A stretch of 64,000 nucleotides of DNA from a virus (IMGVR_UViG_3300029922_000006); one strand, 5' to 3'; counted from the first letter of the stretch, positions 1 to 64,000 are shown. The notes: generated by a model not told the origin, from the sequence alone. A program made the numbers and translations.

Positions 1-94
1 CAAGAGTAAGGTCTTTACTGTTAGATCCATAGCCAAGCATCTCGTATCCAATCTTAGACAGGACCATATCAAGCTGTGCCTTAGAGATCTTCAT
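1..94 (-). CDS. hypothetical protein, runs off window edge
   Basis: ATG at 94 with AAGGGAG SD; reads MKISKAQLDMVLSKIGYEMLGY...; not in ORF track. Confidence 0.55.
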   Translation of the reverse strand, partial: MKISKAQLDMVLSKIGYEMLGYGSNSKDLTL

Positions 95-103
95 ATTGCT
101 CCC

Positions 104-502
104 TTAAAATAGTTCGTCACCATCGTACACAATACCCTTACCGTTATATCCACGCGGAGCAGCGTCAGATGAACCGGTAATGAATCGAGCTTCAAGTGAG
201 TTGATAAAGTCTAATGCATGATCGACAGCAAGATGGTGGTGTGACCGCTCATCTTCCCGCTTATTAAAGAATCGCTTCGGGTATTTCGTATCTGCCTCAT
301 CTCTGATGCCTTCGATACGAGCCTTAATCATGTCCATGCTCTCAAGCCCTTGGCTAACGAAATGAATAGCCTGCTTCATAGCATGATGATAAGCCATCTT
401 ACCTTTTGGCGTCGGGATGCGCTTGTATACGAACTTCCCCATCGATTTCATCAACACTACCGCGGTCGCCGATACACTTAGGACTGACGTTGAAGAGCTC
501 AT
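104..502 (-). CDS. hypothetical protein
   Basis: 132-aa ORF, GAGAGG SD, co-oriented with neighbours. Confidence 0.6.
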   Translation of the reverse strand: MSSSTSVLSVSATAVVLMKSMGKFVYKRIPTPKGKMAYHHAMKQAIHFVSQGLESMDMIKARIEGIRDEADTKYPKRFFNKREDERSHHHLAVDHALDFINSLEARFITGSSDAAPRGYNGKGIVYDGDELF

Positions 503-959
503 CGACTAGATCCTCTCTATTCTTCTTGTAGTATGTTGATTCCAATATATGCGGGAACATAATTGAAACCGGACCATCCTTCGTGACTGCTTTGCAGTGT
601 TCGCGAGGTATTAGACAATGACCCATCTCGTGGAATACTAATTCTTCCCTTTGATACTCATCCATCTTTTTCCAAGACTTCGAATGGATCTTAATAACCA
701 TTCTACCTGCCCTGTTTCGCGCACAGTAACCCACAGTTCGGTCAGTCCAACTCGTACGAATATCTCCGAAGGACATATTCATCTTGTCGAGACTTACAGG
801 ATGCCCTCTCAATCGTGCTTCATATATGAACGATTCTATGATCGGATTAAAGGTCTTATCAATGTAGTCTGTCTTGTACTCTATTGGAGTAGGAGAGGCA
901 TTTATTGTGGTGCAACTGAGTGAACAACTTAAGGTGAGGATTAAGAATAGGTAACGCAC
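399..959 (-). CDS. lipoprotein zinc metallopeptidase (metzincin-like)
   Basis: N-terminal hydrophobic signal with Cys (LSCSLSC); HEMGHCLIPREH zinc motif followed by SIMFP Met-turn. Confidence 0.75.
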   Translation of the reverse strand: MRYLFLILTLSCSLSCTTINASPTPIEYKTDYIDKTFNPIIESFIYEARLRGHPVSLDKMNMSFGDIRTSWTDRTVGYCARNRAGRMVIKIHSKSWKKMDEYQREELVFHEMGHCLIPREHCKAVTKDGPVSIMFPHILESTYYKKNREDLVDELFNVSPKCIGDRGSVDEIDGEVRIQAHPDAKR

Positions 960-974
960 AGCCCAACTCCGCTA

Positions 975-980
975 TATAAT
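975..980 (+). promoter_or_regulatory. -10 box, leaderless-type
   Basis: TATAAT-N6-ATG(987), no SD. Confidence 0.5.
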
Positions 981-986
981 AGACCT

Positions 987-1217
987 ATGAACAACTGCAA
1001 AATCTGTATCCTAAGTCACATGCAAATGCACCCAGAACTAGTGTTCTGGATGAAGTGTCCATCTTGTGGCTACACTCAGTACGATGCAGCCTCGCACAAG
1101 AGATATCCCAAAGTCTCCCGCTTCTTTAGATACGACGGAACTGATCTATCGACTCAGCCGGTAGATAAGTCAGAAGTACCAGATGCGGACTCGTCCAGCG
1201 CTTCACATAAGGAATAG
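987..1217 (+). CDS. small zinc-ribbon protein
   Basis: CKIC...CPSC pairs; TATAAT-N6-ATG start; 3' end overlaps convergent ORF. Confidence 0.5.
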   Translation: MNNCKICILSHMQMHPELVFWMKCPSCGYTQYDAASHKRYPKVSRFFRYDGTDLSTQPVDKSEVPDADSSSASHKE

Positions 1218-1392
1218 ATCCTTCAGGAGCGTCAACGTAAAACAACCGGCCTTCAGCTGGTTGTAACGTAAAGAACTCATTATTGGCTTCACCATACGGC
1301 ATCTCAGGATGCGGCTTTGGTTGACCGTTAACCTGTATCGTTATCGGCGTCTTCTCATCATTTAGATAGTAGATCTCCATCACCAACTCCAC
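1126..1392 (-). CDS. hypothetical protein
   Basis: 88-aa ORF coupled to upstream gene. Confidence 0.6.
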   Translation of the reverse strand: MELVMEIYYLNDEKTPITIQVNGQPKPHPEMPYGEANNEFFTLQPAEGRLFYVDAPEGSIPYVKRWTSPHLVLLTYLPAESIDQFRRI

Positions 1393-1664
1393 AGCAGTCC
1401 AGCTGCTTGCTTCTTAATATCAATGTTCAATACTAAATGTCTAGCCAGAGTAATCGCTACAGGCTTACCAGTAGCAACAGCAGCGACTGGTGTTAATGCG
1501 AATACGATATACTTATTGTTGTCCGCTATCTTCTGACCATACTTTTCAATGTTCTTAACTGTTTGCTTTAACTCAACATTCTGTTCGTAATAGGCATTAG
1601 TAGCAGATCCGCATCCAGCTCTTCCAGCCAAACATGTACCAACAACTAAAGCCTCTAACAACAT
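1380..1664 (-). CDS. hypothetical exported/membrane protein
   Basis: hydrophobic N-terminus; 1-nt overlap with upstream gene. Confidence 0.55.
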   Translation of the reverse strand: MLLEALVVGTCLAGRAGCGSATNAYYEQNVELKQTVKNIEKYGQKIADNNKYIVFALTPVAAVATGKPVAITLARHLVLNIDIKKQAAGLLWSW

Positions 1665-1888
1665 TACTTTGCCTCTGTATGGGAAAACTGCCCATTATCG
1701 AAATGCGCTGTCTTGTGGTTCAGTACATGTAGGTTAATAACTGCTGCATCAACTTCACCATCATCTACTTTAAGATTGTCAACTAAGAAATCACAGGCAG
1801 GATCAATGGATAGGAACTTACGGTGTGTTACTTTACCACTCTCCGCGAATGTTACAACCCATTGAAAGCCATCGAATTTAAGATTCAT
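1664..1888 (-). CDS. hypothetical protein, paralogue of 14023-14277
   Basis: C-terminal AA..NH..A.F..G.F..T pattern shared with 14023-14277. Confidence 0.6.
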   Translation of the reverse strand: MNLKFDGFQWVVTFAESGKVTHRKFLSIDPACDFLVDNLKVDDGEVDAAVINLHVLNHKTAHFDNGQFSHTEAK

Positions 1889-2027
1889 CGCTATCTCCTA
1901 ACTGGTTTTTCAAAGACATAACTGTCAGTTCGTCTATCAATTTATCGAACCGGGAAGGAGAGATGACTTTGATTCTATACAGGATCCTCAGTAGTTTTGC
2001 TATCGCTTGAGCTCTCTGTACGGTCAT
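1878..2027 (-). CDS. micro-protein with shared helix motif
   Basis: probable start MTVQRAQ at 2027; motif LLRILYRIKV. Confidence 0.5.
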   Translation of the reverse strand: MTVQRAQAIAKLLRILYRIKVISPSRFDKLIDELTVMSLKNQLGDSDES

Positions 2028-2265
2028 TGAACGGGTTGTCATCATAGTCATAATCATCGTAATCCCGCTCATAGTTGTCCCACTCGCATGGACAGTTATC
2101 TTTGCGCTGCCGGCACTCTTCGTGACAATCATCTTCTAATATGTCTTGAACGTGGAACAACTCTTTCTCAGCAGATCGAACCCAACCATGCAATAGCTTT
2201 AATAAGCCTTCACATGCTTCCAACGAATCCATATCTTCTTCAAGATCAATCTTCCGCTGCTTCAT
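1975..2265 (-). CDS. acidic hypothetical protein
   Basis: 96-aa ORF, D/E/Y-rich tail, Cys cluster. Confidence 0.55.
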   Translation of the reverse strand: MKQRKIDLEEDMDSLEACEGLLKLLHGWVRSAEKELFHVQDILEDDCHEECRQRKDNCPCEWDNYERDYDDYDYDDNPFNDRTESSSDSKTTEDPV

Positions 2266-2398
2266 TTGGGCTCACCTTGTTTTTACGCTTATAGTCTTTC
2301 TTAGTCTTATGCCGCTTATTAGAAGGTAGAGTCAAGCGAACTCCATATAGTCCACGCTTGATCTTCTCTTTAGCTTTCTTTGCCTTCTTCTTGTCCAC

Positions 2399-2596
2399 TT
2401 ATTCCTCGTATTTGCAGAATGTAGTTTTAAGATTACGTAGGCATTCAGCGTAACATATTACTTTAGAGTCCCTAGCGCAAGCTGTCGCTTTTGCATCCAA
2501 CTGATCGAGTAGAACAGGACTGCAGCTATAGTTGTCTGGATTACTACGTCCGCAACCAGCAACAGCAAGAAACAATACAGCATATAAAAACCTCAT
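2399..2596 (-). CDS. small lipoprotein
   Basis: MRFLYAVLFLAVAG-C lipobox; additional Cys residues. Confidence 0.65.
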   Translation of the reverse strand: MRFLYAVLFLAVAGCGRSNPDNYSCSPVLLDQLDAKATACARDSKVICYAECLRNLKTTFCKYEE

Positions 2597-2597
2597 G

Positions 2598-2870
2598 TTA
2601 ATCCTTTTTCTTCTTCTTGGGTTTCTCTACTGGTTCACAAGGCGGATCGCCCCAAACCAATACAGTCGCACCATTGTGCCCGTGTATATCCATAAGAGCA
2701 TCTACACTCTTATGTAACTCAAACGATGACTTAAAAGAAACCCATAGCATGTGTGCTTCGCCATTAGGATACACGGAACCAACAGCAATGATACCAGTTC
2801 CAGACATTCCGCTAATATCAGTGATACGGTTCAGATAAAACGTCCGGATCTTTAGAGATAACATACTCAC
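2598..2870 (-). CDS. conserved phage hypothetical protein
   Basis: DISGMSGTG...W...IHGHNG.T pattern, recognised as a recurring phage family of unknown function. Confidence 0.65.
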   Translation of the reverse strand: MSMLSLKIRTFYLNRITDISGMSGTGIIAVGSVYPNGEAHMLWVSFKSSFELHKSVDALMDIHGHNGATVLVWGDPPCEPVEKPKKKKKD

Positions 2871-3403
2871 TCCTCAATCATCTTGCCAATGGCAAGAGCT
2901 AGTCTGTATTGAGCAGCGTGGTCAGCAATCTCTTTAAGAGTCAGAGGAGTACCGTTGACGCTGATGTTAACTATAGATCCATTATCGTAACGAATACTAC
3001 CATTAACCCTTTTCAATATCTCTTTTACCCGGTCTGTTGTCTTGAGAGATAATTCCATGGTCTCATGCTTAGCTAGAGCGTATTCGCCTTCACCTTGTAA
3101 CTTCAAGGATCTTAGCTTGTGAAGTCCCATTGTCTGCCATTTAACAGGCTTGGGATGTTTCTTAACCAACCAAGCCATGTGACTTTTAATAGAGTCAATC
3201 TTTGCTTGATGCTTATTTTGGTAGTTACGTAACTCTAAATGTCTGAGTTCTGAACTAGATTCAGCGTGTGCTTCAACCACTGCAATCGCATGAGCATAAT
3301 AGTTCTTGCGAAAGCGGGCACGGTGTCTGCGAGTGTTAATATCATTGCGAGTAACAGCTATATCGCAGAGTTCGCGTACCAGTGGAAGAAGCTCGTTGTC
3401 CAT
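2867..3403 (-). CDS. hypothetical protein
   Basis: 178-aa ORF coupled to neighbours. Confidence 0.65.
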   Translation of the reverse strand: MDNELLPLVRELCDIAVTRNDINTRRHRARFRKNYYAHAIAVVEAHAESSSELRHLELRNYQNKHQAKIDSIKSHMAWLVKKHPKPVKWQTMGLHKLRSLKLQGEGEYALAKHETMELSLKTTDRVKEILKRVNGSIRYDNGSIVNISVNGTPLTLKEIADHAAQYRLALAIGKMIEE

Positions 3404-3404
3404 C

Positions 3405-3596
3405 TTATTCTCCGAAGTGTTTTAGTTGTAAAGCCATAGGCAATACATCCACTTGTATTTCTACAAACTTCTCTTTTGGCGGAGCGCGTTTACCCTTAGG
3501 CTTTTGCGGCTCAAGCTTTGTTACTTGGTTACCCAAGCTCAAGAACACAGACATTCCAGCTTCTAACTCTTTACGGATCTGTTGACGTGTTTTCAT
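3405..3596 (-). CDS. hypothetical protein
   Basis: CTGGGAGG SD; CTGA-N3-TA motif upstream. Confidence 0.6.
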   Translation of the reverse strand: MKTRQQIRKELEAGMSVFLSLGNQVTKLEPQKPKGKRAPPKEKFVEIQVDVLPMALQLKHFGE

Positions 3597-3616
3597 AATA
3601 CCTCCCAGTATTACAC

Positions 3617-3630
3617 ATTCTTAGGATCAG
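3617..3630 (-). promoter_or_regulatory. CTGA-N3-TA putative phage promoter
   Basis: CTGATCCTAAGAAT 21 nt upstream of ATG 3596. Confidence 0.45.
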
Positions 3631-3633
3631 AGA

Positions 3634-3879
3634 TTAGTTCTTAGCGCAGCCTGATTTGGAGTGTTGTATGGCTTTCTGGATCAGTTGATCCATAGCTTCA
3701 TCGTTCTTGGAGAACTTATTGAAGTCCTCATTCTTAATCTTGAACTTAGTCTCGCAGCCATCGATCACAACTCTAACCATCTGAAACTTAGGATCGCCTG
3801 AGTTAGGCATATCCACGTCGTAGTCCATGGCTTGAGCTGTGGTCGATAGCATCGCGATGATTACCAACAGTGCTTTCAT
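3634..3879 (-). CDS. small exported protein
   Basis: signal peptide MKALLVIIAMLSTTAQA; two Cys. Confidence 0.65.
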   Translation of the reverse strand: MKALLVIIAMLSTTAQAMDYDVDMPNSGDPKFQMVRVVIDGCETKFKIKNEDFNKFSKNDEAMDQLIQKAIQHSKSGCAKN

Positions 3880-4214
3880 TACTTCCCCTGTGGTTTATTG
3901 TTGTTGATGATAGCCTGAGTCTCAGTCGTGAACCGGATACGAGCTACGTCCAATTCCATTGTGGAACCAGATGCGTTGTTTCCTTTAACGAATAAGAGAA
4001 GCAGTCCAGCGATCAGTCCAGCAATACCTGTACCAAACATAATGAGATACATGATTGGGATGAACTCAATATAGTGGTACTCGTGACCCATGATCCAAGA
4101 ATCATAGATCCAAGGGATAACGAATAGCACACCGATAACGGTAAACATAATGCCACGGCTGACATTTGCTGCCCGTTTCTTCTTCTCTTGCTTTTTGAAT
4201 TGGTTGGTGTCCAT
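3879..4214 (-). CDS. membrane protein (2 TM)
   Basis: two hydrophobic segments; AGGAG SD. Confidence 0.65.
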   Translation of the reverse strand: MDTNQFKKQEKKKRAANVSRGIMFTVIGVLFVIPWIYDSWIMGHEYHYIEFIPIMYLIMFGTGIAGLIAGLLLLFVKGNNASGSTMELDVARIRFTTETQAIINNNKPQGK

Positions 4215-4229
4215 ATTGTTCTCCTAACA

Positions 4230-4243
4230 GAATTTAGGATCAG
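4230..4243 (-). promoter_or_regulatory. CTGA-N3-TA putative phage promoter
   Basis: CTGATCCTAAATTC upstream of ATG 4214. Confidence 0.45.
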
Positions 4244-4252
4244 ATATGGGTA

Positions 4253-4279
4253 GAAAGTGGGCGGCTTATCCTACCGCCC
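4253..4279 (-). terminator. intrinsic terminator
   Basis: GGGCGG/CCGCCC stem followed by ACTTTCT on minus strand, just downstream of 4310. Confidence 0.5.
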
Positions 4280-4309
4280 GTGAGCCAGCATAGCTGGCAA
4301 GTTCAATCA

Positions 4310-4795
4310 TTACTTAACGAGATTGCGGAGTTCAGGAGGCAACGCATTTGTATCGATGTTGACAGTCTTAACTTTAGAAGCTTGGATCTGAGCAACACGA
4401 TTGTTAATAGCTACTTCAACTTCTTTGCGGTCTGTATCAGTAGAGAGTGTAGTGAGCAATGCTCGCATAGCCTTCAACTGAGGATCGCTGGAGCCAATAC
4501 GTGAACCAGGGTTTTTAGCGGAGTAATTAGCCCCACCATTCAGTCGTTTGTCTTTGCGTAACCAGTTAGACTGGAGACCAGATACGTATCCTTTAAGGTC
4601 TGAGTCGCCGCGAGTACTATCAAGTTCGATGGTGCGAGCAGTGAATCCCTCAAACAGGATAGCATTCACTTGACTGCGTAGTTCTCGGTTCATAAGAGCT
4701 CCAACATTGGTTCCTTCAGTAAAGGCAATGTTGTTCTCCTTCAGAACAGAGATGACTGCATTATAGACCGCTTCCTTCTGTGACATCTTGGACAT
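4310..4795 (-). CDS. triplicated unknown protein, copy 1
   Basis: start MSKMSQKEA at 4795 after GAGGAGG; invariant YVSGLQSNWLRKDKRLNG block. Confidence 0.85.
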   Translation of the reverse strand: MSKMSQKEAVYNAVISVLKENNIAFTEGTNVGALMNRELRSQVNAILFEGFTARTIELDSTRGDSDLKGYVSGLQSNWLRKDKRLNGGANYSAKNPGSRIGSSDPQLKAMRALLTTLSTDTDRKEVEVAINNRVAQIQASKVKTVNIDTNALPPELRNLVK

Positions 4796-4849
4796 AAAAG
4801 TCCTCCTCATAAAAATAGATAACATAATTGTTATCTAATAGAAACTAAA

Positions 4850-5422
4850 TTATTCGTTAAATTCACCCGGAAAATCTTCCAATTCTCCGTCTTGTAAATC
4901 GTCATCGTCGGTTGATACTAATGGAACGAATTCATCTCCGTCCCATTCCCCTTCGATTTCTTCATCAATTTTACCCGCGGTCTCGAGAGCATAGATTTCG
5001 TCTTCATCCTCATCGTCAATTGCTGGATTGTATTTACTCATCGGCATTTCCTCCTCATTAATTAACATGTTTTCAATATGTTGATTCATCTCAGCCTCAA
5101 CGACCTGCCGCAATGCCTCAAACGTTTCAGCCTCTCGTGTTACACCAGGCGTAAGTGTTACATCACCAGCGATGATAGCATCGTAATGCGCATCCAGTAC
5201 ATCTTTATTGTTCATGTATAATGCTTTGGCTGCAAACCAATTAGCTGCAGCATAACGATCAGGATCTAAGATTTCTTGCTGACGAATATGATCTGGGTGA
5301 TTAGTATTGAACCTCTGGCGCCACATGACCCATGTGGACACTTCTACTGCGGTCTTAAGGCATGTACCTATCATTGACCACATCTCAGCTACGTCAGGTT
5401 GTTCATTGCTCATGGTATTCAC
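4850..5422 (-). CDS. hypothetical protein with acidic tail
   Basis: 190 aa, D/E-rich C-terminus. Confidence 0.7.
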   Translation of the reverse strand: MNTMSNEQPDVAEMWSMIGTCLKTAVEVSTWVMWRQRFNTNHPDHIRQQEILDPDRYAAANWFAAKALYMNNKDVLDAHYDAIIAGDVTLTPGVTREAETFEALRQVVEAEMNQHIENMLINEEEMPMSKYNPAIDDEDEDEIYALETAGKIDEEIEGEWDGDEFVPLVSTDDDDLQDGELEDFPGEFNE

Positions 5423-5429
5423 CGTACCC

Positions 5430-5831
5430 CTAATTTGTATCGGATTGATACTGGTCGCCGAACAGTGCGCGTCTAGTTAGTTCTGACTTAACAGCTTCAA
5501 GGACTTTGTCTGTACGTCTAATGAAGCCATTCTCATGTACAATAATGATGTCTTCTAGCGTCTTGGTATTTGAAATCAGCAAGTTCTCAAGATATTTAGC
5601 GCTAGATTGCGCCTTCTTGCCCATGATCTCATTGTATCGTTCTTCTGCACACAGATCTTTTGCGCCATCTTCTTCAACGTCTTGCATCATAATACATACT
5701 TCGCGGTAGTTATCGCTATCTGAACGATCTATGCCCCACACGTCACATACTGCATCGCGATAGGCGTCACGAGTCAGATCCCTTATCTTTTCTTTCATTC
5801 GCTTTGTGCATCGTCGCGTCATAATAGTCAA
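5430..5831 (-). CDS. hypothetical protein
   Basis: ORF; true start may be MKEK at 5798. Confidence 0.6.
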   Translation of the reverse strand: MTIMTRRCTKRMKEKIRDLTRDAYRDAVCDVWGIDRSDSDNYREVCIMMQDVEEDGAKDLCAEERYNEIMGKKAQSSAKYLENLLISNTKTLEDIIIVHENGFIRRTDKVLEAVKSELTRRALFGDQYQSDTN

Positions 5832-5928
5832 ATTCCTTATAGCTCATTCGGTCTTCAAAGTCTACACCTAATAGGTGCATAAGCTTGATGAGTGATAGAT
5901 ATGTGGACCATCTATTTAGAGTGCTCAC
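5767..5928 (-). CDS. micro-protein with shared helix motif
   Basis: GTG start at 5928 after GGAG; motif LIKLMHLLGV; 3' part of track ORF 5767..6087. Confidence 0.5.
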   Translation of the reverse strand: MSTLNRWSTYLSLIKLMHLLGVDFEDRMSYKEFDYYDATMHKANERKDKGSDS

Positions 5929-6178
5929 TAATCTTCTCCATCTGAACATCGATGTCGTCAAGTGTATCCTTGAATGTATCGGCTGCAATAGCACACTTAA
6001 GGACCTTGTCATCGGTGAGTGGCTTAGATCCCAACTCGCATCCGTAGTAATAGGCATCTCGCATGTCCATCGATTTAAATGGAGCACCCGCCATTACATC
6101 CACGAGCACCAAGATTGATGCACAGAGGACAAGGATGATACTGTACATGGCAATGCGATAGAAGATGGGATGTTTCAT
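5912..6178 (-). CDS. membrane-anchored small protein
   Basis: N-terminal TM segment, two Cys. Confidence 0.6.
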   Translation of the reverse strand: MKHPIFYRIAMYSIILVLCASILVLVDVMAGAPFKSMDMRDAYYYGCELGSKPLTDDKVLKCAIAADTFKDTLDDIDVQMEKISEHSK

Positions 6179-6182
6179 ATAC

Positions 6183-6512
6183 CTACTTTAATAGAGTCCG
6201 TTCAATAATACTCGCCTCAATCTCAATCACTAACATTCTGTGATAATCGCCATACCAGGGTGGTATAGCTCCACCGCTCTTTAGATCACTCAGAAGAATT
6301 TGTAGATATTTAACATTAAGCTTGCGAAGATCAGTGAGCAAAGCATTAAAGTTTCTCATACCTTCTTCGCTTTGCCCACTATAAGGATGACTGTCAAATA
6401 TACGCTTATAACGAAATCGACGCTTCTGCAACTGATGCTTCTTGCGTGCTTGTTGTCTCTGCATCTTGGATGGCATTTCGTGTCTCCGTGATGCGATTAT
6501 ACGTAGGAACAA
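6183..6512 (-). CDS. basic hypothetical protein
   Basis: K/R-rich N-terminal part; start may be MPSK at 6476. Confidence 0.55.
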   Translation of the reverse strand: MFLRIIASRRHEMPSKMQRQQARKKHQLQKRRFRYKRIFDSHPYSGQSEEGMRNFNALLTDLRKLNVKYLQILLSDLKSGGAIPPWYGDYHRMLVIEIEASIIERTLLK

Positions 6513-6723
6513 TTGACTCCATTGCTTCGATTGGATGCGAGTGTTGAGATACTTCTAAGATCTCTCCAGTCTCTTGGTCAATCGCTTCTGCAATCCACTC
6601 TGAGTCTTGCACACGAACCTCAAACATAAAACCGCTGAAGTCGTTACATACCCAGTTCTTATGAGCCTTGTGATTCCACAACATATATGGTTCTCCCTTA
6701 TCTAGGTATCTTGTATCAGGCAT
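6406..6723 (-). CDS. hypothetical protein
   Basis: 105-aa ORF downstream of 17-nt element. Confidence 0.55.
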   Translation of the reverse strand: MPDTRYLDKGEPYMLWNHKAHKNWVCNDFSGFMFEVRVQDSEWIAEAIDQETGEILEVSQHSHPIEAMESIVPTYNRITETRNAIQDAETTSTQEASVAEASISL

Positions 6724-6745
6724 AGCGTCCAGCGCCTAGGCCGCT

Positions 6746-6762
6746 GGCGTAGCAGTGTCAGT
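6746..6762 (-). repeat. 17-nt dispersed element, copy 1
   Basis: ACTGACACTGCTACGCC flanked by hairpins 6763-6780 and 6729-6747. Confidence 0.8.
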
Positions 6763-6789
6763 TGTAGCGGGTGGGCTACAACAAGGGAA

Positions 6790-6819
6790 ATAAGAAACGG
6801 ACCGCAGTTGCGGTCCGTT
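6790..6819 (-). terminator. intrinsic terminator
   Basis: AACGGACCGC/GCGGTCCGTT 10-bp stem with T-rich tail on minus strand after PA14 gene. Confidence 0.75.
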
Positions 6820-6850
6820 AAAGAAAGATCATCCGTGATATTGGGAGAGC

Positions 6851-7528
6851 TTAGTGGAAGAGGAAGCGCGGATCAAGGAGTGCGCCATCTTCATTTAAGA
6901 TGAGTGCCTCAGAACCAGTGCCTTGCAAGTAGTCGAGTTCGAAGCTATGAACACCAGCAGACAGGAACTTAGTTGCAGATTTGGTCGTAATAGCGTGCAT
7001 CCCGTCGTTGTTAACCAAGATACCATCGACATATAAGTTAGTACCATCGTCAGATGACAGAGAGAACTCATGATAGTTGTCGTCAATGTTTACGATCTCG
7101 CCATAGCATTTAACGATATACCAGTTTTGGTAGATAGGCTGCAATGCAGTAGGCAACACATCGAGACCGTTAGAGGTCGGACCATTAGCTACATTGAAGT
7201 TACTGTTATAAGTCCAGCTTCCAACACCAGTCAATGTGGCTCCGATGATTGCTGTAGTCGTAGTAGGAACAGTATAGAGGCTGCAAGTTAGTCCGTTTGT
7301 AACAGGATCAGAACCTTGAGCGACTCGAAGGTTGTTGTATTGGCCAACCAACAGATTGATTGCATCTGCTGTCGGATCATCAGGTGACGGAGTAGGCGTT
7401 GGTGCTGCAGGACCTTGAGGACCAACTGCTCCTGTTTGGCCGGTAGCTCCAGTTGCGCCCGTATCGCCAGTTTTTCCGCACGCGCACAAGACCATAGACG
7501 CGATAATCGCGATCGTTAACATTTTCAT
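6851..7528 (-). CDS. lipoprotein with collagen-like repeat and PA14 domain
   Basis: LCA-C lipobox; (G-x-x)n TGDTGATGATGQTGAVGPQGP; PA14 signature SSDDG..LYVDG..V.NDG.H and GVHSFELDY. Confidence 0.8.
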   Translation of the reverse strand: MKMLTIAIIASMVLCACGKTGDTGATGATGQTGAVGPQGPAAPTPTPSPDDPTADAINLLVGQYNNLRVAQGSDPVTNGLTCSLYTVPTTTTAIIGATLTGVGSWTYNSNFNVANGPTSNGLDVLPTALQPIYQNWYIVKCYGEIVNIDDNYHEFSLSSDDGTNLYVDGILVNNDGMHAITTKSATKFLSAGVHSFELDYLQGTGSEALILNEDGALLDPRFLFH

Positions 7529-7636
7529 AATTGCTCTCCCAGTTAATTGTTACAGGGCGTAATTGTCCTGTTGATAACACATAATAGTATCGGTAAAAGC
7601 AACCGAATACTTTAGACGAATTTGTTTACCAAATCC

Positions 7637-7873
7637 TTAAGCAGCTTCATCAAACAAGGATAATTGTAAGTCTATCTTCTGAGTATCTTCTAGTCCAATG
7701 AGTTCCTGGCGCTCTCGCTCTGCTATATTAAGCAGCAATCGCCTACTTGGTTCATGAATGATCTCATCAACTAAAGCTAATACGTCACAGTCAGAGTAGA
7801 AACTAACTGTGTGCGTCTCAAAGATAACAGTCGCAGTGCGACGATCTGAGCTCAGCACAATTTTGTCTATCAT
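7637..7873 (-). CDS. hypothetical protein
   Basis: CTGGGAGG SD. Confidence 0.6.
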   Translation of the reverse strand: MIDKIVLSSDRRTATVIFETHTVSFYSDCDVLALVDEIIHEPSRRLLLNIAERERQELIGLEDTQKIDLQLSLFDEAA

Positions 7874-7891
7874 AAGTCCTCCCAGACTTAA

Positions 7892-8149
7892 TTACCCTCC
7901 ATGCCTTTCACGGTTAGATGGGTAATCTTTTGGATTCTCGCGAACATCGTACCAATGAGGCACAGTTGTCCCATTGTTTACTGCTTCGCAATAAGCCAGC
8001 ATATAACGTTCCAATAACTGTAAGTTATTGACCATTGAGTCATAAGTCTCTTTATTCATAACCAAGCGACCATCATCGGTCTTATCAACTTCAACTTGAA
8101 GTAGGACTAGGGCATTGGCAACACCATTAAGCTCTATTCCGTGTTTCAT
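7892..8149 (-). CDS. hypothetical protein
   Basis: GAGG SD, co-oriented. Confidence 0.6.
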   Translation of the reverse strand: MKHGIELNGVANALVLLQVEVDKTDDGRLVMNKETYDSMVNNLQLLERYMLAYCEAVNNGTTVPHWYDVRENPKDYPSNRERHGG

Positions 8150-8276
8150 AACTCATCCTCATTTCGAGCGAGATTAAGTTTCTTGTACGGCTTACCATTC
8201 TTTCGGCAGTAAGCAATAGCAATATCAGTCTTGCTCTGAGGTCTAACAAAGAAGTAATAGATCTTCCAAAGCGTTC

Positions 8277-8624
8277 TCATAGTTCTATCTTTCTTCCGTC
8301 TATCTCAATAGCAACAGGGAATATGTAGTTCCCATCATGCTTCTTCATGAGATCAAGAGTCTTGTGTAAACTCTTTGGTCCATTGTATTCGCACAAGAAA
8401 CAAGACTCTCCAAACTTAGACCACTCAAGAGTTCCACTGCTCTTATAAGAGATATAACTATCTCCATTAGAGCGGATCTTTCTGCGCCTAGCAGGAAACT
8501 TGTCGTCGTCATATTTAGTACCAAAGTAGACTATGATCTCTTTGTGGTACCGAGCCATGGAGAGGATCTTCTTTAACTTTTCAGTCTTAGTCATCTTCTT
8601 TGCCACAGCAACCTCCTTAATCAA
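8277..8624 (-). CDS. hypothetical protein
   Basis: 115-aa basic ORF. Confidence 0.6.
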   Translation of the reverse strand: MIKEVAVAKKMTKTEKLKKILSMARYHKEIIVYFGTKYDDDKFPARRRKIRSNGDSYISYKSSGTLEWSKFGESCFLCEYNGPKSLHKTLDLMKKHDGNYIFPVAIEIDGRKIEL

Positions 8625-8711
8625 GAAAGAAAGACATCCAAACCATTGCCCACAACCACGTAGGGAACGAAGCGCTTGAGAATGCCATACATATTAAGAT
8701 AAAGAATGACA

Positions 8712-8894
8712 TTACACTTGCTCCTTGAGAAGAGGGCAATTGGTATTCATTACGTCTTGCAGTTTTAATCTTAGCGCTCGCATCTCAGTATCGATCATGC
8801 GAACAGTCTCAGGGTAATCAATAGAAACTGTTCTGAACTCTTCGAGATCAGCGAGTCTCTTGTATATCTGTAACAACAGTTGATTTCGTAACAT
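8712..8894 (-). CDS. small coiled-coil protein
   Basis: GGAGG SD; heptad Leu pattern. Confidence 0.55.
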   Translation of the reverse strand: MLRNQLLLQIYKRLADLEEFRTVSIDYPETVRMIDTEMRALRLKLQDVMNTNCPLLKEQV

Positions 8895-9015
8895 CTGCTT
8901 CCTCCTTTGGCAATGGCATTGGTTTAGTCAGCTCAACGCTGTCCAACCACTCTTCAAACTCCTTGTCTAATTGTTCTTTGTTCTGTTCCATGTATATCTC
9001 TTTATTCGGGCAGAG

Positions 9016-9486
9016 TTAAATATCGTAAGCGAAATCGTTATTGCGAACCGCATGGTCATAGAACTTATATTTAATACGCTTAAGGATAGTTAACTTAGCA
9101 TGAGCTTGACTAACGTGGTGTATATACTCAACCGTGTTGGATGAGCGAGCACGTGCATGAACTGTATATTTAGCATCAACACTGTAGTACTTAAGCGATT
9201 GCTGATACCATTGCTCAAACGATACACCGTTGACGTCTTGATATTTGGTACATGAGTCGACATACATTTTTTCCACTTCTTCATCAGTTATAGCCTCAGC
9301 TCGCGCTAAGTCCAGTTCTTCTTGTTCTTGTTTTAATTCAGCTGCACGTTTCGCTTTAGAGATCTTAGTTGTATCCTCACGCTCTGAGTAGATCTCGTTA
9401 AGTTCTCTATTGTATGCGGCAAACTCTGCATCTGTTAGATCATCACGTTCCATTTGGCGTTCAAGCCATAAAGTTCTGTTCATCAC
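9016..9486 (-). CDS. hypothetical protein
   Basis: 156-aa ORF, helical/charged. Confidence 0.65.
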   Translation of the reverse strand: MMNRTLWLERQMERDDLTDAEFAAYNRELNEIYSEREDTTKISKAKRAAELKQEQEELDLARAEAITDEEVEKMYVDSCTKYQDVNGVSFEQWYQQSLKYYSVDAKYTVHARARSSNTVEYIHHVSQAHAKLTILKRIKYKFYDHAVRNNDFAYDI

Positions 9487-9490
9487 GTCG

Positions 9491-9769
9491 TTACCTTATA
9501 GTAGATTTACGATCTTTAAGTTTTGATTTACGTTTGCGGCTAACCTTCTCAGGTCCACCGCGTTTTTCTGGAGGCATATACTTAACCATGAAGTCGCGCC
9601 ACCCAGTAGGTTTCGCGTCGTCCTTCCAAAGTTCTGAATCTTGCTCAATACCTAATAAGTTGTGAAGGAATAGCTTCAGCTTAAAAAGCTGGGCATATCC
9701 TTCACGTCTAGCCTTAGTGCTAGGTTTACCATTAGTAGAACTCATGGAGTAGGCTGTTTCCAATGACAA
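9491..9769 (-). CDS. small protein with helix-motif variant
   Basis: LKLFLHNLLGI; basic tail. Confidence 0.55.
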   Translation of the reverse strand: MSLETAYSMSSTNGKPSTKARREGYAQLFKLKLFLHNLLGIEQDSELWKDDAKPTGWRDFMVKYMPPEKRGGPEKVSRKRKSKLKDRKSTIR

Positions 9770-10017
9770 GAGATTGAGTTTGCGCTACTGTTATCAGCCA
9801 CACTTTCATAGCAAATCACTTCATCAGTTTCGAAGCGATACGTAGATCTAACATTTATTACATCATTGACTTTATAGTGAGATGTAATCTTATGTTTCTC
9901 CCTAGCAGCATCCACTGCGGATTGCTGTTGCTTACGAGTTGAACTATTTTCACCATCGTCTGAACAGCCAGCTACTAATACCATTGTAAGAGCTATAACC
10001 AAATACTTAGCCATTGC
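9742..10017 (-). CDS. small lipoprotein
   Basis: start MAKYLVIALTMVLVAG-C at 10017 after AAGGAGGAG. Confidence 0.7.
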   Translation of the reverse strand, partial: AMAKYLVIALTMVLVAGCSDDGENSSTRKQQQSAVDAAREKHKITSHYKVNDVINVRSTYRFETDEVICYESVADNSSANSISCHWKQPTP

Positions 10018-10210
10018 TCTCCTCCTTGAAATCAACTTTAGGAACATCTTTCCAATAGAGTGTGCCTTCAACTAGCTCAGCTTGTTGATCTAATGCAGAG
10101 CGATAGATCTTATGTCCACTCTTTAAGAGAGTGATAACATTATCATTGCTAACCCAAGTGTAGGTCAATTCGCGGTTCATACTAACAGCGAGAACATAAT
10201 ATTTGCTCAT
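10007..10210 (-). CDS. hypothetical protein
   Basis: CTGGGAGG SD; CTGA-N3-TA upstream. Confidence 0.6.
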   Translation of the reverse strand: MSKYYVLAVSMNRELTYTWVSNDNVITLLKSGHKIYRSALDQQAELVEGTLYWKDVPKVDFKEESNG

Positions 10211-10230
10211 AATACCTCCCAGTTATATTC

Positions 10231-10244
10231 ATCTATAGTCTCAG
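10231..10244 (-). promoter_or_regulatory. CTGA-N3-TA putative phage promoter
   Basis: CTGAGACTATAGAT upstream of ATG 10210. Confidence 0.45.
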
Positions 10245-10729
10245 AAAATAGTTGTTAACAGCCAACATTCTTCATCTTCAAAAGATAAGGAGTCAACTAC
10301 AAGAGATCTTAAATAGGTCATTTGATCTTGTTTAAGATCAGCATAAGTAGCATAATAAGCAGTAGCATAAGCAGCATAAGCAACATAAGCAGCAGCATCA
10401 GCAGCATCAGCAGCATCAGCAGCAACATCAGCAACAACAGCAACAGCAGCATAAGCAACATAAGCAGCATAAGCAGCAGCATCAGCAGCATAAGCAGCAT
10501 AAGCAGCATAAGCAGCAGCATCAGCAGCCTTACATTCCTCTTTTGTAGTTTTGCCTTCCATGAAGAGAGAAGTTACTTCTAACGCTTTAAGACTTCTTTC
10601 ATCTTCCATGAGATGTTTAACTTGATTGGCGCAAAATAGAGCGAACTTTACTTGACTCAAATGTGGCAGTAGATAAAGAAAATGCTTTCTATTGTCCCAA
10701 GTGAAATCTTTTTCAAATAAAGAATCCAT
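10241..10729 (-). CDS. Ala/Tyr/Asp low-complexity repeat protein (Imm5-like AAxAA family)
   Basis: start MDSLFEK at 10729 after CTGGGAGG; FALFCA...KALE..W/F pattern followed by about 65 aa of AAYAAY repeats. Confidence 0.7.
   Translation of the reverse strand: MDSLFEKDFTWDNRKHFLYLLPHLSQVKFALFCANQVKHLMEDERSLKALEVTSLFMEGKTTKEECKAADAAAYAAYAAYAADAAAYAAYVAYAAVAVVADVAADAADAADAAAYVAYAAYATAYYATYADLKQDQMTYLRSLVVDSLSFEDEECWLLTTIF
10345..10528. repeat. degenerate trinucleotide repeat (GCT/TAT/GAT/GTT)n
   Basis: agcagcataagcagcatc... tandem triplets encoding the Ala-rich tract. Confidence 0.85.
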
Positions 10730-10750
10730 AATTACCTCCCAGTAACAACC

Positions 10751-10764
10751 ATCCATAAAATCAG
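10751..10764 (-). promoter_or_regulatory. CTGA-N3-TA putative phage promoter
   Basis: CTGATTTTATGGAT upstream of ATG 10729. Confidence 0.45.
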
Positions 10765-10790
10765 ATCAATGTTTGGTCTGACCCTTTGCT

Positions 10791-11225
10791 TCACGTTTTC
10801 AAGCTCTTAATGGCAAACTTTAGTTCAGCTAGTTCTTTTTTTAATGCTTTGTTTTCTTCTATAATTGGATGTTCAGAAAAATAGTAGTCACGCATTTTTC
10901 TTAGCATTTCATTGTCAGCTAGTATCGCAAAATATTTTTCAGTTTCAACCCAAACACCAGATGCGGCCATGCGGTGATATGACTTGAGCTGTTCGTTCGC
11001 AAAATACAGTTCACGACTAAGGCGCTCAGCCCTAGCGAATTCAGTTTCGGTGTCTTTAACAATGACTGCATGGTCAATCCCATCTTCAATGAAAAATGGT
11101 GCATTAGGTTTCTTGTTACTATTCACGTGCTCATACTCCTTTTCAAAGGAATGGATCGAACCGCAGTCGATAATGAATCGCCCACAGACTTTGCATTTGT
11201 CGTCGTACTTAGCATTCTCACTCAT
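10791..11225 (-). CDS. hypothetical protein with CxxC and coiled coil
   Basis: CKVC near N-terminus; GGAGG SD. Confidence 0.6.
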   Translation of the reverse strand: MSENAKYDDKCKVCGRFIIDCGSIHSFEKEYEHVNSNKKPNAPFFIEDGIDHAVIVKDTETEFARAERLSRELYFANEQLKSYHRMAASGVWVETEKYFAILADNEMLRKMRDYYFSEHPIIEENKALKKELAELKFAIKSLKT

Positions 11226-11482
11226 AGATCCTCCAACATCTTGTTTATAGCTATTTGAGCTTTAACCTCGTCTTCTATGTTCTTTCCATAAGAACCTAAC
11301 GTTGTATATCTTTGAAACAAGGATAATAGTCCCTCATCATCGCACAGTTCGTGCATCTCATTCATGGTCCAACGAATTGGTTGAGTTAACATATCATCAG
11401 GACCAGCATATCCGCTTTGAAATATATGAGTTATCATCTTGCATCTTAACTCACCTTGTATGCAGAATGTATTCCTTCTCAT
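11222..11482 (-). CDS. hypothetical protein
   Basis: 3' part of track ORF 11222..11596; in-frame ATG at 11482 (or 11437). Confidence 0.5.
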   Translation of the reverse strand: MRRNTFCIQGELRCKMITHIFQSGYAGPDDMLTQPIRWTMNEMHELCDDEGLLSLFQRYTTLGSYGKNIEDEVKAQIAINKMLEDL

Positions 11483-11628
11483 TATTGCACGTATGAGCGA
11501 CGGTAGGACCAGATGTTTAAGGCGCAGAAAGCGCCTTGGAACAGAGCCCAACCATAAGCACCAGCCATTAGGTCCACAGCACAGAAGAATGCGCACATAG
11601 CGATGACACCAATGCTAAAATACTTCAT
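11482..11628 (-). CDS. 48-aa membrane peptide
   Basis: MKYFSIGVIAMCAFFCAVDLMAGAYGWALFQGAFCALNIWSYRRSYVQ; AAGGAG SD; not in track. Confidence 0.55.
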   Translation of the reverse strand: MKYFSIGVIAMCAFFCAVDLMAGAYGWALFQGAFCALNIWSYRRSYVQ

Positions 11629-11630
11629 AA

Positions 11631-11723
11631 TCACTCCTTAACGTAGTGTTTACCAATCCAGTTAATCAGCTCTTGCTGTCTGCGGTCATATATCTTCAGG
11701 GATTTGATCTTATCGAGCTCCAT
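11631..11723 (-). CDS. 30-aa peptide
   Basis: MELDKIKSLKIYDRRQQELINWIGKHYVKE; ATG directly follows 17-nt element copy 2. Confidence 0.35.
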   Translation of the reverse strand: MELDKIKSLKIYDRRQQELINWIGKHYVKE

Positions 11724-11742
11724 GCGTAGCAGCAGTGTCAGT
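11724..11742 (-). repeat. 17-nt dispersed element, copy 2 (3-nt insertion)
   Basis: ACTGACACTGCTGCTACGC. Confidence 0.7.
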
Positions 11743-11751
11743 GGTGCGGAC

Positions 11752-11795
11752 GGGAATAGAGAATGGGTCATAGTCGGAGGAAGCTATGACCCATT
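11752..11795 (-). terminator. intrinsic terminator
   Basis: 12-bp stem AATGGGTCATAG/CTATGACCCATT, pyrimidine-rich tail, after triplicated copy 2. Confidence 0.7.
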
Positions 11796-11810
11796 GATTG
11801 AGGTTGGATA

Positions 11811-12275
11811 TTACTTCGAGAACTTAGCAGCAAGGTCAGCAGGAAGAGCTGAGAAGTCAACTGTGACTTTCTTAGTCTTAGTTGCATTGATATCGCTAAC
11901 ACGAGCGTCAATGTAAGCTTGAACTTCAGCTTTCTCTTCGTCGGTAGTCAACGTCGAGATCAAAGCGCGCATTGCTTTGAGTTGCGGGTCGCCAGAGCCA
12001 GCGCGTGATCCAGGGTTCTTAGCAACGTAAGCGACATTGCCGTTAAGGCGTTTGTCTTTACGCAACCAATTCGACTGAAGACCAGAGACATACGACTTCA
12101 AGTCGCTGTCAGTGATGTCTGTCTTCTCGAGCTCGATCTTTCCGCTACGGAAACCCTCGAACAAGATAGCGTTCACTTGAACGCGCTCTTCTTTGGTTGG
12201 GCTATAGCTATCAGCTTGGCCGCAAACGTTAGTAACGGCTTGGAATACTGCTTCTTTTTGCGACACTTTAGACAT
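11811..12275 (-). CDS. triplicated unknown protein, copy 2
   Basis: same invariant blocks as copies 1 and 3. Confidence 0.85.
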   Translation of the reverse strand: MSKVSQKEAVFQAVTNVCGQADSYSPTKEERVQVNAILFEGFRSGKIELEKTDITDSDLKSYVSGLQSNWLRKDKRLNGNVAYVAKNPGSRAGSGDPQLKAMRALISTLTTDEEKAEVQAYIDARVSDINATKTKKVTVDFSALPADLAAKFSK

Positions 12276-12332
12276 GGAAAACCTCCCGAGGTTTGTCTAT
12301 TACAACCAAAGCGTTATTGCCTTGTTGTTTTG

Positions 12333-12557
12333 TTACCTTGTTCTAGTTTCAGATTCTTCACTATGTCTGAGTGATAGATTAACACTAAGTACTTTTCTCT
12401 TACCTACTAAAAAGTAAAGGTCCAACCAGACATAAGCTGTATACTCGTCGTATCTATAACGACTAGGTATCAGCCATCTCCAGCCAGACCTTATAGGAAT
12501 AGCAAGCATCAAGACATCAACTATCCGTTTAGTCATACAGTTTCTCCTGCTGCTCAC
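12333..12557 (-). CDS. hypothetical protein
   Basis: coupled to 12554; Trp/Tyr-rich. Confidence 0.45.
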   Translation of the reverse strand: MSSRRNCMTKRIVDVLMLAIPIRSGWRWLIPSRYRYDEYTAYVWLDLYFLVGKRKVLSVNLSLRHSEESETRTR

Positions 12558-12865
12558 ATATCATCAGCCACATCGTCCTCAGGCTTGTCAACCTTGACCT
12601 TACCCTCTAATACCACTACATTGACAACTCTGCCAGTGCCATGGTTAGCACCACCACAAGCACAGTCGCATGATGGACCATGAGCATGAGTGCATCTACC
12701 ATCGCAAGCAGGTCTAGTCCCAGTCTTCTCCCACTTCTCACCCTTAATAATGCCCATAAAGATGACAGGACCATCGCAGTCGTATGTGTCAATCTTTCTT
12801 TCAGCACTCGCAAATGGAGTGAGACAGTCTAAGCACTTATGATAATAGAGCATAAAACCCTCCAA
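12554..12865 (-). CDS. Cys/His-rich metal-binding protein
   Basis: CLDC and CDGRCTHAHGPSCDCACGGANHG motif. Confidence 0.7.
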   Translation of the reverse strand: MEGFMLYYHKCLDCLTPFASAERKIDTYDCDGPVIFMGIIKGEKWEKTGTRPACDGRCTHAHGPSCDCACGGANHGTGRVVNVVVLEGKVKVDKPEDDVADDM

Positions 12866-12867
12866 GG

Positions 12868-13065
12868 TTAAAAACCTGTGTAGTAAGCTTGTTTGTACTC
12901 GTGCAATACTAAGTCAAAATCTTTATGAGTCATTATGGTGCAGACAAACCACTCCATATCGTGGGCATCTAATACTCTCTTAGCCCACTTAATTGTGGTA
13001 ACTCTGTGCTCTATGCTCGTAGAACTAACATATACACTCAATGCTTTGCTAAGTTTACTCATCAC
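12868..13065 (-). CDS. hypothetical protein
   Basis: 4-nt overlap with upstream gene. Confidence 0.55.
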   Translation of the reverse strand: MMSKLSKALSVYVSSTSIEHRVTTIKWAKRVLDAHDMEWFVCTIMTHKDFDLVLHEYKQAYYTGF

Positions 13066-13400
13066 TTACCTACCTTATTGGCGTTCATCAAGTTCTCGGC
13101 GCACTCAACCTTAATGTCTTTCCATAGTGGATCAGCCCAAATCTTATGTATGTTCATGGCGATACTGCCAATGATAAACCGAACTATGATTCGTTGGTCA
13201 TCAAGCGTTAGAACACCACCAGCTTTAAGCTTATCTACTACTGCTTGGGCGATTGGACTTACCGGTATATTAGACTCGTAAAAGAACTGCATTGCTTCGA
13301 TAAGTTCCTCACTAGAGACCATTACCTTCCTATTCCATTCTGGGTTGATCTTATCTACAGCAGACTTAATGGTTTTCTTAATAACTTTTTTAATAGACAT
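13062..13400 (-). CDS. hypothetical protein
   Basis: GAGGTG SD; CTGA-N3-TA upstream. Confidence 0.65.
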   Translation of the reverse strand: MSIKKVIKKTIKSAVDKINPEWNRKVMVSSEELIEAMQFFYESNIPVSPIAQAVVDKLKAGGVLTLDDQRIIVRFIIGSIAMNIHKIWADPLWKDIKVECAENLMNANKVGK

Positions 13401-13947
13401 ACATCACCTCTCTCTCTCTCTCATACACCTCTCTAGGATCAGGGAGAGCAACCTAGTATCATTACAATACAACCTACAGGCCACTTCTATCCCTTACCTA
13501 TTAGCAAGGGATTAGAGCAACCAGAGGCTAACCAGTGGACCACCAGGTTTTACGGTAAGGAATAAGATCAGGTATAGCGTAACCCGCTGATAAGACTAGG
13601 GCAAGGCGCGAATAGGCCCATGGGTGTAGCGACGCCCACTCTGGGTTCGCTTTCCCCTCAACTATATTCTGGCCTGTATAGGTCCTGTCTTCCTCCCCTT
13701 CCCCTACGTAGGTAATCGGCGGGACCTGTATAGGTCTTATCGGGACATCTATAAGCCTGATCGTTGTGCTTATATAGGCCTAGATTCAGGACTTAACTAT
13801 GCCGATACCTTGGGCCTTATTTTGGTTGTATCTAATGGATCGTTTCAGGATATGGGTAACCTGAGGGAGGATGTATCATTGTGGTGCAGTGTGATCGGGT
13901 TGTTTTTGGGCTACTCGGGTCAGGTAGTCAGGATGGCCTGAGCTCCC

Positions 13948-13964
13948 GGCGTAGCAGTGTCAGT
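13948..13964 (-). repeat. 17-nt dispersed element, copy 3
   Basis: ACTGACACTGCTACGCC; bracketed by GGCCTGAGCT direct repeats. Confidence 0.8.
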
Positions 13965-14022
13965 ATGGGCCTGAGCTGTTGCCCGACCCATCTGACTGCT
14001 GGCAGGTTATTATGGCTGGATA

Positions 14023-14277
14023 TCAGGCTGCTTCGTCCTGGCATGTGTACATGAAGCCGCCAAGGACTCCGAAGTATGCGAGGTCGTGGTTGTGCTTTGC
14101 CATCTCGTTCAGTGCTGCAGAGATGTCCTTAGCTATATCCGCTGATGTGATGTGGTTGTAGCGGCTGAAGTGCGCGAACACTATGCGGTTGACATGGGCT
14201 TGGTCATCGCACCACACAACCTTGCCGTTAGGAAACTCTACACCCAAGAGTCCATCGATCGTTCTGAGTAATTTCAT
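14023..14277 (-). CDS. hypothetical protein, paralogue of 1664-1888
   Basis: AGGAGG SD; NHDLAYFGVLGGFMYT. Confidence 0.7.
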   Translation of the reverse strand: MKLLRTIDGLLGVEFPNGKVVWCDDQAHVNRIVFAHFSRYNHITSADIAKDISAALNEMAKHNHDLAYFGVLGGFMYTCQDEAA

Positions 14278-14365
14278 AGTATGCCTCCTAAGATAAGTAC
14301 AGTTAATATCAGCAGGCCAAACCAGACTCCTACATAGACACGCTTACAACTGATAGCATCTTGGC

Positions 14366-14572
14366 TCATGCTGCAACCTCGATGTGAAAGGATACAGATG
14401 GAGTCACTGCAAGCTGCTGCTTCATCCACTTGACATCAGCTGCTTTAAGGCCGAACACATGCTTTAAGTTCCAGACTAGGTTCTTCTCATTGAAGATGCG
14501 GAGGATAGGTCCTGACTCAGTGGTCAAGACGTAGTGCTTGTTGCTCTGTGTTATAGTCAGGTTCATGTTCAC
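14366..14572 (-). CDS. hypothetical protein
   Basis: AAGGAG SD. Confidence 0.6.
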   Translation of the reverse strand: MNMNLTITQSNKHYVLTTESGPILRIFNEKNLVWNLKHVFGLKAADVKWMKQQLAVTPSVSFHIEVAA

Positions 14573-14583
14573 TCCTTTGTTAG

Positions 14584-14829
14584 TTAAGATGCAAGTCTTT
14601 CAAACTCTTGTTCAGTGATCAGTTCGGTATATCCACTCACGACCTTAGCACAGCGATTGCCGTTCATTCTCAGCTTACCAAAGTCACGCTCTATCTGATT
14701 GAGCTTTAAGACCTTGTCAGTCTTGCGACCCAGTACATCGACTGTGGTGACGTGATAGTCACACATCGTCTCAGTGTTCTCGTTGCCGATTGCCTTGTTA
14801 AGCTTGATAAGTTGATAGCCTTTGAACAT
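14584..14829 (-). CDS. hypothetical protein
   Basis: AAGGAG SD; CTGATCTTATACT upstream. Confidence 0.65.
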   Translation of the reverse strand: MFKGYQLIKLNKAIGNENTETMCDYHVTTVDVLGRKTDKVLKLNQIERDFGKLRMNGNRCAKVVSGYTELITEQEFERLAS

Positions 14830-14994
14830 TGCTTGCTCCTTTGTTATAAGTAAGTATAAGATCAGGACACTTATTCATGTCTTTCAATGAAAGAGGCGAG
14901 CTCGCGTTGCTCCACTTAAGGACTGCGATTCACCATTCATGTCCCGTCTTATAATGGTCTATAGGTTCAGGCAATGCCCCAAGCTGAGGCACTA

Positions 14995-15035
14995 GGCGTA
15001 GCAGTGTCAGTAGGCGACTAAGCCTACTGACACTG
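14995..15035 (-). repeat. 17-nt element copy 4 within 14-bp perfect inverted repeat
   Basis: element 14995-15011; CAGTGTCAGTAGGC (15002-15) / GCCTACTGACACTG (15022-35). Confidence 0.8.
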
Positions 15036-15041
15036 GACTAG

Positions 15042-15164
15042 TTAGAAGAGTGGTGGATTATTAGCGAACCACTCTGCTAGTTGGTTAGCAGTCGCCTCAT
15101 CCTCAGTGACTGCATCATACTCATCAGCTTCTAGATATATCTCACTCGGTTGTGCTTCGTTCAT
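15042..15164 (-). CDS. 40-aa acidic peptide
   Basis: MNEAQPSEIYLEADEYDAVTEDEATANQLAEWFANNPPLF; AGGAGG SD; not in track. Confidence 0.6.
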   Translation of the reverse strand: MNEAQPSEIYLEADEYDAVTEDEATANQLAEWFANNPPLF

Positions 15165-15201
15165 ATGTCCTCCTGGTTATGTTTAGAATCAGGACTCAAG
15201 C

Positions 15202-15227
15202 GAGACCAGGACCGAAGTCCTGGTCTC
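15202..15227 (-). terminator. stable hairpin (cUUCGg tetraloop), probable terminator
   Basis: GAGACCAGGAC-TTCG-GTCCTGGTCTC after triplicated copy 3; lacks clear U tail. Confidence 0.6.
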
Positions 15228-15239
15228 AATGAACACTGA

Positions 15240-15701
15240 TTACTTAGAGAACTTAGCAGCGAGATCAGCAGGCAGAGCAGAGAAGTCAACAGTCTTGGCG
15301 ACCTTCGTTGCGTTCAGCTCAGCGACTCGTGCATCGATGTAAGCTTGAACTTCAGCTTTCTCTTGATCAGTAGTCAGGGTCGTGATCAGAGCGCGCATCG
15401 CCTTCAGCTGGGGATCAGTCGAACCAGCGCGCGAGCCAGGGTTCTTAGCGGTATACTGAACACCACCGTTCAAGCGCTTGTCCTTGCGAAGCCAGTTGCT
15501 CTGTAAGCCAGACACATAACCCTTCAGGTCGCTATCGCTCTTCTCAGTATCAATCTCGATCTTGCCTGAGCGGAAACCCTCAAAGAGGATCGCATTCACT
15601 TGAGCGCGCTGTTCCTTAGTAGGTGCATACACACCGTCTTGCTCGCCCATGACATTGATGATAGCTGCGAATGCCGCTTCTTTTTGTGACATCTTGCTCA
15701 T
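15240..15701 (-). CDS. triplicated unknown protein, copy 3
   Basis: CTGGGAGG SD; same invariant blocks. Confidence 0.85.
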   Translation of the reverse strand: MSKMSQKEAAFAAIINVMGEQDGVYAPTKEQRAQVNAILFEGFRSGKIEIDTEKSDSDLKGYVSGLQSNWLRKDKRLNGGVQYTAKNPGSRAGSTDPQLKAMRALITTLTTDQEKAEVQAYIDARVAELNATKVAKTVDFSALPADLAAKFSK

Positions 15702-15988
15702 AACATATCCTCCCAGATATTGACTCGGCTTAATTGCCTCATCATGTTACTCATTAGTTTCAGATCGTGCATCATAACTTAGCAAAGTCTTTATCATTGC
15801 CTCGTTATGCTACTCTATAGGTTCGGGAAACTGGCGCCCGCTATCCTCAGCTTAAAAGGGAACCCCTATTTTCAGGTCGGTACCCGCCGTCATTACTCCG
15901 TGTACATAAGCTTTTTCCTATAAAACAGGCCCCGCCACCTTCCAACCCTAATAGGCACAATGTACCACCTGGCCCTTTTCTCTATAGG

Positions 15989-15994
15989 TATAAT
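15989..15994 (+). promoter_or_regulatory. -10 box heading the micro-protein operon
   Basis: TATAAT-N7-ATG(16002), no SD. Confidence 0.5.
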
Positions 15995-16001
15995 TTTTCT
16001 G

Positions 16002-16160
16002 ATGAAACTCACATTTGATTTCCTTAATGATGATCTATATCTGGTCCCCGCCCACAAGCGGAACCTACTAGTACTACTCGCTACACTCAACATCATCAAC
16101 ATCACATTTGAAGACCGCTTCATCGTTAAATGGACCAACCAGGACCAACTTAAATTATGA
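16002..16160 (+). CDS. micro-protein 1 (52 aa)
   Basis: motif LLVLLATLNI; alternative start 15960. Confidence 0.6.
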   Translation: MKLTFDFLNDDLYLVPAHKRNLLVLLATLNIINITFEDRFIVKWTNQDQLKL

Positions 16161-16378
16161 AGAAAAACCACCACGCCACCCTCACCAAGCGCCAATTCGA
16201 GGACTTCGCTCCTTACAAGGACAAAATCCAGAACTCACAGGTCTACCGCTTTCACTCATCAGGCGCACAACTATCTGTCCGCGCCTCCGTCGCGGCCAAC
16301 GGGCTCCACTACATCTCCACAAACATGGCCCCCGCTAGCCTCATAATAATCTTGATTAAACTGGGCCTTCACCTATGA
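16157..16378 (+). CDS. micro-protein 2 (73 aa)
   Basis: ATGA overlap; motif LIIILIKLGL. Confidence 0.65.
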   Translation: MKKNHHATLTKRQFEDFAPYKDKIQNSQVYRFHSSGAQLSVRASVAANGLHYISTNMAPASLIIILIKLGLHL

Positions 16379-16533
16379 ATGACTACATGACTAAACTAAA
16401 ACACTACTCTCAGCTCTACATGTTCCTCAAACAATTGGGCCTATCCGCTCCACTCGTCATGAACTCCAACGACGTCCACAACATTCACTTTGACGGGCAG
16501 ACCCTCTCCTACTCTGGGACCACATCATGGTAG
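16375..16533 (+). CDS. micro-protein 3 (52 aa)
   Basis: ATGA overlap; motif LYMFLKQLGL; not in track. Confidence 0.6.
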   Translation: MNDYMTKLKHYSQLYMFLKQLGLSAPLVMNSNDVHNIHFDGQTLSYSGTTSW

Positions 16534-16781
16534 TAGCCGAACGCCCACTCACCTGTCAAATTGAGATGAACTATGGAAACGTCGACATCTCGTTCGTGGT
16601 TCCTCATCGTGCTCACGAGTCCAAACTTCCGCAGCTACAACAGGCCCTCTACTCTTCGCTCTACCAGCGATTCATCGGGCAAAGACAGACCTCGGCCCGC
16701 CTCGATGAGATGCGATCGATCGTGGACTCGACGGCTCCACTTCTCTATCTACTCCTTCAACTTGGCGTGAGGATAGCATGA
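16527..16781 (+). CDS. micro-protein 4 (84 aa)
   Basis: 7-nt overlap; motif LLYLLLQLGV. Confidence 0.65.
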   Translation: MVVAERPLTCQIEMNYGNVDISFVVPHRAHESKLPQLQQALYSSLYQRFIGQRQTSARLDEMRSIVDSTAPLLYLLLQLGVRIA

Positions 16782-16927
16782 TCCACGTCCTTACTCCTGA
16801 GGAGTTCTCACACTTCGTCGACCTATGGAATATCTTGGGTAAACTCAAGGCCATGCCGTCCTACAGCATCGTCTACCATCGGGACCGATCTGGCCGCTGC
16901 ACCGAAGTACATGTGGAGTTCCCATGA
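16778..16927 (+). CDS. micro-protein 5 (49 aa)
   Basis: ATGA overlap; motif LWNILGKLKA; not in track. Confidence 0.6.
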   Translation: MIHVLTPEEFSHFVDLWNILGKLKAMPSYSIVYHRDRSGRCTEVHVEFP

Positions 16928-17097
16928 GCTACATTCCTTGCTCGTGCGACGACCTCGTCGGAGCACCTATCACCGAGATCAATGTCAAGGCACTTCCGCT
17001 CATCAAGCTCTTGCATAAACTTCTCCACGGGAACAGGCCTCACCGTCTTGACCCGTACTGGGAGCCGGACGACTACTATGACACAGGTGTATCGTGA
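16924..17097 (+). CDS. micro-protein 6 (57 aa)
   Basis: ATGA overlap; motif LIKLLHKLLH; not in track. Confidence 0.6.
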   Translation: MSYIPCSCDDLVGAPITEINVKALPLIKLLHKLLHGNRPHRLDPYWEPDDYYDTGVS

Positions 17098-17240
17098 GAC
17101 TTCACGGCATCTCTATAGAGTTCAAAGACTCCGAGTATCGAGGAGTCAGTACTCTTCACTGCACGCGTGCTCTTCCACGGCTTCTGAACCTAATGTTTCA
17201 GCTGAACCTCATCAAGGGCTTCTCGGTGACCGAGCTATGA
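17094..17240 (+). CDS. micro-protein 7 (48 aa)
   Basis: GTGA overlap; motif LLNLMFQLNL; not in track. Confidence 0.55.
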   Translation: MRLHGISIEFKDSEYRGVSTLHCTRALPRLLNLMFQLNLIKGFSVTEL

Positions 17241-17443
17241 GCTTGTTTCAGAAGTGGAGCCACTACAGGTATATTGGCGAGACCGACGATGAGTTCCGGA
17301 CCCGTATCATCGGGGATGCGAACCAGCGCTTCAACATGATCATCGTCTTAGCCAAGCTCGGTATTCAGGAAGCTAGAGATCAGCTGAGCAAGGCCGGAGT
17401 TGAGTGGGCGAGCGACAGATGGTTTAACGACGGCGGACGATAG
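17237..17443 (+). CDS. micro-protein 8 (68 aa)
   Basis: ATGA overlap; motif MIIVLAKLGI; 3' part of track ORF 16982..17443. Confidence 0.65.
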   Translation: MSLFQKWSHYRYIGETDDEFRTRIIGDANQRFNMIIVLAKLGIQEARDQLSKAGVEWASDRWFNDGGR

Positions 17444-17456
17444 CCCAAAGTTCTAG

Positions 17457-17462
17457 TATAAT
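17457..17462 (+). promoter_or_regulatory. -10 box, leaderless-type
   Basis: TATAAT-N6-ATG(17469). Confidence 0.55.
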
Positions 17463-17468
17463 AAAGAT

Positions 17469-17762
17469 ATGGAATACTTGGCACTCTCAGCAAACGGTCA
17501 GTGGTCTTTACATAAGAACACTAACGACCACGATGCAGACTCGGTTGCTCCGCACACAGCGGACACACGACCGTATGAAGTATTTCAAGGACACTCGATG
17601 ACGGGTCAACTCGCAGTTGACCACGGCAGTCAGGGTACTCTCCACGATTTCGGCGGCGGTAGCCGACCGAAAGCAGAACACACCAAGCAAGCACGCATCG
17701 GACAACCGAATCACCCGGTAGACTCGATGTACAGTGATCGTCACCCGGGCGACGGCGAATAG
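17469..17762 (+). CDS. His/Asp/Gly-rich disordered protein
   Basis: 97 aa; N-terminal LALSANGQWSLHK then low-complexity polar sequence. Confidence 0.65.
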   Translation: MEYLALSANGQWSLHKNTNDHDADSVAPHTADTRPYEVFQGHSMTGQLAVDHGSQGTLHDFGGGSRPKAEHTKQARIGQPNHPVDSMYSDRHPGDGE

Positions 17763-17768
17763 TATAAT
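17763..17768 (+). promoter_or_regulatory. -10 box, leaderless-type
   Basis: TATAAT-N6-ATG(17775). Confidence 0.55.
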
Positions 17769-17774
17769 CGCCGC

Positions 17775-18023
17775 ATGGCGATTGTTCCAAAGACATTTGA
17801 TCAGATAATGGGCGAGAGCATTGCTTCTTTGAGCAAGGCACTTGAGGTAGAGATGTTCTATGGACATCCACGCCCTGAGGAAAAGCTTTGCGGTTTGCTC
17901 AGCAAGCTTGGTATTAAGAGTGCTCGCAGCTTCAGCATGTTTAAGTTTGAAGGACTTGACACAATTTTGAAGTCTGTTACGTTTGATAGCACTCAGCTCA
18001 AACTATGGAAAGATATTAAGTAA
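17775..18023 (+). CDS. micro-protein 9 (82 aa)
   Basis: motif LCGLLSKLGI followed by KSAR. Confidence 0.65.
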   Translation: MAIVPKTFDQIMGESIASLSKALEVEMFYGHPRPEEKLCGLLSKLGIKSARSFSMFKFEGLDTILKSVTFDSTQLKLWKDIK

Positions 18024-18095
18024 CTTAGTTCTAACTCATTATATTGCATCTGGCAAGGGGCCCCGTCGAAGCGCGGGCGCTTAGGAGAAATACGA

Positions 18096-18314
18096 ATGCT
18101 GACAAATATGTTCGATAGCACTTCCACTCTGAAGCTGTTTCGTATTCTGTATCAACTGAACATCATCACTGATTTTTATCATAAGAAACATGCATTTTCG
18201 GCTCTGACTAAAATGATTAACCCGCCAGAGCCGAAAGAGAACTGGATTAGATTCGCCAGCGTAAGTCTTCAGATAGATTATATTGAGCTAATACCGGTGA
18301 CCAGACGTGGATGA
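18096..18314 (+). CDS. micro-protein 10 (72 aa)
   Basis: AGGAG SD; motif LFRILYQLNI. Confidence 0.65.
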   Translation: MLTNMFDSTSTLKLFRILYQLNIITDFYHKKHAFSALTKMINPPEPKENWIRFASVSLQIDYIELIPVTRRG

Positions 18315-18414
18315 TTACGTCGATCGACGCAAGTCAACCAAGCTAAAGATCTTACTCGCGAAGCTTGGAATCAAGAGCGCACGCCCTGCTGTTTCAAGCT
18401 TATCAGGTTACTAA
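18307..18414 (+). CDS. micro-protein 11 (35 aa)
   Basis: GTG start overlapping previous stop; motif LKILLAKLGI followed by KSAR; not in track. Confidence 0.5.
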   Translation: MDDYVDRRKSTKLKILLAKLGIKSARPAVSSLSGY

Positions 18415-18453
18415 TTGAGTTGAAATGTGTAAGCTGCAAAAGAATCAGCTTGT

Positions 18454-18735
18454 CTACTTCTTGGCACGCTGAGACGACGTTAAGTCTTGAATATGGCGTT
18501 CAAGGGCCATCGACGCTTCAAAGTAAGCCTCGGCCTTTTCATAAGGTGTTAAACACCCTTTAGTAGAAGGATCATAGGATACAAGAGTGAGCTGGTAGCG
18601 AACTGGCCCACCGTCTTCTGAGAGTTGTATTCTCTTTGTAACGGTCTCAATAGTACCTATGACTCTAAGACGCCTCAATAGCATATAGACATGATGCACT
18701 GAAGTAACTTGATCGGACGTCAATCTGTTGAACAT
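18454..18735 (-). CDS. micro-protein 12 (93 aa)
   Basis: motif VYMLLRRLRV. Confidence 0.6.
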   Translation of the reverse strand: MFNRLTSDQVTSVHHVYMLLRRLRVIGTIETVTKRIQLSEDGGPVRYQLTLVSYDPSTKGCLTPYEKAEAYFEASMALERHIQDLTSSQRAKK

Positions 18736-18905
18736 GCATCCTCTGCAATCATCTTGCCAAGTCGAGCCATATAGTCAGTCCAGGTTGCTGCCGCAGGTTC
18801 AAATGATGAGCGAATGCCAAGGTCACGAAGAAAATACAATAGTCGGAAATGTAGTTCCAACTTCTGTAGATCTTGTATCTTCTGGTACCGCCCAATCCGC
18901 GTCAT
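18720..18905 (-). CDS. micro-protein 13 (61 aa)
   Basis: TATAAC-N7-ATG; motif LLYFLRDLGI. Confidence 0.6.
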   Translation of the reverse strand: MTRIGRYQKIQDLQKLELHFRLLYFLRDLGIRSSFEPAAATWTDYMARLGKMIAEDACSTD

Positions 18906-18913
18906 GTACCTAG

Positions 18914-19045
18914 TTATACTAGCTTCGACTTATGTGTGTATAGCAATTTGGCAAGAAAGAACTTTAGGTCAATAGCATAGTACAGATCGATTGCCTCTTT
19001 ATTGTTCTTGAAACGAATAACAACAGGGCGCTTTTGATCTTTCAT
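18914..19045 (-). CDS. micro-protein 14 (43 aa)
   Basis: AAGGAAG SD; motif LKFFLAKLLY; not in track. Confidence 0.55.
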   Translation of the reverse strand: MKDQKRPVVIRFKNNKEAIDLYYAIDLKFFLAKLLYTHKSKLV

Positions 19046-19074
19046 AAGTACTTCCTTTGATGAGGACCTAGTAC

Positions 19075-19350
19075 TTATATTTTATCAGGTTCTTCGGAAA
19101 GCATCTCTTCTATAAGCTTATCGCCTAGCTTTTGTTCGTATAGGTCTTTCAGCAGCTTATCGTATGTAGATGTTCTTAGGTTGTAGCCGTACTTCTGTTC
19201 CCGGCGCATTTTGTTCTTAGGTCCGCCTAGTGTGCCCTGAAGATAAGAGATATCGTCACAGCTTACGAAACGTAGTTCAGATTTGATCTTGTCAACAACT
19301 AGTTGTTCTCTTCTAATGTCTTCTGTGTCGAACGCCATACCATCTCCCAA
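19075..19350 (-). CDS. hypothetical protein
   Basis: 91-aa ORF; C-terminal LIEEML helix. Confidence 0.6.
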   Translation of the reverse strand: MGDGMAFDTEDIRREQLVVDKIKSELRFVSCDDISYLQGTLGGPKNKMRREQKYGYNLRTSTYDKLLKDLYEQKLGDKLIEEMLSEEPDKI

Positions 19351-19357
19351 GACACTC

Positions 19358-19603
19358 TCACTTGATCTTCAATAAACGATACATAAAAGTAATGAGATGA
19401 TACTTCGCCTGATCTTGCTTATGTCGAAGGAATAAGTCAGTTACTACTGCTTGTCCCATCGATGCTGCTCGATGTCCAGGGGTTCCTGCTCGTCCACAAG
19501 AGCATGATGTGTTATGACATCCAAAGCCATTTTTGCTCTTTGTGCTGGTGACGGTGGGTTCGGGTACAGAAACTCCGGGAGACACATTGCTTTGAACGGA
19601 CAT
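19358..19603 (-). CDS. micro-protein 15 (start uncertain)
   Basis: C-terminal LITFMYRLLKI; 5' part overlaps 19444..19725 so true start likely downstream. Confidence 0.4.
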   Translation of the reverse strand: MSVQSNVSPGVSVPEPTVTSTKSKNGFGCHNTSCSCGRAGTPGHRAASMGQAVVTDLFLRHKQDQAKYHLITFMYRLLKIK

Positions 19604-19725
19604 ACTTTACACCTTTGCGATTCCATGCACTTCCCGTCTAGGGAAGCAATCTGTTCTAAAATTGTTGAGTCATTTTTACTTAGTGCCATCTGGCTCTCCA
19701 AGCAAATCATCAACAGCTTTATCAA
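19444..19725 (-). CDS. Cys-cluster protein B
   Basis: ILEQIASLDGKC...CKVCPF...C; probable start MALSK near 19689. Confidence 0.6.
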   Translation of the reverse strand: MIKLLMICLESQMALSKNDSTILEQIASLDGKCMESQRCKVCPFKAMCLPEFLYPNPPSPAQRAKMALDVITHHALVDEQEPLDIEQHRWDKQ

Positions 19726-19939
19726 TCAGTATACGTGAGGCGACTTCTTTATATTTAGCGTCGGCCTGCTCTTCAGATAGATCTTCTACCCCAAGGGCTT
19801 CCACACATGACAAGAATGAGCCGTTTGATTTCTTTTTGAGCTTAGACAACGGACAGGACTTACAGATGGACGGTTTGGCCCACAGGGTACAAGAGCCCTC
19901 GGAATCTACGATTTTCTTCAATATGTCCATGCTATCCAT
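19676..19939 (-). CDS. Cys-cluster protein A
   Basis: ILKKIVDSEGSC...CKSCPL...C; TATAAT (minus) at 19964-69. Confidence 0.65.
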   Translation of the reverse strand: MDSMDILKKIVDSEGSCTLWAKPSICKSCPLSKLKKKSNGSFLSCVEALGVEDLSEEQADAKYKEVASRILIDKAVDDLLGEPDGTK

Positions 19940-19991
19940 TTGTTTCAGATGATCCTAAAGAAGATTATACAGTACCTATTAACTAGGATGA

Positions 19992-19997
19992 TATAAT
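19992..19997 (+). promoter_or_regulatory. extended -10 box, leaderless-type
   Basis: TGA-TATAAT-N6-ATG(20004); divergent from TATAAT at 19964-69. Confidence 0.55.
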
Positions 19998-20003
19998 GTG
20001 TCA

Positions 20004-20495
20004 ATGGAAGAGACAAAGTATTGTCAGTACTGCGATAAGAATAAACCACTAGATGCATTTCAAAAGAGTCGTGCTAAGTGCAGACCTTGTAGAACTCTTG
20101 AGACCAAGAAGTGGAAACAAGAGAATTCTGACCAGCATTATCTATATCAAAAAGAGTATAAGGCAAAACGATATAAGTCGGATCTCAACTTTAAGATTAA
20201 GGTCATCTTAAGATCTCGTGTTCGTAAATTTCTCAAGAACAATTGGAAGAGTGGGTCGTCAGTCGACATGCTCGGTTGCTCTGTAGAAGATTTTAAGTTA
20301 CATATAGAGTCAAAGTGGCAAGAAGGAATGTCGTGGGATAACTGGTCAAAACTTGGCTGGCATCTAGACCACATACTTCCTCTAGACTCATTCGATCTTT
20401 CTAAACCAGAAGATATGGCTAAGGCATGCCACTTCACGAATCTCCAACCGTTATGGGCTCTAGAGAATTGTATTAAGTCAAACAAGGTAGAATAA
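20004..20495 (+). CDS. HNH homing endonuclease
   Basis: N-terminal CxxC...CxxC; WHLDHILP...CHFTNLQPLW..EN; probable ATG start 20004. Confidence 0.85.
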   Translation: MEETKYCQYCDKNKPLDAFQKSRAKCRPCRTLETKKWKQENSDQHYLYQKEYKAKRYKSDLNFKIKVILRSRVRKFLKNNWKSGSSVDMLGCSVEDFKLHIESKWQEGMSWDNWSKLGWHLDHILPLDSFDLSKPEDMAKACHFTNLQPLWALENCIKSNKVE

Positions 20496-20499
20496 AGCC

Positions 20500-21324
20500 A
20501 TGAGTATGGATCGCCCGAACCAACAGTTTCCGAACCCACCCGCGACCTCAGTCACCTCGACTCCGTCGCCGATGCCGATCTATCTTCCAGATCCTAGTAT
20601 CAAGGGTGCCAGTTTCGATCAACTCCTTTCTCAACGTGGAATTCGCTTCATTCACTACAAAGCGATTCCTTGCATGAACATCAAGAGCACTGACTTTGAA
20701 GCTCATGAGCCTGACTGTCAGTTCTGCGATGACTCAGGAATTATCTACTACGCTCAAAACGAGATCTGGGGCGTATTTTCAGGAAATAGTATAGAGAAGA
20801 CGTTTGAAGCCCACGGTGTGTGGGAGACTGGTAGCGCAGTCGTAACGCTTCCTACAACGTACCCAGACGGCACGCAAGCAGACTTCAATACCTTTGACAG
20901 GCTAGAGATGCCGGATTACACCGTGCGCCTCTGGGAGCTTAAGGGATATGAGCCTCGTCCCGGCAACATACAAGAGCTTCGTTATCCCGTTGAGAAGGTT
21001 GAGTTCGCATCTACAATTGTAGATGGAGTCCAGACTTTTTATTATCCAGATGTTGACTTCACGGTGAACGCCGACGGTCAGATCGTTTGGATAGATGGCC
21101 GTCAGCCAGAGTATAGTGCTGCTTTAGAGCGTGGTGCTGTTGTTGGTTGGGCGTATTTCGCTAAGCCAGTCTATGTGGTTCTCCAGTCACTTCGTGAACT
21201 TAGAATCACACAGGAACTCGTCGGCGGAGTAAAAACCGCTATACGCTTGCCTCAACAAATCCTTGTTAGACGCGACTTTATGGTGGGTTCTGGTGAAAAG
21301 ATTGTTAATGCCCCTATACGCTGA
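20500..21324 (+). CDS. putative neck / head-closure protein
   Basis: PC...CQFCDDSGIIY motif; position upstream of tail genes. Confidence 0.55.
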   Translation: MSMDRPNQQFPNPPATSVTSTPSPMPIYLPDPSIKGASFDQLLSQRGIRFIHYKAIPCMNIKSTDFEAHEPDCQFCDDSGIIYYAQNEIWGVFSGNSIEKTFEAHGVWETGSAVVTLPTTYPDGTQADFNTFDRLEMPDYTVRLWELKGYEPRPGNIQELRYPVEKVEFASTIVDGVQTFYYPDVDFTVNADGQIVWIDGRQPEYSAALERGAVVGWAYFAKPVYVVLQSLRELRITQELVGGVKTAIRLPQQILVRRDFMVGSGEKIVNAPIR

Positions 21325-21385
21325 GTTAAGCTCGATCTTGAGTTATAATGAACCTATCGAGTTGACGGGAGCTAATTAAACTTAT

Positions 21386-22027
21386 ATGATAAACTATAGC
21401 GATAAAATGAAAATTGCTAGACTATCTAATCCACTGAAAATGGATACAGTTTATCGTTGTTTTTGTGATACCTGCGGTAAAGATAGGGGCTATAAGCGCA
21501 AAGTGGATGCTAATAGGTCATGTTCTTCATGCGTTGCAAAGCAGCGCGTTATTTCAGAGGAAACTAAAGTTAGAATTAGCGATAGTATTAAAAAGTTGCC
21601 ACCAATTTCAAAAGAATCTAGACTTAAGGCTGGATTAAAATTAAAGGGCAGAAAAGTCTCCTTAGAGACTAAGAAAAAATTAAGTTGCATAAAGAGATCT
21701 ATACCTATAGATCAATTTGATGATTTTTTAAACCCTATTAATAAAAGAGATAGGGATTTAATATATAAGAGTGGTCTATCTAAGTCAATTTACGAACGAG
21801 ATAACTTCAGTTGTCAAGTTTGCTATAAAAATGGTAAACTCGTTGCTCACCATAAGAATGGTTTTGACCTATTTCCTCAAGAGCGCTTTGATGTTAACAA
21901 CATAATAACTTTATGCAATAATTGTCATCAAAAGTTTCATAAAAAATTTGGTTATAAAAACAACACCAAAGATCAATTTCAATTATTTTTAAGTGAGGTT
22001 GTAAGTGCCAACAGCAGTCTCACGTAA
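21386..22027 (+). CDS. HNH homing endonuclease
   Basis: RDNFSCQVC...AHH...NIITLCNNCHQKFH; AT-rich relative to neighbours. Confidence 0.85.
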   Translation: MINYSDKMKIARLSNPLKMDTVYRCFCDTCGKDRGYKRKVDANRSCSSCVAKQRVISEETKVRISDSIKKLPPISKESRLKAGLKLKGRKVSLETKKKLSCIKRSIPIDQFDDFLNPINKRDRDLIYKSGLSKSIYERDNFSCQVCYKNGKLVAHHKNGFDLFPQERFDVNNIITLCNNCHQKFHKKFGYKNNTKDQFQLFLSEVVSANSSLT

Positions 22028-23534
22028 ACAATTTCGCCTTATGCAGGCAATTTTGCACGGCAAAATTGATGCTTCAAGATCTCCAAGGGGGGTTCCACCA
22101 AAATCTGTAGCGGCGAAGTATACTTCGCCAGGCGCTGGAGCAAGTGAACAGCATGGTGAAGACCGTGGTGGTTCTTGGGGTGCTAAACATCACGAAAAAG
22201 CTAAATCTAAAGTCAAAGAAGCCCGCAAGGAACGCAAGAAATCTAAGAAAGATTTAAAGAAGTCTTTTGAAGATCACTATGAAGGTCATGCAGCTGCATC
22301 TATTGTCATGAACGACAATAATCAGATCCTTCTTGGTCGCCACTCTACTGGCGGCATGGCATTTCCTGGCGGCCACATGGATATGGCAGACGGCAGTACT
22401 GAGATTACAGCTCTTCGCGAACTTAAAGAAGAAGCTGGTATCACCGGTCGCAACCCCACTAAGGTGTGGTCTGGGAAGTTGAACGGCAACAAGTGCGATG
22501 TGTACTTGGTTGAGTCATTTACTGGTGAACCAAAGTCTACTAAAGAGTTAAAAGATCCTCGCTGGGTCGACGTTGAAGATATCCCTTGGGATGACTTGCG
22601 TGACTGCTGCCACGAGCCATTAGAAAATTTTGTTCGTACTAAGATGCTCAAGTCTCTGCAAGGAATGATTGCAATTGAAAAGCTTGAGAAGAACATCATT
22701 CGTCAGCGTGCTGATGCAGTGATGGAAGTTACTCACGGTGATGCTCTGCGTCTTGTCGGTAACGGCATGTTCCGTAAACTTCGTTCTGAAGTGAAGGGCA
22801 TGAAAGATGAGGACTTCAAAGACTTCCACATCGACACACATAAAGTTACTATCCGTCGCCACATGAGCGATGTATACTCTGGACGCGTCGAAGACGGTCA
22901 CAAAGTCGTTTATCAGTTTACAAACAAGAGCTTACCAGAACTTACTGCCGCTCTTATGTCTGTATTCGAGTGGTATGTTCCTGAGGATGAAGATTTCCTC
23001 AATGACGTACACGACGACGCCTTAGATGACGATGTTATTCATGGTGGGGTTCAGAACCTCATTGAGAATTACAAGCGCCACAACATCGGCAACATCTATC
23101 AAGAGATGGAAACTATTCGCGAGCAGATTCGCAATGGTATGGCCGTTGACTTGCAACAAGTTGAAGCCCGCATCATGAAACTCTTCGATAAACTAGAAGA
23201 AGTAGTCCATGATGTGAGTGATAAACACAACCATCTCGTCGAGATGGCCGGATCAGAGATCGATGAACTTGAGAGCAAACTTCGTGCGTTGCAGAGCAAG
23301 ATCGATGACATGGGTAAAGGTCCTGAGACTGTTACTGCTTACAGCTCTTCACGTCCTAACGTCGCCCAGATCCATGACGACAGTTATCCTTATCTTCCGC
23401 GCCCTCAAGTTGAGATCTCTCCGAACGGAGCTATTAAAATTAGCTTCGGTACTGACTGGACTGACCTTGAGAAACAGAACTTTCTGCATGATATGCGTGC
23501 GAAGGTTGTGAAGCGCGAGAAGATAAATGGTTAA
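22005..23534 (+). CDS. Nudix hydrolase domain fused to basic N-terminus and C-terminal coiled coil
   Basis: FPGGHMDMADGSTEITALRELKEEAGI Nudix box (about 22368-22443). Confidence 0.8.
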   Translation: MPTAVSRKQFRLMQAILHGKIDASRSPRGVPPKSVAAKYTSPGAGASEQHGEDRGGSWGAKHHEKAKSKVKEARKERKKSKKDLKKSFEDHYEGHAAASIVMNDNNQILLGRHSTGGMAFPGGHMDMADGSTEITALRELKEEAGITGRNPTKVWSGKLNGNKCDVYLVESFTGEPKSTKELKDPRWVDVEDIPWDDLRDCCHEPLENFVRTKMLKSLQGMIAIEKLEKNIIRQRADAVMEVTHGDALRLVGNGMFRKLRSEVKGMKDEDFKDFHIDTHKVTIRRHMSDVYSGRVEDGHKVVYQFTNKSLPELTAALMSVFEWYVPEDEDFLNDVHDDALDDDVIHGGVQNLIENYKRHNIGNIYQEMETIREQIRNGMAVDLQQVEARIMKLFDKLEEVVHDVSDKHNHLVEMAGSEIDELESKLRALQSKIDDMGKGPETVTAYSSSRPNVAQIHDDSYPYLPRPQVEISPNGAIKISFGTDWTDLEKQNFLHDMRAKVVKREKING

Positions 23535-24171
23535 CATATATCTTGAACTTGAACGCTTAAAAGTTACTCTACGCAACAAAGGTATGGACGAAGATTTCGT
23601 TAATACTGTAGTTGATAAAGCTGAAGCTGAGATAAATGATCGGCTATCGGAACAGATGTCTAATGCCATGGAGAATGCCATCCAGTCTGGTATGCAGAAG
23701 AAGTCTGCCGACTTCATTAATGACTTACGTCCTGCTCCTGGTGCATTTCAATTGGAGACTGCTTCGGGAAATACTGACTTCTCAGAACCACCCATGCCCA
23801 TGCTCGATAGGCTTCTTGCCTCTGGTGCTAAGCCAATGAAGGATGGATCTGGTATTTATAAGATCATCCCAGTTGGTGCTCCTAGTAAGACGCCTAGACC
23901 TTCTGTAGCCAGTAATATCTTTGAGGCTCAGAAAGCAATAGCGGCCGAAAGGTATGAAACGGCATTAGCTCAGTATAATAAGGTGAAGCCAAAGGGATCC
24001 AAGGTAGAATTTAGGACCGTAACCAGTAAGCAGAATAGAGCAACACAGTGGATCCTACCAGCTAAAGATAAGGACTTCACTGAGGATCTCAAGTCAATTA
24101 ATGCGCTCTTAGATGAGTCTCATGATGACATAGTAATGAGTATAATAAGAGAATATGAGGAAAACTTCTAG
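23527..24171 (+). CDS. putative virion morphogenesis / neck protein
   Basis: synteny between neck and tail-completion genes. Confidence 0.45.
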   Translation: MVNIYLELERLKVTLRNKGMDEDFVNTVVDKAEAEINDRLSEQMSNAMENAIQSGMQKKSADFINDLRPAPGAFQLETASGNTDFSEPPMPMLDRLLASGAKPMKDGSGIYKIIPVGAPSKTPRPSVASNIFEAQKAIAAERYETALAQYNKVKPKGSKVEFRTVTSKQNRATQWILPAKDKDFTEDLKSINALLDESHDDIVMSIIREYEENF

Positions 24172-24746
24172 TGAAGACATGTAGCAAATGTAAGCAAATT
24201 AAAGTTAAAGAAGAATTTGGTAAACATAAGAATGGGAAAAATGGATTAGATTCGAGATGTAAAACATGTTTAACTCAATACAGAAAGAGCATGGTTGCAA
24301 ACTCTAATGTTAGAAATAAAGCATGGTATGAGGCAAACAAGGATCGAAAATCCTTATATAACAAAATCTGGAAAGAAGCAAACTTAGAACATCTTAGTGA
24401 TTATAACAGCGTATACCAAACAAATAGATATAAAACTGACATAGAGTACAAACTAAAAGTAAGTTTAAGATCTAGGCTAAATAAGGCAATTAGTGGTAAT
24501 TATAAGTCTGGTTCTGCTGTAGAGGATTTAGGGTGCACAATTGACGAATTAAAAGTTCATCTCGAGGTACAATTTAAGTCAGGCATGAGTTGGGATAACC
24601 ATGGTAGATTTGGTTGGCACATTGACCATATAGATCCGCTTACCGCATTTGACTTAACTGATCCAGTTCAAGTAAAGACAGCATGCAATTTTAAGAATCT
24701 TCAACCCTTGTGGTGGAAAGAAAACATCTTGAAAGGTGGAGCTTAA
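24171..24746 (+). CDS. HNH homing endonuclease
   Basis: CSKC...CKTC; WHIDHIDP...CNFKNLQPLW..EN; same family as 20004; AT-rich. Confidence 0.85.
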   Translation: MKTCSKCKQIKVKEEFGKHKNGKNGLDSRCKTCLTQYRKSMVANSNVRNKAWYEANKDRKSLYNKIWKEANLEHLSDYNSVYQTNRYKTDIEYKLKVSLRSRLNKAISGNYKSGSAVEDLGCTIDELKVHLEVQFKSGMSWDNHGRFGWHIDHIDPLTAFDLTDPVQVKTACNFKNLQPLWWKENILKGGA

Positions 24747-25491
24747 TATGAGTTTTTGTATGCCGGAGATCGTCGTTGAGAAAGTGCTTGAGTACGGCAT
24801 TAAAGAACTGCGCAACAACAAACGTGCATTCTACGACCTGTTCGCTCAGTTCACGCAAGATGAACTTAATTTAGACTATGGTCCCAAGTACTTAGACGAC
24901 ATCTGGAAGTGGTTCAGCACCACCAAGATTCCGGTCGTAAAGGCCTGGTCGTTCAATACCCAAGTTATCCCCTGCATCTCGGTTCACTTAGCTAACGAGA
25001 CTGAGGATGAGAGCAAGGCCTCTATCGGCGACATCGCTGGTGACTTTGGTGGATTCGCTGAAATCAACACTGGGGTGTTCACTGTTATGGTGGACATCGG
25101 TATCCATGCCAACAAGGCTGGCGACCACGTTCTCTGGCTGTATTACATTGTTGCTTATATCCTGTTCAAACATAAGCTTATGGCTCATCGCCTGGGCTTG
25201 AAGCTCCATACGTTCTCTGCTTCTGATTACAACAAGGAACAGACTAAGATGACAGATAATATCTGGACTCGCTGGGTTCGCTTCCGTTGCACTACAGAGA
25301 ACTTTTGGGAAGCTGAGCCTTTCAAAGAGATTTTGGCCATCAATACTGACCCCGCGGTCGGACTGGTTCCATCTGAGGATATCGCAGCCAGCATGGACGT
25401 TGATTTGACTAAGGTTAATAGAACAGAGAACCAAGGAATCAAAGTCGACCGTATTGGCGACTTAGATGATTCAGAAGATTTAGAGACTTAA
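24736..25491 (+). CDS. putative tail completion/terminator protein
   Basis: PCISVHLANETE pattern; upstream of sheath; start likely 24748. Confidence 0.55.
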   Translation: MELNMSFCMPEIVVEKVLEYGIKELRNNKRAFYDLFAQFTQDELNLDYGPKYLDDIWKWFSTTKIPVVKAWSFNTQVIPCISVHLANETEDESKASIGDIAGDFGGFAEINTGVFTVMVDIGIHANKAGDHVLWLYYIVAYILFKHKLMAHRLGLKLHTFSASDYNKEQTKMTDNIWTRWVRFRCTTENFWEAEPFKEILAINTDPAVGLVPSEDIAASMDVDLTKVNRTENQGIKVDRIGDLDDSEDLET

Positions 25492-25529
25492 GTGGTATAT
25501 CCAGTTAAAATAGAGAGTAAGGAGCTTAT

Positions 25530-25808
25530 ATGAGCAAAAAGTGGAAACACAGAGATAAAGACGGACGCGAGGTCATTGAAGACGTCGCCGATGATGCAGT
25601 CATTGCTGAAGAATCAGCTCCTGAAGAAGTCATCGAAATTCCGATGGTTGACTTCGATGGATGGTATGGTGCACGTCGCAGCCGTATCCCTGTTCATCAC
25701 CATAAAGAGATTTTGAAGGCTGATTTCAAAGCCCGCAAAATGCCGGTTATGGGTACGATGGCACAGTTTGATGAAATGTTGAAACTATATGGTGTGAAGC
25801 TAGCATAA
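25530..25808 (+). CDS. hypothetical protein
   Basis: AAGGAG SD; TAAAAT at 25506-11. Confidence 0.7.
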   Translation: MSKKWKHRDKDGREVIEDVADDAVIAEESAPEEVIEIPMVDFDGWYGARRSRIPVHHHKEILKADFKARKMPVMGTMAQFDEMLKLYGVKLA

Positions 25809-25871
25809 TTCTAGCTAAGCATCTATGTTATAATTGGGTGAGATACATACTTGACTCAGGAGACTTAACAC

Positions 25872-28112
25872 ATGGCAATTAATGTAAGCTTTAATGGTGC
25901 TACCATTTACAAACCAGGTGCTTACTCACAAGTAGAGATTGATCTCGGCGGAGGCTTCCCGTTAAGCCCTACCGGAATCATCGCTCTCTTTGGAGAAGCA
26001 GACGCGGGTGCTCCTGGCTCCGCAGAACCGAATCTTGCAAACAACGTTTTCGGTCCAGATCAATACAACCAAATTTTGGCTAAGTACGGTTCTGGTAACA
26101 TCGTTGATGCATGTAACTTCTTGTTTGCTCCGGGCGCTGATGGCGCAATTCCGGGTGGCGCACAAGCTGTGTACATCTACAAGACAAACGCTTCTACTCA
26201 AGCAACGCTTGATCCGATTGCTGCTGGCGCAACTCCTTTCGGAATGTTGCAGTCACAAGCATACGGCGTCGGAGGTAACCTTGTTACTTTCAAAAACACT
26301 ATCACTCCAGAAGGACAAGCTGTTCTGACGAGCGCTGTTATCACTTTCCCTGTTGTTGTTACAACCGGAACAAATGATACTCTCGCTTACTCGTTGAACG
26401 GTGGTGCTCCTGCTACTGCGACTGTTGCTGCTGACTCTTACGCTTCTGCTGCTGCTCTTGCTACGGCATTGAACACTGCACTCGGCGCAAACACTATGGT
26501 TGCTGCTGCTGGAACTGTAGCTAACACAATCACTTTGACTCAAGCAATTGCTTCGAACCCACAACGTAATGGTTACGGTCGTTCGATGCAGCTTGGTTCA
26601 GGAAACATCAGCACAAGCATCGGACTTTCGTCTAACGCTTTCGCTGCTGCTGCTTCTGAGCCTATGGCTACTCTGGTTGTTGCAAACCCTGTTTCGACTC
26701 TTACTGAGAGCGCAACTGTTGGTGGAGACATTCCTTTGTCGATCGGTCGTTCTGCAACTGGTGGCGTAACTGCTGCTTCAGTTACTATCGGAGCTACTGC
26801 GATCACGCTGACTCAAACTGGTGCTACTCCTGCTTCGTACAGCCTCCCAATCGCTAACTTCCCTTCTATTCAGTCTGTTGCTTCTTTCATCAACACTCTG
26901 TCAGGATGGAGTGCTTCAGTAGAGAGCGTTCAAATCGGTCTTCAACCGATCACTGTTCTCGACCAAGTTTCAGCTGTTGGCGCTTTGTACAGCGGCGCAA
27001 CTGCTCAACAACCTGCTCGCATCAAAATGGATGCAAGTGAAGTTGTTGGCTTCTTCGCTGCAAGCACACAAGTTAACCTGGTTCCTTCGGTTTCTGCTTC
27101 GCAAACTGCAGTAAAAACTGTTGGTCTTCCAGATCAACAAGGCGTTCCAAACGCTCTCTACCTCACTGGTGGAGTTCTTGGAGCAACTGCTTCTGCTGAC
27201 ATCGTTAACGCATTGAGCAAGTTTGAGAAATTCCGCGTTAACGCGGTTGTTCCTTTGTTCTCGCGTGATGCTTCACAAGACATCCTTGATGAAGTTACTG
27301 ACCCGTCTTCGACTTACACTATTGCTGCTGTTCACCAAGCTGTGAAAACTCACTGCTCGTTGATGGCGACTACTAAGAAAAAGTCTGAGCGTCAAGGTTA
27401 CTTGTCGATGAAGGACACGTACGCAAACTGTAAATCTGAGATCGCTACTACTGCTGACGCACGTCAACAGATGGTCATCCAAGATATCCGTCAAGCTGAT
27501 TCTGCTGGTAACATCCAGTGGTTCCAACCTTGGGCTGGAGCTTGTTTGCTCGCTGGTGCTCGCGGCGGTTCGCCTGTCGGTAACCCGATGACATTCAAAT
27601 ATTTCAACATGTCTGGTATCCGCCAGACTGGTCAATTGCTCTCGACTGCTGAGCAGAACATTGTTATCGACTTCGATCCAGATGTCGCATACGATGACGC
27701 TATCCAAAATGGCGTTACGTTCTGGGAAGCACCACAAACTGGTGGATTCCGCCTCGTTGTCGATAACACGACCTACGGTAAAGATGGAAACTGGGTATAC
27801 AACCGTGCCCACGTTCTCTACGCTTCCGATGTCCTTGCTTATGACTTCCGTAACCAATTAGAGAACATCTACATTGGTCTGAAGAACACTGTGAACGCTG
27901 TCGAAGTTCAATCGACTTGCGCAGCTATCTTGGCTACTTACCTGGCACAAGGAATCACGGTTTCTACTTCTGACGCGAAAAACGGCTACAAAGCCCTTGT
28001 AGTTCAGATCAACGGAAACACGATCAATGTATCGGTAACTGTTAAGCTTGTTGAAGGTATCGACTTTATCTTGGCTAACATCACTCTGCAAAGAGCTAGT
28101 TCGTCAACATAA
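25872..28112 (+). CDS. contractile tail sheath protein
   Basis: MAINVSFNGATIYKPGAYS N-terminus, IIALFGEA..G, sheath-type C-terminus; extended -10 TGT-TATAAT 25826-34. Confidence 0.9.
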   Translation: MAINVSFNGATIYKPGAYSQVEIDLGGGFPLSPTGIIALFGEADAGAPGSAEPNLANNVFGPDQYNQILAKYGSGNIVDACNFLFAPGADGAIPGGAQAVYIYKTNASTQATLDPIAAGATPFGMLQSQAYGVGGNLVTFKNTITPEGQAVLTSAVITFPVVVTTGTNDTLAYSLNGGAPATATVAADSYASAAALATALNTALGANTMVAAAGTVANTITLTQAIASNPQRNGYGRSMQLGSGNISTSIGLSSNAFAAAASEPMATLVVANPVSTLTESATVGGDIPLSIGRSATGGVTAASVTIGATAITLTQTGATPASYSLPIANFPSIQSVASFINTLSGWSASVESVQIGLQPITVLDQVSAVGALYSGATAQQPARIKMDASEVVGFFAASTQVNLVPSVSASQTAVKTVGLPDQQGVPNALYLTGGVLGATASADIVNALSKFEKFRVNAVVPLFSRDASQDILDEVTDPSSTYTIAAVHQAVKTHCSLMATTKKKSERQGYLSMKDTYANCKSEIATTADARQQMVIQDIRQADSAGNIQWFQPWAGACLLAGARGGSPVGNPMTFKYFNMSGIRQTGQLLSTAEQNIVIDFDPDVAYDDAIQNGVTFWEAPQTGGFRLVVDNTTYGKDGNWVYNRAHVLYASDVLAYDFRNQLENIYIGLKNTVNAVEVQSTCAAILATYLAQGITVSTSDAKNGYKALVVQINGNTINVSVTVKLVEGIDFILANITLQRASSST

Positions 28113-28136
28113 TCAAGACTCTGAGTTAGTATCTAG

Positions 28137-28170
28137 AAGGCCCGGTGGAAACACTGGGCCTTTTTCTTTT
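28137..28170 (+). terminator. intrinsic terminator
   Basis: AAGGCCCGGTG-GAAA-CACTGGGCCTT plus TTTTTCTTTT. Confidence 0.85.
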
Positions 28171-28267
28171 CTTAACTTAGTTTGGTGTATAGTATTCTCA
28201 TGGGTTGCATAGTGCAGCCTCAAAAAATGGATGGTACTGGTCAACCACAAGACCAAAAGGAAAAAGT

Positions 28268-28831
28268 ATGGCAGCAAAGATGCCCTCATTTATCACAGGT
28301 GCGAATGCGAAGATTAAAGTAGGCGGTAAGACGTTTGCTTATGCTTCGGATGTCTCTTATCAAGTATCGGTAGACACCATTCCGATCGAAACTATGGGTC
28401 GTTACGAAGCAGTGTCGAACGAACCGGTTAACTACTCTGTTGCAGGAGAGTTAAGCGTTGTTCGTTATACCGCTATCGCAAACCAAAACGGTATGCCCGG
28501 AACGAACTCGACTGGTAACGGTCTTGGTGAAGTTAACTACACTACTGGCGGAAACGGCAGTTTTGAAATTAACCCAGGTAACATTTTGCTTTCGCAAACA
28601 TGGGACCTCGCCGTATTCCAAAAAACACAGACTGGCGCAACGGCTGGTGGCGGAACTGCTCAGGTTACTGATGCTGTTCAGTTCATCACGATCGCTGACT
28701 GCCGTTTCAACCGTAAGAGCGCAGCGTTGAACAAACGCGGTATCTTGGTTGATCGTCTTTCGTTCGTTGGAATTCTTGCTAGTGACGACAGCTTCGAAGC
28801 GTCGAACTCTGGCGATACAGACTTGTCGTAA
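28268..28831 (+). CDS. tail tube protein 1
   Basis: start MAAKMPSFITGANAKI at 28268 (AAGG SD); tube-like beta pattern; follows sheath. Confidence 0.8.
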   Translation: MAAKMPSFITGANAKIKVGGKTFAYASDVSYQVSVDTIPIETMGRYEAVSNEPVNYSVAGELSVVRYTAIANQNGMPGTNSTGNGLGEVNYTTGGNGSFEINPGNILLSQTWDLAVFQKTQTGATAGGGTAQVTDAVQFITIADCRFNRKSAALNKRGILVDRLSFVGILASDDSFEASNSGDTDLS

Positions 28832-28849
28832 TTTTAAGGAGCAGTACGG

Positions 28850-29533
28850 ATGGCCGCAGTTCGCCCATTCTTCATTACAGGTGCTAACGCAAAGGTTGTC
28901 TTGAACGGCAAGACTATGGCCTTCTGTACTGATCTCTCTTACTCTGTATCTATTCTCACTCAAACACCCAAAATTCTTGGGATGTACGAAGGCTCGTCAG
29001 TCGAGCCTCTCGGTTACTCTGTGACTGGCTCCTTCACAGTAATTCGCTACGCTAAAGATGCTCACTCGAACATTGGTGCAGTAGCTCCTGGCTTGATCAC
29101 TCCTAACGATGCTGGTAACGGTATTGGTAACTGGGGCGCAGCTTGGGGCGGCGGACTTGGAAGCTTCCTCGCTGCTAACGGCGTAGGAAATGATGGTCGT
29201 CCAAACGAGAACATGGACCCAAGCAAGCTTCAAAACGGTACTACTTTTGACATTCAAGTTTATCAGAAGATTCCAGCTCCTCAAAACAGCTCTTCAACTG
29301 ATCAACAGCTCGGTAATGATGTCACTAATGTTCTTAATGCAATTACCGGCGATTCAACACAGACTGGAAACATCATTGGTGTGGCCAATCTTCGTTCTTG
29401 CAGAATCACTCAAGCTGACTTTAGTATAACTAAAAAAGGCGCAGCGATTCAGCGTTTTAACTTTGTTGCTCTGTACGCAGACGAAGATAGCTTCGTAGCT
29501 AACTTCTCAGGTACTGGTCAACAAAATACTTGA
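28850..29533 (+). CDS. tail tube protein 2 (paralogue)
   Basis: FITGANAK..., G.YE...EP..YSV.GS..V.RY shared with tube 1. Confidence 0.75.
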   Translation: MAAVRPFFITGANAKVVLNGKTMAFCTDLSYSVSILTQTPKILGMYEGSSVEPLGYSVTGSFTVIRYAKDAHSNIGAVAPGLITPNDAGNGIGNWGAAWGGGLGSFLAANGVGNDGRPNENMDPSKLQNGTTFDIQVYQKIPAPQNSSSTDQQLGNDVTNVLNAITGDSTQTGNIIGVANLRSCRITQADFSITKKGAAIQRFNFVALYADEDSFVANFSGTGQQNT

Positions 29534-29540
29534 GGTTTAG

Positions 29541-30167
29541 ATGTCAGGTTTTAATAACCAACCAGGCTTAGTACAAGGACTCGCAGATAATCTAGCACAG
29601 AATATCTCTGGGATCATTTCTACAAAGCAGACAGCTAAATACGCTTCAGGTGCTCGTACTGTTCTGAAGATCAACGGAAAGCCATGCGGTTTCGCATTCG
29701 GCGTATCGTGGAGAATCAACACTACAGTATCTGAGATCATGACTATCGATGATTACATGCCGGCAGAACTAGTTCCTCAGCGTATCAGCGTCGAAGGTAC
29801 TATCAGTGCTTTGCATATTCCTGGACAAGGAGTTGGTGTACAGCTCTGGCAACCAGACGCTCTTAACTTCCTGTTCCAACAGTATATCACTATTGAAGTG
29901 CGTGACTCTGCAACAGATCAACTCTTATTCTTCACTGCACGGGCTATGATCACTAGCAGAGCAGAAGAACTTCGTGTTGACTCACTTGCCAATGTTACAC
30001 TCAGTTTTAAAGCAATCGGCTTCCAAGACGAGCGCGTTCCTCAGCAAGCTGACGACGTTAATGGAGCTCAGCAAACGACTAGTGCGTTTGTTCTGCCTAA
30101 CGTTCCTTCACGCCTTGACGAGATCCCGTTTAATCCGACTTCTGGTGTTCCTACCCTTACTGCATAA
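29541..30167 (+). CDS. tail tube-like protein 3
   Basis: SGARTVLKING...GFAFGVSW...ELVP..ISVEGTISAL, diverged tube pattern. Confidence 0.7.
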   Translation: MSGFNNQPGLVQGLADNLAQNISGIISTKQTAKYASGARTVLKINGKPCGFAFGVSWRINTTVSEIMTIDDYMPAELVPQRISVEGTISALHIPGQGVGVQLWQPDALNFLFQQYITIEVRDSATDQLLFFTARAMITSRAEELRVDSLANVTLSFKAIGFQDERVPQQADDVNGAQQTTSAFVLPNVPSRLDEIPFNPTSGVPTLTA

Positions 30168-30215
30168 ACTTGCAGTTCTTAAGGTATAATGACTTCTATA
30201 CGCTATAGGAGCATT

Positions 30216-30614
30216 ATGGACTTACCAAGTAAAGAAAAGACTTTTTCATTCGACCATACCGGTCTCGATACTGGTAAAGAATACAAAGGGCAGTTTACTG
30301 TCTTGTGTCTTCTTAACGTAGGCCAGAAGCACCAGCTCTCTCTTGAGAAGACGCGGCTTCTTGGAAACTATGCAACGCCAACTGATGACCTGGCTGGATT
30401 CGCAGTTATCCTGGCTAATCTTCGTGCTAAGATTGTTGATGCCCCCGAGTGGTGGAAGCAGTCACAAGGTGGCGCTACAATTGACGACGAAGACGCTCTT
30501 GTAACCTTATATCGTAAGCTAGAAGAAGCGGAGCTACAATGGAAAGCCGATTTAAAAAAGAAGACGGAAGCGATCCCGGAACAACCGAAGAATCCAACGT
30601 CCTCGAATCCATAA
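30216..30614 (+). CDS. tail assembly chaperone (G-like)
   Basis: start MDLPSK at 30216 after AGGAG; between tube and tape measure. Confidence 0.7.
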   Translation: MDLPSKEKTFSFDHTGLDTGKEYKGQFTVLCLLNVGQKHQLSLEKTRLLGNYATPTDDLAGFAVILANLRAKIVDAPEWWKQSQGGATIDDEDALVTLYRKLEEAELQWKADLKKKTEAIPEQPKNPTSSNP

Positions 30615-31051
30615 GAAAAATAGCTCAGTTTAATGCTAGATCACCACTAGATACAGAGGAGCAGTTATTACTGTTCCTTCAGTCGTGGTGGTCTAAGCTC
30701 TATAATCGTCCCCTCAAAGATCCCGTACTACTCTCATACACACTAGAAGAGCTCATTTATGAGTTCTATGACCGCATTGAGCGAGATAAAGCTGAACAAG
30801 AGCGTCTTGAGCAAGATGATGTTAAAATAGAAGTTGAGAAAGAGAAAGCTGATATGGATTGGGCAGAGCGGATGGAGCGTGAAGAACGCGAAGCCGAAAT
30901 GCGCGAACAGGCAGCTAAGGCTAATCAGCCTACTCCAGATCCAACAAAAGATCCTGCCAACATCAAGTGGATGGAAGAGCAGATGGCCCAAGCGAAAGCT
31001 CAGTTTGGTCAGTCTTTTGGAGAAGACATAGACGAAACGTTTGAGGATTAG
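30539..31051 (+). CDS. tail assembly chaperone frameshift extension (T-like)
   Basis: -1 frame relative to 30216 ORF, no SD, ends at tape measure. Confidence 0.7.
   Translation: MESRFKKEDGSDPGTTEESNVLESIRKIAQFNARSPLDTEEQLLLFLQSWWSKLYNRPLKDPVLLSYTLEELIYEFYDRIERDKAEQERLEQDDVKIEVEKEKADMDWAERMEREEREAEMREQAAKANQPTPDPTKDPANIKWMEEQMAQAKAQFGQSFGEDIDETFED
30551..30560 (+). other. programmed -1 ribosomal frameshift site
   Basis: TTTAAAAAAG contains T-TTA-AAA and A-AAA-AAG heptamers in the chaperone frame; the -1 frame is open to 31051. Confidence 0.75.
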
Positions 31052-31053
31052 AG

Positions 31054-33999
31054 ATGGCGGACAACAAGACACCAGGCAATAAGCCGATGAATAGTTTCGG
31101 CTTGTCCGATATCGAAAAGATCGGACAGACCGCCTATTTCACTCCAAAGTCAGAACAGCATGAGAGAATGCGCGCAGCAACTGCTCAAGAGCAGTTGAAC
31201 TTATTGCAAGATATTCCTGAAGATGTTATCGCTGGCTCAGGAGCAATGTCTCGCATCGCCAAGACTGCTCCGAATACTCTTCGCTCTGCAGAGACTCGCA
31301 TTGAGTCATCTGTCGGAAGTCGTCTTGATCGCGCTAACTTACAAGTTGTAAATGCTATTGGTCGTCGCTATGCTGAGTCTACAATTAACGGGCAAGCAAA
31401 ACGTATGGCCGAAGACAGAGATGTTCAATCACGCTCTCTAGGGATGATGGGTTCTTCTTATGAAGACCTTAATCAACGCAGAGATACTATCAATGGTCAG
31501 ATTCAAGAATTAGGTAACCAGAGTGCTTACGCTGCTCGCGGATTATTCGGCGAACAAGGTAAACGTGGAAACCAGTCTAGAATCATCAGTCAGAATGCTC
31601 AGACCGCGTTCAGTAAGACACAAGAGATCGCAGCGATCGATGTTGCACAACGTGCAATGCGTCAGTCTGGCAATGATCCTCTGTCTAAATACGAGAATTT
31701 AACTGCCACAGGAAAAGCTGCACAAGACATGATGAGTGCTAAGGCGCTCGGCAGTGAAATTGCTTCTGGTGGAGTCAATGTAAGTCGTGATGGTAGACAA
31801 GAGAAGGTTGCTAACAAAGATATTGGTTCTGCTCTTGGAGCTGAAGCCGAAAAGCTTTCTAAGATCTTCGAACAGATGGCTAAGACTGGCCAAGACAATA
31901 TTGAAGCACTCTCTTCACTTCGTAAGCAAGCTGAAGAGTCTGCTCAGAACTTTGAGAAGCTGAAACAAGCACAAGGTGCTGGCGGCGGCAATAACTACGG
32001 ACAGTACGCTCAGTATGCGCAAGCAGCTGGTGGTATGTTCAATGCTGCAGGCTCTGCTATTCAACAGATTGGCGTTAATCAACGCTTAGGTCAAGTTGGA
32101 AACGTTCAAGGCTTCTCTAACATTGAAAATAACAAGTACGATATGTACAAGTCTGGTCGTGGCGGAGATGTAATGTCTCAGATGCTGCTTGGCCAGTACG
32201 GTAAAGCCGAACAGTTCGGTAGCGAACTTCATACAGCGACTAACGTAGCTAACACTGCTTTCCTTGCAGGATCTGCTGCAACAGGTGTTGCTGGTGGATT
32301 CCAGATGGCAGAAGCCGGAGCACAGAAAGCTAACCCATTAGCTTATGCTTCGGGCGCATCAACTTCAAATACTCAAGCTATGCTTGGTGGAGCACAAAAC
32401 GTCGTTCAAGGCGTTGCAGGTGTTGCTACTACTGGCATGGATATGTACCGTGGCGTCTCTGCTGGACAAGCTCAGATCCAAGGAACACAAGCTCAGATGG
32501 AAGCTCGTCGTGCAGTACTTAAAGTACAAGCCGAACAGCTTCAAGGGTTCCGTGACTTCGGTGTAGGCATGGGCGTTGCGGCTCAAGGCATGGGCGGACG
32601 CGGTGAAGCATTCCTTCAGAACAGCATGTCCGATAAGAGCATGCAGAACATGGTCGGTGCCCGTATGTCTCCTGAGCAAATGGCTCAGATGTCTGCGTCT
32701 GGCGTTTCATCTATGGGAAGTCAATTCCAGACTTCACAAGTATTTGCAGCTCGTAATCTAGAACGCTCTGGTAACGGATCGATGGCTGAGAACATGCAGC
32801 GGATGGCTTCTTTGGCTGGTGCAGGATCTAACAATCCGCAAGCTGGATTATCCTCTGTTCTCGAATCGGCATTCAGCAAGAGCTTAGATTCTTCTAAAGC
32901 ATTAACCATGGTTGCAGAAAACACTGGTGCATTGGTTGCCAGCGGTTCTGCTAGAGCTATGGGTATTGACACAACTGGTGCAGCTGCTGCTATATCAACT
33001 GCCGGCATAAACAAGAGCGATCCTAACCAGGAATACGCTGTCAACCGCTCTATGCAAGTTCAAGATGTAGTTAACAGAAATGGTACTGACCAAGGTGTTA
33101 ACTTTGCTGCTATGGCAGCTACAGCCCGTATCAACAAGATGACTGGTTTATCAGGAACTCAATCGATCATTGCTCAGGGCTTCTCTGATACTGACCTTCG
33201 TGGTATGCGCGACGAGACTGATAAGTCAAAAGTTGCTGAAGGTCTTCGCATGCGCGGTATCAATGTTAAAGGTGGAGACGATGCGGCTCGCTTAGTTTCT
33301 CAGTTGAGTACAGCTCGTGTTATGACTAACTTGACTCAAGGTGGAACTGGTATCGCTACTGGTGCTTCTCAATATGCTGATAAGTTCGCAAGAGAAGTTG
33401 CTAATGATCCTTCTACTGTTGAGCGCTTAATCGCTGCACAGAAGACTGGTAAATACGAGTCTAACTCACAGAAACAATTCCTTCAATCTTCAGCTGAAGC
33501 TGCTGGCTTACAGAAGGTTGGATTGGATGAGTACTTACGTTCGGCTGCTGGTGTTGTAGGTAAGAGCGATACTAACTCCGTTGGTAAAGCTTCTGATGCA
33601 ATGAAGGACGAAGGCGGATCTGGTACACTCAAGACCCTTGACGATCTTCGTACTTCAGGATTTAAGCAGTTGTCAGAGGCTGCATTGCAGGCTGCATTGC
33701 AAGCTACTAAGAGCTTAGGTGGAACTGCTGCTGCACTAAAGACTCTCGCTGAATTAAGTGGTAACTTTGAAAAGATGGGTGCATCTGGAGCAGAAGGCAA
33801 GTTCTCAACTGCTGCCGGTGACTCTGCTGCTACATTCGGAAGCGCTGCTACTAAGTTTGATGTTGCCGTTGACCGCTTTGCCGGGATCATGGAAAAAGCA
33901 GGTCTTGGAAAAGACTCTACTTCTGATCGCGCAAAGAAGACCATGGATAAAGTTACTAGTTCATCTAGTGGAATCTTAGATAAGAAAAAAGGCCGCTAA
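31054..33999 (+). CDS. tape measure protein
   Basis: 981 aa, Ala/Gly/Gln/Met-rich helical; follows chaperones. Confidence 0.8.
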   Translation: MADNKTPGNKPMNSFGLSDIEKIGQTAYFTPKSEQHERMRAATAQEQLNLLQDIPEDVIAGSGAMSRIAKTAPNTLRSAETRIESSVGSRLDRANLQVVNAIGRRYAESTINGQAKRMAEDRDVQSRSLGMMGSSYEDLNQRRDTINGQIQELGNQSAYAARGLFGEQGKRGNQSRIISQNAQTAFSKTQEIAAIDVAQRAMRQSGNDPLSKYENLTATGKAAQDMMSAKALGSEIASGGVNVSRDGRQEKVANKDIGSALGAEAEKLSKIFEQMAKTGQDNIEALSSLRKQAEESAQNFEKLKQAQGAGGGNNYGQYAQYAQAAGGMFNAAGSAIQQIGVNQRLGQVGNVQGFSNIENNKYDMYKSGRGGDVMSQMLLGQYGKAEQFGSELHTATNVANTAFLAGSAATGVAGGFQMAEAGAQKANPLAYASGASTSNTQAMLGGAQNVVQGVAGVATTGMDMYRGVSAGQAQIQGTQAQMEARRAVLKVQAEQLQGFRDFGVGMGVAAQGMGGRGEAFLQNSMSDKSMQNMVGARMSPEQMAQMSASGVSSMGSQFQTSQVFAARNLERSGNGSMAENMQRMASLAGAGSNNPQAGLSSVLESAFSKSLDSSKALTMVAENTGALVASGSARAMGIDTTGAAAAISTAGINKSDPNQEYAVNRSMQVQDVVNRNGTDQGVNFAAMAATARINKMTGLSGTQSIIAQGFSDTDLRGMRDETDKSKVAEGLRMRGINVKGGDDAARLVSQLSTARVMTNLTQGGTGIATGASQYADKFAREVANDPSTVERLIAAQKTGKYESNSQKQFLQSSAEAAGLQKVGLDEYLRSAAGVVGKSDTNSVGKASDAMKDEGGSGTLKTLDDLRTSGFKQLSEAALQAALQATKSLGGTAAALKTLAELSGNFEKMGASGAEGKFSTAAGDSAATFGSAATKFDVAVDRFAGIMEKAGLGKDSTSDRAKKTMDKVTSSSSGILDKKKGR

Positions 34000-34009
34000 G
34001 TGGAGAAGG

Positions 34010-34015
34010 TAAAAT
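34010..34015 (+). promoter_or_regulatory. -10 box, leaderless-type
   Basis: TAAAAT-N6-ATG(34022). Confidence 0.5.
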
Positions 34016-34021
34016 AAGCTT

Positions 34022-35791
34022 ATGGCCAGCAATTATGCAATCAAGACACCACATGCCGCAGTTCTAGTTTGGAACTACATTGATCGTATCGGCACAGAAG
34101 GAATGACTAGTTCACCAGAGAGTTCTGGAGTCGATGACCTTACTGGTGTAGAGCCGACTATTATTAGTACACTCTCTTGCATTTCTATTTCCACTTCTAA
34201 ATCTAAAGGCCAACCAGAGGGATCGTTTCAGATTGTTCTTGCGCCTACTAAAGACTGGGTGAGTACGCTCACTGCAGGAAGCTGGCTTGCCATCCTCATG
34301 TCTAATGATCCTATTACACAGGACGATTTGAAATCGGCAAATAAGAGCCAGGTAAAAATGATCGGCAAGATTGAGTCGGTCCGCACTGAAGTAACCGTCG
34401 GAGATGATGGGGCGCGTCAAACACGTTTCTATGTCGCCGGTGTTGACTGGTGCCATATCTTTAATAATATCCTTTACGTCGACAACTTGATTGCTTCTTC
34501 TGATGACCCTAAGTCTCAGGGTAATGCTATTGCTGTCGCACTCCGTAACCTGTTGTTCGGAAATGACGGAACACCAAAGAGCTTTAACGTGGATGAAAAT
34601 CTCACAGCTCTAATCGGCCTGTTCGGCAAGTCAGCTGGCGGGTTAATGAAGGCAGGAGTCGATATCAATCGTCTGGCTGCCTCTTTATATAGTTTTAATA
34701 TGCCTAAGGAGATGGTCCAGTACTTTAACTTCGTTGATTCAGATGGTGACCCATCTGACAGCGTTAAGATTAACGACAACCTCACTCTGACTAGTGGTAA
34801 GCTAATTGACAACGATACTTATCTTCCGACTAATGAAGCTAAGGGATATATTGATCCTTTCACACTACAAGGACAACATACTTTCTGGCAAGTGTTAATG
34901 GACAATAGCAATCCAGTTTTAAACGAGATGTATCCTGAGATGGCATGGGTTGGCGGAGATGATCCGAGTAATAACTCGCTTCAGCTCACTATCTACAATC
35001 GGATTAAGCCATTTTCTTTCCGAGGTTTTGACTCAGAGGGCGGAGCGGGCGATGGTCCACTCAGCTACTTCCAGTATGTCAAGTTACACGACATTGATCC
35101 TGTTACAGTAATGAGTATTAACGCAGGAACAAACTGGCGCGATAAATTTAACTTCATTGAGGTTAAACCTAACTTCCAAGATTTTAACGTTATCGCTAAC
35201 TGGTACAAGCAGAAGAGCCAAGCTTTCGACGCACAAGCATTTGAGCGAGAAGGTTTCCGCCCTCTGATCCTTGAGACTAAGCAATTCCCGTCAGCTACTA
35301 ATAAAGCAGGCGGAAACACTACAGATATCAACGTGGATTGGGACCAGCTTCAAAAGTGGGTTCTTCTTCTTCGTGAATGGTACTTCAATACTCACCGCAT
35401 GCTGAATGGCACCATGGTGATGTATGGAACCACTGACTATATTGCTGTAGGCGATAACATTCGTGTTCCAACTGAGTTATTAAGTGTTACACCCAACCTC
35501 ACTGTTGACATCGCTGACGATGCCAGCAATGATGACTGGTATGTTCTTGCTCAGGTTGAGAGCGTTTCCCACAACTTCACAGTTGGCGGAGATGGCGCTC
35601 GCTCTTACACTACTACTATTCAATTCGTTCGTGGAATTATCGTCGACGGCGATAACGTTGCTCTTGGCGACGGACCACTCGATAAGCTTGCTGATGGTGT
35701 AACTCAGGGCCATCGTGAAACAAACACGCAGAACGTTATTAGTTCATCGGACTCTTCGGATCCAGATGGAACTAAGCTGGCAGGCACATAA
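34022..35791 (+). CDS. baseplate hub protein (gp27/gp44-like)
   Basis: follows TMP; EGSFQIVL...MIG.IESVR and VESVSHNF..T.IQFVRG patterns. Confidence 0.7.
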   Translation: MASNYAIKTPHAAVLVWNYIDRIGTEGMTSSPESSGVDDLTGVEPTIISTLSCISISTSKSKGQPEGSFQIVLAPTKDWVSTLTAGSWLAILMSNDPITQDDLKSANKSQVKMIGKIESVRTEVTVGDDGARQTRFYVAGVDWCHIFNNILYVDNLIASSDDPKSQGNAIAVALRNLLFGNDGTPKSFNVDENLTALIGLFGKSAGGLMKAGVDINRLAASLYSFNMPKEMVQYFNFVDSDGDPSDSVKINDNLTLTSGKLIDNDTYLPTNEAKGYIDPFTLQGQHTFWQVLMDNSNPVLNEMYPEMAWVGGDDPSNNSLQLTIYNRIKPFSFRGFDSEGGAGDGPLSYFQYVKLHDIDPVTVMSINAGTNWRDKFNFIEVKPNFQDFNVIANWYKQKSQAFDAQAFEREGFRPLILETKQFPSATNKAGGNTTDINVDWDQLQKWVLLLREWYFNTHRMLNGTMVMYGTTDYIAVGDNIRVPTELLSVTPNLTVDIADDASNDDWYVLAQVESVSHNFTVGGDGARSYTTTIQFVRGIIVDGDNVALGDGPLDKLADGVTQGHRETNTQNVISSSDSSDPDGTKLAGT

Positions 35792-36798
35792 TGGATTCAT
35801 TTGGAATTGTTAAGGATAGTAGTATTTGGCAGAACTCTAGTGACTTCTCTGCATTCAGCAGAAAAGACAATTCTATTCGTATCGGGATCATCAAGAAGGT
35901 GTATCGCGATGGGAATACAGGCGATCTGCGCTATCTAGCTGAGCTTCGCGATGCTAACGATGGTATTGAACTCAACTGTCGCCTAATGCGTAAATTTGGT
36001 GGCGTCTTCAACTACGAAGATACCGTCATGCATGGCTACAAGTTCGATGACAAACCAGATCCTACTTCTAACTTCGCAGCTAAGGCTGGTGACGTCGTTC
36101 TTATTGCCCTATTAAATGGACAAGCACGAGACGGCATCATCCTAGGATGCCTCACACATCCAGCACGCACGTCAGTCATAGACATTGACAATGGACCACA
36201 ATTCGCATCTGAATTCAATGGGATTGAAACCCTGATCAATCAGGATGGTGAGTATACAGTTACGTTCAAGGGTATTCCTACGAACATCGATATGCTCGAC
36301 AACGCTCCTGCATCTGCTCTTCCTGCTCCGACCTACGATACAACAGTGGGCACATCATTCTATAAGTTTGACAAGACAGGCTCATTCGAAGTGAATGATA
36401 ACAGCCAGAACATAGGCTTCCAGAATCTTAGAATAGATAAGGCTGCTGGAACAGTAGCTATCAACTCTGGTAAGGTCTCGCTATTGTTTACTAAGGCTCC
36501 TGAGCAAGTTGACCTAAAAGCTAAAGTTACCAATATCGTTTCAGATACCAGCATTACTGCGTCCACACAGCAGTACTCTATGAGCGCTACTACGTCTGCT
36601 AAAGTGAAGAGCCCTAAGGTTGCAATCGGCACAGACGGTATTGAGCTCCTTGACCAGCTCTCGCAACTCATTGATGCGATTGGTAAACTGATCGCTATCT
36701 CCCCAGTTGGACCTTGTAATGCCCTTATGACCTCTCCCGAGTGGTCGGGGGTTGCAGCAGTCCAGACCAAGATTAAGGAGATCACTGGCAGCTTTTAA
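35791..36798 (+). CDS. baseplate central spike (gp5/gpV-like)
   Basis: OB-fold-like N-terminus (GDVVLIALLNG...IILG.L.HP), beta-repeat C-terminus ending ISPVGPC. Confidence 0.7.
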   Translation: MDSFGIVKDSSIWQNSSDFSAFSRKDNSIRIGIIKKVYRDGNTGDLRYLAELRDANDGIELNCRLMRKFGGVFNYEDTVMHGYKFDDKPDPTSNFAAKAGDVVLIALLNGQARDGIILGCLTHPARTSVIDIDNGPQFASEFNGIETLINQDGEYTVTFKGIPTNIDMLDNAPASALPAPTYDTTVGTSFYKFDKTGSFEVNDNSQNIGFQNLRIDKAAGTVAINSGKVSLLFTKAPEQVDLKAKVTNIVSDTSITASTQQYSMSATTSAKVKSPKVAIGTDGIELLDQLSQLIDAIGKLIAISPVGPCNALMTSPEWSGVAAVQTKIKEITGSF

Positions 36799-36810
36799 CT
36801 TAGGTTGCTA

Positions 36811-36816
36811 TATAAT
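36811..36816 (+). promoter_or_regulatory. -10 box, leaderless-type
   Basis: TATAAT-N6-ATG(36823). Confidence 0.55.
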
Positions 36817-36822
36817 TGACTC

Positions 36823-37773
36823 ATGGCATTTAGTGTTACAGATTTACTCAGCGGATTAAATAAGCCCAAAGAAACCCCTGTTCAAAATCAGGTGAACTCT
36901 ACGGCTGCGGCAGCAGGTCTCGAAGCTGCTATGGACTTGATCTATGATATCGAGTCCCAGAACTGGTATACCGCAAAACCATACGGATTCAAAGCTACTA
37001 ACCGAGACGGTGGTGTGTTCACCATGTTCTTGCCTATTAGCCCAAGCAATTTAAACATCACTACTAATTTCGCAACCAACGTTATTCCTACCTTGTATGG
37101 AACTGTAGAAGAGCACTCTGATGTTCGCTACTACGACATCACAATTGAAGGAACAACTGGTATGGCTCCAAAATTTGTTGAGCCAGGTGTTGGTGAGCCA
37201 GGTGGAAACCTCTATGGCGCTCTCCAGACAAAGGGACGTACTGCGTTCTCTGTTGCTCAAGGTATCTCGCTCGGTGGATTCTTTTCAAAGACTCTAGGCG
37301 CAGTGAATCAGATCGCCAACAAAGCTACTGACCTTCTTCAAGGTGCACCAAAGCCAAAAGCCGGTGTTTACTCTGATAACAGCGGTTATGTTGCCTTCCA
37401 CAACCTTTATCGCTTCTTACTTCAGTATAAGAAGGATACGACTGGTGCTTACTCGAATACGAAGCGCACTTCGCATCCGCTGACTTTCTTTAACTATAAA
37501 GATAACAATCAGTACGATGTCGTAGTTCGCAACTTTGTATTGCGTAGATCTGTTCAAGATCCTATGCTTTACTATTACTCGATTCAGCTTCGCGCCTACA
37601 ACTTGCGCCCTATCACAAGTCCGATCGACGAGGATTTAACTCAGCGTCTGAAGGATCTTGGTCTTAACGGCGTTAACTCGTCATCTCTTCTTGGAGACAT
37701 TAAGAGCTTGTCGTCTGGCGTTAAGTCAATCATTGGTTCTGCCGTTGGCGGAATTAGCGTATTAGGAAGATAA
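36823..37773 (+). CDS. tail tube initiator-like baseplate protein
   Basis: LPISPSNLNIT...EEH...ITIEGTTG pattern; baseplate synteny. Confidence 0.6.
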   Translation: MAFSVTDLLSGLNKPKETPVQNQVNSTAAAAGLEAAMDLIYDIESQNWYTAKPYGFKATNRDGGVFTMFLPISPSNLNITTNFATNVIPTLYGTVEEHSDVRYYDITIEGTTGMAPKFVEPGVGEPGGNLYGALQTKGRTAFSVAQGISLGGFFSKTLGAVNQIANKATDLLQGAPKPKAGVYSDNSGYVAFHNLYRFLLQYKKDTTGAYSNTKRTSHPLTFFNYKDNNQYDVVVRNFVLRRSVQDPMLYYYSIQLRAYNLRPITSPIDEDLTQRLKDLGLNGVNSSSLLGDIKSLSSGVKSIIGSAVGGISVLGR

Positions 37774-39378
37774 ATGGCTGCTACACTAAAGGACTCATAT
37801 CAAGGTATTGCGGATGTCAACCTCTGGCTTAAAACCAGAACGGGTGATACCCTATATCTATCTGATATTCCTTCAGTAATCCCGCTTCGTTGGCCATATT
37901 TCCGTGACAACTGGGATTTCATTAAACAGAACATTATCAATAGTTCTTCTCGGTACTCAAATCCTGATTTTTTGAATCAGCAGATTAATGACTTCTCAAG
38001 CTTCATCTCTGCTCAACAGGTCAGTGCCGGAACGACTAATCCGTTTGCAGATGGCAGCGTCTTCTATCAGTACTATACGATCTTCGATAACGTTCAGATC
38101 AGCGCCATCAACTTGACAAATCAAGAGACAACCCTCGTTACAAACGAGAAGGTTCGCGTTGGTGCATTCTCTAAGAACGACTTTGTAAACTATAAGACGA
38201 CAATCACGGCTTACAGAGATGTGATTACAGATCAGTACGGTCTCACTGATGCTACCTATAATATGACCTACAACAGAAGTGCACAGACTGCACAAATTGT
38301 TGCCGGCATCACTGAAGAGAACTACTTGTTAACTCTTCAAGGATCTATCAAGACAATTAACTTCATCCTTGCTAACTTGTTTGCAGTGGATGCTTCGATT
38401 GATCGCTTTGCTTTAGCTCGTGCTAATGCTAATAACCCAGATGTGAACATTGGTTCATATAAGTCTGGTACCTTAGTCAAGATCAACTATGGAGAGACTC
38501 TTGAGAGTCTAGCTAACCGCTACTTAGGCGATCCTAACAAATGGATCGACATTGCTATTGCTAACGGCTTGAAACCGCCCTACATTGATGAGGTCGGTCA
38601 GCTAATTCCTTTACTCGCTAACGGTAACGGATCACAGATTAACTTGGCAGAGACAGACAGCTCTGGCAACTACAACATCAATAAGCTTTATATCAATCAG
38701 CCCATCTTCTTGTCCTCTAGCACTCAAGTTGTGCCAGACCAAAGAACAATCACGAACATCCGTCAAGTACCGGTCTCAGGAGAGATCATCTTGGAGTTGG
38801 ATGGTGCGGCTAACTTAAATATCTATCAGTTAGCTGGGAATGCGGCTATCCGCGTCTACCAGGCTAACACTATCAACAGCGCCTTCTTCGTCATGATCCC
38901 ATCGACGCAGAACCTGCCAGATCAACGGAATGATGAAGTTCCTTGGTTCTTGGCAAAGAGTGCTGCTGACGAGAAGCGCGCAAAGATCGACTTGCTCATT
39001 GACGACAATGGCGAGTTGAATTTCACCACCAACGGAGACCTGAGCCTAAGCTACGGATTGCAGAATGCTATCCAGGCTATCAAGCTCAAAATTGTCACTG
39101 AATTGGGGTCTTTACGCTACCATCCAACTTTTGGTCTGGTAAACGTGGTCGGTAAGACCAACGCCAACATTGACGGAATCAAGGATCTGATTACTCAGTC
39201 GCTCACTAACCAAATAGCGGCTGACTCAAGATTTGATCGTATCGAGACGCTGGATGTCAATTATGCAGTCACCAACACGACTGGCACAGTTCCCGCAGCT
39301 ATAACAATTCAGATGACAGTGAGATTAGCTGGCGGCAGTAGGATCCTACCTATTAGTTTCTCAGTGAATAACCTATAA
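37774..39378 (+). CDS. baseplate protein with LysM-like and gp25-like domains
   Basis: GETLESLANRYLGDPNKWIDIAIAN (LysM/gpX-like); GDLSL..G.QN..QA...HPTFG (gp25/W-like). Confidence 0.7.
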   Translation: MAATLKDSYQGIADVNLWLKTRTGDTLYLSDIPSVIPLRWPYFRDNWDFIKQNIINSSSRYSNPDFLNQQINDFSSFISAQQVSAGTTNPFADGSVFYQYYTIFDNVQISAINLTNQETTLVTNEKVRVGAFSKNDFVNYKTTITAYRDVITDQYGLTDATYNMTYNRSAQTAQIVAGITEENYLLTLQGSIKTINFILANLFAVDASIDRFALARANANNPDVNIGSYKSGTLVKINYGETLESLANRYLGDPNKWIDIAIANGLKPPYIDEVGQLIPLLANGNGSQINLAETDSSGNYNINKLYINQPIFLSSSTQVVPDQRTITNIRQVPVSGEIILELDGAANLNIYQLAGNAAIRVYQANTINSAFFVMIPSTQNLPDQRNDEVPWFLAKSAADEKRAKIDLLIDDNGELNFTTNGDLSLSYGLQNAIQAIKLKIVTELGSLRYHPTFGLVNVVGKTNANIDGIKDLITQSLTNQIAADSRFDRIETLDVNYAVTNTTGTVPAAITIQMTVRLAGGSRILPISFSVNNL

Positions 39379-39410
39379 CCTGTCAGTTTACGTAGTAAAA
39401 TAGGGTAACC

Positions 39411-42400
39411 ATGGCTATTCAAATTAAGAGCTTTAATCAAATTCTTGGAGACATGATCCGCACGATCTTAGCGGAAACTCCTCTCAATGACTTAAACGCA
39501 GGCTCAGTATTACTTACTTTGCTTGAAGCTGCAGCTGCTAACGACTTCGAGAACAATGCTGCGATCCTCAACGTTTTAGAGCTTCTTAATATCGATGCCG
39601 TACAGAACAGTGACCTTGATGCCCGTGCCGGTGACTATGGTTTAACCCGTTATGCTGCCATTAAGGCTTCTGGTAACGTCACCATCACAAACACGAACAT
39701 CACTAAGATCTCGACTGGCCTCTACGTAATTAAGCCAGCCCCTATTTCTGGACAGACTACTCTCTTCGTAAACAGCACGACTGGCTGGGCCCCATCTGGA
39801 ACCTTGTATATCGGCCGTGGTACTCAGTCTTTTGAAGGTCCGATCCCTTATTCTTCTATCACTCAGTACGCTACGTATTCTCAGATCAATCTGGGCTCTG
39901 CGTTGCAACGCGACCATCTGATCTCGGATGTCGTTGTAGACTCCCAGGGTGAGCCAGATCGCATCATCGCTGCAGGTACGGTAGTTAGCATCCCTGCCAA
40001 CAACCAGAACCCTGAGATCCAATACGTCACATTAAGAGACGCTGTTATCCCGGCTGGTGAGCAGAACGTTACCAACGTTCAAGTTATCGCTCTCGTTGCA
40101 GGATCACAAGGCAATGCAGGAATCAACACTATTACTGCTTTTGATACTCCGCCATTCGCTGGTGCAGCTGTATCTAACACCAATGCTTTCACAGACGGTG
40201 CTGACATTGAGACAGACGTCCAACTCCGTAACCGTATCCAGAGCTATAGCACTACGCTTGCTCGCGGTACTGCTGCTTCGATCATCGACGCAGTAATCGG
40301 TGTTTCGGATTCGACAGATAACAAGCAAGTTGCTTCAGCAGTTATCACTGAGCCAACCGCTGTTAACGAACCTTCTATCCTTTATATCGATGACGGTACC
40401 GGCTTCGAGCCCTCGTACACTGGTCAATCGGTTGATACTCTGTTAAAGAATGCTGACGGAACCGAAGAGTTCTTGCAGCTCTCTAACTACCCACTTCCAC
40501 GTCCTCAAGTTGTCAACACTGAGGCGGGTCCATTCACAGTTACTGTTGGTTCAATCCTTCGTGTAATTGTCGATGGCACTGAGGAAGACATTCAGTTCTT
40601 GGCTACAGACTTTGCTAACATCTCGGCAGCAACTATCTCTGAGATCATCATTGCTATCAACGCCCGCGCTACATCTTTTAGCGCTCGCTTTACTAACGAT
40701 GGAGAAAACATTCTGATCTATCCTCAAGCATACGATGCTGAGTTGATCCAGGTTTCTCCACAACGCTCGACTGATTCAACTTTGCTTTACATTAACAACC
40801 TGTTGAAGTTTCCTACTAACCAGTATAGCTACATCTCGTTGTTTAAAAACTCTACTCGTATCTACGAAAAAGAGAAGAGCGCTTCGGTTGAGACTGCGGC
40901 ATTCGCTAACTGGAACATCACTGGTCCAGGCGATATCATTATCTCTGTTGACGGTACTCCGGCACAGGATCGTACATTCGCATTGAGTGACTTTGCTGGA
41001 GCTTCTAGCTTCGCGTCTCTCACTCTTGCACAATACGTTGCTGCCTTCAATACTAAATTTGCAGGTCTTACCGCTACAGCAACTGCTTCACAGACTATGT
41101 TAATCACGTCGAACCAACAAGGTTCAGCGTCTTCAATCTCTGTAAGCGGTGGTACTTATCTTGATAAGTGGTTCACTAGCGGCGAAATCAGCTCTACTGG
41201 ACAAAGCTCACAGTTCCAATTGAACCGTCAGACTGGTAACCTCCAAGTAGTCGACATCAACGCAGGAGACACAGTTACTGCTGGTATCACGGATGCTAAA
41301 GGCTTCGTGCTGTCGTCTACAACTACATCTGGTAACTACAATGTATCGAGCGATACAAACGGTCGTCCATCTGAGATGGTCGTTGTAGCTGACTCTACAT
41401 ACACTACACAACGAGCTCTTACGCTGTTGGTTGGTGCTACAATCTCTATCACGAATCCTTCAGGAACAGACATGCGAATCATGTCTTCAACTCTTGCAGC
41501 ATTCGAGGCGCTTCTGCCAGGTGACTTCATCTACTTGACTCCACGCACAACTGGCTGGGTAAATTCAGCTAACGCTGGACTTTTTAAGATTCATGCTAAA
41601 GGTCCTCACCTAACTGCTGGAACTGACTCATTTGTTGATGTTCAAAACATCAACGTGGTTCCTCAGTCGAACGTCTCTATCTTAGATTCTTTGGACATCT
41701 CTGCTTTCACAACTGATGGATTCCCTCAGATTTGGCGCGGCGTCTACGTTGACAATCCTCCTGTTGCTTCAATCACAAGCATCATCGATTCGTTGAACAC
41801 AGACCTCATTAACGTTATTGCTAGCGTTTATAACTCTAGTGCTATCAAGTTAACATCGACTACTGAGAACGGTGGAAGCATTGCTATTCCCGTAGCGGTG
41901 TCGAATGCATCATTGCTCTTTGCAAGTACACCTACCGCTGAGTTAGGTAACCCACCTCTCATCGCTTACTCTGTACCGACAAAAGATCTCGTATCTAATT
42001 TCAGGATCACAACTCCTACAAACCAGAACGTCTTCTTGAACCGTCACACGTATACAGACGTTAAACGTCAGTTACTTGCTAACTCGGTTCCTGATCAACC
42101 AGACTATACTGGTACTTACAGTGAGATTGTTGATGCTAACCTCGATGCTACGACTATGGACTTTGATGACTACTTGTCATTCACTGGCGGCAACAACCGC
42201 GGGCAGTTCCGTACTGTCGCTGCGTTCCCTACTTCTGGAAACGTAGGTACTCAAGAGGGTACAGCTCGTACACAACTTGACCATATCATTGGTGATGAGC
42301 TTCAAGTTGTAACTCCAATCCAATTTACTACAGACGACTCAATCGTTGTTGTAATGGATCAGAATTCAGCTACCGAAACTGTTGACATTCAAATGGCTCG

Positions 42401-45400
42401 TACAGGTCGCGTAAATGCTGGCTCTGGCGGATCTACATTCTTGCCTACTACTACAGAATTCTCAGGATACGATGCAGACAACGAAGCTGGCATCGACTTC
42501 TCAAACACTACAGTTTGGGGAACAGAAGTTAACGGAACGAACTTCAGCGACTATGCTGTATGGTTCATGGCCCGTAACTGGTACTACGGCGGTGGCGTCG
42601 GCTCTGGACAAGGGCAGCTTATAGTTCGTGCTCAGCAGTACGGACCTAACGGTAACCAGTTGAAGTTCGCGCTCGGATATCCTACATTGGTTAACCAAGC
42701 TCCTTCAACTACGTTCGTTAACACACCTTCGTACAGCACTTTAACCTACATCTTCGGATCGGGAAATGCACGACCTATCGCTGTATCAGCTGGCGACCGC
42801 ATCTCTGTAACCGGTCCATATCCTGACAATTCGACCAATTTCCCTAGTGGAGCGTCGAGCACAGGAAATTACTACGACTATTCGTTCTCTGCAGGTAACT
42901 TCTCGACTGTTAAAGTTGGGGATGTCTTATCTATCAATTCGGGTTCGGGCGTATCGCCTAGCAACAGCGGTCAGTTCTATGTGCAAGCTATCAGCGGCAC
43001 TACTATACGTGTGTTTAATCCGACTGGTTCTGTTACTGCTCCGGGAACACCTGAGACAAGCACAGTTACTACAATTGCTGATGTTGTAGGAACCCCTACA
43101 TCTTATGGCGTTACAACTGTTGCTGATGTAAGCGACAACCTATACCAAAAATACTTCACGATCTACGATACTCAAGGATCTGTAGCAGTATGGTATGACG
43201 TTAATAACACTGGTGTTGCAGCTCCTGCTGCTGGCACAAACCGTTACATTAAAGTAGCTACTGTTGTTACAAATGATACAGCTGCTACAATCGCCACTAA
43301 AACTAGCCAAGCTATTGCGCTTGATAATGCTTTCACTGTGGGAGTTGTTGGAACTCAGTTGACAATCACTAACGTGATCAACGGAGCACTTGCAAATGGT
43401 AACTCTAACACTTCTGGCTTTACTGTTACTACTTCTACGGGAACAGCAAATCAATCGTTGACTGGTAAATACTTCTATATCTACGAGCCTGCTGGTTCAG
43501 TAGCTGTATGGTTTGACATGGGTGATGGATCAACTCCTGAGCCATTCCATGGAGCTAATCGCTCGATTGAAGTTACTGGTGCACCTTACGGAGCAAGTGC
43601 AGCTACTGTTGCTGCAGCGATCGTACAGGTTGTTAACCCTGACGTTTCATTCCGCGCTACTGCTTCTGGCAATGCAGTCACAATCACTTCGACTTCTGAC
43701 GGAGCTCTTCCTGCTTCGACTGCTGGAACTTCTGGTTTCACAGTATCTAGTGTCGCAGGAACATTGACAACTGCTGAGTTGGTAACTAACCCTAACGGCC
43801 TCTCGATCTTCCCACTGTCTGGAAATGACGTGGCCACTATCGCTAGCACTGTTAATGCTGGAACGATCATGACCCTTACTCCGGTCGGATCTACTGCGCT
43901 CACTATTAACAAAGCTACTGCTGAAGAAGATTACACATACTCTGGAAACGCAACTGCACTTGCTTACGGACACAACCCTACAAACTCTGCTACTCGCGGT
44001 TCTGTTGGAATGTATGATGGCGTTGCATACTGCAAATCATTCAGCAACAGCAACCCTAACTTCACGTTAAAGGCTGCTCTGGTTCTTGAAGGTGTATCGT
44101 CTGCGTATGATATGGCTACAGCGCCTAACTACAACGATGCTAACTTGGGCGAATACTTCAAGTTGATTCCTACTTCTGTTAAGAATATCTATCACCACTT
44201 TACACAGAAAGCTCTTTCACAGCTTCCTATCATCGCTGATCTCACTATCACTAATGATCGTAAACGTATTCAGATTGACTCTATGCAGCTCGGTTCTGCA
44301 GGAGCGATTGAGGTTATCGGTGGTAATGCTAACGCTTCAGTTGCTTATATTAACTCTGAAGCTGAAGACACTACAGATAACACTGGCGAATACTTGCTGG
44401 TTAAGATCCCTGCATTCCCTGACACTTTTAGTTCTGGTGACTATGTTACGCTCACAAATGATGCAGGTGTTAACCGCCTGAATCGTCTACAAGCTACAGA
44501 CACTATCGACGTAACACTTCCTTCTTCTGGATTCGCAGCTTATAACTACAATCCAAAAGTGATCAACGTTGCTTCTTCTTCTGTGTTCACAATCGCAGAT
44601 GTATCTGGCAGCTACGGACGCCCTGCAGGATATGTATGGCGTTGGACACACGGCGGTGGACTTACTTTCGCAGCTGTAAACGCTGGCGATATTTTGTTCG
44701 CATTTGGTGCAACTCTTCCTTGGGCTCAAGGCAATAAAGTTCAGTCTTCTGGTGATGGAAACATCGCTGGTTTCCCAATCATCTTCGTAAATGATGGAGC
44801 CAACTACATTGACGTTATTAACCCACTTGGTAAAGCAATGGGTTCTACTGCGGTAGGAACTGGTAACACAATTCAGATCTGCCCAACTCCAGCTGTTCGT
44901 TGGACGTTATCGCATGCCGCATGGGTGCCAACTGGCTCTATCATCGGCAATGGAACTACTGCTTCATTCATCGCTACTGCCCCTGTTCGTTTGAACACTG
45001 GCGACATGGTGAGCATACAAGATAGCAACAACATCCCTGATGGAACTTACGGTCCTGTAACTGTAACTGGAACTACTACGTTTTCGTTCGCTTACGCTAG
45101 CGCAGCGTTCAGCGAAGCACAGACTGGTGCATCAGTATTAAAATCAGGCCTTGTTCCTACTCGTTACAAAGTTGAGAAGCTCGGCTTCAATAACATGATC
45201 CGTATCCACCGTTATGATGGCCAAAGCCCTCGCTTCACGGATTGCGGAGTTGCAGTTGACGATTACATGGTTATCGGCGGATCTACATTTGCTTCGAACA
45301 ACAACGGAACATTCCGTGTTCAAGCGGTTGATAACGACAGCATCATTATTGTTAACGCTACTGGAACTGATGAGCTCAACACAACGACGCTCTTCAACAA

Positions 45401-46490
45401 CAAAGGCTACGAAGCTGCATGGATCAGCAACACTGACTACGTAACTGGTATTCCAGGAACGTTCAAGGATGTAGTTGTTGGTCAGTGGGTCAAACAAGCT
45501 CAGGACCCTGATTCGTACTACTTGCAAGTGGTTTCGATCAACGGTTCGGCTGCCACTGCTACACAGATCAACCTCGGTGGAAACTACGAAGGTTCGACTA
45601 CTTCTGCTCCTGGCGTTTCGTACGATGAGTTAAATAACTACAATACCGGTATTTATCTCCAAGCTATTGACGATATCATCTTCTACGAAGGTGACGCTGT
45701 CGTTGCTGCAGATACTCTATCAGTTCAAAACCTCGTAGACCCTAACTGGTTCAACGTAGGAAACATTGGCGTGTTCACAATCGCTGCCTTTGGTACTGAT
45801 GGAACCACTTATAAGCCTTACGTTCGCGTTGCTAACGGTAACGGTGTTGCAGAGACTGCTCGTGAGCTCGCTGTATCTCCCACTGGCTTCTATATCACTG
45901 AAAGCTTGTTGAACAAGTTCTATACGACTCGTTTGATCACTCACTCTGTTATGGACGATGCCACCACAACGCTTCGTTCGTTGTACATGGTTCCTGATAA
46001 CAGAAGCTACAAGTTCAGCAATGCTAACAACACTAGTGTTACACACTCTGGTAAACTTGGATTCAGCACTGATGTAACTACTGGTATCGATGGATACCTT
46101 TACTACACAGGATTGTTGCAAACTGTTCAACGTATTGTTGACGGTTACGAACCAGATGCAGTTACATACCCAGGTCGTCGTGCAGTTGGTGGCTTGATTG
46201 AGACTCTTCCTCCGCTGGTTAACGACATCACTATTGCTATCAACGTTACAACTAGTAACGGTGTTAACCTTGGTGACATCACTAACAACATCAAGTCTGT
46301 GATCATTAACTATGTTCAAGGTCTTGGAGTTGGTACAGACGTTATCTTGTCAGAGATCATTGCTCAGGTAATGGGAATTAAAGGTGTTGCAGCTGTAACA
46401 TTTACTAACCCAACTCCTAGCACCGAACGTATAACTATCGCTAGTAATACGCGCGCTAATATCTCGGCTGATAACATCGGAATTGCATAA
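39411..46490 (+). CDS. giant baseplate wedge protein (J/gp6-like) with about 2000-aa beta-rich insertion
   Basis: J-type N-terminus (D.N.GSV..TLLEA...LDARAGDYGLTR..A..ASG.V) and C-terminus (LGVG.DVILSEI...V). Confidence 0.8.
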   Translation: MAIQIKSFNQILGDMIRTILAETPLNDLNAGSVLLTLLEAAAANDFENNAAILNVLELLNIDAVQNSDLDARAGDYGLTRYAAIKASGNVTITNTNITKISTGLYVIKPAPISGQTTLFVNSTTGWAPSGTLYIGRGTQSFEGPIPYSSITQYATYSQINLGSALQRDHLISDVVVDSQGEPDRIIAAGTVVSIPANNQNPEIQYVTLRDAVIPAGEQNVTNVQVIALVAGSQGNAGINTITAFDTPPFAGAAVSNTNAFTDGADIETDVQLRNRIQSYSTTLARGTAASIIDAVIGVSDSTDNKQVASAVITEPTAVNEPSILYIDDGTGFEPSYTGQSVDTLLKNADGTEEFLQLSNYPLPRPQVVNTEAGPFTVTVGSILRVIVDGTEEDIQFLATDFANISAATISEIIIAINARATSFSARFTNDGENILIYPQAYDAELIQVSPQRSTDSTLLYINNLLKFPTNQYSYISLFKNSTRIYEKEKSASVETAAFANWNITGPGDIIISVDGTPAQDRTFALSDFAGASSFASLTLAQYVAAFNTKFAGLTATATASQTMLITSNQQGSASSISVSGGTYLDKWFTSGEISSTGQSSQFQLNRQTGNLQVVDINAGDTVTAGITDAKGFVLSSTTTSGNYNVSSDTNGRPSEMVVVADSTYTTQRALTLLVGATISITNPSGTDMRIMSSTLAAFEALLPGDFIYLTPRTTGWVNSANAGLFKIHAKGPHLTAGTDSFVDVQNINVVPQSNVSILDSLDISAFTTDGFPQIWRGVYVDNPPVASITSIIDSLNTDLINVIASVYNSSAIKLTSTTENGGSIAIPVAVSNASLLFASTPTAELGNPPLIAYSVPTKDLVSNFRITTPTNQNVFLNRHTYTDVKRQLLANSVPDQPDYTGTYSEIVDANLDATTMDFDDYLSFTGGNNRGQFRTVAAFPTSGNVGTQEGTARTQLDHIIGDELQVVTPIQFTTDDSIVVVMDQNSATETVDIQMARTGRVNAGSGGSTFLPTTTEFSGYDADNEAGIDFSNTTVWGTEVNGTNFSDYAVWFMARNWYYGGGVGSGQGQLIVRAQQYGPNGNQLKFALGYPTLVNQAPSTTFVNTPSYSTLTYIFGSGNARPIAVSAGDRISVTGPYPDNSTNFPSGASSTGNYYDYSFSAGNFSTVKVGDVLSINSGSGVSPSNSGQFYVQAISGTTIRVFNPTGSVTAPGTPETSTVTTIADVVGTPTSYGVTTVADVSDNLYQKYFTIYDTQGSVAVWYDVNNTGVAAPAAGTNRYIKVATVVTNDTAATIATKTSQAIALDNAFTVGVVGTQLTITNVINGALANGNSNTSGFTVTTSTGTANQSLTGKYFYIYEPAGSVAVWFDMGDGSTPEPFHGANRSIEVTGAPYGASAATVAAAIVQVVNPDVSFRATASGNAVTITSTSDGALPASTAGTSGFTVSSVAGTLTTAELVTNPNGLSIFPLSGNDVATIASTVNAGTIMTLTPVGSTALTINKATAEEDYTYSGNATALAYGHNPTNSATRGSVGMYDGVAYCKSFSNSNPNFTLKAALVLEGVSSAYDMATAPNYNDANLGEYFKLIPTSVKNIYHHFTQKALSQLPIIADLTITNDRKRIQIDSMQLGSAGAIEVIGGNANASVAYINSEAEDTTDNTGEYLLVKIPAFPDTFSSGDYVTLTNDAGVNRLNRLQATDTIDVTLPSSGFAAYNYNPKVINVASSSVFTIADVSGSYGRPAGYVWRWTHGGGLTFAAVNAGDILFAFGATLPWAQGNKVQSSGDGNIAGFPIIFVNDGANYIDVINPLGKAMGSTAVGTGNTIQICPTPAVRWTLSHAAWVPTGSIIGNGTTASFIATAPVRLNTGDMVSIQDSNNIPDGTYGPVTVTGTTTFSFAYASAAFSEAQTGASVLKSGLVPTRYKVEKLGFNNMIRIHRYDGQSPRFTDCGVAVDDYMVIGGSTFASNNNGTFRVQAVDNDSIIIVNATGTDELNTTTLFNNKGYEAAWISNTDYVTGIPGTFKDVVVGQWVKQAQDPDSYYLQVVSINGSAATATQINLGGNYEGSTTSAPGVSYDELNNYNTGIYLQAIDDIIFYEGDAVVAADTLSVQNLVDPNWFNVGNIGVFTIAAFGTDGTTYKPYVRVANGNGVAETARELAVSPTGFYITESLLNKFYTTRLITHSVMDDATTTLRSLYMVPDNRSYKFSNANNTSVTHSGKLGFSTDVTTGIDGYLYYTGLLQTVQRIVDGYEPDAVTYPGRRAVGGLIETLPPLVNDITIAINVTTSNGVNLGDITNNIKSVIINYVQGLGVGTDVILSEIIAQVMGIKGVAAVTFTNPTPSTERITIASNTRANISADNIGIA

Positions 46491-46492
46491 TA

Positions 46493-49021
46493 ATGGCTGG
46501 TAATAAGACTAAGACAGATGCATTACATGACTTGCTACCAAGTCATTTTAACAGCAGAACCAATCCTAACTGGAAGGCTCTGCTAGATGCTATTGGTTCT
46601 AAGGACCAAGAGACTGCTGACTTAGTTGCTGCTGTGCGTGATCAGTTCTTTGTTAAGACTGCATCTGCTCCATACTTAGATCGCTTGGCAGCTAACAACA
46701 TGATCTCTCGTCCATCCCTCGTTGGCATGGATGACCCCAGCTTTCGTCAGTACATTCCGATCCTCTCTTATAGTCCGAAGCAAGTAAAACTCATCATCGA
46801 TCAGCTTCTTGACATCTTCTTCTTTAAGCAGAGTACTACTGCATTCATCACAACTACTCTTGCTGAGCCATTCGCACTTCAAGATGGTTGGGAATTTGAA
46901 TACACGGTAGATCAGATCAACGATGAGCGCATTCAATTCAGCGCATCTGACTTTACAGACATCACTAACGCTTCTGCAAATGAAGTGGTTGCCGCTATCA
47001 ACCGTCAGACCCAGTACAGCTATGCTACTGCTGACTATGATAGCATCACTAAGAATACTTACATTCAACTATTCACAAATACAATTGGATCTAAAGGATC
47101 GCTTCAGATTGAGGGCGGGCGGGCTAACGTTGCGTTCCAGTTCAATGGCTTTATCTCTGGTGCTGGTCAAGGTGCTAACACTCAGTGGACTGTCACGAAG
47201 ATCGGTCAAGATGTTACTTTTACAAACACCGGCGGTCAATCTCCTGGTCTTAACCAGTTACAGATTGGCGACATTGCTATAATTAACCTGACAGGAAACG
47301 TTGGATCGTTTGCTATCACGAACGTTGATTTAGCTAACAATGCTATTACCTTTGTAAATCTCTTTGCGACAGTTGGTGTTTATAACCAGACTGACGCTAC
47401 ACAAGTAAAGTTCCTGCGTCCTAATAAGTATGCAGGATACTTAAATCCTCGCCGGGCTATGACTTGGGAAGTAACCCAAGGCGAGATCACGGTTGAGATG
47501 CCTACTTCTCCTCCTGTTGTTAAGCGTTCCCTTATGGGATCTGCTCACATCAATGGGGTGTTCAGTCAAATGGACTCGCGTGACAGCGATACCACTATGA
47601 CCTTGGCTGACGCGACAAATTTCCCAGATGGTGGAAATTTCTGGCTTGAGCCCGTTGAAGCTATCATCTCGCACTACATTACTAACTCTGAGAACACAAC
47701 GGTTACGACGACTAGCAATACTCGTCTGATCTATGATGTTCAAAAGTATTCATATACGACTCGCCAAGCAGCAAGTACGACTGGTACGATCCTGTCAGGA
47801 TCACAGCAGATTACCGTGGTAGATCCTACGAACATCGCAACTGGACAACAGGTCGTAATGGCCAATGTTCCTAGTTATGCTCTAGTTCTATCGGTTGTTG
47901 GCAATCTTGTTAACATCGATAGAGAAGCTACTGCAGAGAGTGACAGCGTTGCTGTAACATTCTTAGGCAACCAGCTACAAGGAATCAGCCCTGCTCTTCC
48001 TGCTTCGGCAGCAACGAATGAATATGCTAACACATCGATTAGCCGCACGTCTGGCGTCGTTACGGTTACCGTTTCTCAGGCGCATGGATATCAAGTAGGC
48101 GAATCTGCGATCATCTCAGGCAGTTCTGGGATCTTAGATAGCGTTACTACTGGCACACTGACATCTGGATCTAACCAGGTAACTAATATCGCAAACGTAT
48201 CTGGAATTGCTCCAGGAATGCTTATTTCTGCTATCGGTATCCCATCTGGAACTAGCGTTACAGATATTCAGGGCACTACTGTTACTATGGACCAGAATGC
48301 TTCTGGTAACGGAACAGCTACATTAAACTTTAGCGAAAGCTTGAACGGCGGATTCATTATCACGTCAGTTCCTTCGCCCACAACATATACTTTCACAGAC
48401 CTCGGCAACAATGGAACAGCCTCAAACTCTGGCACTTCGCGTGTAGAGCGTGCAGGTCTTGCTCCCACAGGATCAAACGTCTACTGCACCAATGCTGTCC
48501 CAGCTTCAGAGAGCCGGATCGAAGGACCTTATATCTGGGATCTTACTGCCCCTTTCGTTCTCTCTAGTGATACTGGAACTATTGCTGATAGCATACAAGC
48601 TGGTAAAATTGTTCGGCTTCTTGACTTAGGAACGAATACGATCCCGTCAACTGGTGGTTACTTGATCTTTGACTATGGTCTTGAGACTCAAGAGGGTCCA
48701 GTCAGATATCTCTATAAGCCTACAGACTCGACCATCGCTATTGATCCTTCTTACACTTTTAAGTTCAGTCATGCCATTGGCTCTGGTATAACCTTAGTTG
48801 AAACTAATGGGCCCCATACGATGAGTGGTACGGCTGCTGAATATCCTGCTTACATAACTGACCCTTCTCAAGCTAGAATAACTCTTGAGAACTTGATTAC
48901 GTCAGTGAAAAGTGCGGGTATCTTTGTCAACTTCTTGATTCGTTACCCAGATCAGCTATACGGAACTTTGGACGTATACAATGAACAAGGGCTTGGTGCT
49001 GGCGCACCGTTCAGTGATTGA
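46493..49021 (+). CDS. baseplate wedge / fibre-attachment protein (gpI/gp7-like N-terminus)
   Basis: FVKTA...YLDRLA...RP...DP.FR N-terminus; Thr/Ser/Gly-rich beta domains. Confidence 0.65.
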   Translation: MAGNKTKTDALHDLLPSHFNSRTNPNWKALLDAIGSKDQETADLVAAVRDQFFVKTASAPYLDRLAANNMISRPSLVGMDDPSFRQYIPILSYSPKQVKLIIDQLLDIFFFKQSTTAFITTTLAEPFALQDGWEFEYTVDQINDERIQFSASDFTDITNASANEVVAAINRQTQYSYATADYDSITKNTYIQLFTNTIGSKGSLQIEGGRANVAFQFNGFISGAGQGANTQWTVTKIGQDVTFTNTGGQSPGLNQLQIGDIAIINLTGNVGSFAITNVDLANNAITFVNLFATVGVYNQTDATQVKFLRPNKYAGYLNPRRAMTWEVTQGEITVEMPTSPPVVKRSLMGSAHINGVFSQMDSRDSDTTMTLADATNFPDGGNFWLEPVEAIISHYITNSENTTVTTTSNTRLIYDVQKYSYTTRQAASTTGTILSGSQQITVVDPTNIATGQQVVMANVPSYALVLSVVGNLVNIDREATAESDSVAVTFLGNQLQGISPALPASAATNEYANTSISRTSGVVTVTVSQAHGYQVGESAIISGSSGILDSVTTGTLTSGSNQVTNIANVSGIAPGMLISAIGIPSGTSVTDIQGTTVTMDQNASGNGTATLNFSESLNGGFIITSVPSPTTYTFTDLGNNGTASNSGTSRVERAGLAPTGSNVYCTNAVPASESRIEGPYIWDLTAPFVLSSDTGTIADSIQAGKIVRLLDLGTNTIPSTGGYLIFDYGLETQEGPVRYLYKPTDSTIAIDPSYTFKFSHAIGSGITLVETNGPHTMSGTAAEYPAYITDPSQARITLENLITSVKSAGIFVNFLIRYPDQLYGTLDVYNEQGLGAGAPFSD

Positions 49022-49033
49022 GTCCGATTGGAG

Positions 49034-49039
49034 TATAAT
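49034..49039 (+). promoter_or_regulatory. -10 box, leaderless-type
   Basis: TATAAT-N6-ATG(49046). Confidence 0.55.
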
Positions 49040-49045
49040 TAAGTT

Positions 49046-52000
49046 ATGGCTGTATTAGGTAGACTTTTAATTTCTAGCGCTGAACGACTAGACCTTCCAG
49101 ACGTTTTGTCAATCGACAGCTATGCAGCTGGCGATTTCAAATATCTTCTCCAAGGCTTAGTTAATAACGAAAAACCTTATGTCCTGAAAGGATTCGAGGT
49201 TATCGATCCTGCGAGTGCCATCGGCACTCAGACATGCTCAATTGAGATTGCAGACTCATGTGTGTTCTATCCGGGCTCTGCAGCAGGTCCATTCTTCTAC
49301 GGTCTTCCAGCTGGAAACACGAACGCTCAGCCACTCGTTCCTGAACTCCGCAAGAACGCAGTTAACTACGTTTACCTTACTTTCACTACGACAAATACTT
49401 CTACTGACAGCCGCGCTTTCTGGGATCCAGATAAGAACGGTGGAGTCGGTGGTGAATTCACTCAGGATGTAAATACTGAGAGCGTTCTAACTTGCCAAGT
49501 TAACGTTTCTACTGGCGCTTTCCCGGCCAACACGATTCCTATTGCTAAGATCACAGTTGGTGCAGTTGTTATTACTGCAATACAAGATGCTCGCGATATG
49601 ATGTTCCGTCTCGGAACTGGTGGAATCAGCCCGAATCCATTCGCTTCTTACGACTGGCAATCTCTTCCTAATTCTAGCTATCAACGTAACGAACCGCCTA
49701 CAACTATGGTTGCTGGTGGCGTTAACCCTTTCGAGGGTGGCGACAAGAACATCGAGTCTCTGAAAGACTGGATGGACGCAGTTATGACCAAGCTTCGCGA
49801 GCTTGGTGGTACTATTTACTGGTACCAGGACGCTTCAACTTACAGTATCGTAAGCACATTCACTGATGCATTAACTACTACCTATAAATCTAAAGGTAGC
49901 TGGGTTCACAGTGGAACCACTCCAGGTCTCGTTACTTGGACTGAAGACATCAAGATTAAACTTACTTCTGATCCACGTTACTATATGCTTCGCGCTGGTA
50001 ACGTACAGATGGCGAACGAAAATGTCGCGTACCTAGATCTAGTCCGTAATCAACCGATCAATAGCACCGATGCACCTGTTGCATTCACTAACGGTCAAGC
50101 CTACATCAACACGGTCGGTGGATCTGTTGGATTGTTCGCTAACCTTTCACAAGGTGACTGGATTAAACAAGCGAGCGATCCTGCTCAATACTTCTTACAG
50201 GTTGAGGCATTCTTTGACTCTGTAAACGGTGCAGGAAACCAAACGACTGCGGCACTTGCTAAGTCAGTTGTTTTGTCTGGCGCTTACCTTGGCGTTACAA
50301 CAAACAACAACGCTCGCTACGATAAAGGTGTTTACACTGCTGGCGATGTGATTGTTTCTTCGCGTAATGCTGCTGCTATTGCTGCTGCTGGTGGAGACTT
50401 CAGCTGGTTGATCCTTCGTTCGGACACTATCGAGTCTATTGGTAACATTGCAACAACTAGTCTTACAGTTAGCGTTGCTACTGGATCTGGTTCTCAAGCA
50501 CTTGTTACTAGCACGACAGCTCACGGTCTCTTAGACGGTCAGCGCGTAACGATTGCTGGAACAACTGACTACAATGGAACATACGCTGTAGAAGTTGCTT
50601 CTACAACTACTTTCTATATCACTACTGCTGTTACAGCTGCTGGTCCTGAAACAGGAACTGCAAATTATGCAACGGTAACCACTGTTGCTCGCTCTACACA
50701 ATATGGACTACAACTCGAGTCTGCAGATCACGGATTTGCTACAGACGAGACTATCCAAATTACTGGAACCACCAACTATAATGGTTCGTTCCAAGTTGCT
50801 GTTATCGACTCTACACACTTCCAGATCCCAGTTGCAGGTCCTCTTGCTACTGAGACTGCTGGTTCTGCAACGCTTGCACAAGTAATCGTTCGCTCTGAAC
50901 TTGGTGCATTCTCGCTAGTTCAAGGTGAGTCTGGTTCTATCGGCGACGTTCTTTCTCAGAACATTAAATTGTTCTTGGGAATGACTTCAGATACTCAAGT
51001 CTATCCTGACTATGCTGTTCCATCTGGCTACAATACGCTAGCAGGCACAGAGAACTTCAACAGTGCATCTACTGACAACGTAACAACTCGCCTTAGCGAA
51101 TTGACTGCGATGATGGCTGATAAAGCCCAGGATAAGACTGTTAAGTACTTAGCTACTGGACTTACATCAGTTACAAACACTACAAGCGGTTCAGCTCAGC
51201 AAATCACATTTGCTCCAGCTGGTGCTACCCTTACATTGTTGCTTCCAGGTTCGCCTTCAAACGCAACAGTAACTTTGCCTTCGGCTGCTCCTGGTATCTC
51301 GCTTCTTGCGAACCAATCTGCATACGTAATCATTGATCGTAACGGTGGAACTCCAACCCCTGCAATCCAAATCGCCAACACTGCTTCGCTTGCTATCGGT
51401 GAGAACACATTCGTCATCGCTACTCGCTTAACGGGATCAAACGTATGGTTGTGGGATGGAAGCACACTTGCTTCTGGTTCGACTCCGATCTCTCCGACTG
51501 GTTCAGCTCAAGATCGCAACTTGAAAGTTATCAAGGGTGGAACTTGGTCTTGGACACTTTCGACAAACAGCCTCACTTGGACAAGCGATGCTTATGTCCA
51601 AATGCCTGGCGTTGCTGACATCTCTAATACACTTTCTGCTCAAACTAACACAGCATTGACTGCTGACGATATGGTTCTCTATGTAGAGATCAATCGTTCT
51701 GGCACCACTGCGAATGTCCTCACAATCACTGCAGCGCCGATCGCCTCAGTTCCCGTGGACGCGAACGCATTCATTATTGCGCGTCGAGTTAATAACAGCA
51801 TCATTCTTGGTAACGACGGCATGCTCCTTATTGACGGTGAGTCAAAAGGTCTTCATGCTGGTCTATCAGTACAGAACAGAGCATTGTTCGGTACGGGTGT
51901 TACTGAGGCAACCTCACAAGGTAACTACTCGACTCGCGGCGGCGTAGCCCGTACGATGGCGGATACAGAAGGTTCGTTGGATGCTCTTGCATCTATCGAT

Positions 52001-53734
52001 GCTGAATTCGACAAGTACTTCGGCCAATTGCGCATGATTGCAAAGACGGCAGGAACCACAACACGCGTACGGATCACAGGTTCTGACCGGGTTGCATTCA
52101 CTGGCGAGACATTGACACAATCAATGAGCTCGTTGAAAGTATCCTTCACGGGTGCTGAGATTGATTTTGCTACTGGCAGTATCTACGGTGGGGATGCAAC
52201 TCAACCGTTAAGCAGTGACTTTACAACTGCTCTTGGTGTAAACTTTACACCTGCGTCTGTTCCATCTGGTAACTACTTTTGGTATGCAGTTACTGCTAAC
52301 CCATCAGGAACTAATTCTGATAACACAGTGAATGTTCAGTTCAACGTTATCGGTGCTACAGCAAGCGGAACAACTCCTACTGACGCTCAGAAACCTGCAC
52401 TTGGCGGAACTCTAAAACTTGGATTTGTTGTCGTTAAAGACAACGGTTCTGGTGGCGCTGGAACTATCCTTCCATTCAACTCTGCAAGTATGCCTCTGCC
52501 TGCCGCTTCTGCGCAGTCTAAGATTACTCAGCTCGGCGTTGGATCTGGATCTGGCGGAGGCTCTGGACTTCAAAAGGTTCGCTTGATGAACCCTACATCG
52601 ACTGTATTGCCTACAGGCACTGTAACAGTCGATGGTCAAACGGTTAACACTGGCGATCTAGTATTGTTCACAGGCCTTGCGTCTGGCAATAACATGATCT
52701 ACAAAGCAGTGGGAACTGGCACAACTATCACTAGTTGGCAGTCTCAGTACTTGTTCAATGGTTCGGCATCGCCATCAGAGGCCGATACTGTAATCGTTCA
52801 AGAAGGTACTAGCTACGCAGACACAGTTGGAACATTTACAGGAACAGCTTGGTCATTCAATAATAAAGTAAGATACTTCAACGCAACGGGCGATTACTGG
52901 GAAGTTTCCAGCATGAACTCTGCAGTCCTGGCGAATAACCAGGTTGCACCGGCTGATATCTTTGCTATTAACTGGCTTGGTTCTGAGAACATGTGGATGG
53001 ATTACTCCATCGCGCGTGGAACCACAAAAGAAGCTGGTACGATCCTTATCACTACTGACGGTACTAACGTCGGTATTGCCAACACTAACGTTGAAAACAA
53101 CGGCTATGCTGGTATCCTTTTCGAAGGAACGATCTCTGGATCGACTATCCATATTCAGTACACTTCGACCAATACCGGCTCTACGGCTCAGTTAAAGTGG
53201 ACTCTGAAGCGTTGGGCTGATGCTTCTGGCGGACCTGGCGGAATTCCTAGTTACAGTGGATCGACTAGCTCGAACATCACTGGTAGCGGTTCTGCACAAC
53301 AGATTGCAGTTTGGAACTCGCCTACAAACGTTACAGGAAACTCGAACTTCACAATTGATACGACCAATGGAACCCTTAATTTGGGATCTGGCGCAGATGT
53401 AGTTCAACACACTATCCTTACGGATACTGCACTTGCTGCTAACCAGACTGATGCTTTGTTATTCACTTACAGCACTAGTTATACTTTTGCCGTAGTCGAA
53501 TACTCAGCTGTCTGCCCAACTGGCAACTATCGCATTGGAACTCTCTTGATCACTCAGGACGGTTCAGCTAACGTGAACGTCGTAGATACGTACTCTGAAG
53601 TCAGATCCACTGGATTGATCCTTGCTTCTCCAACAGTGACCCACACAATTAGCGGGTCCAATGTTCAAATTCGTTACAGCTCAGCCGCTGGAACAGTGGG
53701 AACATTCAAATATGCAGTAAGACGCTGGTCATAA
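49046..53734 (+). CDS. long tail fibre / receptor-binding protein
   Basis: 1562 aa, repeated beta modules (T..HG...G..I.I.GT..YNG), two related C-terminal domains. Confidence 0.7.
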   Translation: MAVLGRLLISSAERLDLPDVLSIDSYAAGDFKYLLQGLVNNEKPYVLKGFEVIDPASAIGTQTCSIEIADSCVFYPGSAAGPFFYGLPAGNTNAQPLVPELRKNAVNYVYLTFTTTNTSTDSRAFWDPDKNGGVGGEFTQDVNTESVLTCQVNVSTGAFPANTIPIAKITVGAVVITAIQDARDMMFRLGTGGISPNPFASYDWQSLPNSSYQRNEPPTTMVAGGVNPFEGGDKNIESLKDWMDAVMTKLRELGGTIYWYQDASTYSIVSTFTDALTTTYKSKGSWVHSGTTPGLVTWTEDIKIKLTSDPRYYMLRAGNVQMANENVAYLDLVRNQPINSTDAPVAFTNGQAYINTVGGSVGLFANLSQGDWIKQASDPAQYFLQVEAFFDSVNGAGNQTTAALAKSVVLSGAYLGVTTNNNARYDKGVYTAGDVIVSSRNAAAIAAAGGDFSWLILRSDTIESIGNIATTSLTVSVATGSGSQALVTSTTAHGLLDGQRVTIAGTTDYNGTYAVEVASTTTFYITTAVTAAGPETGTANYATVTTVARSTQYGLQLESADHGFATDETIQITGTTNYNGSFQVAVIDSTHFQIPVAGPLATETAGSATLAQVIVRSELGAFSLVQGESGSIGDVLSQNIKLFLGMTSDTQVYPDYAVPSGYNTLAGTENFNSASTDNVTTRLSELTAMMADKAQDKTVKYLATGLTSVTNTTSGSAQQITFAPAGATLTLLLPGSPSNATVTLPSAAPGISLLANQSAYVIIDRNGGTPTPAIQIANTASLAIGENTFVIATRLTGSNVWLWDGSTLASGSTPISPTGSAQDRNLKVIKGGTWSWTLSTNSLTWTSDAYVQMPGVADISNTLSAQTNTALTADDMVLYVEINRSGTTANVLTITAAPIASVPVDANAFIIARRVNNSIILGNDGMLLIDGESKGLHAGLSVQNRALFGTGVTEATSQGNYSTRGGVARTMADTEGSLDALASIDAEFDKYFGQLRMIAKTAGTTTRVRITGSDRVAFTGETLTQSMSSLKVSFTGAEIDFATGSIYGGDATQPLSSDFTTALGVNFTPASVPSGNYFWYAVTANPSGTNSDNTVNVQFNVIGATASGTTPTDAQKPALGGTLKLGFVVVKDNGSGGAGTILPFNSASMPLPAASAQSKITQLGVGSGSGGGSGLQKVRLMNPTSTVLPTGTVTVDGQTVNTGDLVLFTGLASGNNMIYKAVGTGTTITSWQSQYLFNGSASPSEADTVIVQEGTSYADTVGTFTGTAWSFNNKVRYFNATGDYWEVSSMNSAVLANNQVAPADIFAINWLGSENMWMDYSIARGTTKEAGTILITTDGTNVGIANTNVENNGYAGILFEGTISGSTIHIQYTSTNTGSTAQLKWTLKRWADASGGPGGIPSYSGSTSSNITGSGSAQQIAVWNSPTNVTGNSNFTIDTTNGTLNLGSGADVVQHTILTDTALAANQTDALLFTYSTSYTFAVVEYSAVCPTGNYRIGTLLITQDGSANVNVVDTYSEVRSTGLILASPTVTHTISGSNVQIRYSSAAGTVGTFKYAVRRWS

Positions 53735-53795
53735 CCTTAGTTTATCACTATGATAAAATGAGGGTATCGAGTCGCTTGCTGAGTGAGAGGGTTTT

Positions 53796-55817
53796 ATGGC
53801 TAATGAGTTAAAGTTTGGTAATAAGGTTATATTTCTTAACGGAAATCCTATTACATTGCCTACTGGGACAGCTGATCCGGGTACTGGAGCTGCTGGTGAT
53901 TTTTTCTACCGCAGTGACCTCGGTTTGGTACGTTATTACAACGGAACGATCTGGCAGAACCTTGCTGCTGGTATGGTTATTACCGCCCACAGCGGACTGA
54001 CTGGTTTAACGGCCCCTGCCGATGACCATACTCAGTATGCTCTATTGGCTGGTCGTGCTGGCGGTCAGATTCAAGTCGGCGGTACTGCTGCCGGAAACAA
54101 CCTCACCCTCCGTTCGACAACGAACGCTTCTAAGGGTTCGGTTATCTTAGATGAAACGACTGCCTCAAGTTCTACTGTCACGGGTGCTTTGGTACTCAGT
54201 GGTGGTATGGGCGTTGCTGGAAGTATCTTCTCTGGTGGCATCGTATCTGCTGCTACGCAGGTTCAGACCCCAATCATCGACGCTATCTCTTCTGGAACAT
54301 TACTGATCGGTAGTTCAAATACTACTCAGATTAACGTAGGTAACGATCCTAACACTGCGACTGGTAACATCCTCGCTGGTTCAGGAAACAAGACTTTAAA
54401 TATCGCAACTGGCTCTGGTACAAACGTTGTTAATATCGGTGGTACTAACTCTACAGTTAATATCAACGGTACCCTTAACTACATCCACAGCACGCAGTTA
54501 CAAGTATCTGATCCTGTTATCACTGTAAACGCTGGTGGAGCTGCTGGTTCTGCTACTGCTGCTGGCTTCAACATTCAAGAAAACAATGTTATCACTGGTT
54601 ATATAACCACTGCTAACTCGCGTCAATCGTATGACCACCTTGCTCCGGCAGGTCCTGGTATCTTCCGTTTGACTCCTACTACAGCTTCCTTCATCGGTGA
54701 GCTCGGTCAGGCTGTTCTTACTGCTAACCGTACTTGGACTCTTCCAGATGCAAGCGGCACTATTGCTTTAACTTCTGCTTTCGCTTCATATCTCCCACTT
54801 GCTGGTGGCACTTTGACTGGTAACCTTACCATGTCGAATCAGTCACAAGTTCGTTACGGCGACACAGGAAGCAATTACGTTGCTCTCCGTGGACCGACAA
54901 CTGTAACTACTGATTACACCCTTACTCTTCCAGCTGCAGCCCCTGCACTCAATCAGATCCTTGTATCTGATGCTTCTGGTAACTTGTCTTGGGGAGTAAA
55001 CGGTTCTGGATCAGTTAACTCTGGTACTGCTGGTCGCTTGAGCCTGTATGCTGCTTCTGGAAACGCTATCTCTGATACGTATGTCCAAAACAGCCAAAAC
55101 ATCAACATCGCAGTTGCTGCACAAGCAGCCCGTACTGCAGGTCTGGTTTACACTCTTCCTAACCCAGGAAATGCTGTAACAGCGACCAACATCTTGTTAG
55201 ATCAAGGTGCTCAGACTGTTAACGGTCAGTTCACACTGGCTCAGAGCTTATTGTTCTCTGCTAACGGAACACAAGCGATTGCTTCAGACGCTGCTGAATT
55301 GGCTACTGTTTGGGCCTTCGCGATCAACCACAATGATGTTACTACACCTAACTTGAACATCGCAACTACTGGAAATAACGGATCAATTATCCTTACCACT
55401 AACGGTACAGGCACGATCGATAACGTTACAACCATGATGCGTCGTTCTACTGACGGCGTAAACTACTTCCAGGATCAGTATATCGATGCTATGACCCTGG
55501 CTGCTAACACTTCGTCAGCTGCTGAGATCAACTCTTCATTGAGCTTTAATCTCACTAACTTTGACGGTGCTGTTATCAACTACCGCATCAAAGAAGCAAC
55601 TACAAATAACATCCGTATCGGACAGTTCTATGTAAGTGCTCAAGGTACAACTGTAAGCAGCTCTGATCAGTTCACTGAGACTGCGGCCCTTGGCTCAACT
55701 CTTGGTTTACAGCTCACTGCTGATATTAACTCTGGCAACGTAAGAATTTTATATAATAACACTAATGCCACTAACGCTAGCACGATGAGAGCGCAAATCC
55801 GGAGATTCCACGCATAA
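53796..55817 (+). CDS. tail fibre protein
   Basis: DP...GDFFY...YNG..W, DDHTQY, YLPLAGGTLTG.L motifs typical of fibre shafts. Confidence 0.75.
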   Translation: MANELKFGNKVIFLNGNPITLPTGTADPGTGAAGDFFYRSDLGLVRYYNGTIWQNLAAGMVITAHSGLTGLTAPADDHTQYALLAGRAGGQIQVGGTAAGNNLTLRSTTNASKGSVILDETTASSSTVTGALVLSGGMGVAGSIFSGGIVSAATQVQTPIIDAISSGTLLIGSSNTTQINVGNDPNTATGNILAGSGNKTLNIATGSGTNVVNIGGTNSTVNINGTLNYIHSTQLQVSDPVITVNAGGAAGSATAAGFNIQENNVITGYITTANSRQSYDHLAPAGPGIFRLTPTTASFIGELGQAVLTANRTWTLPDASGTIALTSAFASYLPLAGGTLTGNLTMSNQSQVRYGDTGSNYVALRGPTTVTTDYTLTLPAAAPALNQILVSDASGNLSWGVNGSGSVNSGTAGRLSLYAASGNAISDTYVQNSQNINIAVAAQAARTAGLVYTLPNPGNAVTATNILLDQGAQTVNGQFTLAQSLLFSANGTQAIASDAAELATVWAFAINHNDVTTPNLNIATTGNNGSIILTTNGTGTIDNVTTMMRRSTDGVNYFQDQYIDAMTLAANTSSAAEINSSLSFNLTNFDGAVINYRIKEATTNNIRIGQFYVSAQGTTVSSSDQFTETAALGSTLGLQLTADINSGNVRILYNNTNATNASTMRAQIRRFHA

Positions 55818-55880
55818 TTAAGCTACTGACTTAAATCATAGTATAATTAGTTTGTAATCAAGCAAGGATAGGGAATTGCT

Positions 55881-57248
55881 ATGTCAAGAGTTTTTTTAAA
55901 AGTTAGATCTGGTCTGAATCTAGGTAGTTTAACTGCTGACCCCAGTGACCCAAATGAGGGTGATTTTTACTATAACACTACTACTACTACTTTTCGTCAA
56001 TATATTAGTGGGGCATGGCACAATACGGTTGGAGATGATTTAACTCAAACTTTAACCAATAAATCCTTAGTTGACAACACAACTTCAATAGTTGGCAATG
56101 CCGATGCAACTAAAAAAATTAATTTTACTGCTGCTGGCACTACTGCTACCACTACTACAGTACAGTCTTCACAAACTATTAATAGAACGTTAACTCTTCC
56201 CGATGTAACTGACACATTAGTTGCATTAGCTGCAACACAATCTCTATCTAATAAACAAATTGCTTATAGTGTGGCAACAGACTCTACTACAACTGGTGCT
56301 AACACAACAATTGGCGCTTTTACTACTGGATTAGTGCGATTAACAAACACCTCACTTACAAGTATAAGTGGCGTACCAGCAGGTACATCTGGTCAAATTT
56401 TGATTGTTGAGAATAAAACTGGCAATCAGATTTCTATCAATAACGAAGAAGCGACCGCGACTGCAGCAAATAGAATTCAAACTGGTGCAGGCGGAAACGT
56501 CTCAATGGCAAACAATGCGACATTCGCATTTACCTATGACACGACGTCTAGTCGTTGGCAATTAACTGGTGGTTCAGGTTCAGGTTCAGGTTCGGGCGGA
56601 TACATTGCTCCCACGGTTCAAAAATTTACATCAAGCTCAGGTACTTATACGCTCCCAACGAGTCCCCGTACTCCGCTCTATATTCGTGTTCGCGCAGTTG
56701 GTGCAGGTGGAGGCGGTGGCGGTGGTGGCACTACCGCGGTTAACGGAACTGGCGGTAACTCTACTACTTTCGGCACTAGTCTACTGGTGGCAGGTGGAGG
56801 CGGTGGCGGATCAGGCGGTTCAATACCTACAGGTGGCATAGGTGGCAGTAGTTCATTAGGCTCAGGCCCTGTAGGCTTGGCAGCAACAGGTAACAGCGGT
56901 GGAACGGGCAGCAACTCAGGCGGGTCAACTGTCAGTTATCAGACGGGTGGCGTAGGTGGCGGTGGAGCTTTCGGCGGTGCTGGCTATAGCGGCGGTCCAA
57001 CAGAATCGGGTGGCAACGCGGCGGCAAACTCTGGTGGCGGTGGTGGTGGCGGTGGAACGGGCACAGGTGTAGCGAATGAATGGGCTGGCGGCGGTGGCGG
57101 CGCAGGCGGTTTTGTTGACGCAATCATCACAAGCCCTTTATCTACCTACGCATGGGTAGTTGGTGGCGGCGGTGCTGGAGCTTCGAATACCTATAACGGC
57201 GGTAACGGCGGAAGTGGCTTGATTATAGTCGAGGAGCACTACCAATGA
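55881..57248 (+). CDS. tail fibre protein with Gly-rich C-terminal domain
   Basis: FTSSSGTYT.P...VGAGGGGG...GGNGGSGLIIVEE; AT-rich 5' half. Confidence 0.75.
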   Translation: MSRVFLKVRSGLNLGSLTADPSDPNEGDFYYNTTTTTFRQYISGAWHNTVGDDLTQTLTNKSLVDNTTSIVGNADATKKINFTAAGTTATTTTVQSSQTINRTLTLPDVTDTLVALAATQSLSNKQIAYSVATDSTTTGANTTIGAFTTGLVRLTNTSLTSISGVPAGTSGQILIVENKTGNQISINNEEATATAANRIQTGAGGNVSMANNATFAFTYDTTSSRWQLTGGSGSGSGSGGYIAPTVQKFTSSSGTYTLPTSPRTPLYIRVRAVGAGGGGGGGGTTAVNGTGGNSTTFGTSLLVAGGGGGGSGGSIPTGGIGGSSSLGSGPVGLAATGNSGGTGSNSGGSTVSYQTGGVGGGGAFGGAGYSGGPTESGGNAAANSGGGGGGGGTGTGVANEWAGGGGGAGGFVDAIITSPLSTYAWVVGGGGAGASNTYNGGNGGSGLIIVEEHYQ

Positions 57249-57430
57249 CAATACCATGTTTTGAAGTTACGTTAGTTTATGCGGATGGTTCTACCTGGCT
57301 TGCAGGAAGCTTCCAATCTTTGGACGATGCCAATGCTTGGGTTACGAATGAAAAAGCACAACCCTACTGGGTAGCTACAACGCAAGCCAACGTCGTCGAC
57401 AAGTCCTATACAATTACGCCTATTACTTGA
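57245..57430 (+). CDS. small fibre-associated protein
   Basis: ATGA-coupled to fibre gene. Confidence 0.6.
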   Translation: MTIPCFEVTLVYADGSTWLAGSFQSLDDANAWVTNEKAQPYWVATTQANVVDKSYTITPIT

Positions 57431-57436
57431 GGAAAT

Positions 57437-57640
57437 ATGAGATTCTATAATGTCCCAAACATCATCCCGACTAGCACAGTTCTGAATACTACTGTCAATA
57501 GCCTGCCTATGCAGTTGATGGACGCAATCAGTTTTAGCATACAAATATTCTTTACAGGCACGTCAGGATATAACGGCGGACAGGGCGGTAGCGGCGGTGG
57601 TGCAGGTGGAGCCATCTTCGTTGAAGAGTACTATCAGTAA
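57437..57640 (+). pseudogene. chimeric remnant (unrelated N-terminus fused to Gly-rich fibre C-terminus)
   Basis: ends YNGGQGGSG...IFVEEYYQ, matching YNGGNGGSGLIIVEEHYQ of 55881. Confidence 0.5.
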
Positions 57641-58419
57641 TGGCCAATAAGTATCTAGACATCTTATCTCCATGCATCGACCAGTACGGCTTCATAACAC
57701 AAGCCGGTCCTCAATTTGATGGTGGAGATTCTTCTCAAAGAGAAGGTACGTTGATGCTTTGGTCTTGGTGTGCTCTTCAAGAGGGCAAGCTATCACAGGC
57801 TGACTACGACGTTATTCAAGCTAGATACATCGCAAATTATGCAAAACTTCGTGAGGGTTGCATGCCAGGCGAGATTACACGTCATCGTGGATCTGCACAA
57901 TGGTATGACCTCCCGTGGCGCATGTCCCGTGATCAGTGGACTCCAAACGCTATTTCTGCAGGCCTTGTGAAGCAGAACCGTGCAGATCTTCTATGGGGTG
58001 CATCACTTCGTGGGTTCCTGTTTACCACTAATCTCATTCCAAACTGGGTTGTTAAAGGCCAGACAGGATATGAGATTAAGTGTCCAGATCTGACAGTACT
58101 GTCATCTTGGGGATACATGGCTCGCTGGGCAGGATGGCTAGCATTGCCATTGGTATTGATCACAGACTTAGATCTTCTTGTAAACTCTATCATCTGGCAT
58201 TACAACATCAAGAATCCAGCCAACACGAACACAGATATCTCTAACCACGTTAACTCATTGCTTCAAGCTAAATACAAATGTCCAACTCCATTCTCATGGT
58301 TGGCTCGTAGAATCTTGAATGTTAACGATGTGCAGAATCTGCTGAACAGCTACTTCGGTCCTGGATCTTGCCCACTCGGACAAGTATCACAAGACTTCCT
58401 AGCTGACTCCTGGAAATAA
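57640..58419 (+). CDS. hypothetical protein (DGGD...RH...SRDQ motifs)
   Basis: 259 aa, Trp-rich helical; last gene of rightward structural block. Confidence 0.7.
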   Translation: MANKYLDILSPCIDQYGFITQAGPQFDGGDSSQREGTLMLWSWCALQEGKLSQADYDVIQARYIANYAKLREGCMPGEITRHRGSAQWYDLPWRMSRDQWTPNAISAGLVKQNRADLLWGASLRGFLFTTNLIPNWVVKGQTGYEIKCPDLTVLSSWGYMARWAGWLALPLVLITDLDLLVNSIIWHYNIKNPANTNTDISNHVNSLLQAKYKCPTPFSWLARRILNVNDVQNLLNSYFGPGSCPLGQVSQDFLADSWK

Positions 58420-58815
58420 TTAAAAGAAGAGCATAGACGAGATGTCTATGTATAGCGAAGGATCAACGTTGTTCTTCATGATGTAGGCTTGTGACCACCA
58501 AATGGTTACGCCTCTTACTGTCTGCGATTCCCATGGGACATGCTGATCTTCAGGACCAGCATTAAACTCAACTGATACTTTAGTACCCTGGTCGAAACCC
58601 TTGACGCGCTCTTTCAATGATCGCAATGCATCTCTAAATAACTGATTGTCATATTTCATCCCGCCGTGAAGAACGCGTGATTCCTCAATATTCTTGAAGA
58701 AATCAAATGCTGCGTCTTCTAGGGATTTGTTATTGGCAGCAGAGACCCGTTTATCACGGATCTTCTGTGCTTTCTTGTTGATTTCTTTGATAAGGTCTTT
58801 TTTAACTTTACTCAT
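58420..58815 (-). CDS. hypothetical protein
   Basis: 131 aa, end of replication operon. Confidence 0.65.
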   Translation of the reverse strand: MSKVKKDLIKEINKKAQKIRDKRVSAANNKSLEDAAFDFFKNIEESRVLHGGMKYDNQLFRDALRSLKERVKGFDQGTKVSVEFNAGPEDQHVPWESQTVRGVTIWWSQAYIMKNNVDPSLYIDISSMLFF

Positions 58816-59368
58816 TATGAGTCTTTAAATAGTTAAAAGCTTTATAAAGAACATCTGTACTGTCTTGTAATAAACCTATACCTTTATTACAAGGATCACA
58901 TAGTAGTCCACGAACTTTGCCAGTTTTATGATTATGATCAACGGCGAAAAGTTTTACAAAACTTGATTGATGTCTAGTGCAACAAGCACAAAGGCCATTT
59001 TGATCATTAAAAAGTTTATTGTAATTTAATAGTGCTTCTTCCCACGAAGAAGAAGGCCAATATTTATATCTTAATTGCATCCCTCTGTGTTGATCGGAAT
59101 TTTCTGCTCTCCACTTCTTAGAGTATTCTTTAACTCTTGTGGGATCTTTTAAATATCTTTGTTTGTTTGATAATTTAGTTTTTTCTTTATTGTGCTGGTA
59201 CCAATTTTCTTGGTAAGATTTTATTTTCTCTAAATTTTCTTCTTTATATTTTTTATTATTAATAGAACAACATGATCGACATCTACTCTGATAGTTATCA
59301 GATCTTCTCTTATCCTTACTGAAAAAAGTAAAATCTTTTAATAATTTACATTGACTACATTGTTTCAT
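58808..59368 (-). CDS. endonuclease VII-like HNH homing endonuclease
   Basis: QNGLCACC...AVDHNHKTGKVRGLLCDPCNKGIG; AT-rich. Confidence 0.85.
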   Translation of the reverse strand: MKQCSQCKLLKDFTFFSKDKRRSDNYQSRCRSCCSINNKKYKEENLEKIKSYQENWYQHNKEKTKLSNKQRYLKDPTRVKEYSKKWRAENSDQHRGMQLRYKYWPSSSWEEALLNYNKLFNDQNGLCACCTRHQSSFVKLFAVDHNHKTGKVRGLLCDPCNKGIGLLQDSTDVLYKAFNYLKTHNE

Positions 59369-60231
59369 ACTGACTGAACATTCCTTAAAAATAGTTGTGC
59401 AAGTTCTTCATGACCATCTCTCTTTAAGATATCGTTCCAATCAACATTGATTTCTGCAGTACTAGAAAAATGAGTAACTGCACCGGCATCTACTAATTTT
59501 CTGAGTCCTTTAAATCCGGCTTCGTCTGTGTCAAATCCTCCGAAAACTCTGTATCCTTGTTCTTTAAGATCTCTGAGAGTTTGCGCCTGATGGTCGGAGA
59601 CGCCAGAGCCAGAAGAGCAAATGAACTTCCAGGGATTATGAGAAATACCGCCATACTTAAGATTAAACGCTTGTTGTAATGAAAACGCATTCAAATATCC
59701 TTCACAAACCACTACGGCCTTTATATTGGGGCGCAATTTAGCTTGATTCCAAAGTCCAAACAACAACCCCAGACGTGTGCCAGGAAGTGTAGTAATCTTC
59801 CACGTTTCTCCGTCTTCATTTATTCTAGCATCAATGAACCTTATTTGAGCACCACAGAAATGATTTTCAACGTAGTACGGGAAGACAATACCATCTTCTT
59901 TCATGTCGTAATACATATCGCCGTCAGGATTTAGTCCGCGCGATTTAATGTATTCAACACCCTTTTCTGCCCGAGGGTCCGAGAGAGGAATAAATGAAGA
60001 TGGCCACGCCATCGCTTGTACTTCGTCAGGCTTAGCTTCTTGCATGTGGAAATCACCGGTAAGGAAGTCAGTCATGTCGATGTCTGCTATCTCGCAGTAC
60101 TGTTCTAAAGAGTATCCACGATCGCATTTGTTGCAGTAGCACCAGATCTTGCCATTTTCATTTTGGTGCCAATAGACCGTCCTATTTCTAGGTTGACAGA
60201 TAAGACACCAACGGTTATCACGTTTTGACAT
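59365..60231 (-). CDS. DNA primase
   Basis: Zn finger CLIC...CYCNKC; TOPRIM VVCEGYLNA and GFDTDEAG; start MSKRDN at 60231. Confidence 0.85.
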   Translation of the reverse strand: MSKRDNRWCLICQPRNRTVYWHQNENGKIWCYCNKCDRGYSLEQYCEIADIDMTDFLTGDFHMQEAKPDEVQAMAWPSSFIPLSDPRAEKGVEYIKSRGLNPDGDMYYDMKEDGIVFPYYVENHFCGAQIRFIDARINEDGETWKITTLPGTRLGLLFGLWNQAKLRPNIKAVVVCEGYLNAFSLQQAFNLKYGGISHNPWKFICSSGSGVSDHQAQTLRDLKEQGYRVFGGFDTDEAGFKGLRKLVDAGAVTHFSSTAEINVDWNDILKRDGHEELAQLFLRNVQSV

Positions 60232-60853
60232 AGTTAAGCCTCCAACCTTTAACTTTGTAACCAAGACGAACAGAAGCAGAGATGCTTTGCTGCGATGCGT
60301 TAAGATCTATTGCGGCTTCTTTTAAAGAAGAATAAACTTTACCATCATTTCTAATGACTTGTTTTCTATTATTTTTAACTCTTTTTTCTATATATTCTTG
60401 AGAATGTTTCTTTCCATACATTGGATTATTTTCTCCAATTTTACAATTAGACATTCTTTTAATTGTTTTATCAGATCTCTTAATCCCTTTTAATTTTTTA
60501 GATATTGCTTTTTTCGTCTTTTTAGATTGCTGATGACCAAGTCTTGCATTATTAGTTTCTTTTGAAATGTTATATCCATGCTTAGGAATAGAGGAGTTAT
60601 AGAGGTTTATAAAGTAAAGTTCACGCTTATCTAAATCAACAGATCCTATTTCTATAACTTCAAATTCAAATGCCTCTTCTCCATATTTATTCCAAGCTCT
60701 TTGCATAAGAATAGAACTATGACATTTACGATTTAAAGTCGATCTATGGGCACAAAATCTATCATAGAAGTTACAGTAAGTTGAACCGATGTAACGCTTA
60801 CCACTTTCTTTATGAGTGATACTATAAATGCCGGTCTCAATCTTGAGATTCAT
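60218..60853 (-). CDS. GIY-YIG homing endonuclease
   Basis: GIYSITHKESGKRYIGST; NUMOD3-like H...K..IS repeats, NPMYGK; AT-rich. Confidence 0.9.
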   Translation of the reverse strand: MNLKIETGIYSITHKESGKRYIGSTYCNFYDRFCAHRSTLNRKCHSSILMQRAWNKYGEEAFEFEVIEIGSVDLDKRELYFINLYNSSIPKHGYNISKETNNARLGHQQSKKTKKAISKKLKGIKRSDKTIKRMSNCKIGENNPMYGKKHSQEYIEKRVKNNRKQVIRNDGKVYSSLKEAAIDLNASQQSISASVRLGYKVKGWRLNYVKT

Positions 60854-61859
60854 GCTTCACCATTAATTCTAATTTATCAAGTTTTTGAGAAGAAACTCTT
60901 AACTTTCCTTCTAAAGTTCTTCGTTGAACCTCATCCTCATCGATGACTGTATATCGACCTTTTTCAAACCCACATGTTATCTTAGATCCAGCTCGCCCGA
61001 ACCTATCTTTCATAACTATGAAATCCGTAGTCTGATTATCGTAGTTCGGAACGATCTCAATGATGACTGTCGCAGGTTCTACGATCGCAGAACAATCCTT
61101 GATGCGTGTATCGATGTCTTTAGCACCACCCTTTTTTGATACAGAGTAGAGCTGTGCAAACAGAACGACTGGCATAGAAGAACCTTTGATGTACTGACCC
61201 AACCAGACGCGAAGGTCGTTGAGGTTCTCGTACGCGGTCTTCTTAGAATCCTTAATAGAATACTTAATCAACTGGAAGTAATCGATAAGGACGCAAGAGT
61301 AACTATCTTCTTTCTTAACAGCTTCAAGGGCTTTCTTGATGCCCTCAACTTTAGTCGTAATGCCATCTTGATATGTGACATCAAGGACCTTGACATATTC
61401 AGAGATCAGAGGGAATAGCGATACAACTTTCATCATATCGTAATTGGGCATCAGACCCTTTTTGTAGTCATTGAAGTTAAGACCTAAATGAAGACAAGCA
61501 ACACGAAACAAGATGTCCTGCTTCGATTCCTCGTTTGAGATAACCAGTGTCTTCTTGCCCTGTTGCCACAAAGGATAGGTAATGTTGGCTGCAACAGTAG
61601 ATTTACCAGAACCGGTGTAAGCACAGAAGAGGTAAAGGTTTTCACGGGTGAAAGGAATAGTGGCAGATAGGGCATCATTAATAAGCGTGATGCGCTGAGA
61701 GAGCATCTTCTTGTATTTACCGATGTCTGTGAGCATCTCGCGGATGGAGTCTTTATCACCGAAAGACTCAATGTCTCCCAGAGATATATTCACTTCCGCT
61801 GCTGACCCTTTGCCAGCGAGTTTTAGTTGCTGTGCAATTTGCTCATTAGTTAGTTTCAT
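60837..61859 (-). CDS. replicative helicase (DnaB/SF4-like)
   Basis: Walker A AYTGSGKST, Walker B LIDYFQ, FAQL, KDRFG. Confidence 0.85.
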   Translation of the reverse strand: MKLTNEQIAQQLKLAGKGSAAEVNISLGDIESFGDKDSIREMLTDIGKYKKMLSQRITLINDALSATIPFTRENLYLFCAYTGSGKSTVAANITYPLWQQGKKTLVISNEESKQDILFRVACLHLGLNFNDYKKGLMPNYDMMKVVSLFPLISEYVKVLDVTYQDGITTKVEGIKKALEAVKKEDSYSCVLIDYFQLIKYSIKDSKKTAYENLNDLRVWLGQYIKGSSMPVVLFAQLYSVSKKGGAKDIDTRIKDCSAIVEPATVIIEIVPNYDNQTTDFIVMKDRFGRAGSKITCGFEKGRYTVIDEDEVQRRTLEGKLRVSSQKLDKLELMVKHESQD

Positions 61860-62316
61860 TTTGATACTCTTTCAAATAAGAGATTGCATTAGCAAGAATA
61901 TTAACATTATCCCTTGCTTGGCCTAAAAGAATGTTGCACTTGTAACAGAGAAGTTTTCTAACTTTTCCAGTTTCATGACAATGATCTACAACTGGCTTAA
62001 TTAATTCGTCCCTACAAATCCCACACTTGTTATGCTGCTTAATAAGCATGTCTTTAAATTCATCTAGTGAAATTCCATAAGATCTAAGAAGATGTAAATT
62101 CTTATAATGATTTGGATTTTTCTTATGAATTGATGCTGTCTTTTTTGATTGCTTTTTTCTAAATTCGGGGTCTTTATTTCGTTCAATATAGTGAGCACCC
62201 GAACTAAGCGAAAAACAAGATTTACATCGATATTGTAAGCCATCTGGTGATGATGTTTTTTTAGTAAAATTATCTAAAGTTTTAACTATTTTACAAGTAG
62301 AGCATTTTTTATTCAT
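61846..62316 (-). CDS. endonuclease VII-like HNH homing endonuclease
   Basis: QHNKCGIC...VVDHCHETGKVRKLLCYKCN; AT-rich. Confidence 0.85.
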   Translation of the reverse strand: MNKKCSTCKIVKTLDNFTKKTSSPDGLQYRCKSCFSLSSGAHYIERNKDPEFRKKQSKKTASIHKKNPNHYKNLHLLRSYGISLDEFKDMLIKQHNKCGICRDELIKPVVDHCHETGKVRKLLCYKCNILLGQARDNVNILANAISYLKEYQNETN

Positions 62317-62860
62317 CTTCTTTACCCAAAACGTTTTCTAAAGTACCTTCGACGTCCAGATTGTACTCTGATTGTGATTTCCATTGTTTGACAAGCTCAC
62401 GCGTATCAAGCGTAGGAAATTGGTCGGCGTAACGGCGTTGCGCTCGGTATTCAGTAGCGGACATGCCACCATATACCTTTGGTTCTGGATCGTGATCTAC
62501 AGTCGTAGCAGGGAAGAATTCGAAAAATACTTCAGTGCCAGTACCTTCAATGCTGGACATCCACTCATCAGTGAATTCCTTCTCAGTCTTCTCAAACCCT
62601 GGAACCTTCATCTTAAGATTCTTATAGGTCGACCGTGCAACCGATGCAAGAGGTTGGTGAGCCTTAATAGCTTTGGGAAGATAGGTCTCATAGAGATCAT
62701 CAAACGAAGCATTAGCCTGTTTCCACTTGTCGAAGAGTTCTTCGAAGTTTGGACGAACAGCCTTGCGGGATCTGTCTTTATTCTTTAAGAGAGCGATCCA
62801 TTCAACGAGGATAAGCTCTAATTGCTTATTCGTTTCCATCGGATACCTCAGACTGGACAC
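62309..62860 (-). CDS. hypothetical protein in replication operon
   Basis: 183 aa, helical. Confidence 0.65.
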   Translation of the reverse strand: MSSLRYPMETNKQLELILVEWIALLKNKDRSRKAVRPNFEELFDKWKQANASFDDLYETYLPKAIKAHQPLASVARSTYKNLKMKVPGFEKTEKEFTDEWMSSIEGTGTEVFFEFFPATTVDHDPEPKVYGGMSATEYRAQRRYADQFPTLDTRELVKQWKSQSEYNLDVEGTLENVLGKEDE

Positions 62861-63047
62861 CAGTCGAAGATTCCATAGCCAAACCTGTCTTAAGGTTAGT
62901 CACACGAATCTTCGCTGAGTTGTTGATCTTGTCAACAAACAAAAGCTCTAACTTATATTCGTCATTGATAATGAAAGGGCGCTTTGTACCAAGCCACCAG
63001 TAGAGTGAATCCTTGAGCTTATTCGCATAGTCCATAAAGACCTCCAA
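62826..63047 (-). CDS. hypothetical protein
   Basis: first gene of leftward replication operon; start may be the second Met after GGAGG. Confidence 0.6.
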   Translation of the reverse strand: MEVFMDYANKLKDSLYWWLGTKRPFIINDEYKLELLFVDKINNSAKIRVTNLKTGLAMESSTGVQSEVSDGNE

Positions 63048-63128
63048 AAACGTTTATTCGATTCGTAATCATTCTACGGATCAGATAATCAAAAGTAAGA
63101 TCGTTATACCAAGGGGTACAATAGCCGA

Positions 63129-64000
63129 ATGCAAGTAGATCTAGCAAACGATATTATGACGATCTCTGGAGCCAGTGCTCAGTTTATTCAGACCCTACAG
63201 TCTGAGTTAACCTATACTGACAAGGCAAAACAGTATCAACTTCGTCGTCTATCTAAGTCAATCTGGGGACGTCAGTCACCGGACTATAAAAGACTTCAGA
63301 ACGAAGTTCATGGGCACCTTTTCGAGATGTCCAATAATGATCTTGTTTGTACCTCTTCCTTCTACGGATATTTTCAGGAACATTTCGCTCAGGAGTTTAA
63401 CGCAGCGACCGTCGTAGATAACCGTAAGCAGACTGGTTCTAAGATCGCTCTGCCTTGGAAGAACAAGCCTTTTCCATTGCGCCCATACCAACAAGAAGCC
63501 GTCGATTTGATGCTGAACAACTACCGGGGAGTGATTAATTTCGCCACTGGTCTCGGCAAAACCCTAGTCGCAACCCATCTTGTGCAACAATATAAGAAGA
63601 AGGCGCTAATCGTTTGCCCTTCTGACTCGGTTGCCAAGCAGTTCTACAACCAGTTTGTAGACGTGTTCGGACAGAACAAAGTGGGGTTCTATGGCGGAGG
63701 AAAGAAGAAAATTTGTGACATTACAGTTGGTATTGCTGCTAGTGTCTCTAAATATGTTGAAGAGTTTAGACAAGCCGATCTTGGACTTGTTATCGTCGAT
63801 GAGACCCACCACACACCAGCTTCCACCTTCTACGAGATTGCTAAAGGCCTTAGTGGAGTCGGGAAGATATTCGGTCTTACCGCCACAGATTATCGGTCTG
63901 ATGGTAAAGACATAATGATTACGGCTGGGTGCGGAAACGTACTCATCCGCCGAGACATCAAGTGGGGCGTGGACAATAAATACCTGGCCGAACCCGTATT
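63129..64000 (+). CDS. SF2 DNA helicase (UvsW-like), truncated by window end
   Basis: translated by hand from ATG 63129: LRPYQ, ATGLGKT, DETHH, GLTAT; absent from track because no stop in window. Confidence 0.85.
   Translation, partial: MQVDLANDIMTISGASAQFIQTLQSELTYTDKAKQYQLRRLSKSIWGRQSPDYKRLQNEVHGHLFEMSNNDLVCTSSFYGYFQEHFAQEFNAATVVDNRKQTGSKIALPWKNKPFPLRPYQQEAVDLMLNNYRGVINFATGLGKTLVATHLVQQYKKKALIVCPSDSVAKQFYNQFVDVFGQNKVGFYGGGKKKICDITVGIAASVSKYVEEFRQADLGLVIVDETHHTPASTFYEIAKGLSGVGKIFGLTATDYRSDGKDIMITAGCGNVLIRRDIKWGVDNKYLAEPV

Follow-up and report, generated by a model that had tools for sequence, protein, structure and literature searches.

The region between positions 16002 and 19603 of the window (the whole 64,000-nucleotide stretch analysed, from an uncultured phage of 175 kb) is best explained as one arm of a clade-specific, fast-turnover array of modular micro-proteins. 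The constant module of these proteins is about 14 residues long (LLxLLxKLG[ILV], often with KSA after it), and in the AlphaFold2 models of two members it spans the final turns of one helix, the Gly/Asn cap that closes it and the beginning of the element that follows. The remainder of each protein is, judging by sequence, a freely exchanged payload, and some payloads are copies of those segments that are best conserved in the high-copy virion proteins of the phage itself. We tentatively propose, at somewhat less than even probability, that the micro-proteins are putative tagged competitive mimics, that is, rivals for the recognisers of conserved virion segments.

The first-pass annotation had described 15 of 17 consecutive small ORFs as sharing one helix motif. 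As a regular expression, the loose pattern does match 15/17 small ORFs in 16002-19603, against a mean of 0.39 and a maximum of 3 in 5000 residue shuffles. A strict pattern, [LIVMFYW]xx[LIVMFYW][LM]xxL[GN][LIVA], is present in 10 of the 17, where residue shuffling gives a mean of 0.07, and the enrichment over shuffled ORFs is thus borne out. A six-frame search of the 64-kb window yields the strict pattern 16 times; ten of these occurrences lie within 15960-19610, and every one of the ten shares frame and strand with a small ORF (Table 1). Besides these ten, two to three of the claimed copies stand as diverged variants kept in orthologues: VYMLLRRLRV and LKFFLAKLLY are conserved variants, and position 9 in orthologues is G, N, D, K, R or H. 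However, LWNILGKLKA and LIKLLHKLLH reach background-level scores against a matrix built from the relatives' motifs and are unsupported, and the ORF at 19358-19603, with at most 33 real codons, is probably not a family member because it is mostly an alternative frame of the conserved gene at 19444-19725. Of the motif copies in the left arm, those at 5863-5892 and 6312-6341 score well and the others do not. Within the protein, the motif may begin at residue 1, lie in the middle or fall in the last 12 residues.

Table 1. Features of the array and parent genes of the copied segments
Feature	Position	Strand	Details
Strict motif starts	16065, 16340, 16414, 16740, 17181, 17336, 17886, 18135, 18343, 18813(-)		
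GTATAAT box	15988..15994	+	7 nt upstream of ATG 16002
Micro-ORF 1	16002..16160	+	52 aa from ATG 16002, 66 aa from 15960; LLVLLATLNI 16065-16094
Micro-ORF 2	16157..16378	+	73 aa; LIIILIKLGL 16340-16369, two residues from C-terminus; ATGA overlap with ORF 1
Micro-ORF 3	16375..16533	+	52 aa; LYMFLKQLGL 16414-16443, near N-terminus; matrix score 16.4
Micro-ORF 4	16527..16781	+	84 aa; LLYLLLQLGV 16740-16769, C-terminal
Micro-ORF 5	16778..16927	+	49 aa; loose LWNILGKLKA 16823-16852; candidate member
Micro-ORF 6	16924..17097	+	57 aa; loose LIKLLHKLLH 16999-17028
Micro-ORF 7	17094..17240	+	48 aa, GTG start; LLNLMFQLNL 17181-17210; matrix score 17.7
Micro-ORF 8	17237..17443	+	68 aa; GETDDEFRTRI 17276-17308; MIIVLAKLGI 17336-17365
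Array member without motif	17469..17762	+	97 aa, conserved; own GTATAAT 17456-17462
Double-mimic micro-ORF	17775..18023	+	82 aa; motif LCGLLSKLGIKSAR 17886-17927
Micro-ORF	18096..18314	+	72 aa; LFRILYQLNI 18135-18164; position 9 D/K in orthologues
Micro-ORF	18307..18414	+	35 aa, GTG start; LKILLAKLGIKSAR 18343-18384; matrix score 28.3
Conserved protein	18454..18735	-	93 aa; variant VYMLLRRLRV 18661-18690
Conserved protein	18720..18905	-	61 aa; canonical LLYFLRDLGI 18813-18842
Conserved protein	18914..19045	-	43 aa; variant LKFFLAKLLY 18938-18967; 27 loci; LLY kept in orthologues
Claimed ORF with LITFMYRLLK	19358..19603	-	overlaps conserved gene 19444-19725 in another frame
Parent tail sheath	25872..28112	+	N-terminal 18-22 residues copied in relatives L007, L026, L049
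Three tube-like paralogues	28205..30167	+	directly 3' of sheath gene; region ~24-62 copied in L002, L024; tube assignment by position and weak PHROGs matches
Parent Baseplate_J protein	39411..46490	+	2359 aa; PF04865, E 1.6e-15; ETDVQLRNRI = residues 267-276

The small ORFs look coding. Eight of them are linked in relay by ATGA/GTGA overlaps, the annotated frame outscores the other five in codon usage in 17 of 19 ORFs, and the JGI/ENA gene callers called most of these ORFs on other contigs. The GTATAAT box ahead of micro-ORF 1 is the probable -10 element of a leaderless transcript opening the eight-ORF relay. The arrangement GTATAAT-N5-8-ATG also precedes 17469, 17775 and 49046 in the window, as well as about 19 real gene starts in the relative G001.

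The motif fills syntenic arrays in dozens of related uncultured myoviruses, and it is absent from Myxococcus phage Mx1, the nearest cultured relative. Once the motif was masked, BLAST sorted the 206 distinct motif ORFs of the window and its relatives into 174 clusters, 158 of which are singletons, as would be expected of the family originally suggested, in which micro-proteins combine one constant helix with highly variable remainders. Third codon positions of the motif carry about 0 bits, with all six Leu codons in use; therefore, selection works on the peptide. The copies starting at 18343 and 17886 differ at synonymous sites. The sole close pair, with a pN/pS of 0.19, also points to selection on the peptide; within the motif itself, 3 changes are synonymous and 0 are non-synonymous. 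As for the individual members, no homologue of micro-ORF 1 was found in relatives, and micro-ORF 4 is an orphan whose sole match among 5.8 billion proteins is itself. The micro-ORF 8 subfamily is also present in L006, L007, L041 and L056, the protein at 17469..17762 occupies 15 loci and is absent from Mx1, and a search of 1.84 billion proteins gave 66 cluster representatives for that at 18720..18905. Between relatives, the genes on either side keep 60-80% identity, whereas seven of the eight relay ORFs are without homologue and each mimic type is confined to some genomes; because of such fast turnover and patchiness between conserved flanks, an accessory, arms-race character fits the array.

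Two members were modelled with AlphaFold2. The protein at 18454..18735 is predicted as a beta-alpha-beta-beta-alpha unit (pLDDT 87.6) whose helix 1 ends in the motif, and the one at 18720..18905 as a helical hairpin (pLDDT 90.9) in which the motif forms the end of helix 1 and the turn. Both models agree with the proposal that G/N at position 9 would act as a helix C-cap. The proposal that the motif matches a HicA-type fold is not supported, since the two modelled members have two different folds and no match to HicA (PF07927) was obtained for 20 window proteins scanned at E up to 10 or for 145 family members at E up to 0.05. No neighbour in 15240-19939 matched any Pfam family, that of the HicB antitoxin included, at a meaningful score. 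HicA itself has an alpha-beta-beta-beta-alpha (dsRBD-like) fold; no HicA chain was among the matches listed for the 18454-18735 model (Foldseek E >0.8, VIA Z <=4.5), and no Pfam/PHROGs family common to the members was found in the scanned window and family proteins.

On the surface, the motif does look like LIKLLEKxGF of HicA and AxxLGxS of helix-turn-helix proteins, and the micro-proteins might accordingly be read as HicA-like toxins or helix-turn-helix DNA binders, with the motif as their first helix. Against this stand the missing profile matches in the window and family proteins just mentioned, the fact that several members end 2-5 residues past the motif, and the two models, a two-helix hairpin and a beta-alpha-beta-beta-alpha unit. 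For example, 16157-16378 and 16527-16781 stop 2-3 residues past the motif, where a recognition helix would have to follow the turn, and the 18720-18905 model has two long helices only and no three-helix bundle. A helix-turn-helix family common to the members scanned was not found, the only winged-helix match being FtsK_gamma in one of the 145 proteins (E 0.04). The reading is largely refuted, and we give it next to no credence.

The models bear on a more serious alternative. In both modelled members the motif helix packs inside its own protein, so that the role of the motif could be a structural one only. In an unrelated helical-repeat protein of 973 aa, a near-identical helix corner, LLV[EK]LGIKA[AV]EN, occurs at least six times, and therefore the sequence can arise for structural reasons alone. 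The motif would then be a favourable helix-end, cap or turn element from an ancestral small gene, spread by recombination and serving no shared partner, with independent payloads and with the virion-like pieces as by-products of illegitimate recombination, which would be frequent in this genome with its many homing endonucleases. Intramolecular packing in two different folds, the same corner in an unrelated repeat protein, the lack of a detectable parent for most payloads, and the HNH and endonuclease VII-type genes within the structural module all point this way. However, K7, L8 and G9, often with KSA, are kept in two hundred otherwise unrelated proteins of one clade only; mimic segments are kept as amino acids after synonymous saturation, together with the parent's invariant residues; and the parents are conserved major virion proteins only, not random genes. 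On balance, we regard this alternative as possible but doubtful. If it held, the micro-proteins would be ordinary accessory or host-takeover proteins.

The first-pass annotation had also taken the proteins to be otherwise unrelated, which is wrong for a subset whose payloads copy capsid, sheath, tube and Baseplate_J segments. In the window, residues 1-19 of 17775-18023 (17775-17831) copy the Baseplate_J N-terminus (score 38 versus a null maximum of 29), and residues 59-81 (17949-18017) copy residues 54-76 of the major capsid protein, with 65% identity over 20 aa (E 8e-6) and, in a profile search, 14.9 bits versus 7.2 for the best decoy. The ORF at 17237-17443 copies the Baseplate_J signature ETDxxLRxRI as GETDDEFRTRI; searched as a regular expression through 2.5 million six-frame residues, this signature was found only in Baseplate_J proteins and five motif micro-ORFs. 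Micro-ORF 6 resembles capsid-protein residues 227-246 at a borderline level, with an E of 0.009 in a search limited to five capsid proteins. Micro-proteins of relatives copy the sheath N-terminus, the tube N-terminal region and capsid residues 230-273. The copied segments are thus the N-terminal region and residues 230-273 of the capsid protein, the sheath N-terminal arm, the tube N-terminal region, and the N-terminus and ETDxxLRxRI signature of Baseplate_J. BLAST returned 10 matches at >=28 bits versus 1 with a reversed decoy, and the profile search placed 10 micro-ORFs above the top-scoring decoy, with only capsid, sheath and tube as parents. It is important to note that a virion parent can be detected for no more than about 5-10% of payloads, and that it is clear in just two window ORFs.

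Compared with the sheath gene, the sheath mimics match at 13-15 of 22 sites at codon positions 1 and 2 and at only 5-8 of 22 at position 3, and the upstream DNA matches at 9-14 of 45 sites; the residues invariant in the sheath N-terminus are those invariant in the mimics. On these sequence comparisons, the virion mimicry is real, and it is maintained rather than freshly duplicated because amino-acid likeness persists beyond that of position 3 and the parent's invariant residues are kept. As competitive mimics, the micro-proteins would work by each payload occupying the recogniser of its virion segment, most likely a host pattern-recognition sensor of virion proteins, while the constant helix would give a common function through a shared partner or self-association; mimics and sensors would be in an arms race. 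[quoted passage not shown] Of the functions suggested in the first-pass annotation, that of a decoy receives some indirect support from what the payloads are. A decoy resembling the trigger could activate the sensor instead of blocking it.

The same payloads lend themselves to other functions. The micro-proteins might be assembly regulators, capping acceptor sites of sheath, tube, capsid and baseplate subunits and so blocking premature polymerisation, with the helix meant for a common release factor. The pieces copied comprise N-terminal arms as well as conserved segments that resemble interfaces, N-terminal copies remain N-terminal, and the GTATAAT box is common to array ORFs, the sheath gene and other structural genes, all of which suits such a role. 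However, GTATAAT starts precede replication genes too, the virion proteins are highly conserved whereas the mimics are patchy and the array turns over fast, and Mx1 has homologous virion proteins but no such micro-proteins; we consider regulation of assembly unlikely. Inter-phage interference, in which dominant-negative fragments would poison the assembly of co-infecting relatives while the phage's own proteins stay insensitive, draws on the same payload and turnover evidence as competitive mimicry. It has a precedent in satellites such as SaPI1, which redirect capsid assembly via a scaffold-mimicking protein. Yet the copied segments are near-invariant across the clade, so an escape of the phage's own proteins is hard to see, and interference appears quite improbable.

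Finally, the helix might serve, as the T4 capsid targeting sequence does, to load the micro-proteins into the capsid or tail, from which they would be ejected into the next host. A short tag common to variable small proteins speaks for this, as does the resemblance of some payloads to the capsid N-terminal region, which would face the prohead interior. In T4 the targeting sequence always stands at the N-terminus and the prohead protease cleaves it, whereas the array's tag runs from the N-terminus to the extreme C-terminus and a protease-site pattern was not identified; a loading signal is thus very unlikely.

In comparison with known systems, no arrays of helix-sharing micro-genes copying virion segments were found in the literature searched. 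HicA (PF07927) is alike in its first-helix hydrophobic pattern ending in Gly plus a hydrophobic residue, but the array lacks a profile match, a HicB neighbour and a common fold. RiPP precursor arrays have the leader at a fixed end, unlike the motif with its variable position, and the window proteins scanned, which cover part of the window, matched no RiPP enzyme family. T4 internal proteins IPI-III are polymorphic small proteins of a hyperplastic region that carry a short constant peptide, a likeness shared by the array; its motif, however, is free in its placement and consists of a Gly-capped helix end, not of a sequence at a fixed N-terminal position. As in the donor-strand complementation of chaperone-usher systems (PapD/FimC), a surrogate of an N-terminal arm could fill the next subunit's acceptor site, but the array has no chaperone fold and is patchy and fast-evolving. 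Eukaryotic microProteins (LITTLE ZIPPER, Id) are small, come from an interaction segment of a larger protein and are thought to compete for partners. The array proteins are likewise very small, and derivation from a larger virion protein was found for 17775-18023, 17237-17443 and about 15 ORFs of relatives; they differ in being phage-encoded, in numbering tens per genome, in the one constant helix and in having virion proteins rather than transcription factors as parents. SaPI1 CpmB and P4 Sid are small proteins that copy a helix of an assembly protein and compete at the capsid-protein interface, and to this extent the array proteins may resemble them. They are, however, single satellite genes directed against a helper, whereas the array phage copies its own proteins, in many variants and with a common tag.

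The array of small ORFs sharing a ten-residue helix motif, as proposed in the first-pass annotation, is borne out when it is scored against shuffled sequences. The strict pattern, [LIVMFYW]xx[LIVMFYW][LM]xxL[GN][LIVA], matches 10 of the 17 ORFs, compared with 0.07 in residue shuffles, and the looser pattern originally used for the family matches 15, compared with 0.39. A six-frame search of the 64 kb yields 16 strict matches, ten of which fall within the 3.6-kb array, all in coding frames. In Myxococcus phage Mx1 (170 kb), the closest cultured relative (sheath identity 34%), there are seven six-frame matches, none forming a family. In uncultured relatives, by comparison, the motif is concentrated in syntenic arrays with the consensus LLxLLxKLG[ILV]; K occupies position 7 in 46% of these motifs, and K-S-A comes next in 23-32%. 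The 15 instances first listed are not of equal quality. Ten are strong, and two more (VYMLLRRLRV and LKFFLAKLLY) are conserved variants whose orthologues carry G, N, D, K, R or H at position 9. Two others, LWNILGKLKA and LIKLLHKLLH, cannot be distinguished from background, and the ORF at 19358-19603 is largely an alternative frame of a conserved gene (19444-19725).

Across 135 motif instances, third codon positions hold about 0 bits of information and all six Leu codons are in use, so selection acts on the peptide rather than on DNA or RNA. For the same reason, a repeat or regulatory site acting at the level of DNA or RNA is ruled out. In one close genome pair pN/pS is 0.19, and the motif shows three synonymous and no non-synonymous changes, in a small sample. 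The identical strain (100%) occurs in five other metagenome assemblies, once on a 175-kb contig, and the array-bearing contigs there hold no polymorphism from which dN/dS could be calculated. The phage is present in JGI samples 3300037279, 3300037434, 3300030020 and 3300037404 and in ENA ERZ27249971.

The window is part of a large uncultured myovirus, for which the tail sheath, the Baseplate_J protein and a NUDIX-domain protein serve as markers. A nucleotide search of deposited phage records found nothing that matches the window. The related IMG/VR contigs number in the dozens; three are complete genomes (172-177 kb), and direct terminal repeats occur in two of these. The three paralogues that follow the sheath gene are probably tube and tube-like proteins, their library matches being weak. 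In nine relatives (L021, L026, L028, L033, L034, L043, L046, L049 and L051) the sheath has about 940-950 residues, compared with about 735-746 elsewhere, a difference that points to the insertion of a domain of some 200 residues. Besides the two homing-endonuclease genes, the 165-aa ORF at 19998-20495 looks HNH-like by eye, with no Pfam match above threshold, and is perhaps a further gene of this kind.

Positions of the main features in the window
Feature	Position	Strand	Remark
Relay of eight micro-ORFs	15960/16002-17443	+	linked by ATGA/GTGA overlaps
Small-gene block downstream	18454-19939	-	
153-aa family, three copies	4310-4795, 11811-12275, 15240-15701	-	
Two Cys-rich proteins	19444-19725, 19676-19939	-	overlapping
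(a/t)GTATAAT boxes	15988-15994, 17456-17462, 17762-17768, 49033-49039		6-7 nt before ATG
Further (a/t)GTATAAT boxes	25828, 30184, 55841		
Homing-endonuclease genes, HNH and endonuclease VII-type	21386-22027, 24171-24746		free-standing, inside structural module
Tail sheath	25872-28112		
Three paralogous ~210-aa proteins	28205-28831, 28850-29533, 29541-30167		directly 3' of sheath gene
Baseplate_J protein	39411-46490		2359 aa
Baseplate_J helix ILNVLELLNI	39564-39593	+	residues 52-61

Several sequence features bear on how the array is coded and may be expressed. Between the relay and the minus-strand block lie four further plus-strand ORFs. By codon usage, the annotated frame scores best of the six in 17 of 19 ORFs, and most array ORFs are also predicted by independent gene callers. 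A GTATAAT box stands so close to the ATGs at 16002, 17469 and 17775 that leaderless mRNAs are suggested for these starts. The arrangement GTATAAT-N5-8-ATG is found at about 19 real gene starts in the related genome G001, among them genes for DNA polymerase III alpha and for thymidylate-kinase-like and lysozyme-like proteins. Other GTATAAT boxes stand farther off, about 30-45 nt ahead of genes with an AGGAG Shine-Dalgarno site, the sheath gene included. A scan for sigma-70 promoters and terminators gave counts not above those in shuffled sequence. The relay (16157-17443) has a higher GC content than the sequence around it, with a GC3 of 0.60-0.72 compared with 0.39-0.53 in the minus-strand genes; as its ORFs are also orphans, this composition suggests an origin or expression class different from that of its neighbours. 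The locally higher GC also raised the idea of a tRNA array or RNA genes beneath spurious ORFs, which was rejected: ARAGORN found no tRNA and Rfam no family.

Outside the motif, the micro-proteins are highly diverse. When the motif was masked, 206 distinct motif ORFs fell into 174 BLAST clusters, 158 of them singletons, and the motif itself may be N-terminal, central, or 2-5 residues from the C-terminus. Seven of the eight relay ORFs lack a homologue, even where the flanking genes of relatives are 60-80% identical, and one relay ORF finds only itself among 5.8 billion proteins. The protein at 17775-18023 has no usable match in the ESM Atlas, whose own model of it is poor (pLDDT 0.47). We describe the family as a constant, peptide-selected helix module, restricted to one clade, around which payloads (the remainder of each protein) are freely exchanged with fast turnover. 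A poly-glycine payload (VxLxGGGGGG) was also observed in two motif proteins, at 7345-7644 (-) of the related locus L007 and at 11517-11984 (-) of the related genome G004; the former resembles a 334-aa G004 protein that matches a PHROGs 'tail fiber assembly' family.

What the constant part looks like can be judged from two predicted structures. The 61-aa family (18720-18905) is modelled as a helical hairpin (pLDDT 90.9), in which the motif makes up both the last part of helix 1 and the L-G-I turn, helix 2 starting with KSA. The 93-aa family (18454-18735) is modelled as beta-alpha-beta-beta-alpha (pLDDT 87.6), the motif closing the first helix, with no significant PDB match (Foldseek E > 0.8; VIA-align wide Z <= 4.5). 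Both models agree with the suggested Gly/Asn C-cap, and in them the motif is a capped helix end placed in different folds. The likeness to HicA-type folds found no support. Pfam and PHROGs searches of all window ORFs and 145 family members gave no HicA, helix-turn-helix or other known family common to the members, and the two modelled folds differ; that these are HicA or helix-turn-helix proteins is thus extremely improbable.

The origin of the module was also considered. From 1.84 billion proteins, a profile of the 61-aa family retrieves no more than 66 cluster representatives, and the sole match beyond small orthologues is P0060, an unrelated 973-aa helical-repeat protein. In P0060 the sequence LLV[EK]LGIKA[AV]EN, a helix corner nearly the same as the phage motif, is repeated at least six times, which means that such a corner can arise for structural reasons. 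The Baseplate_J protein carries a helix that fits the strict pattern, about 30 residues past an N-terminal segment copied by 17775-18023. This helix may be the source of the module, but statistics lend the idea no support. Matrix scores for an origin from it, or from the capsid helix MSGLLKQLKKG, were unremarkable, and a suggestive alignment at L019:2300, in another related locus (p ~0.002), was lost under multiple testing.

The payloads had been described as otherwise unrelated. This needs correction, because BLAST, profile searches and a regular expression show that a subset copies segments of capsid, sheath, tube and Baseplate_J proteins. In relatives, three micro-proteins that are orthologues of one another open with the N-terminal sequence of the sheath (MAINxxFNGxxIxxPGxY) and close with the motif; M1, A2, I3, F7, N8, G9, I12, P15, G16 and Y18 are invariant in 28 sheaths and in these mimics. 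In two further micro-proteins the motif precedes a copy of the N-terminal region of tube-like proteins, and in a cluster of at least eight it precedes capsid residues ~230-273 (best E 9e-7 and 4e-6 in a search of five capsid proteins). Since the capsid gene of this phage lies outside the window, capsid proteins of relatives served as the reference. The protein at 17775-18023 is 65% identical to capsid residues 54-76 over 20 residues (E 8e-6; 14.9 bits by profile, best decoy 7.2), and its first 19 residues match the Baseplate_J N-terminus, with a position-locked score of 38 (null maximum 29) and a local alignment score of 45, above all 2000 shuffles. The ORF at 17237-17443 contains the Baseplate_J-type signature GETDDEFRTRI; in 2.5 million six-frame residues, the expression E[TS]D..[LFM].{1,2}RI finds only Baseplate_J proteins and five motif micro-ORFs. 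In the controls, BLAST gave 10 real matches at >= 28 bits and one with reversed sequences, and ten real ORFs exceeded the highest profile decoy. The profile and BLAST screens returned only capsid, sheath and tube as parents, Baseplate_J being added by targeted tests, and a parent could be detected for no more than about 5-10% of payloads.

Compared with the sheath gene, the sheath mimics agree at the first and second codon positions but are random at the third, and the DNA upstream of them shows no relationship to that gene; it is therefore the peptide whose resemblance is kept up. A subset of payloads shows maintained mimicry of conserved virion segments. A purely structural motif attached to incidental recombination products, to which the helix corner of P0060 and the low share of payloads with a parent might point, is unlikely beside this codon pattern. 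The payload would compete for whatever recognises the copied segment, and the constant helix would supply a common function. Were that function virion loading, the motif would be a signal for it, a reading we consider highly improbable. The micro-proteins might also cap assembly, which is distinctly unlikely, or interfere with other phages, which is very unlikely. We tentatively favour host sensors as the target, because the arrays are patchy and fast-changing, as in an arms race, whereas conservation of the virion proteins is strong, and because Avs receptors are reported to bind such elements, namely the capsid A-domain interface and the tube beta-hairpin (PMC13581612). A fuller proposal, possible but doubtful, is that the clade maintains a combinatorial 'epitope-display' library, in which conserved virion segments, each presented on a shared helix handle, would neutralise or misdirect the host's pattern-recognition receptors for capsid, sheath, tube and baseplate proteins. 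This would be counter-immunity by protein-level self-mimicry, with the library renewed as payloads are swapped around the constant module.

Candidate partners are the equally clade-specific proteins beside or between the arrays: the 153-aa family, a 97-aa protein (17469) and the two Cys-rich proteins. The 153-aa family has three or four copies in G001 and G004, interleaved with motif arrays; it is absent from Mx1, and its ESM Atlas matches are only viral hypothetical clusters. The Cys-rich proteins, present in 38 and 51 loci at 52-81% identity and also absent from Mx1, each have a C-x6-7-C-x2-C cluster and may, on this basis, be paralogous metal-binding regulators.

Text searches of the literature found no description of the motif or of tagged virion mimics. 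Should the mimicry prove functional, it would be a phage accessory system of a new class, built of tagged short copies of the phage's own most conserved virion segments. It would also be an example of fast micro-protein gene birth through the attachment of payloads to a single constant module, and it would give an experimental handle on virion epitopes relevant to immunity or assembly, since the phage has already selected them. In a catalogue of 268 anti-defence proteins, the word 'capsid' is absent and the mimics described are DNA mimics (10.1101/2025.06.06.658234); conserved virion segments of the kind copied here are the parts recognised by bacterial Avs/STAND receptors (PMC13581612).
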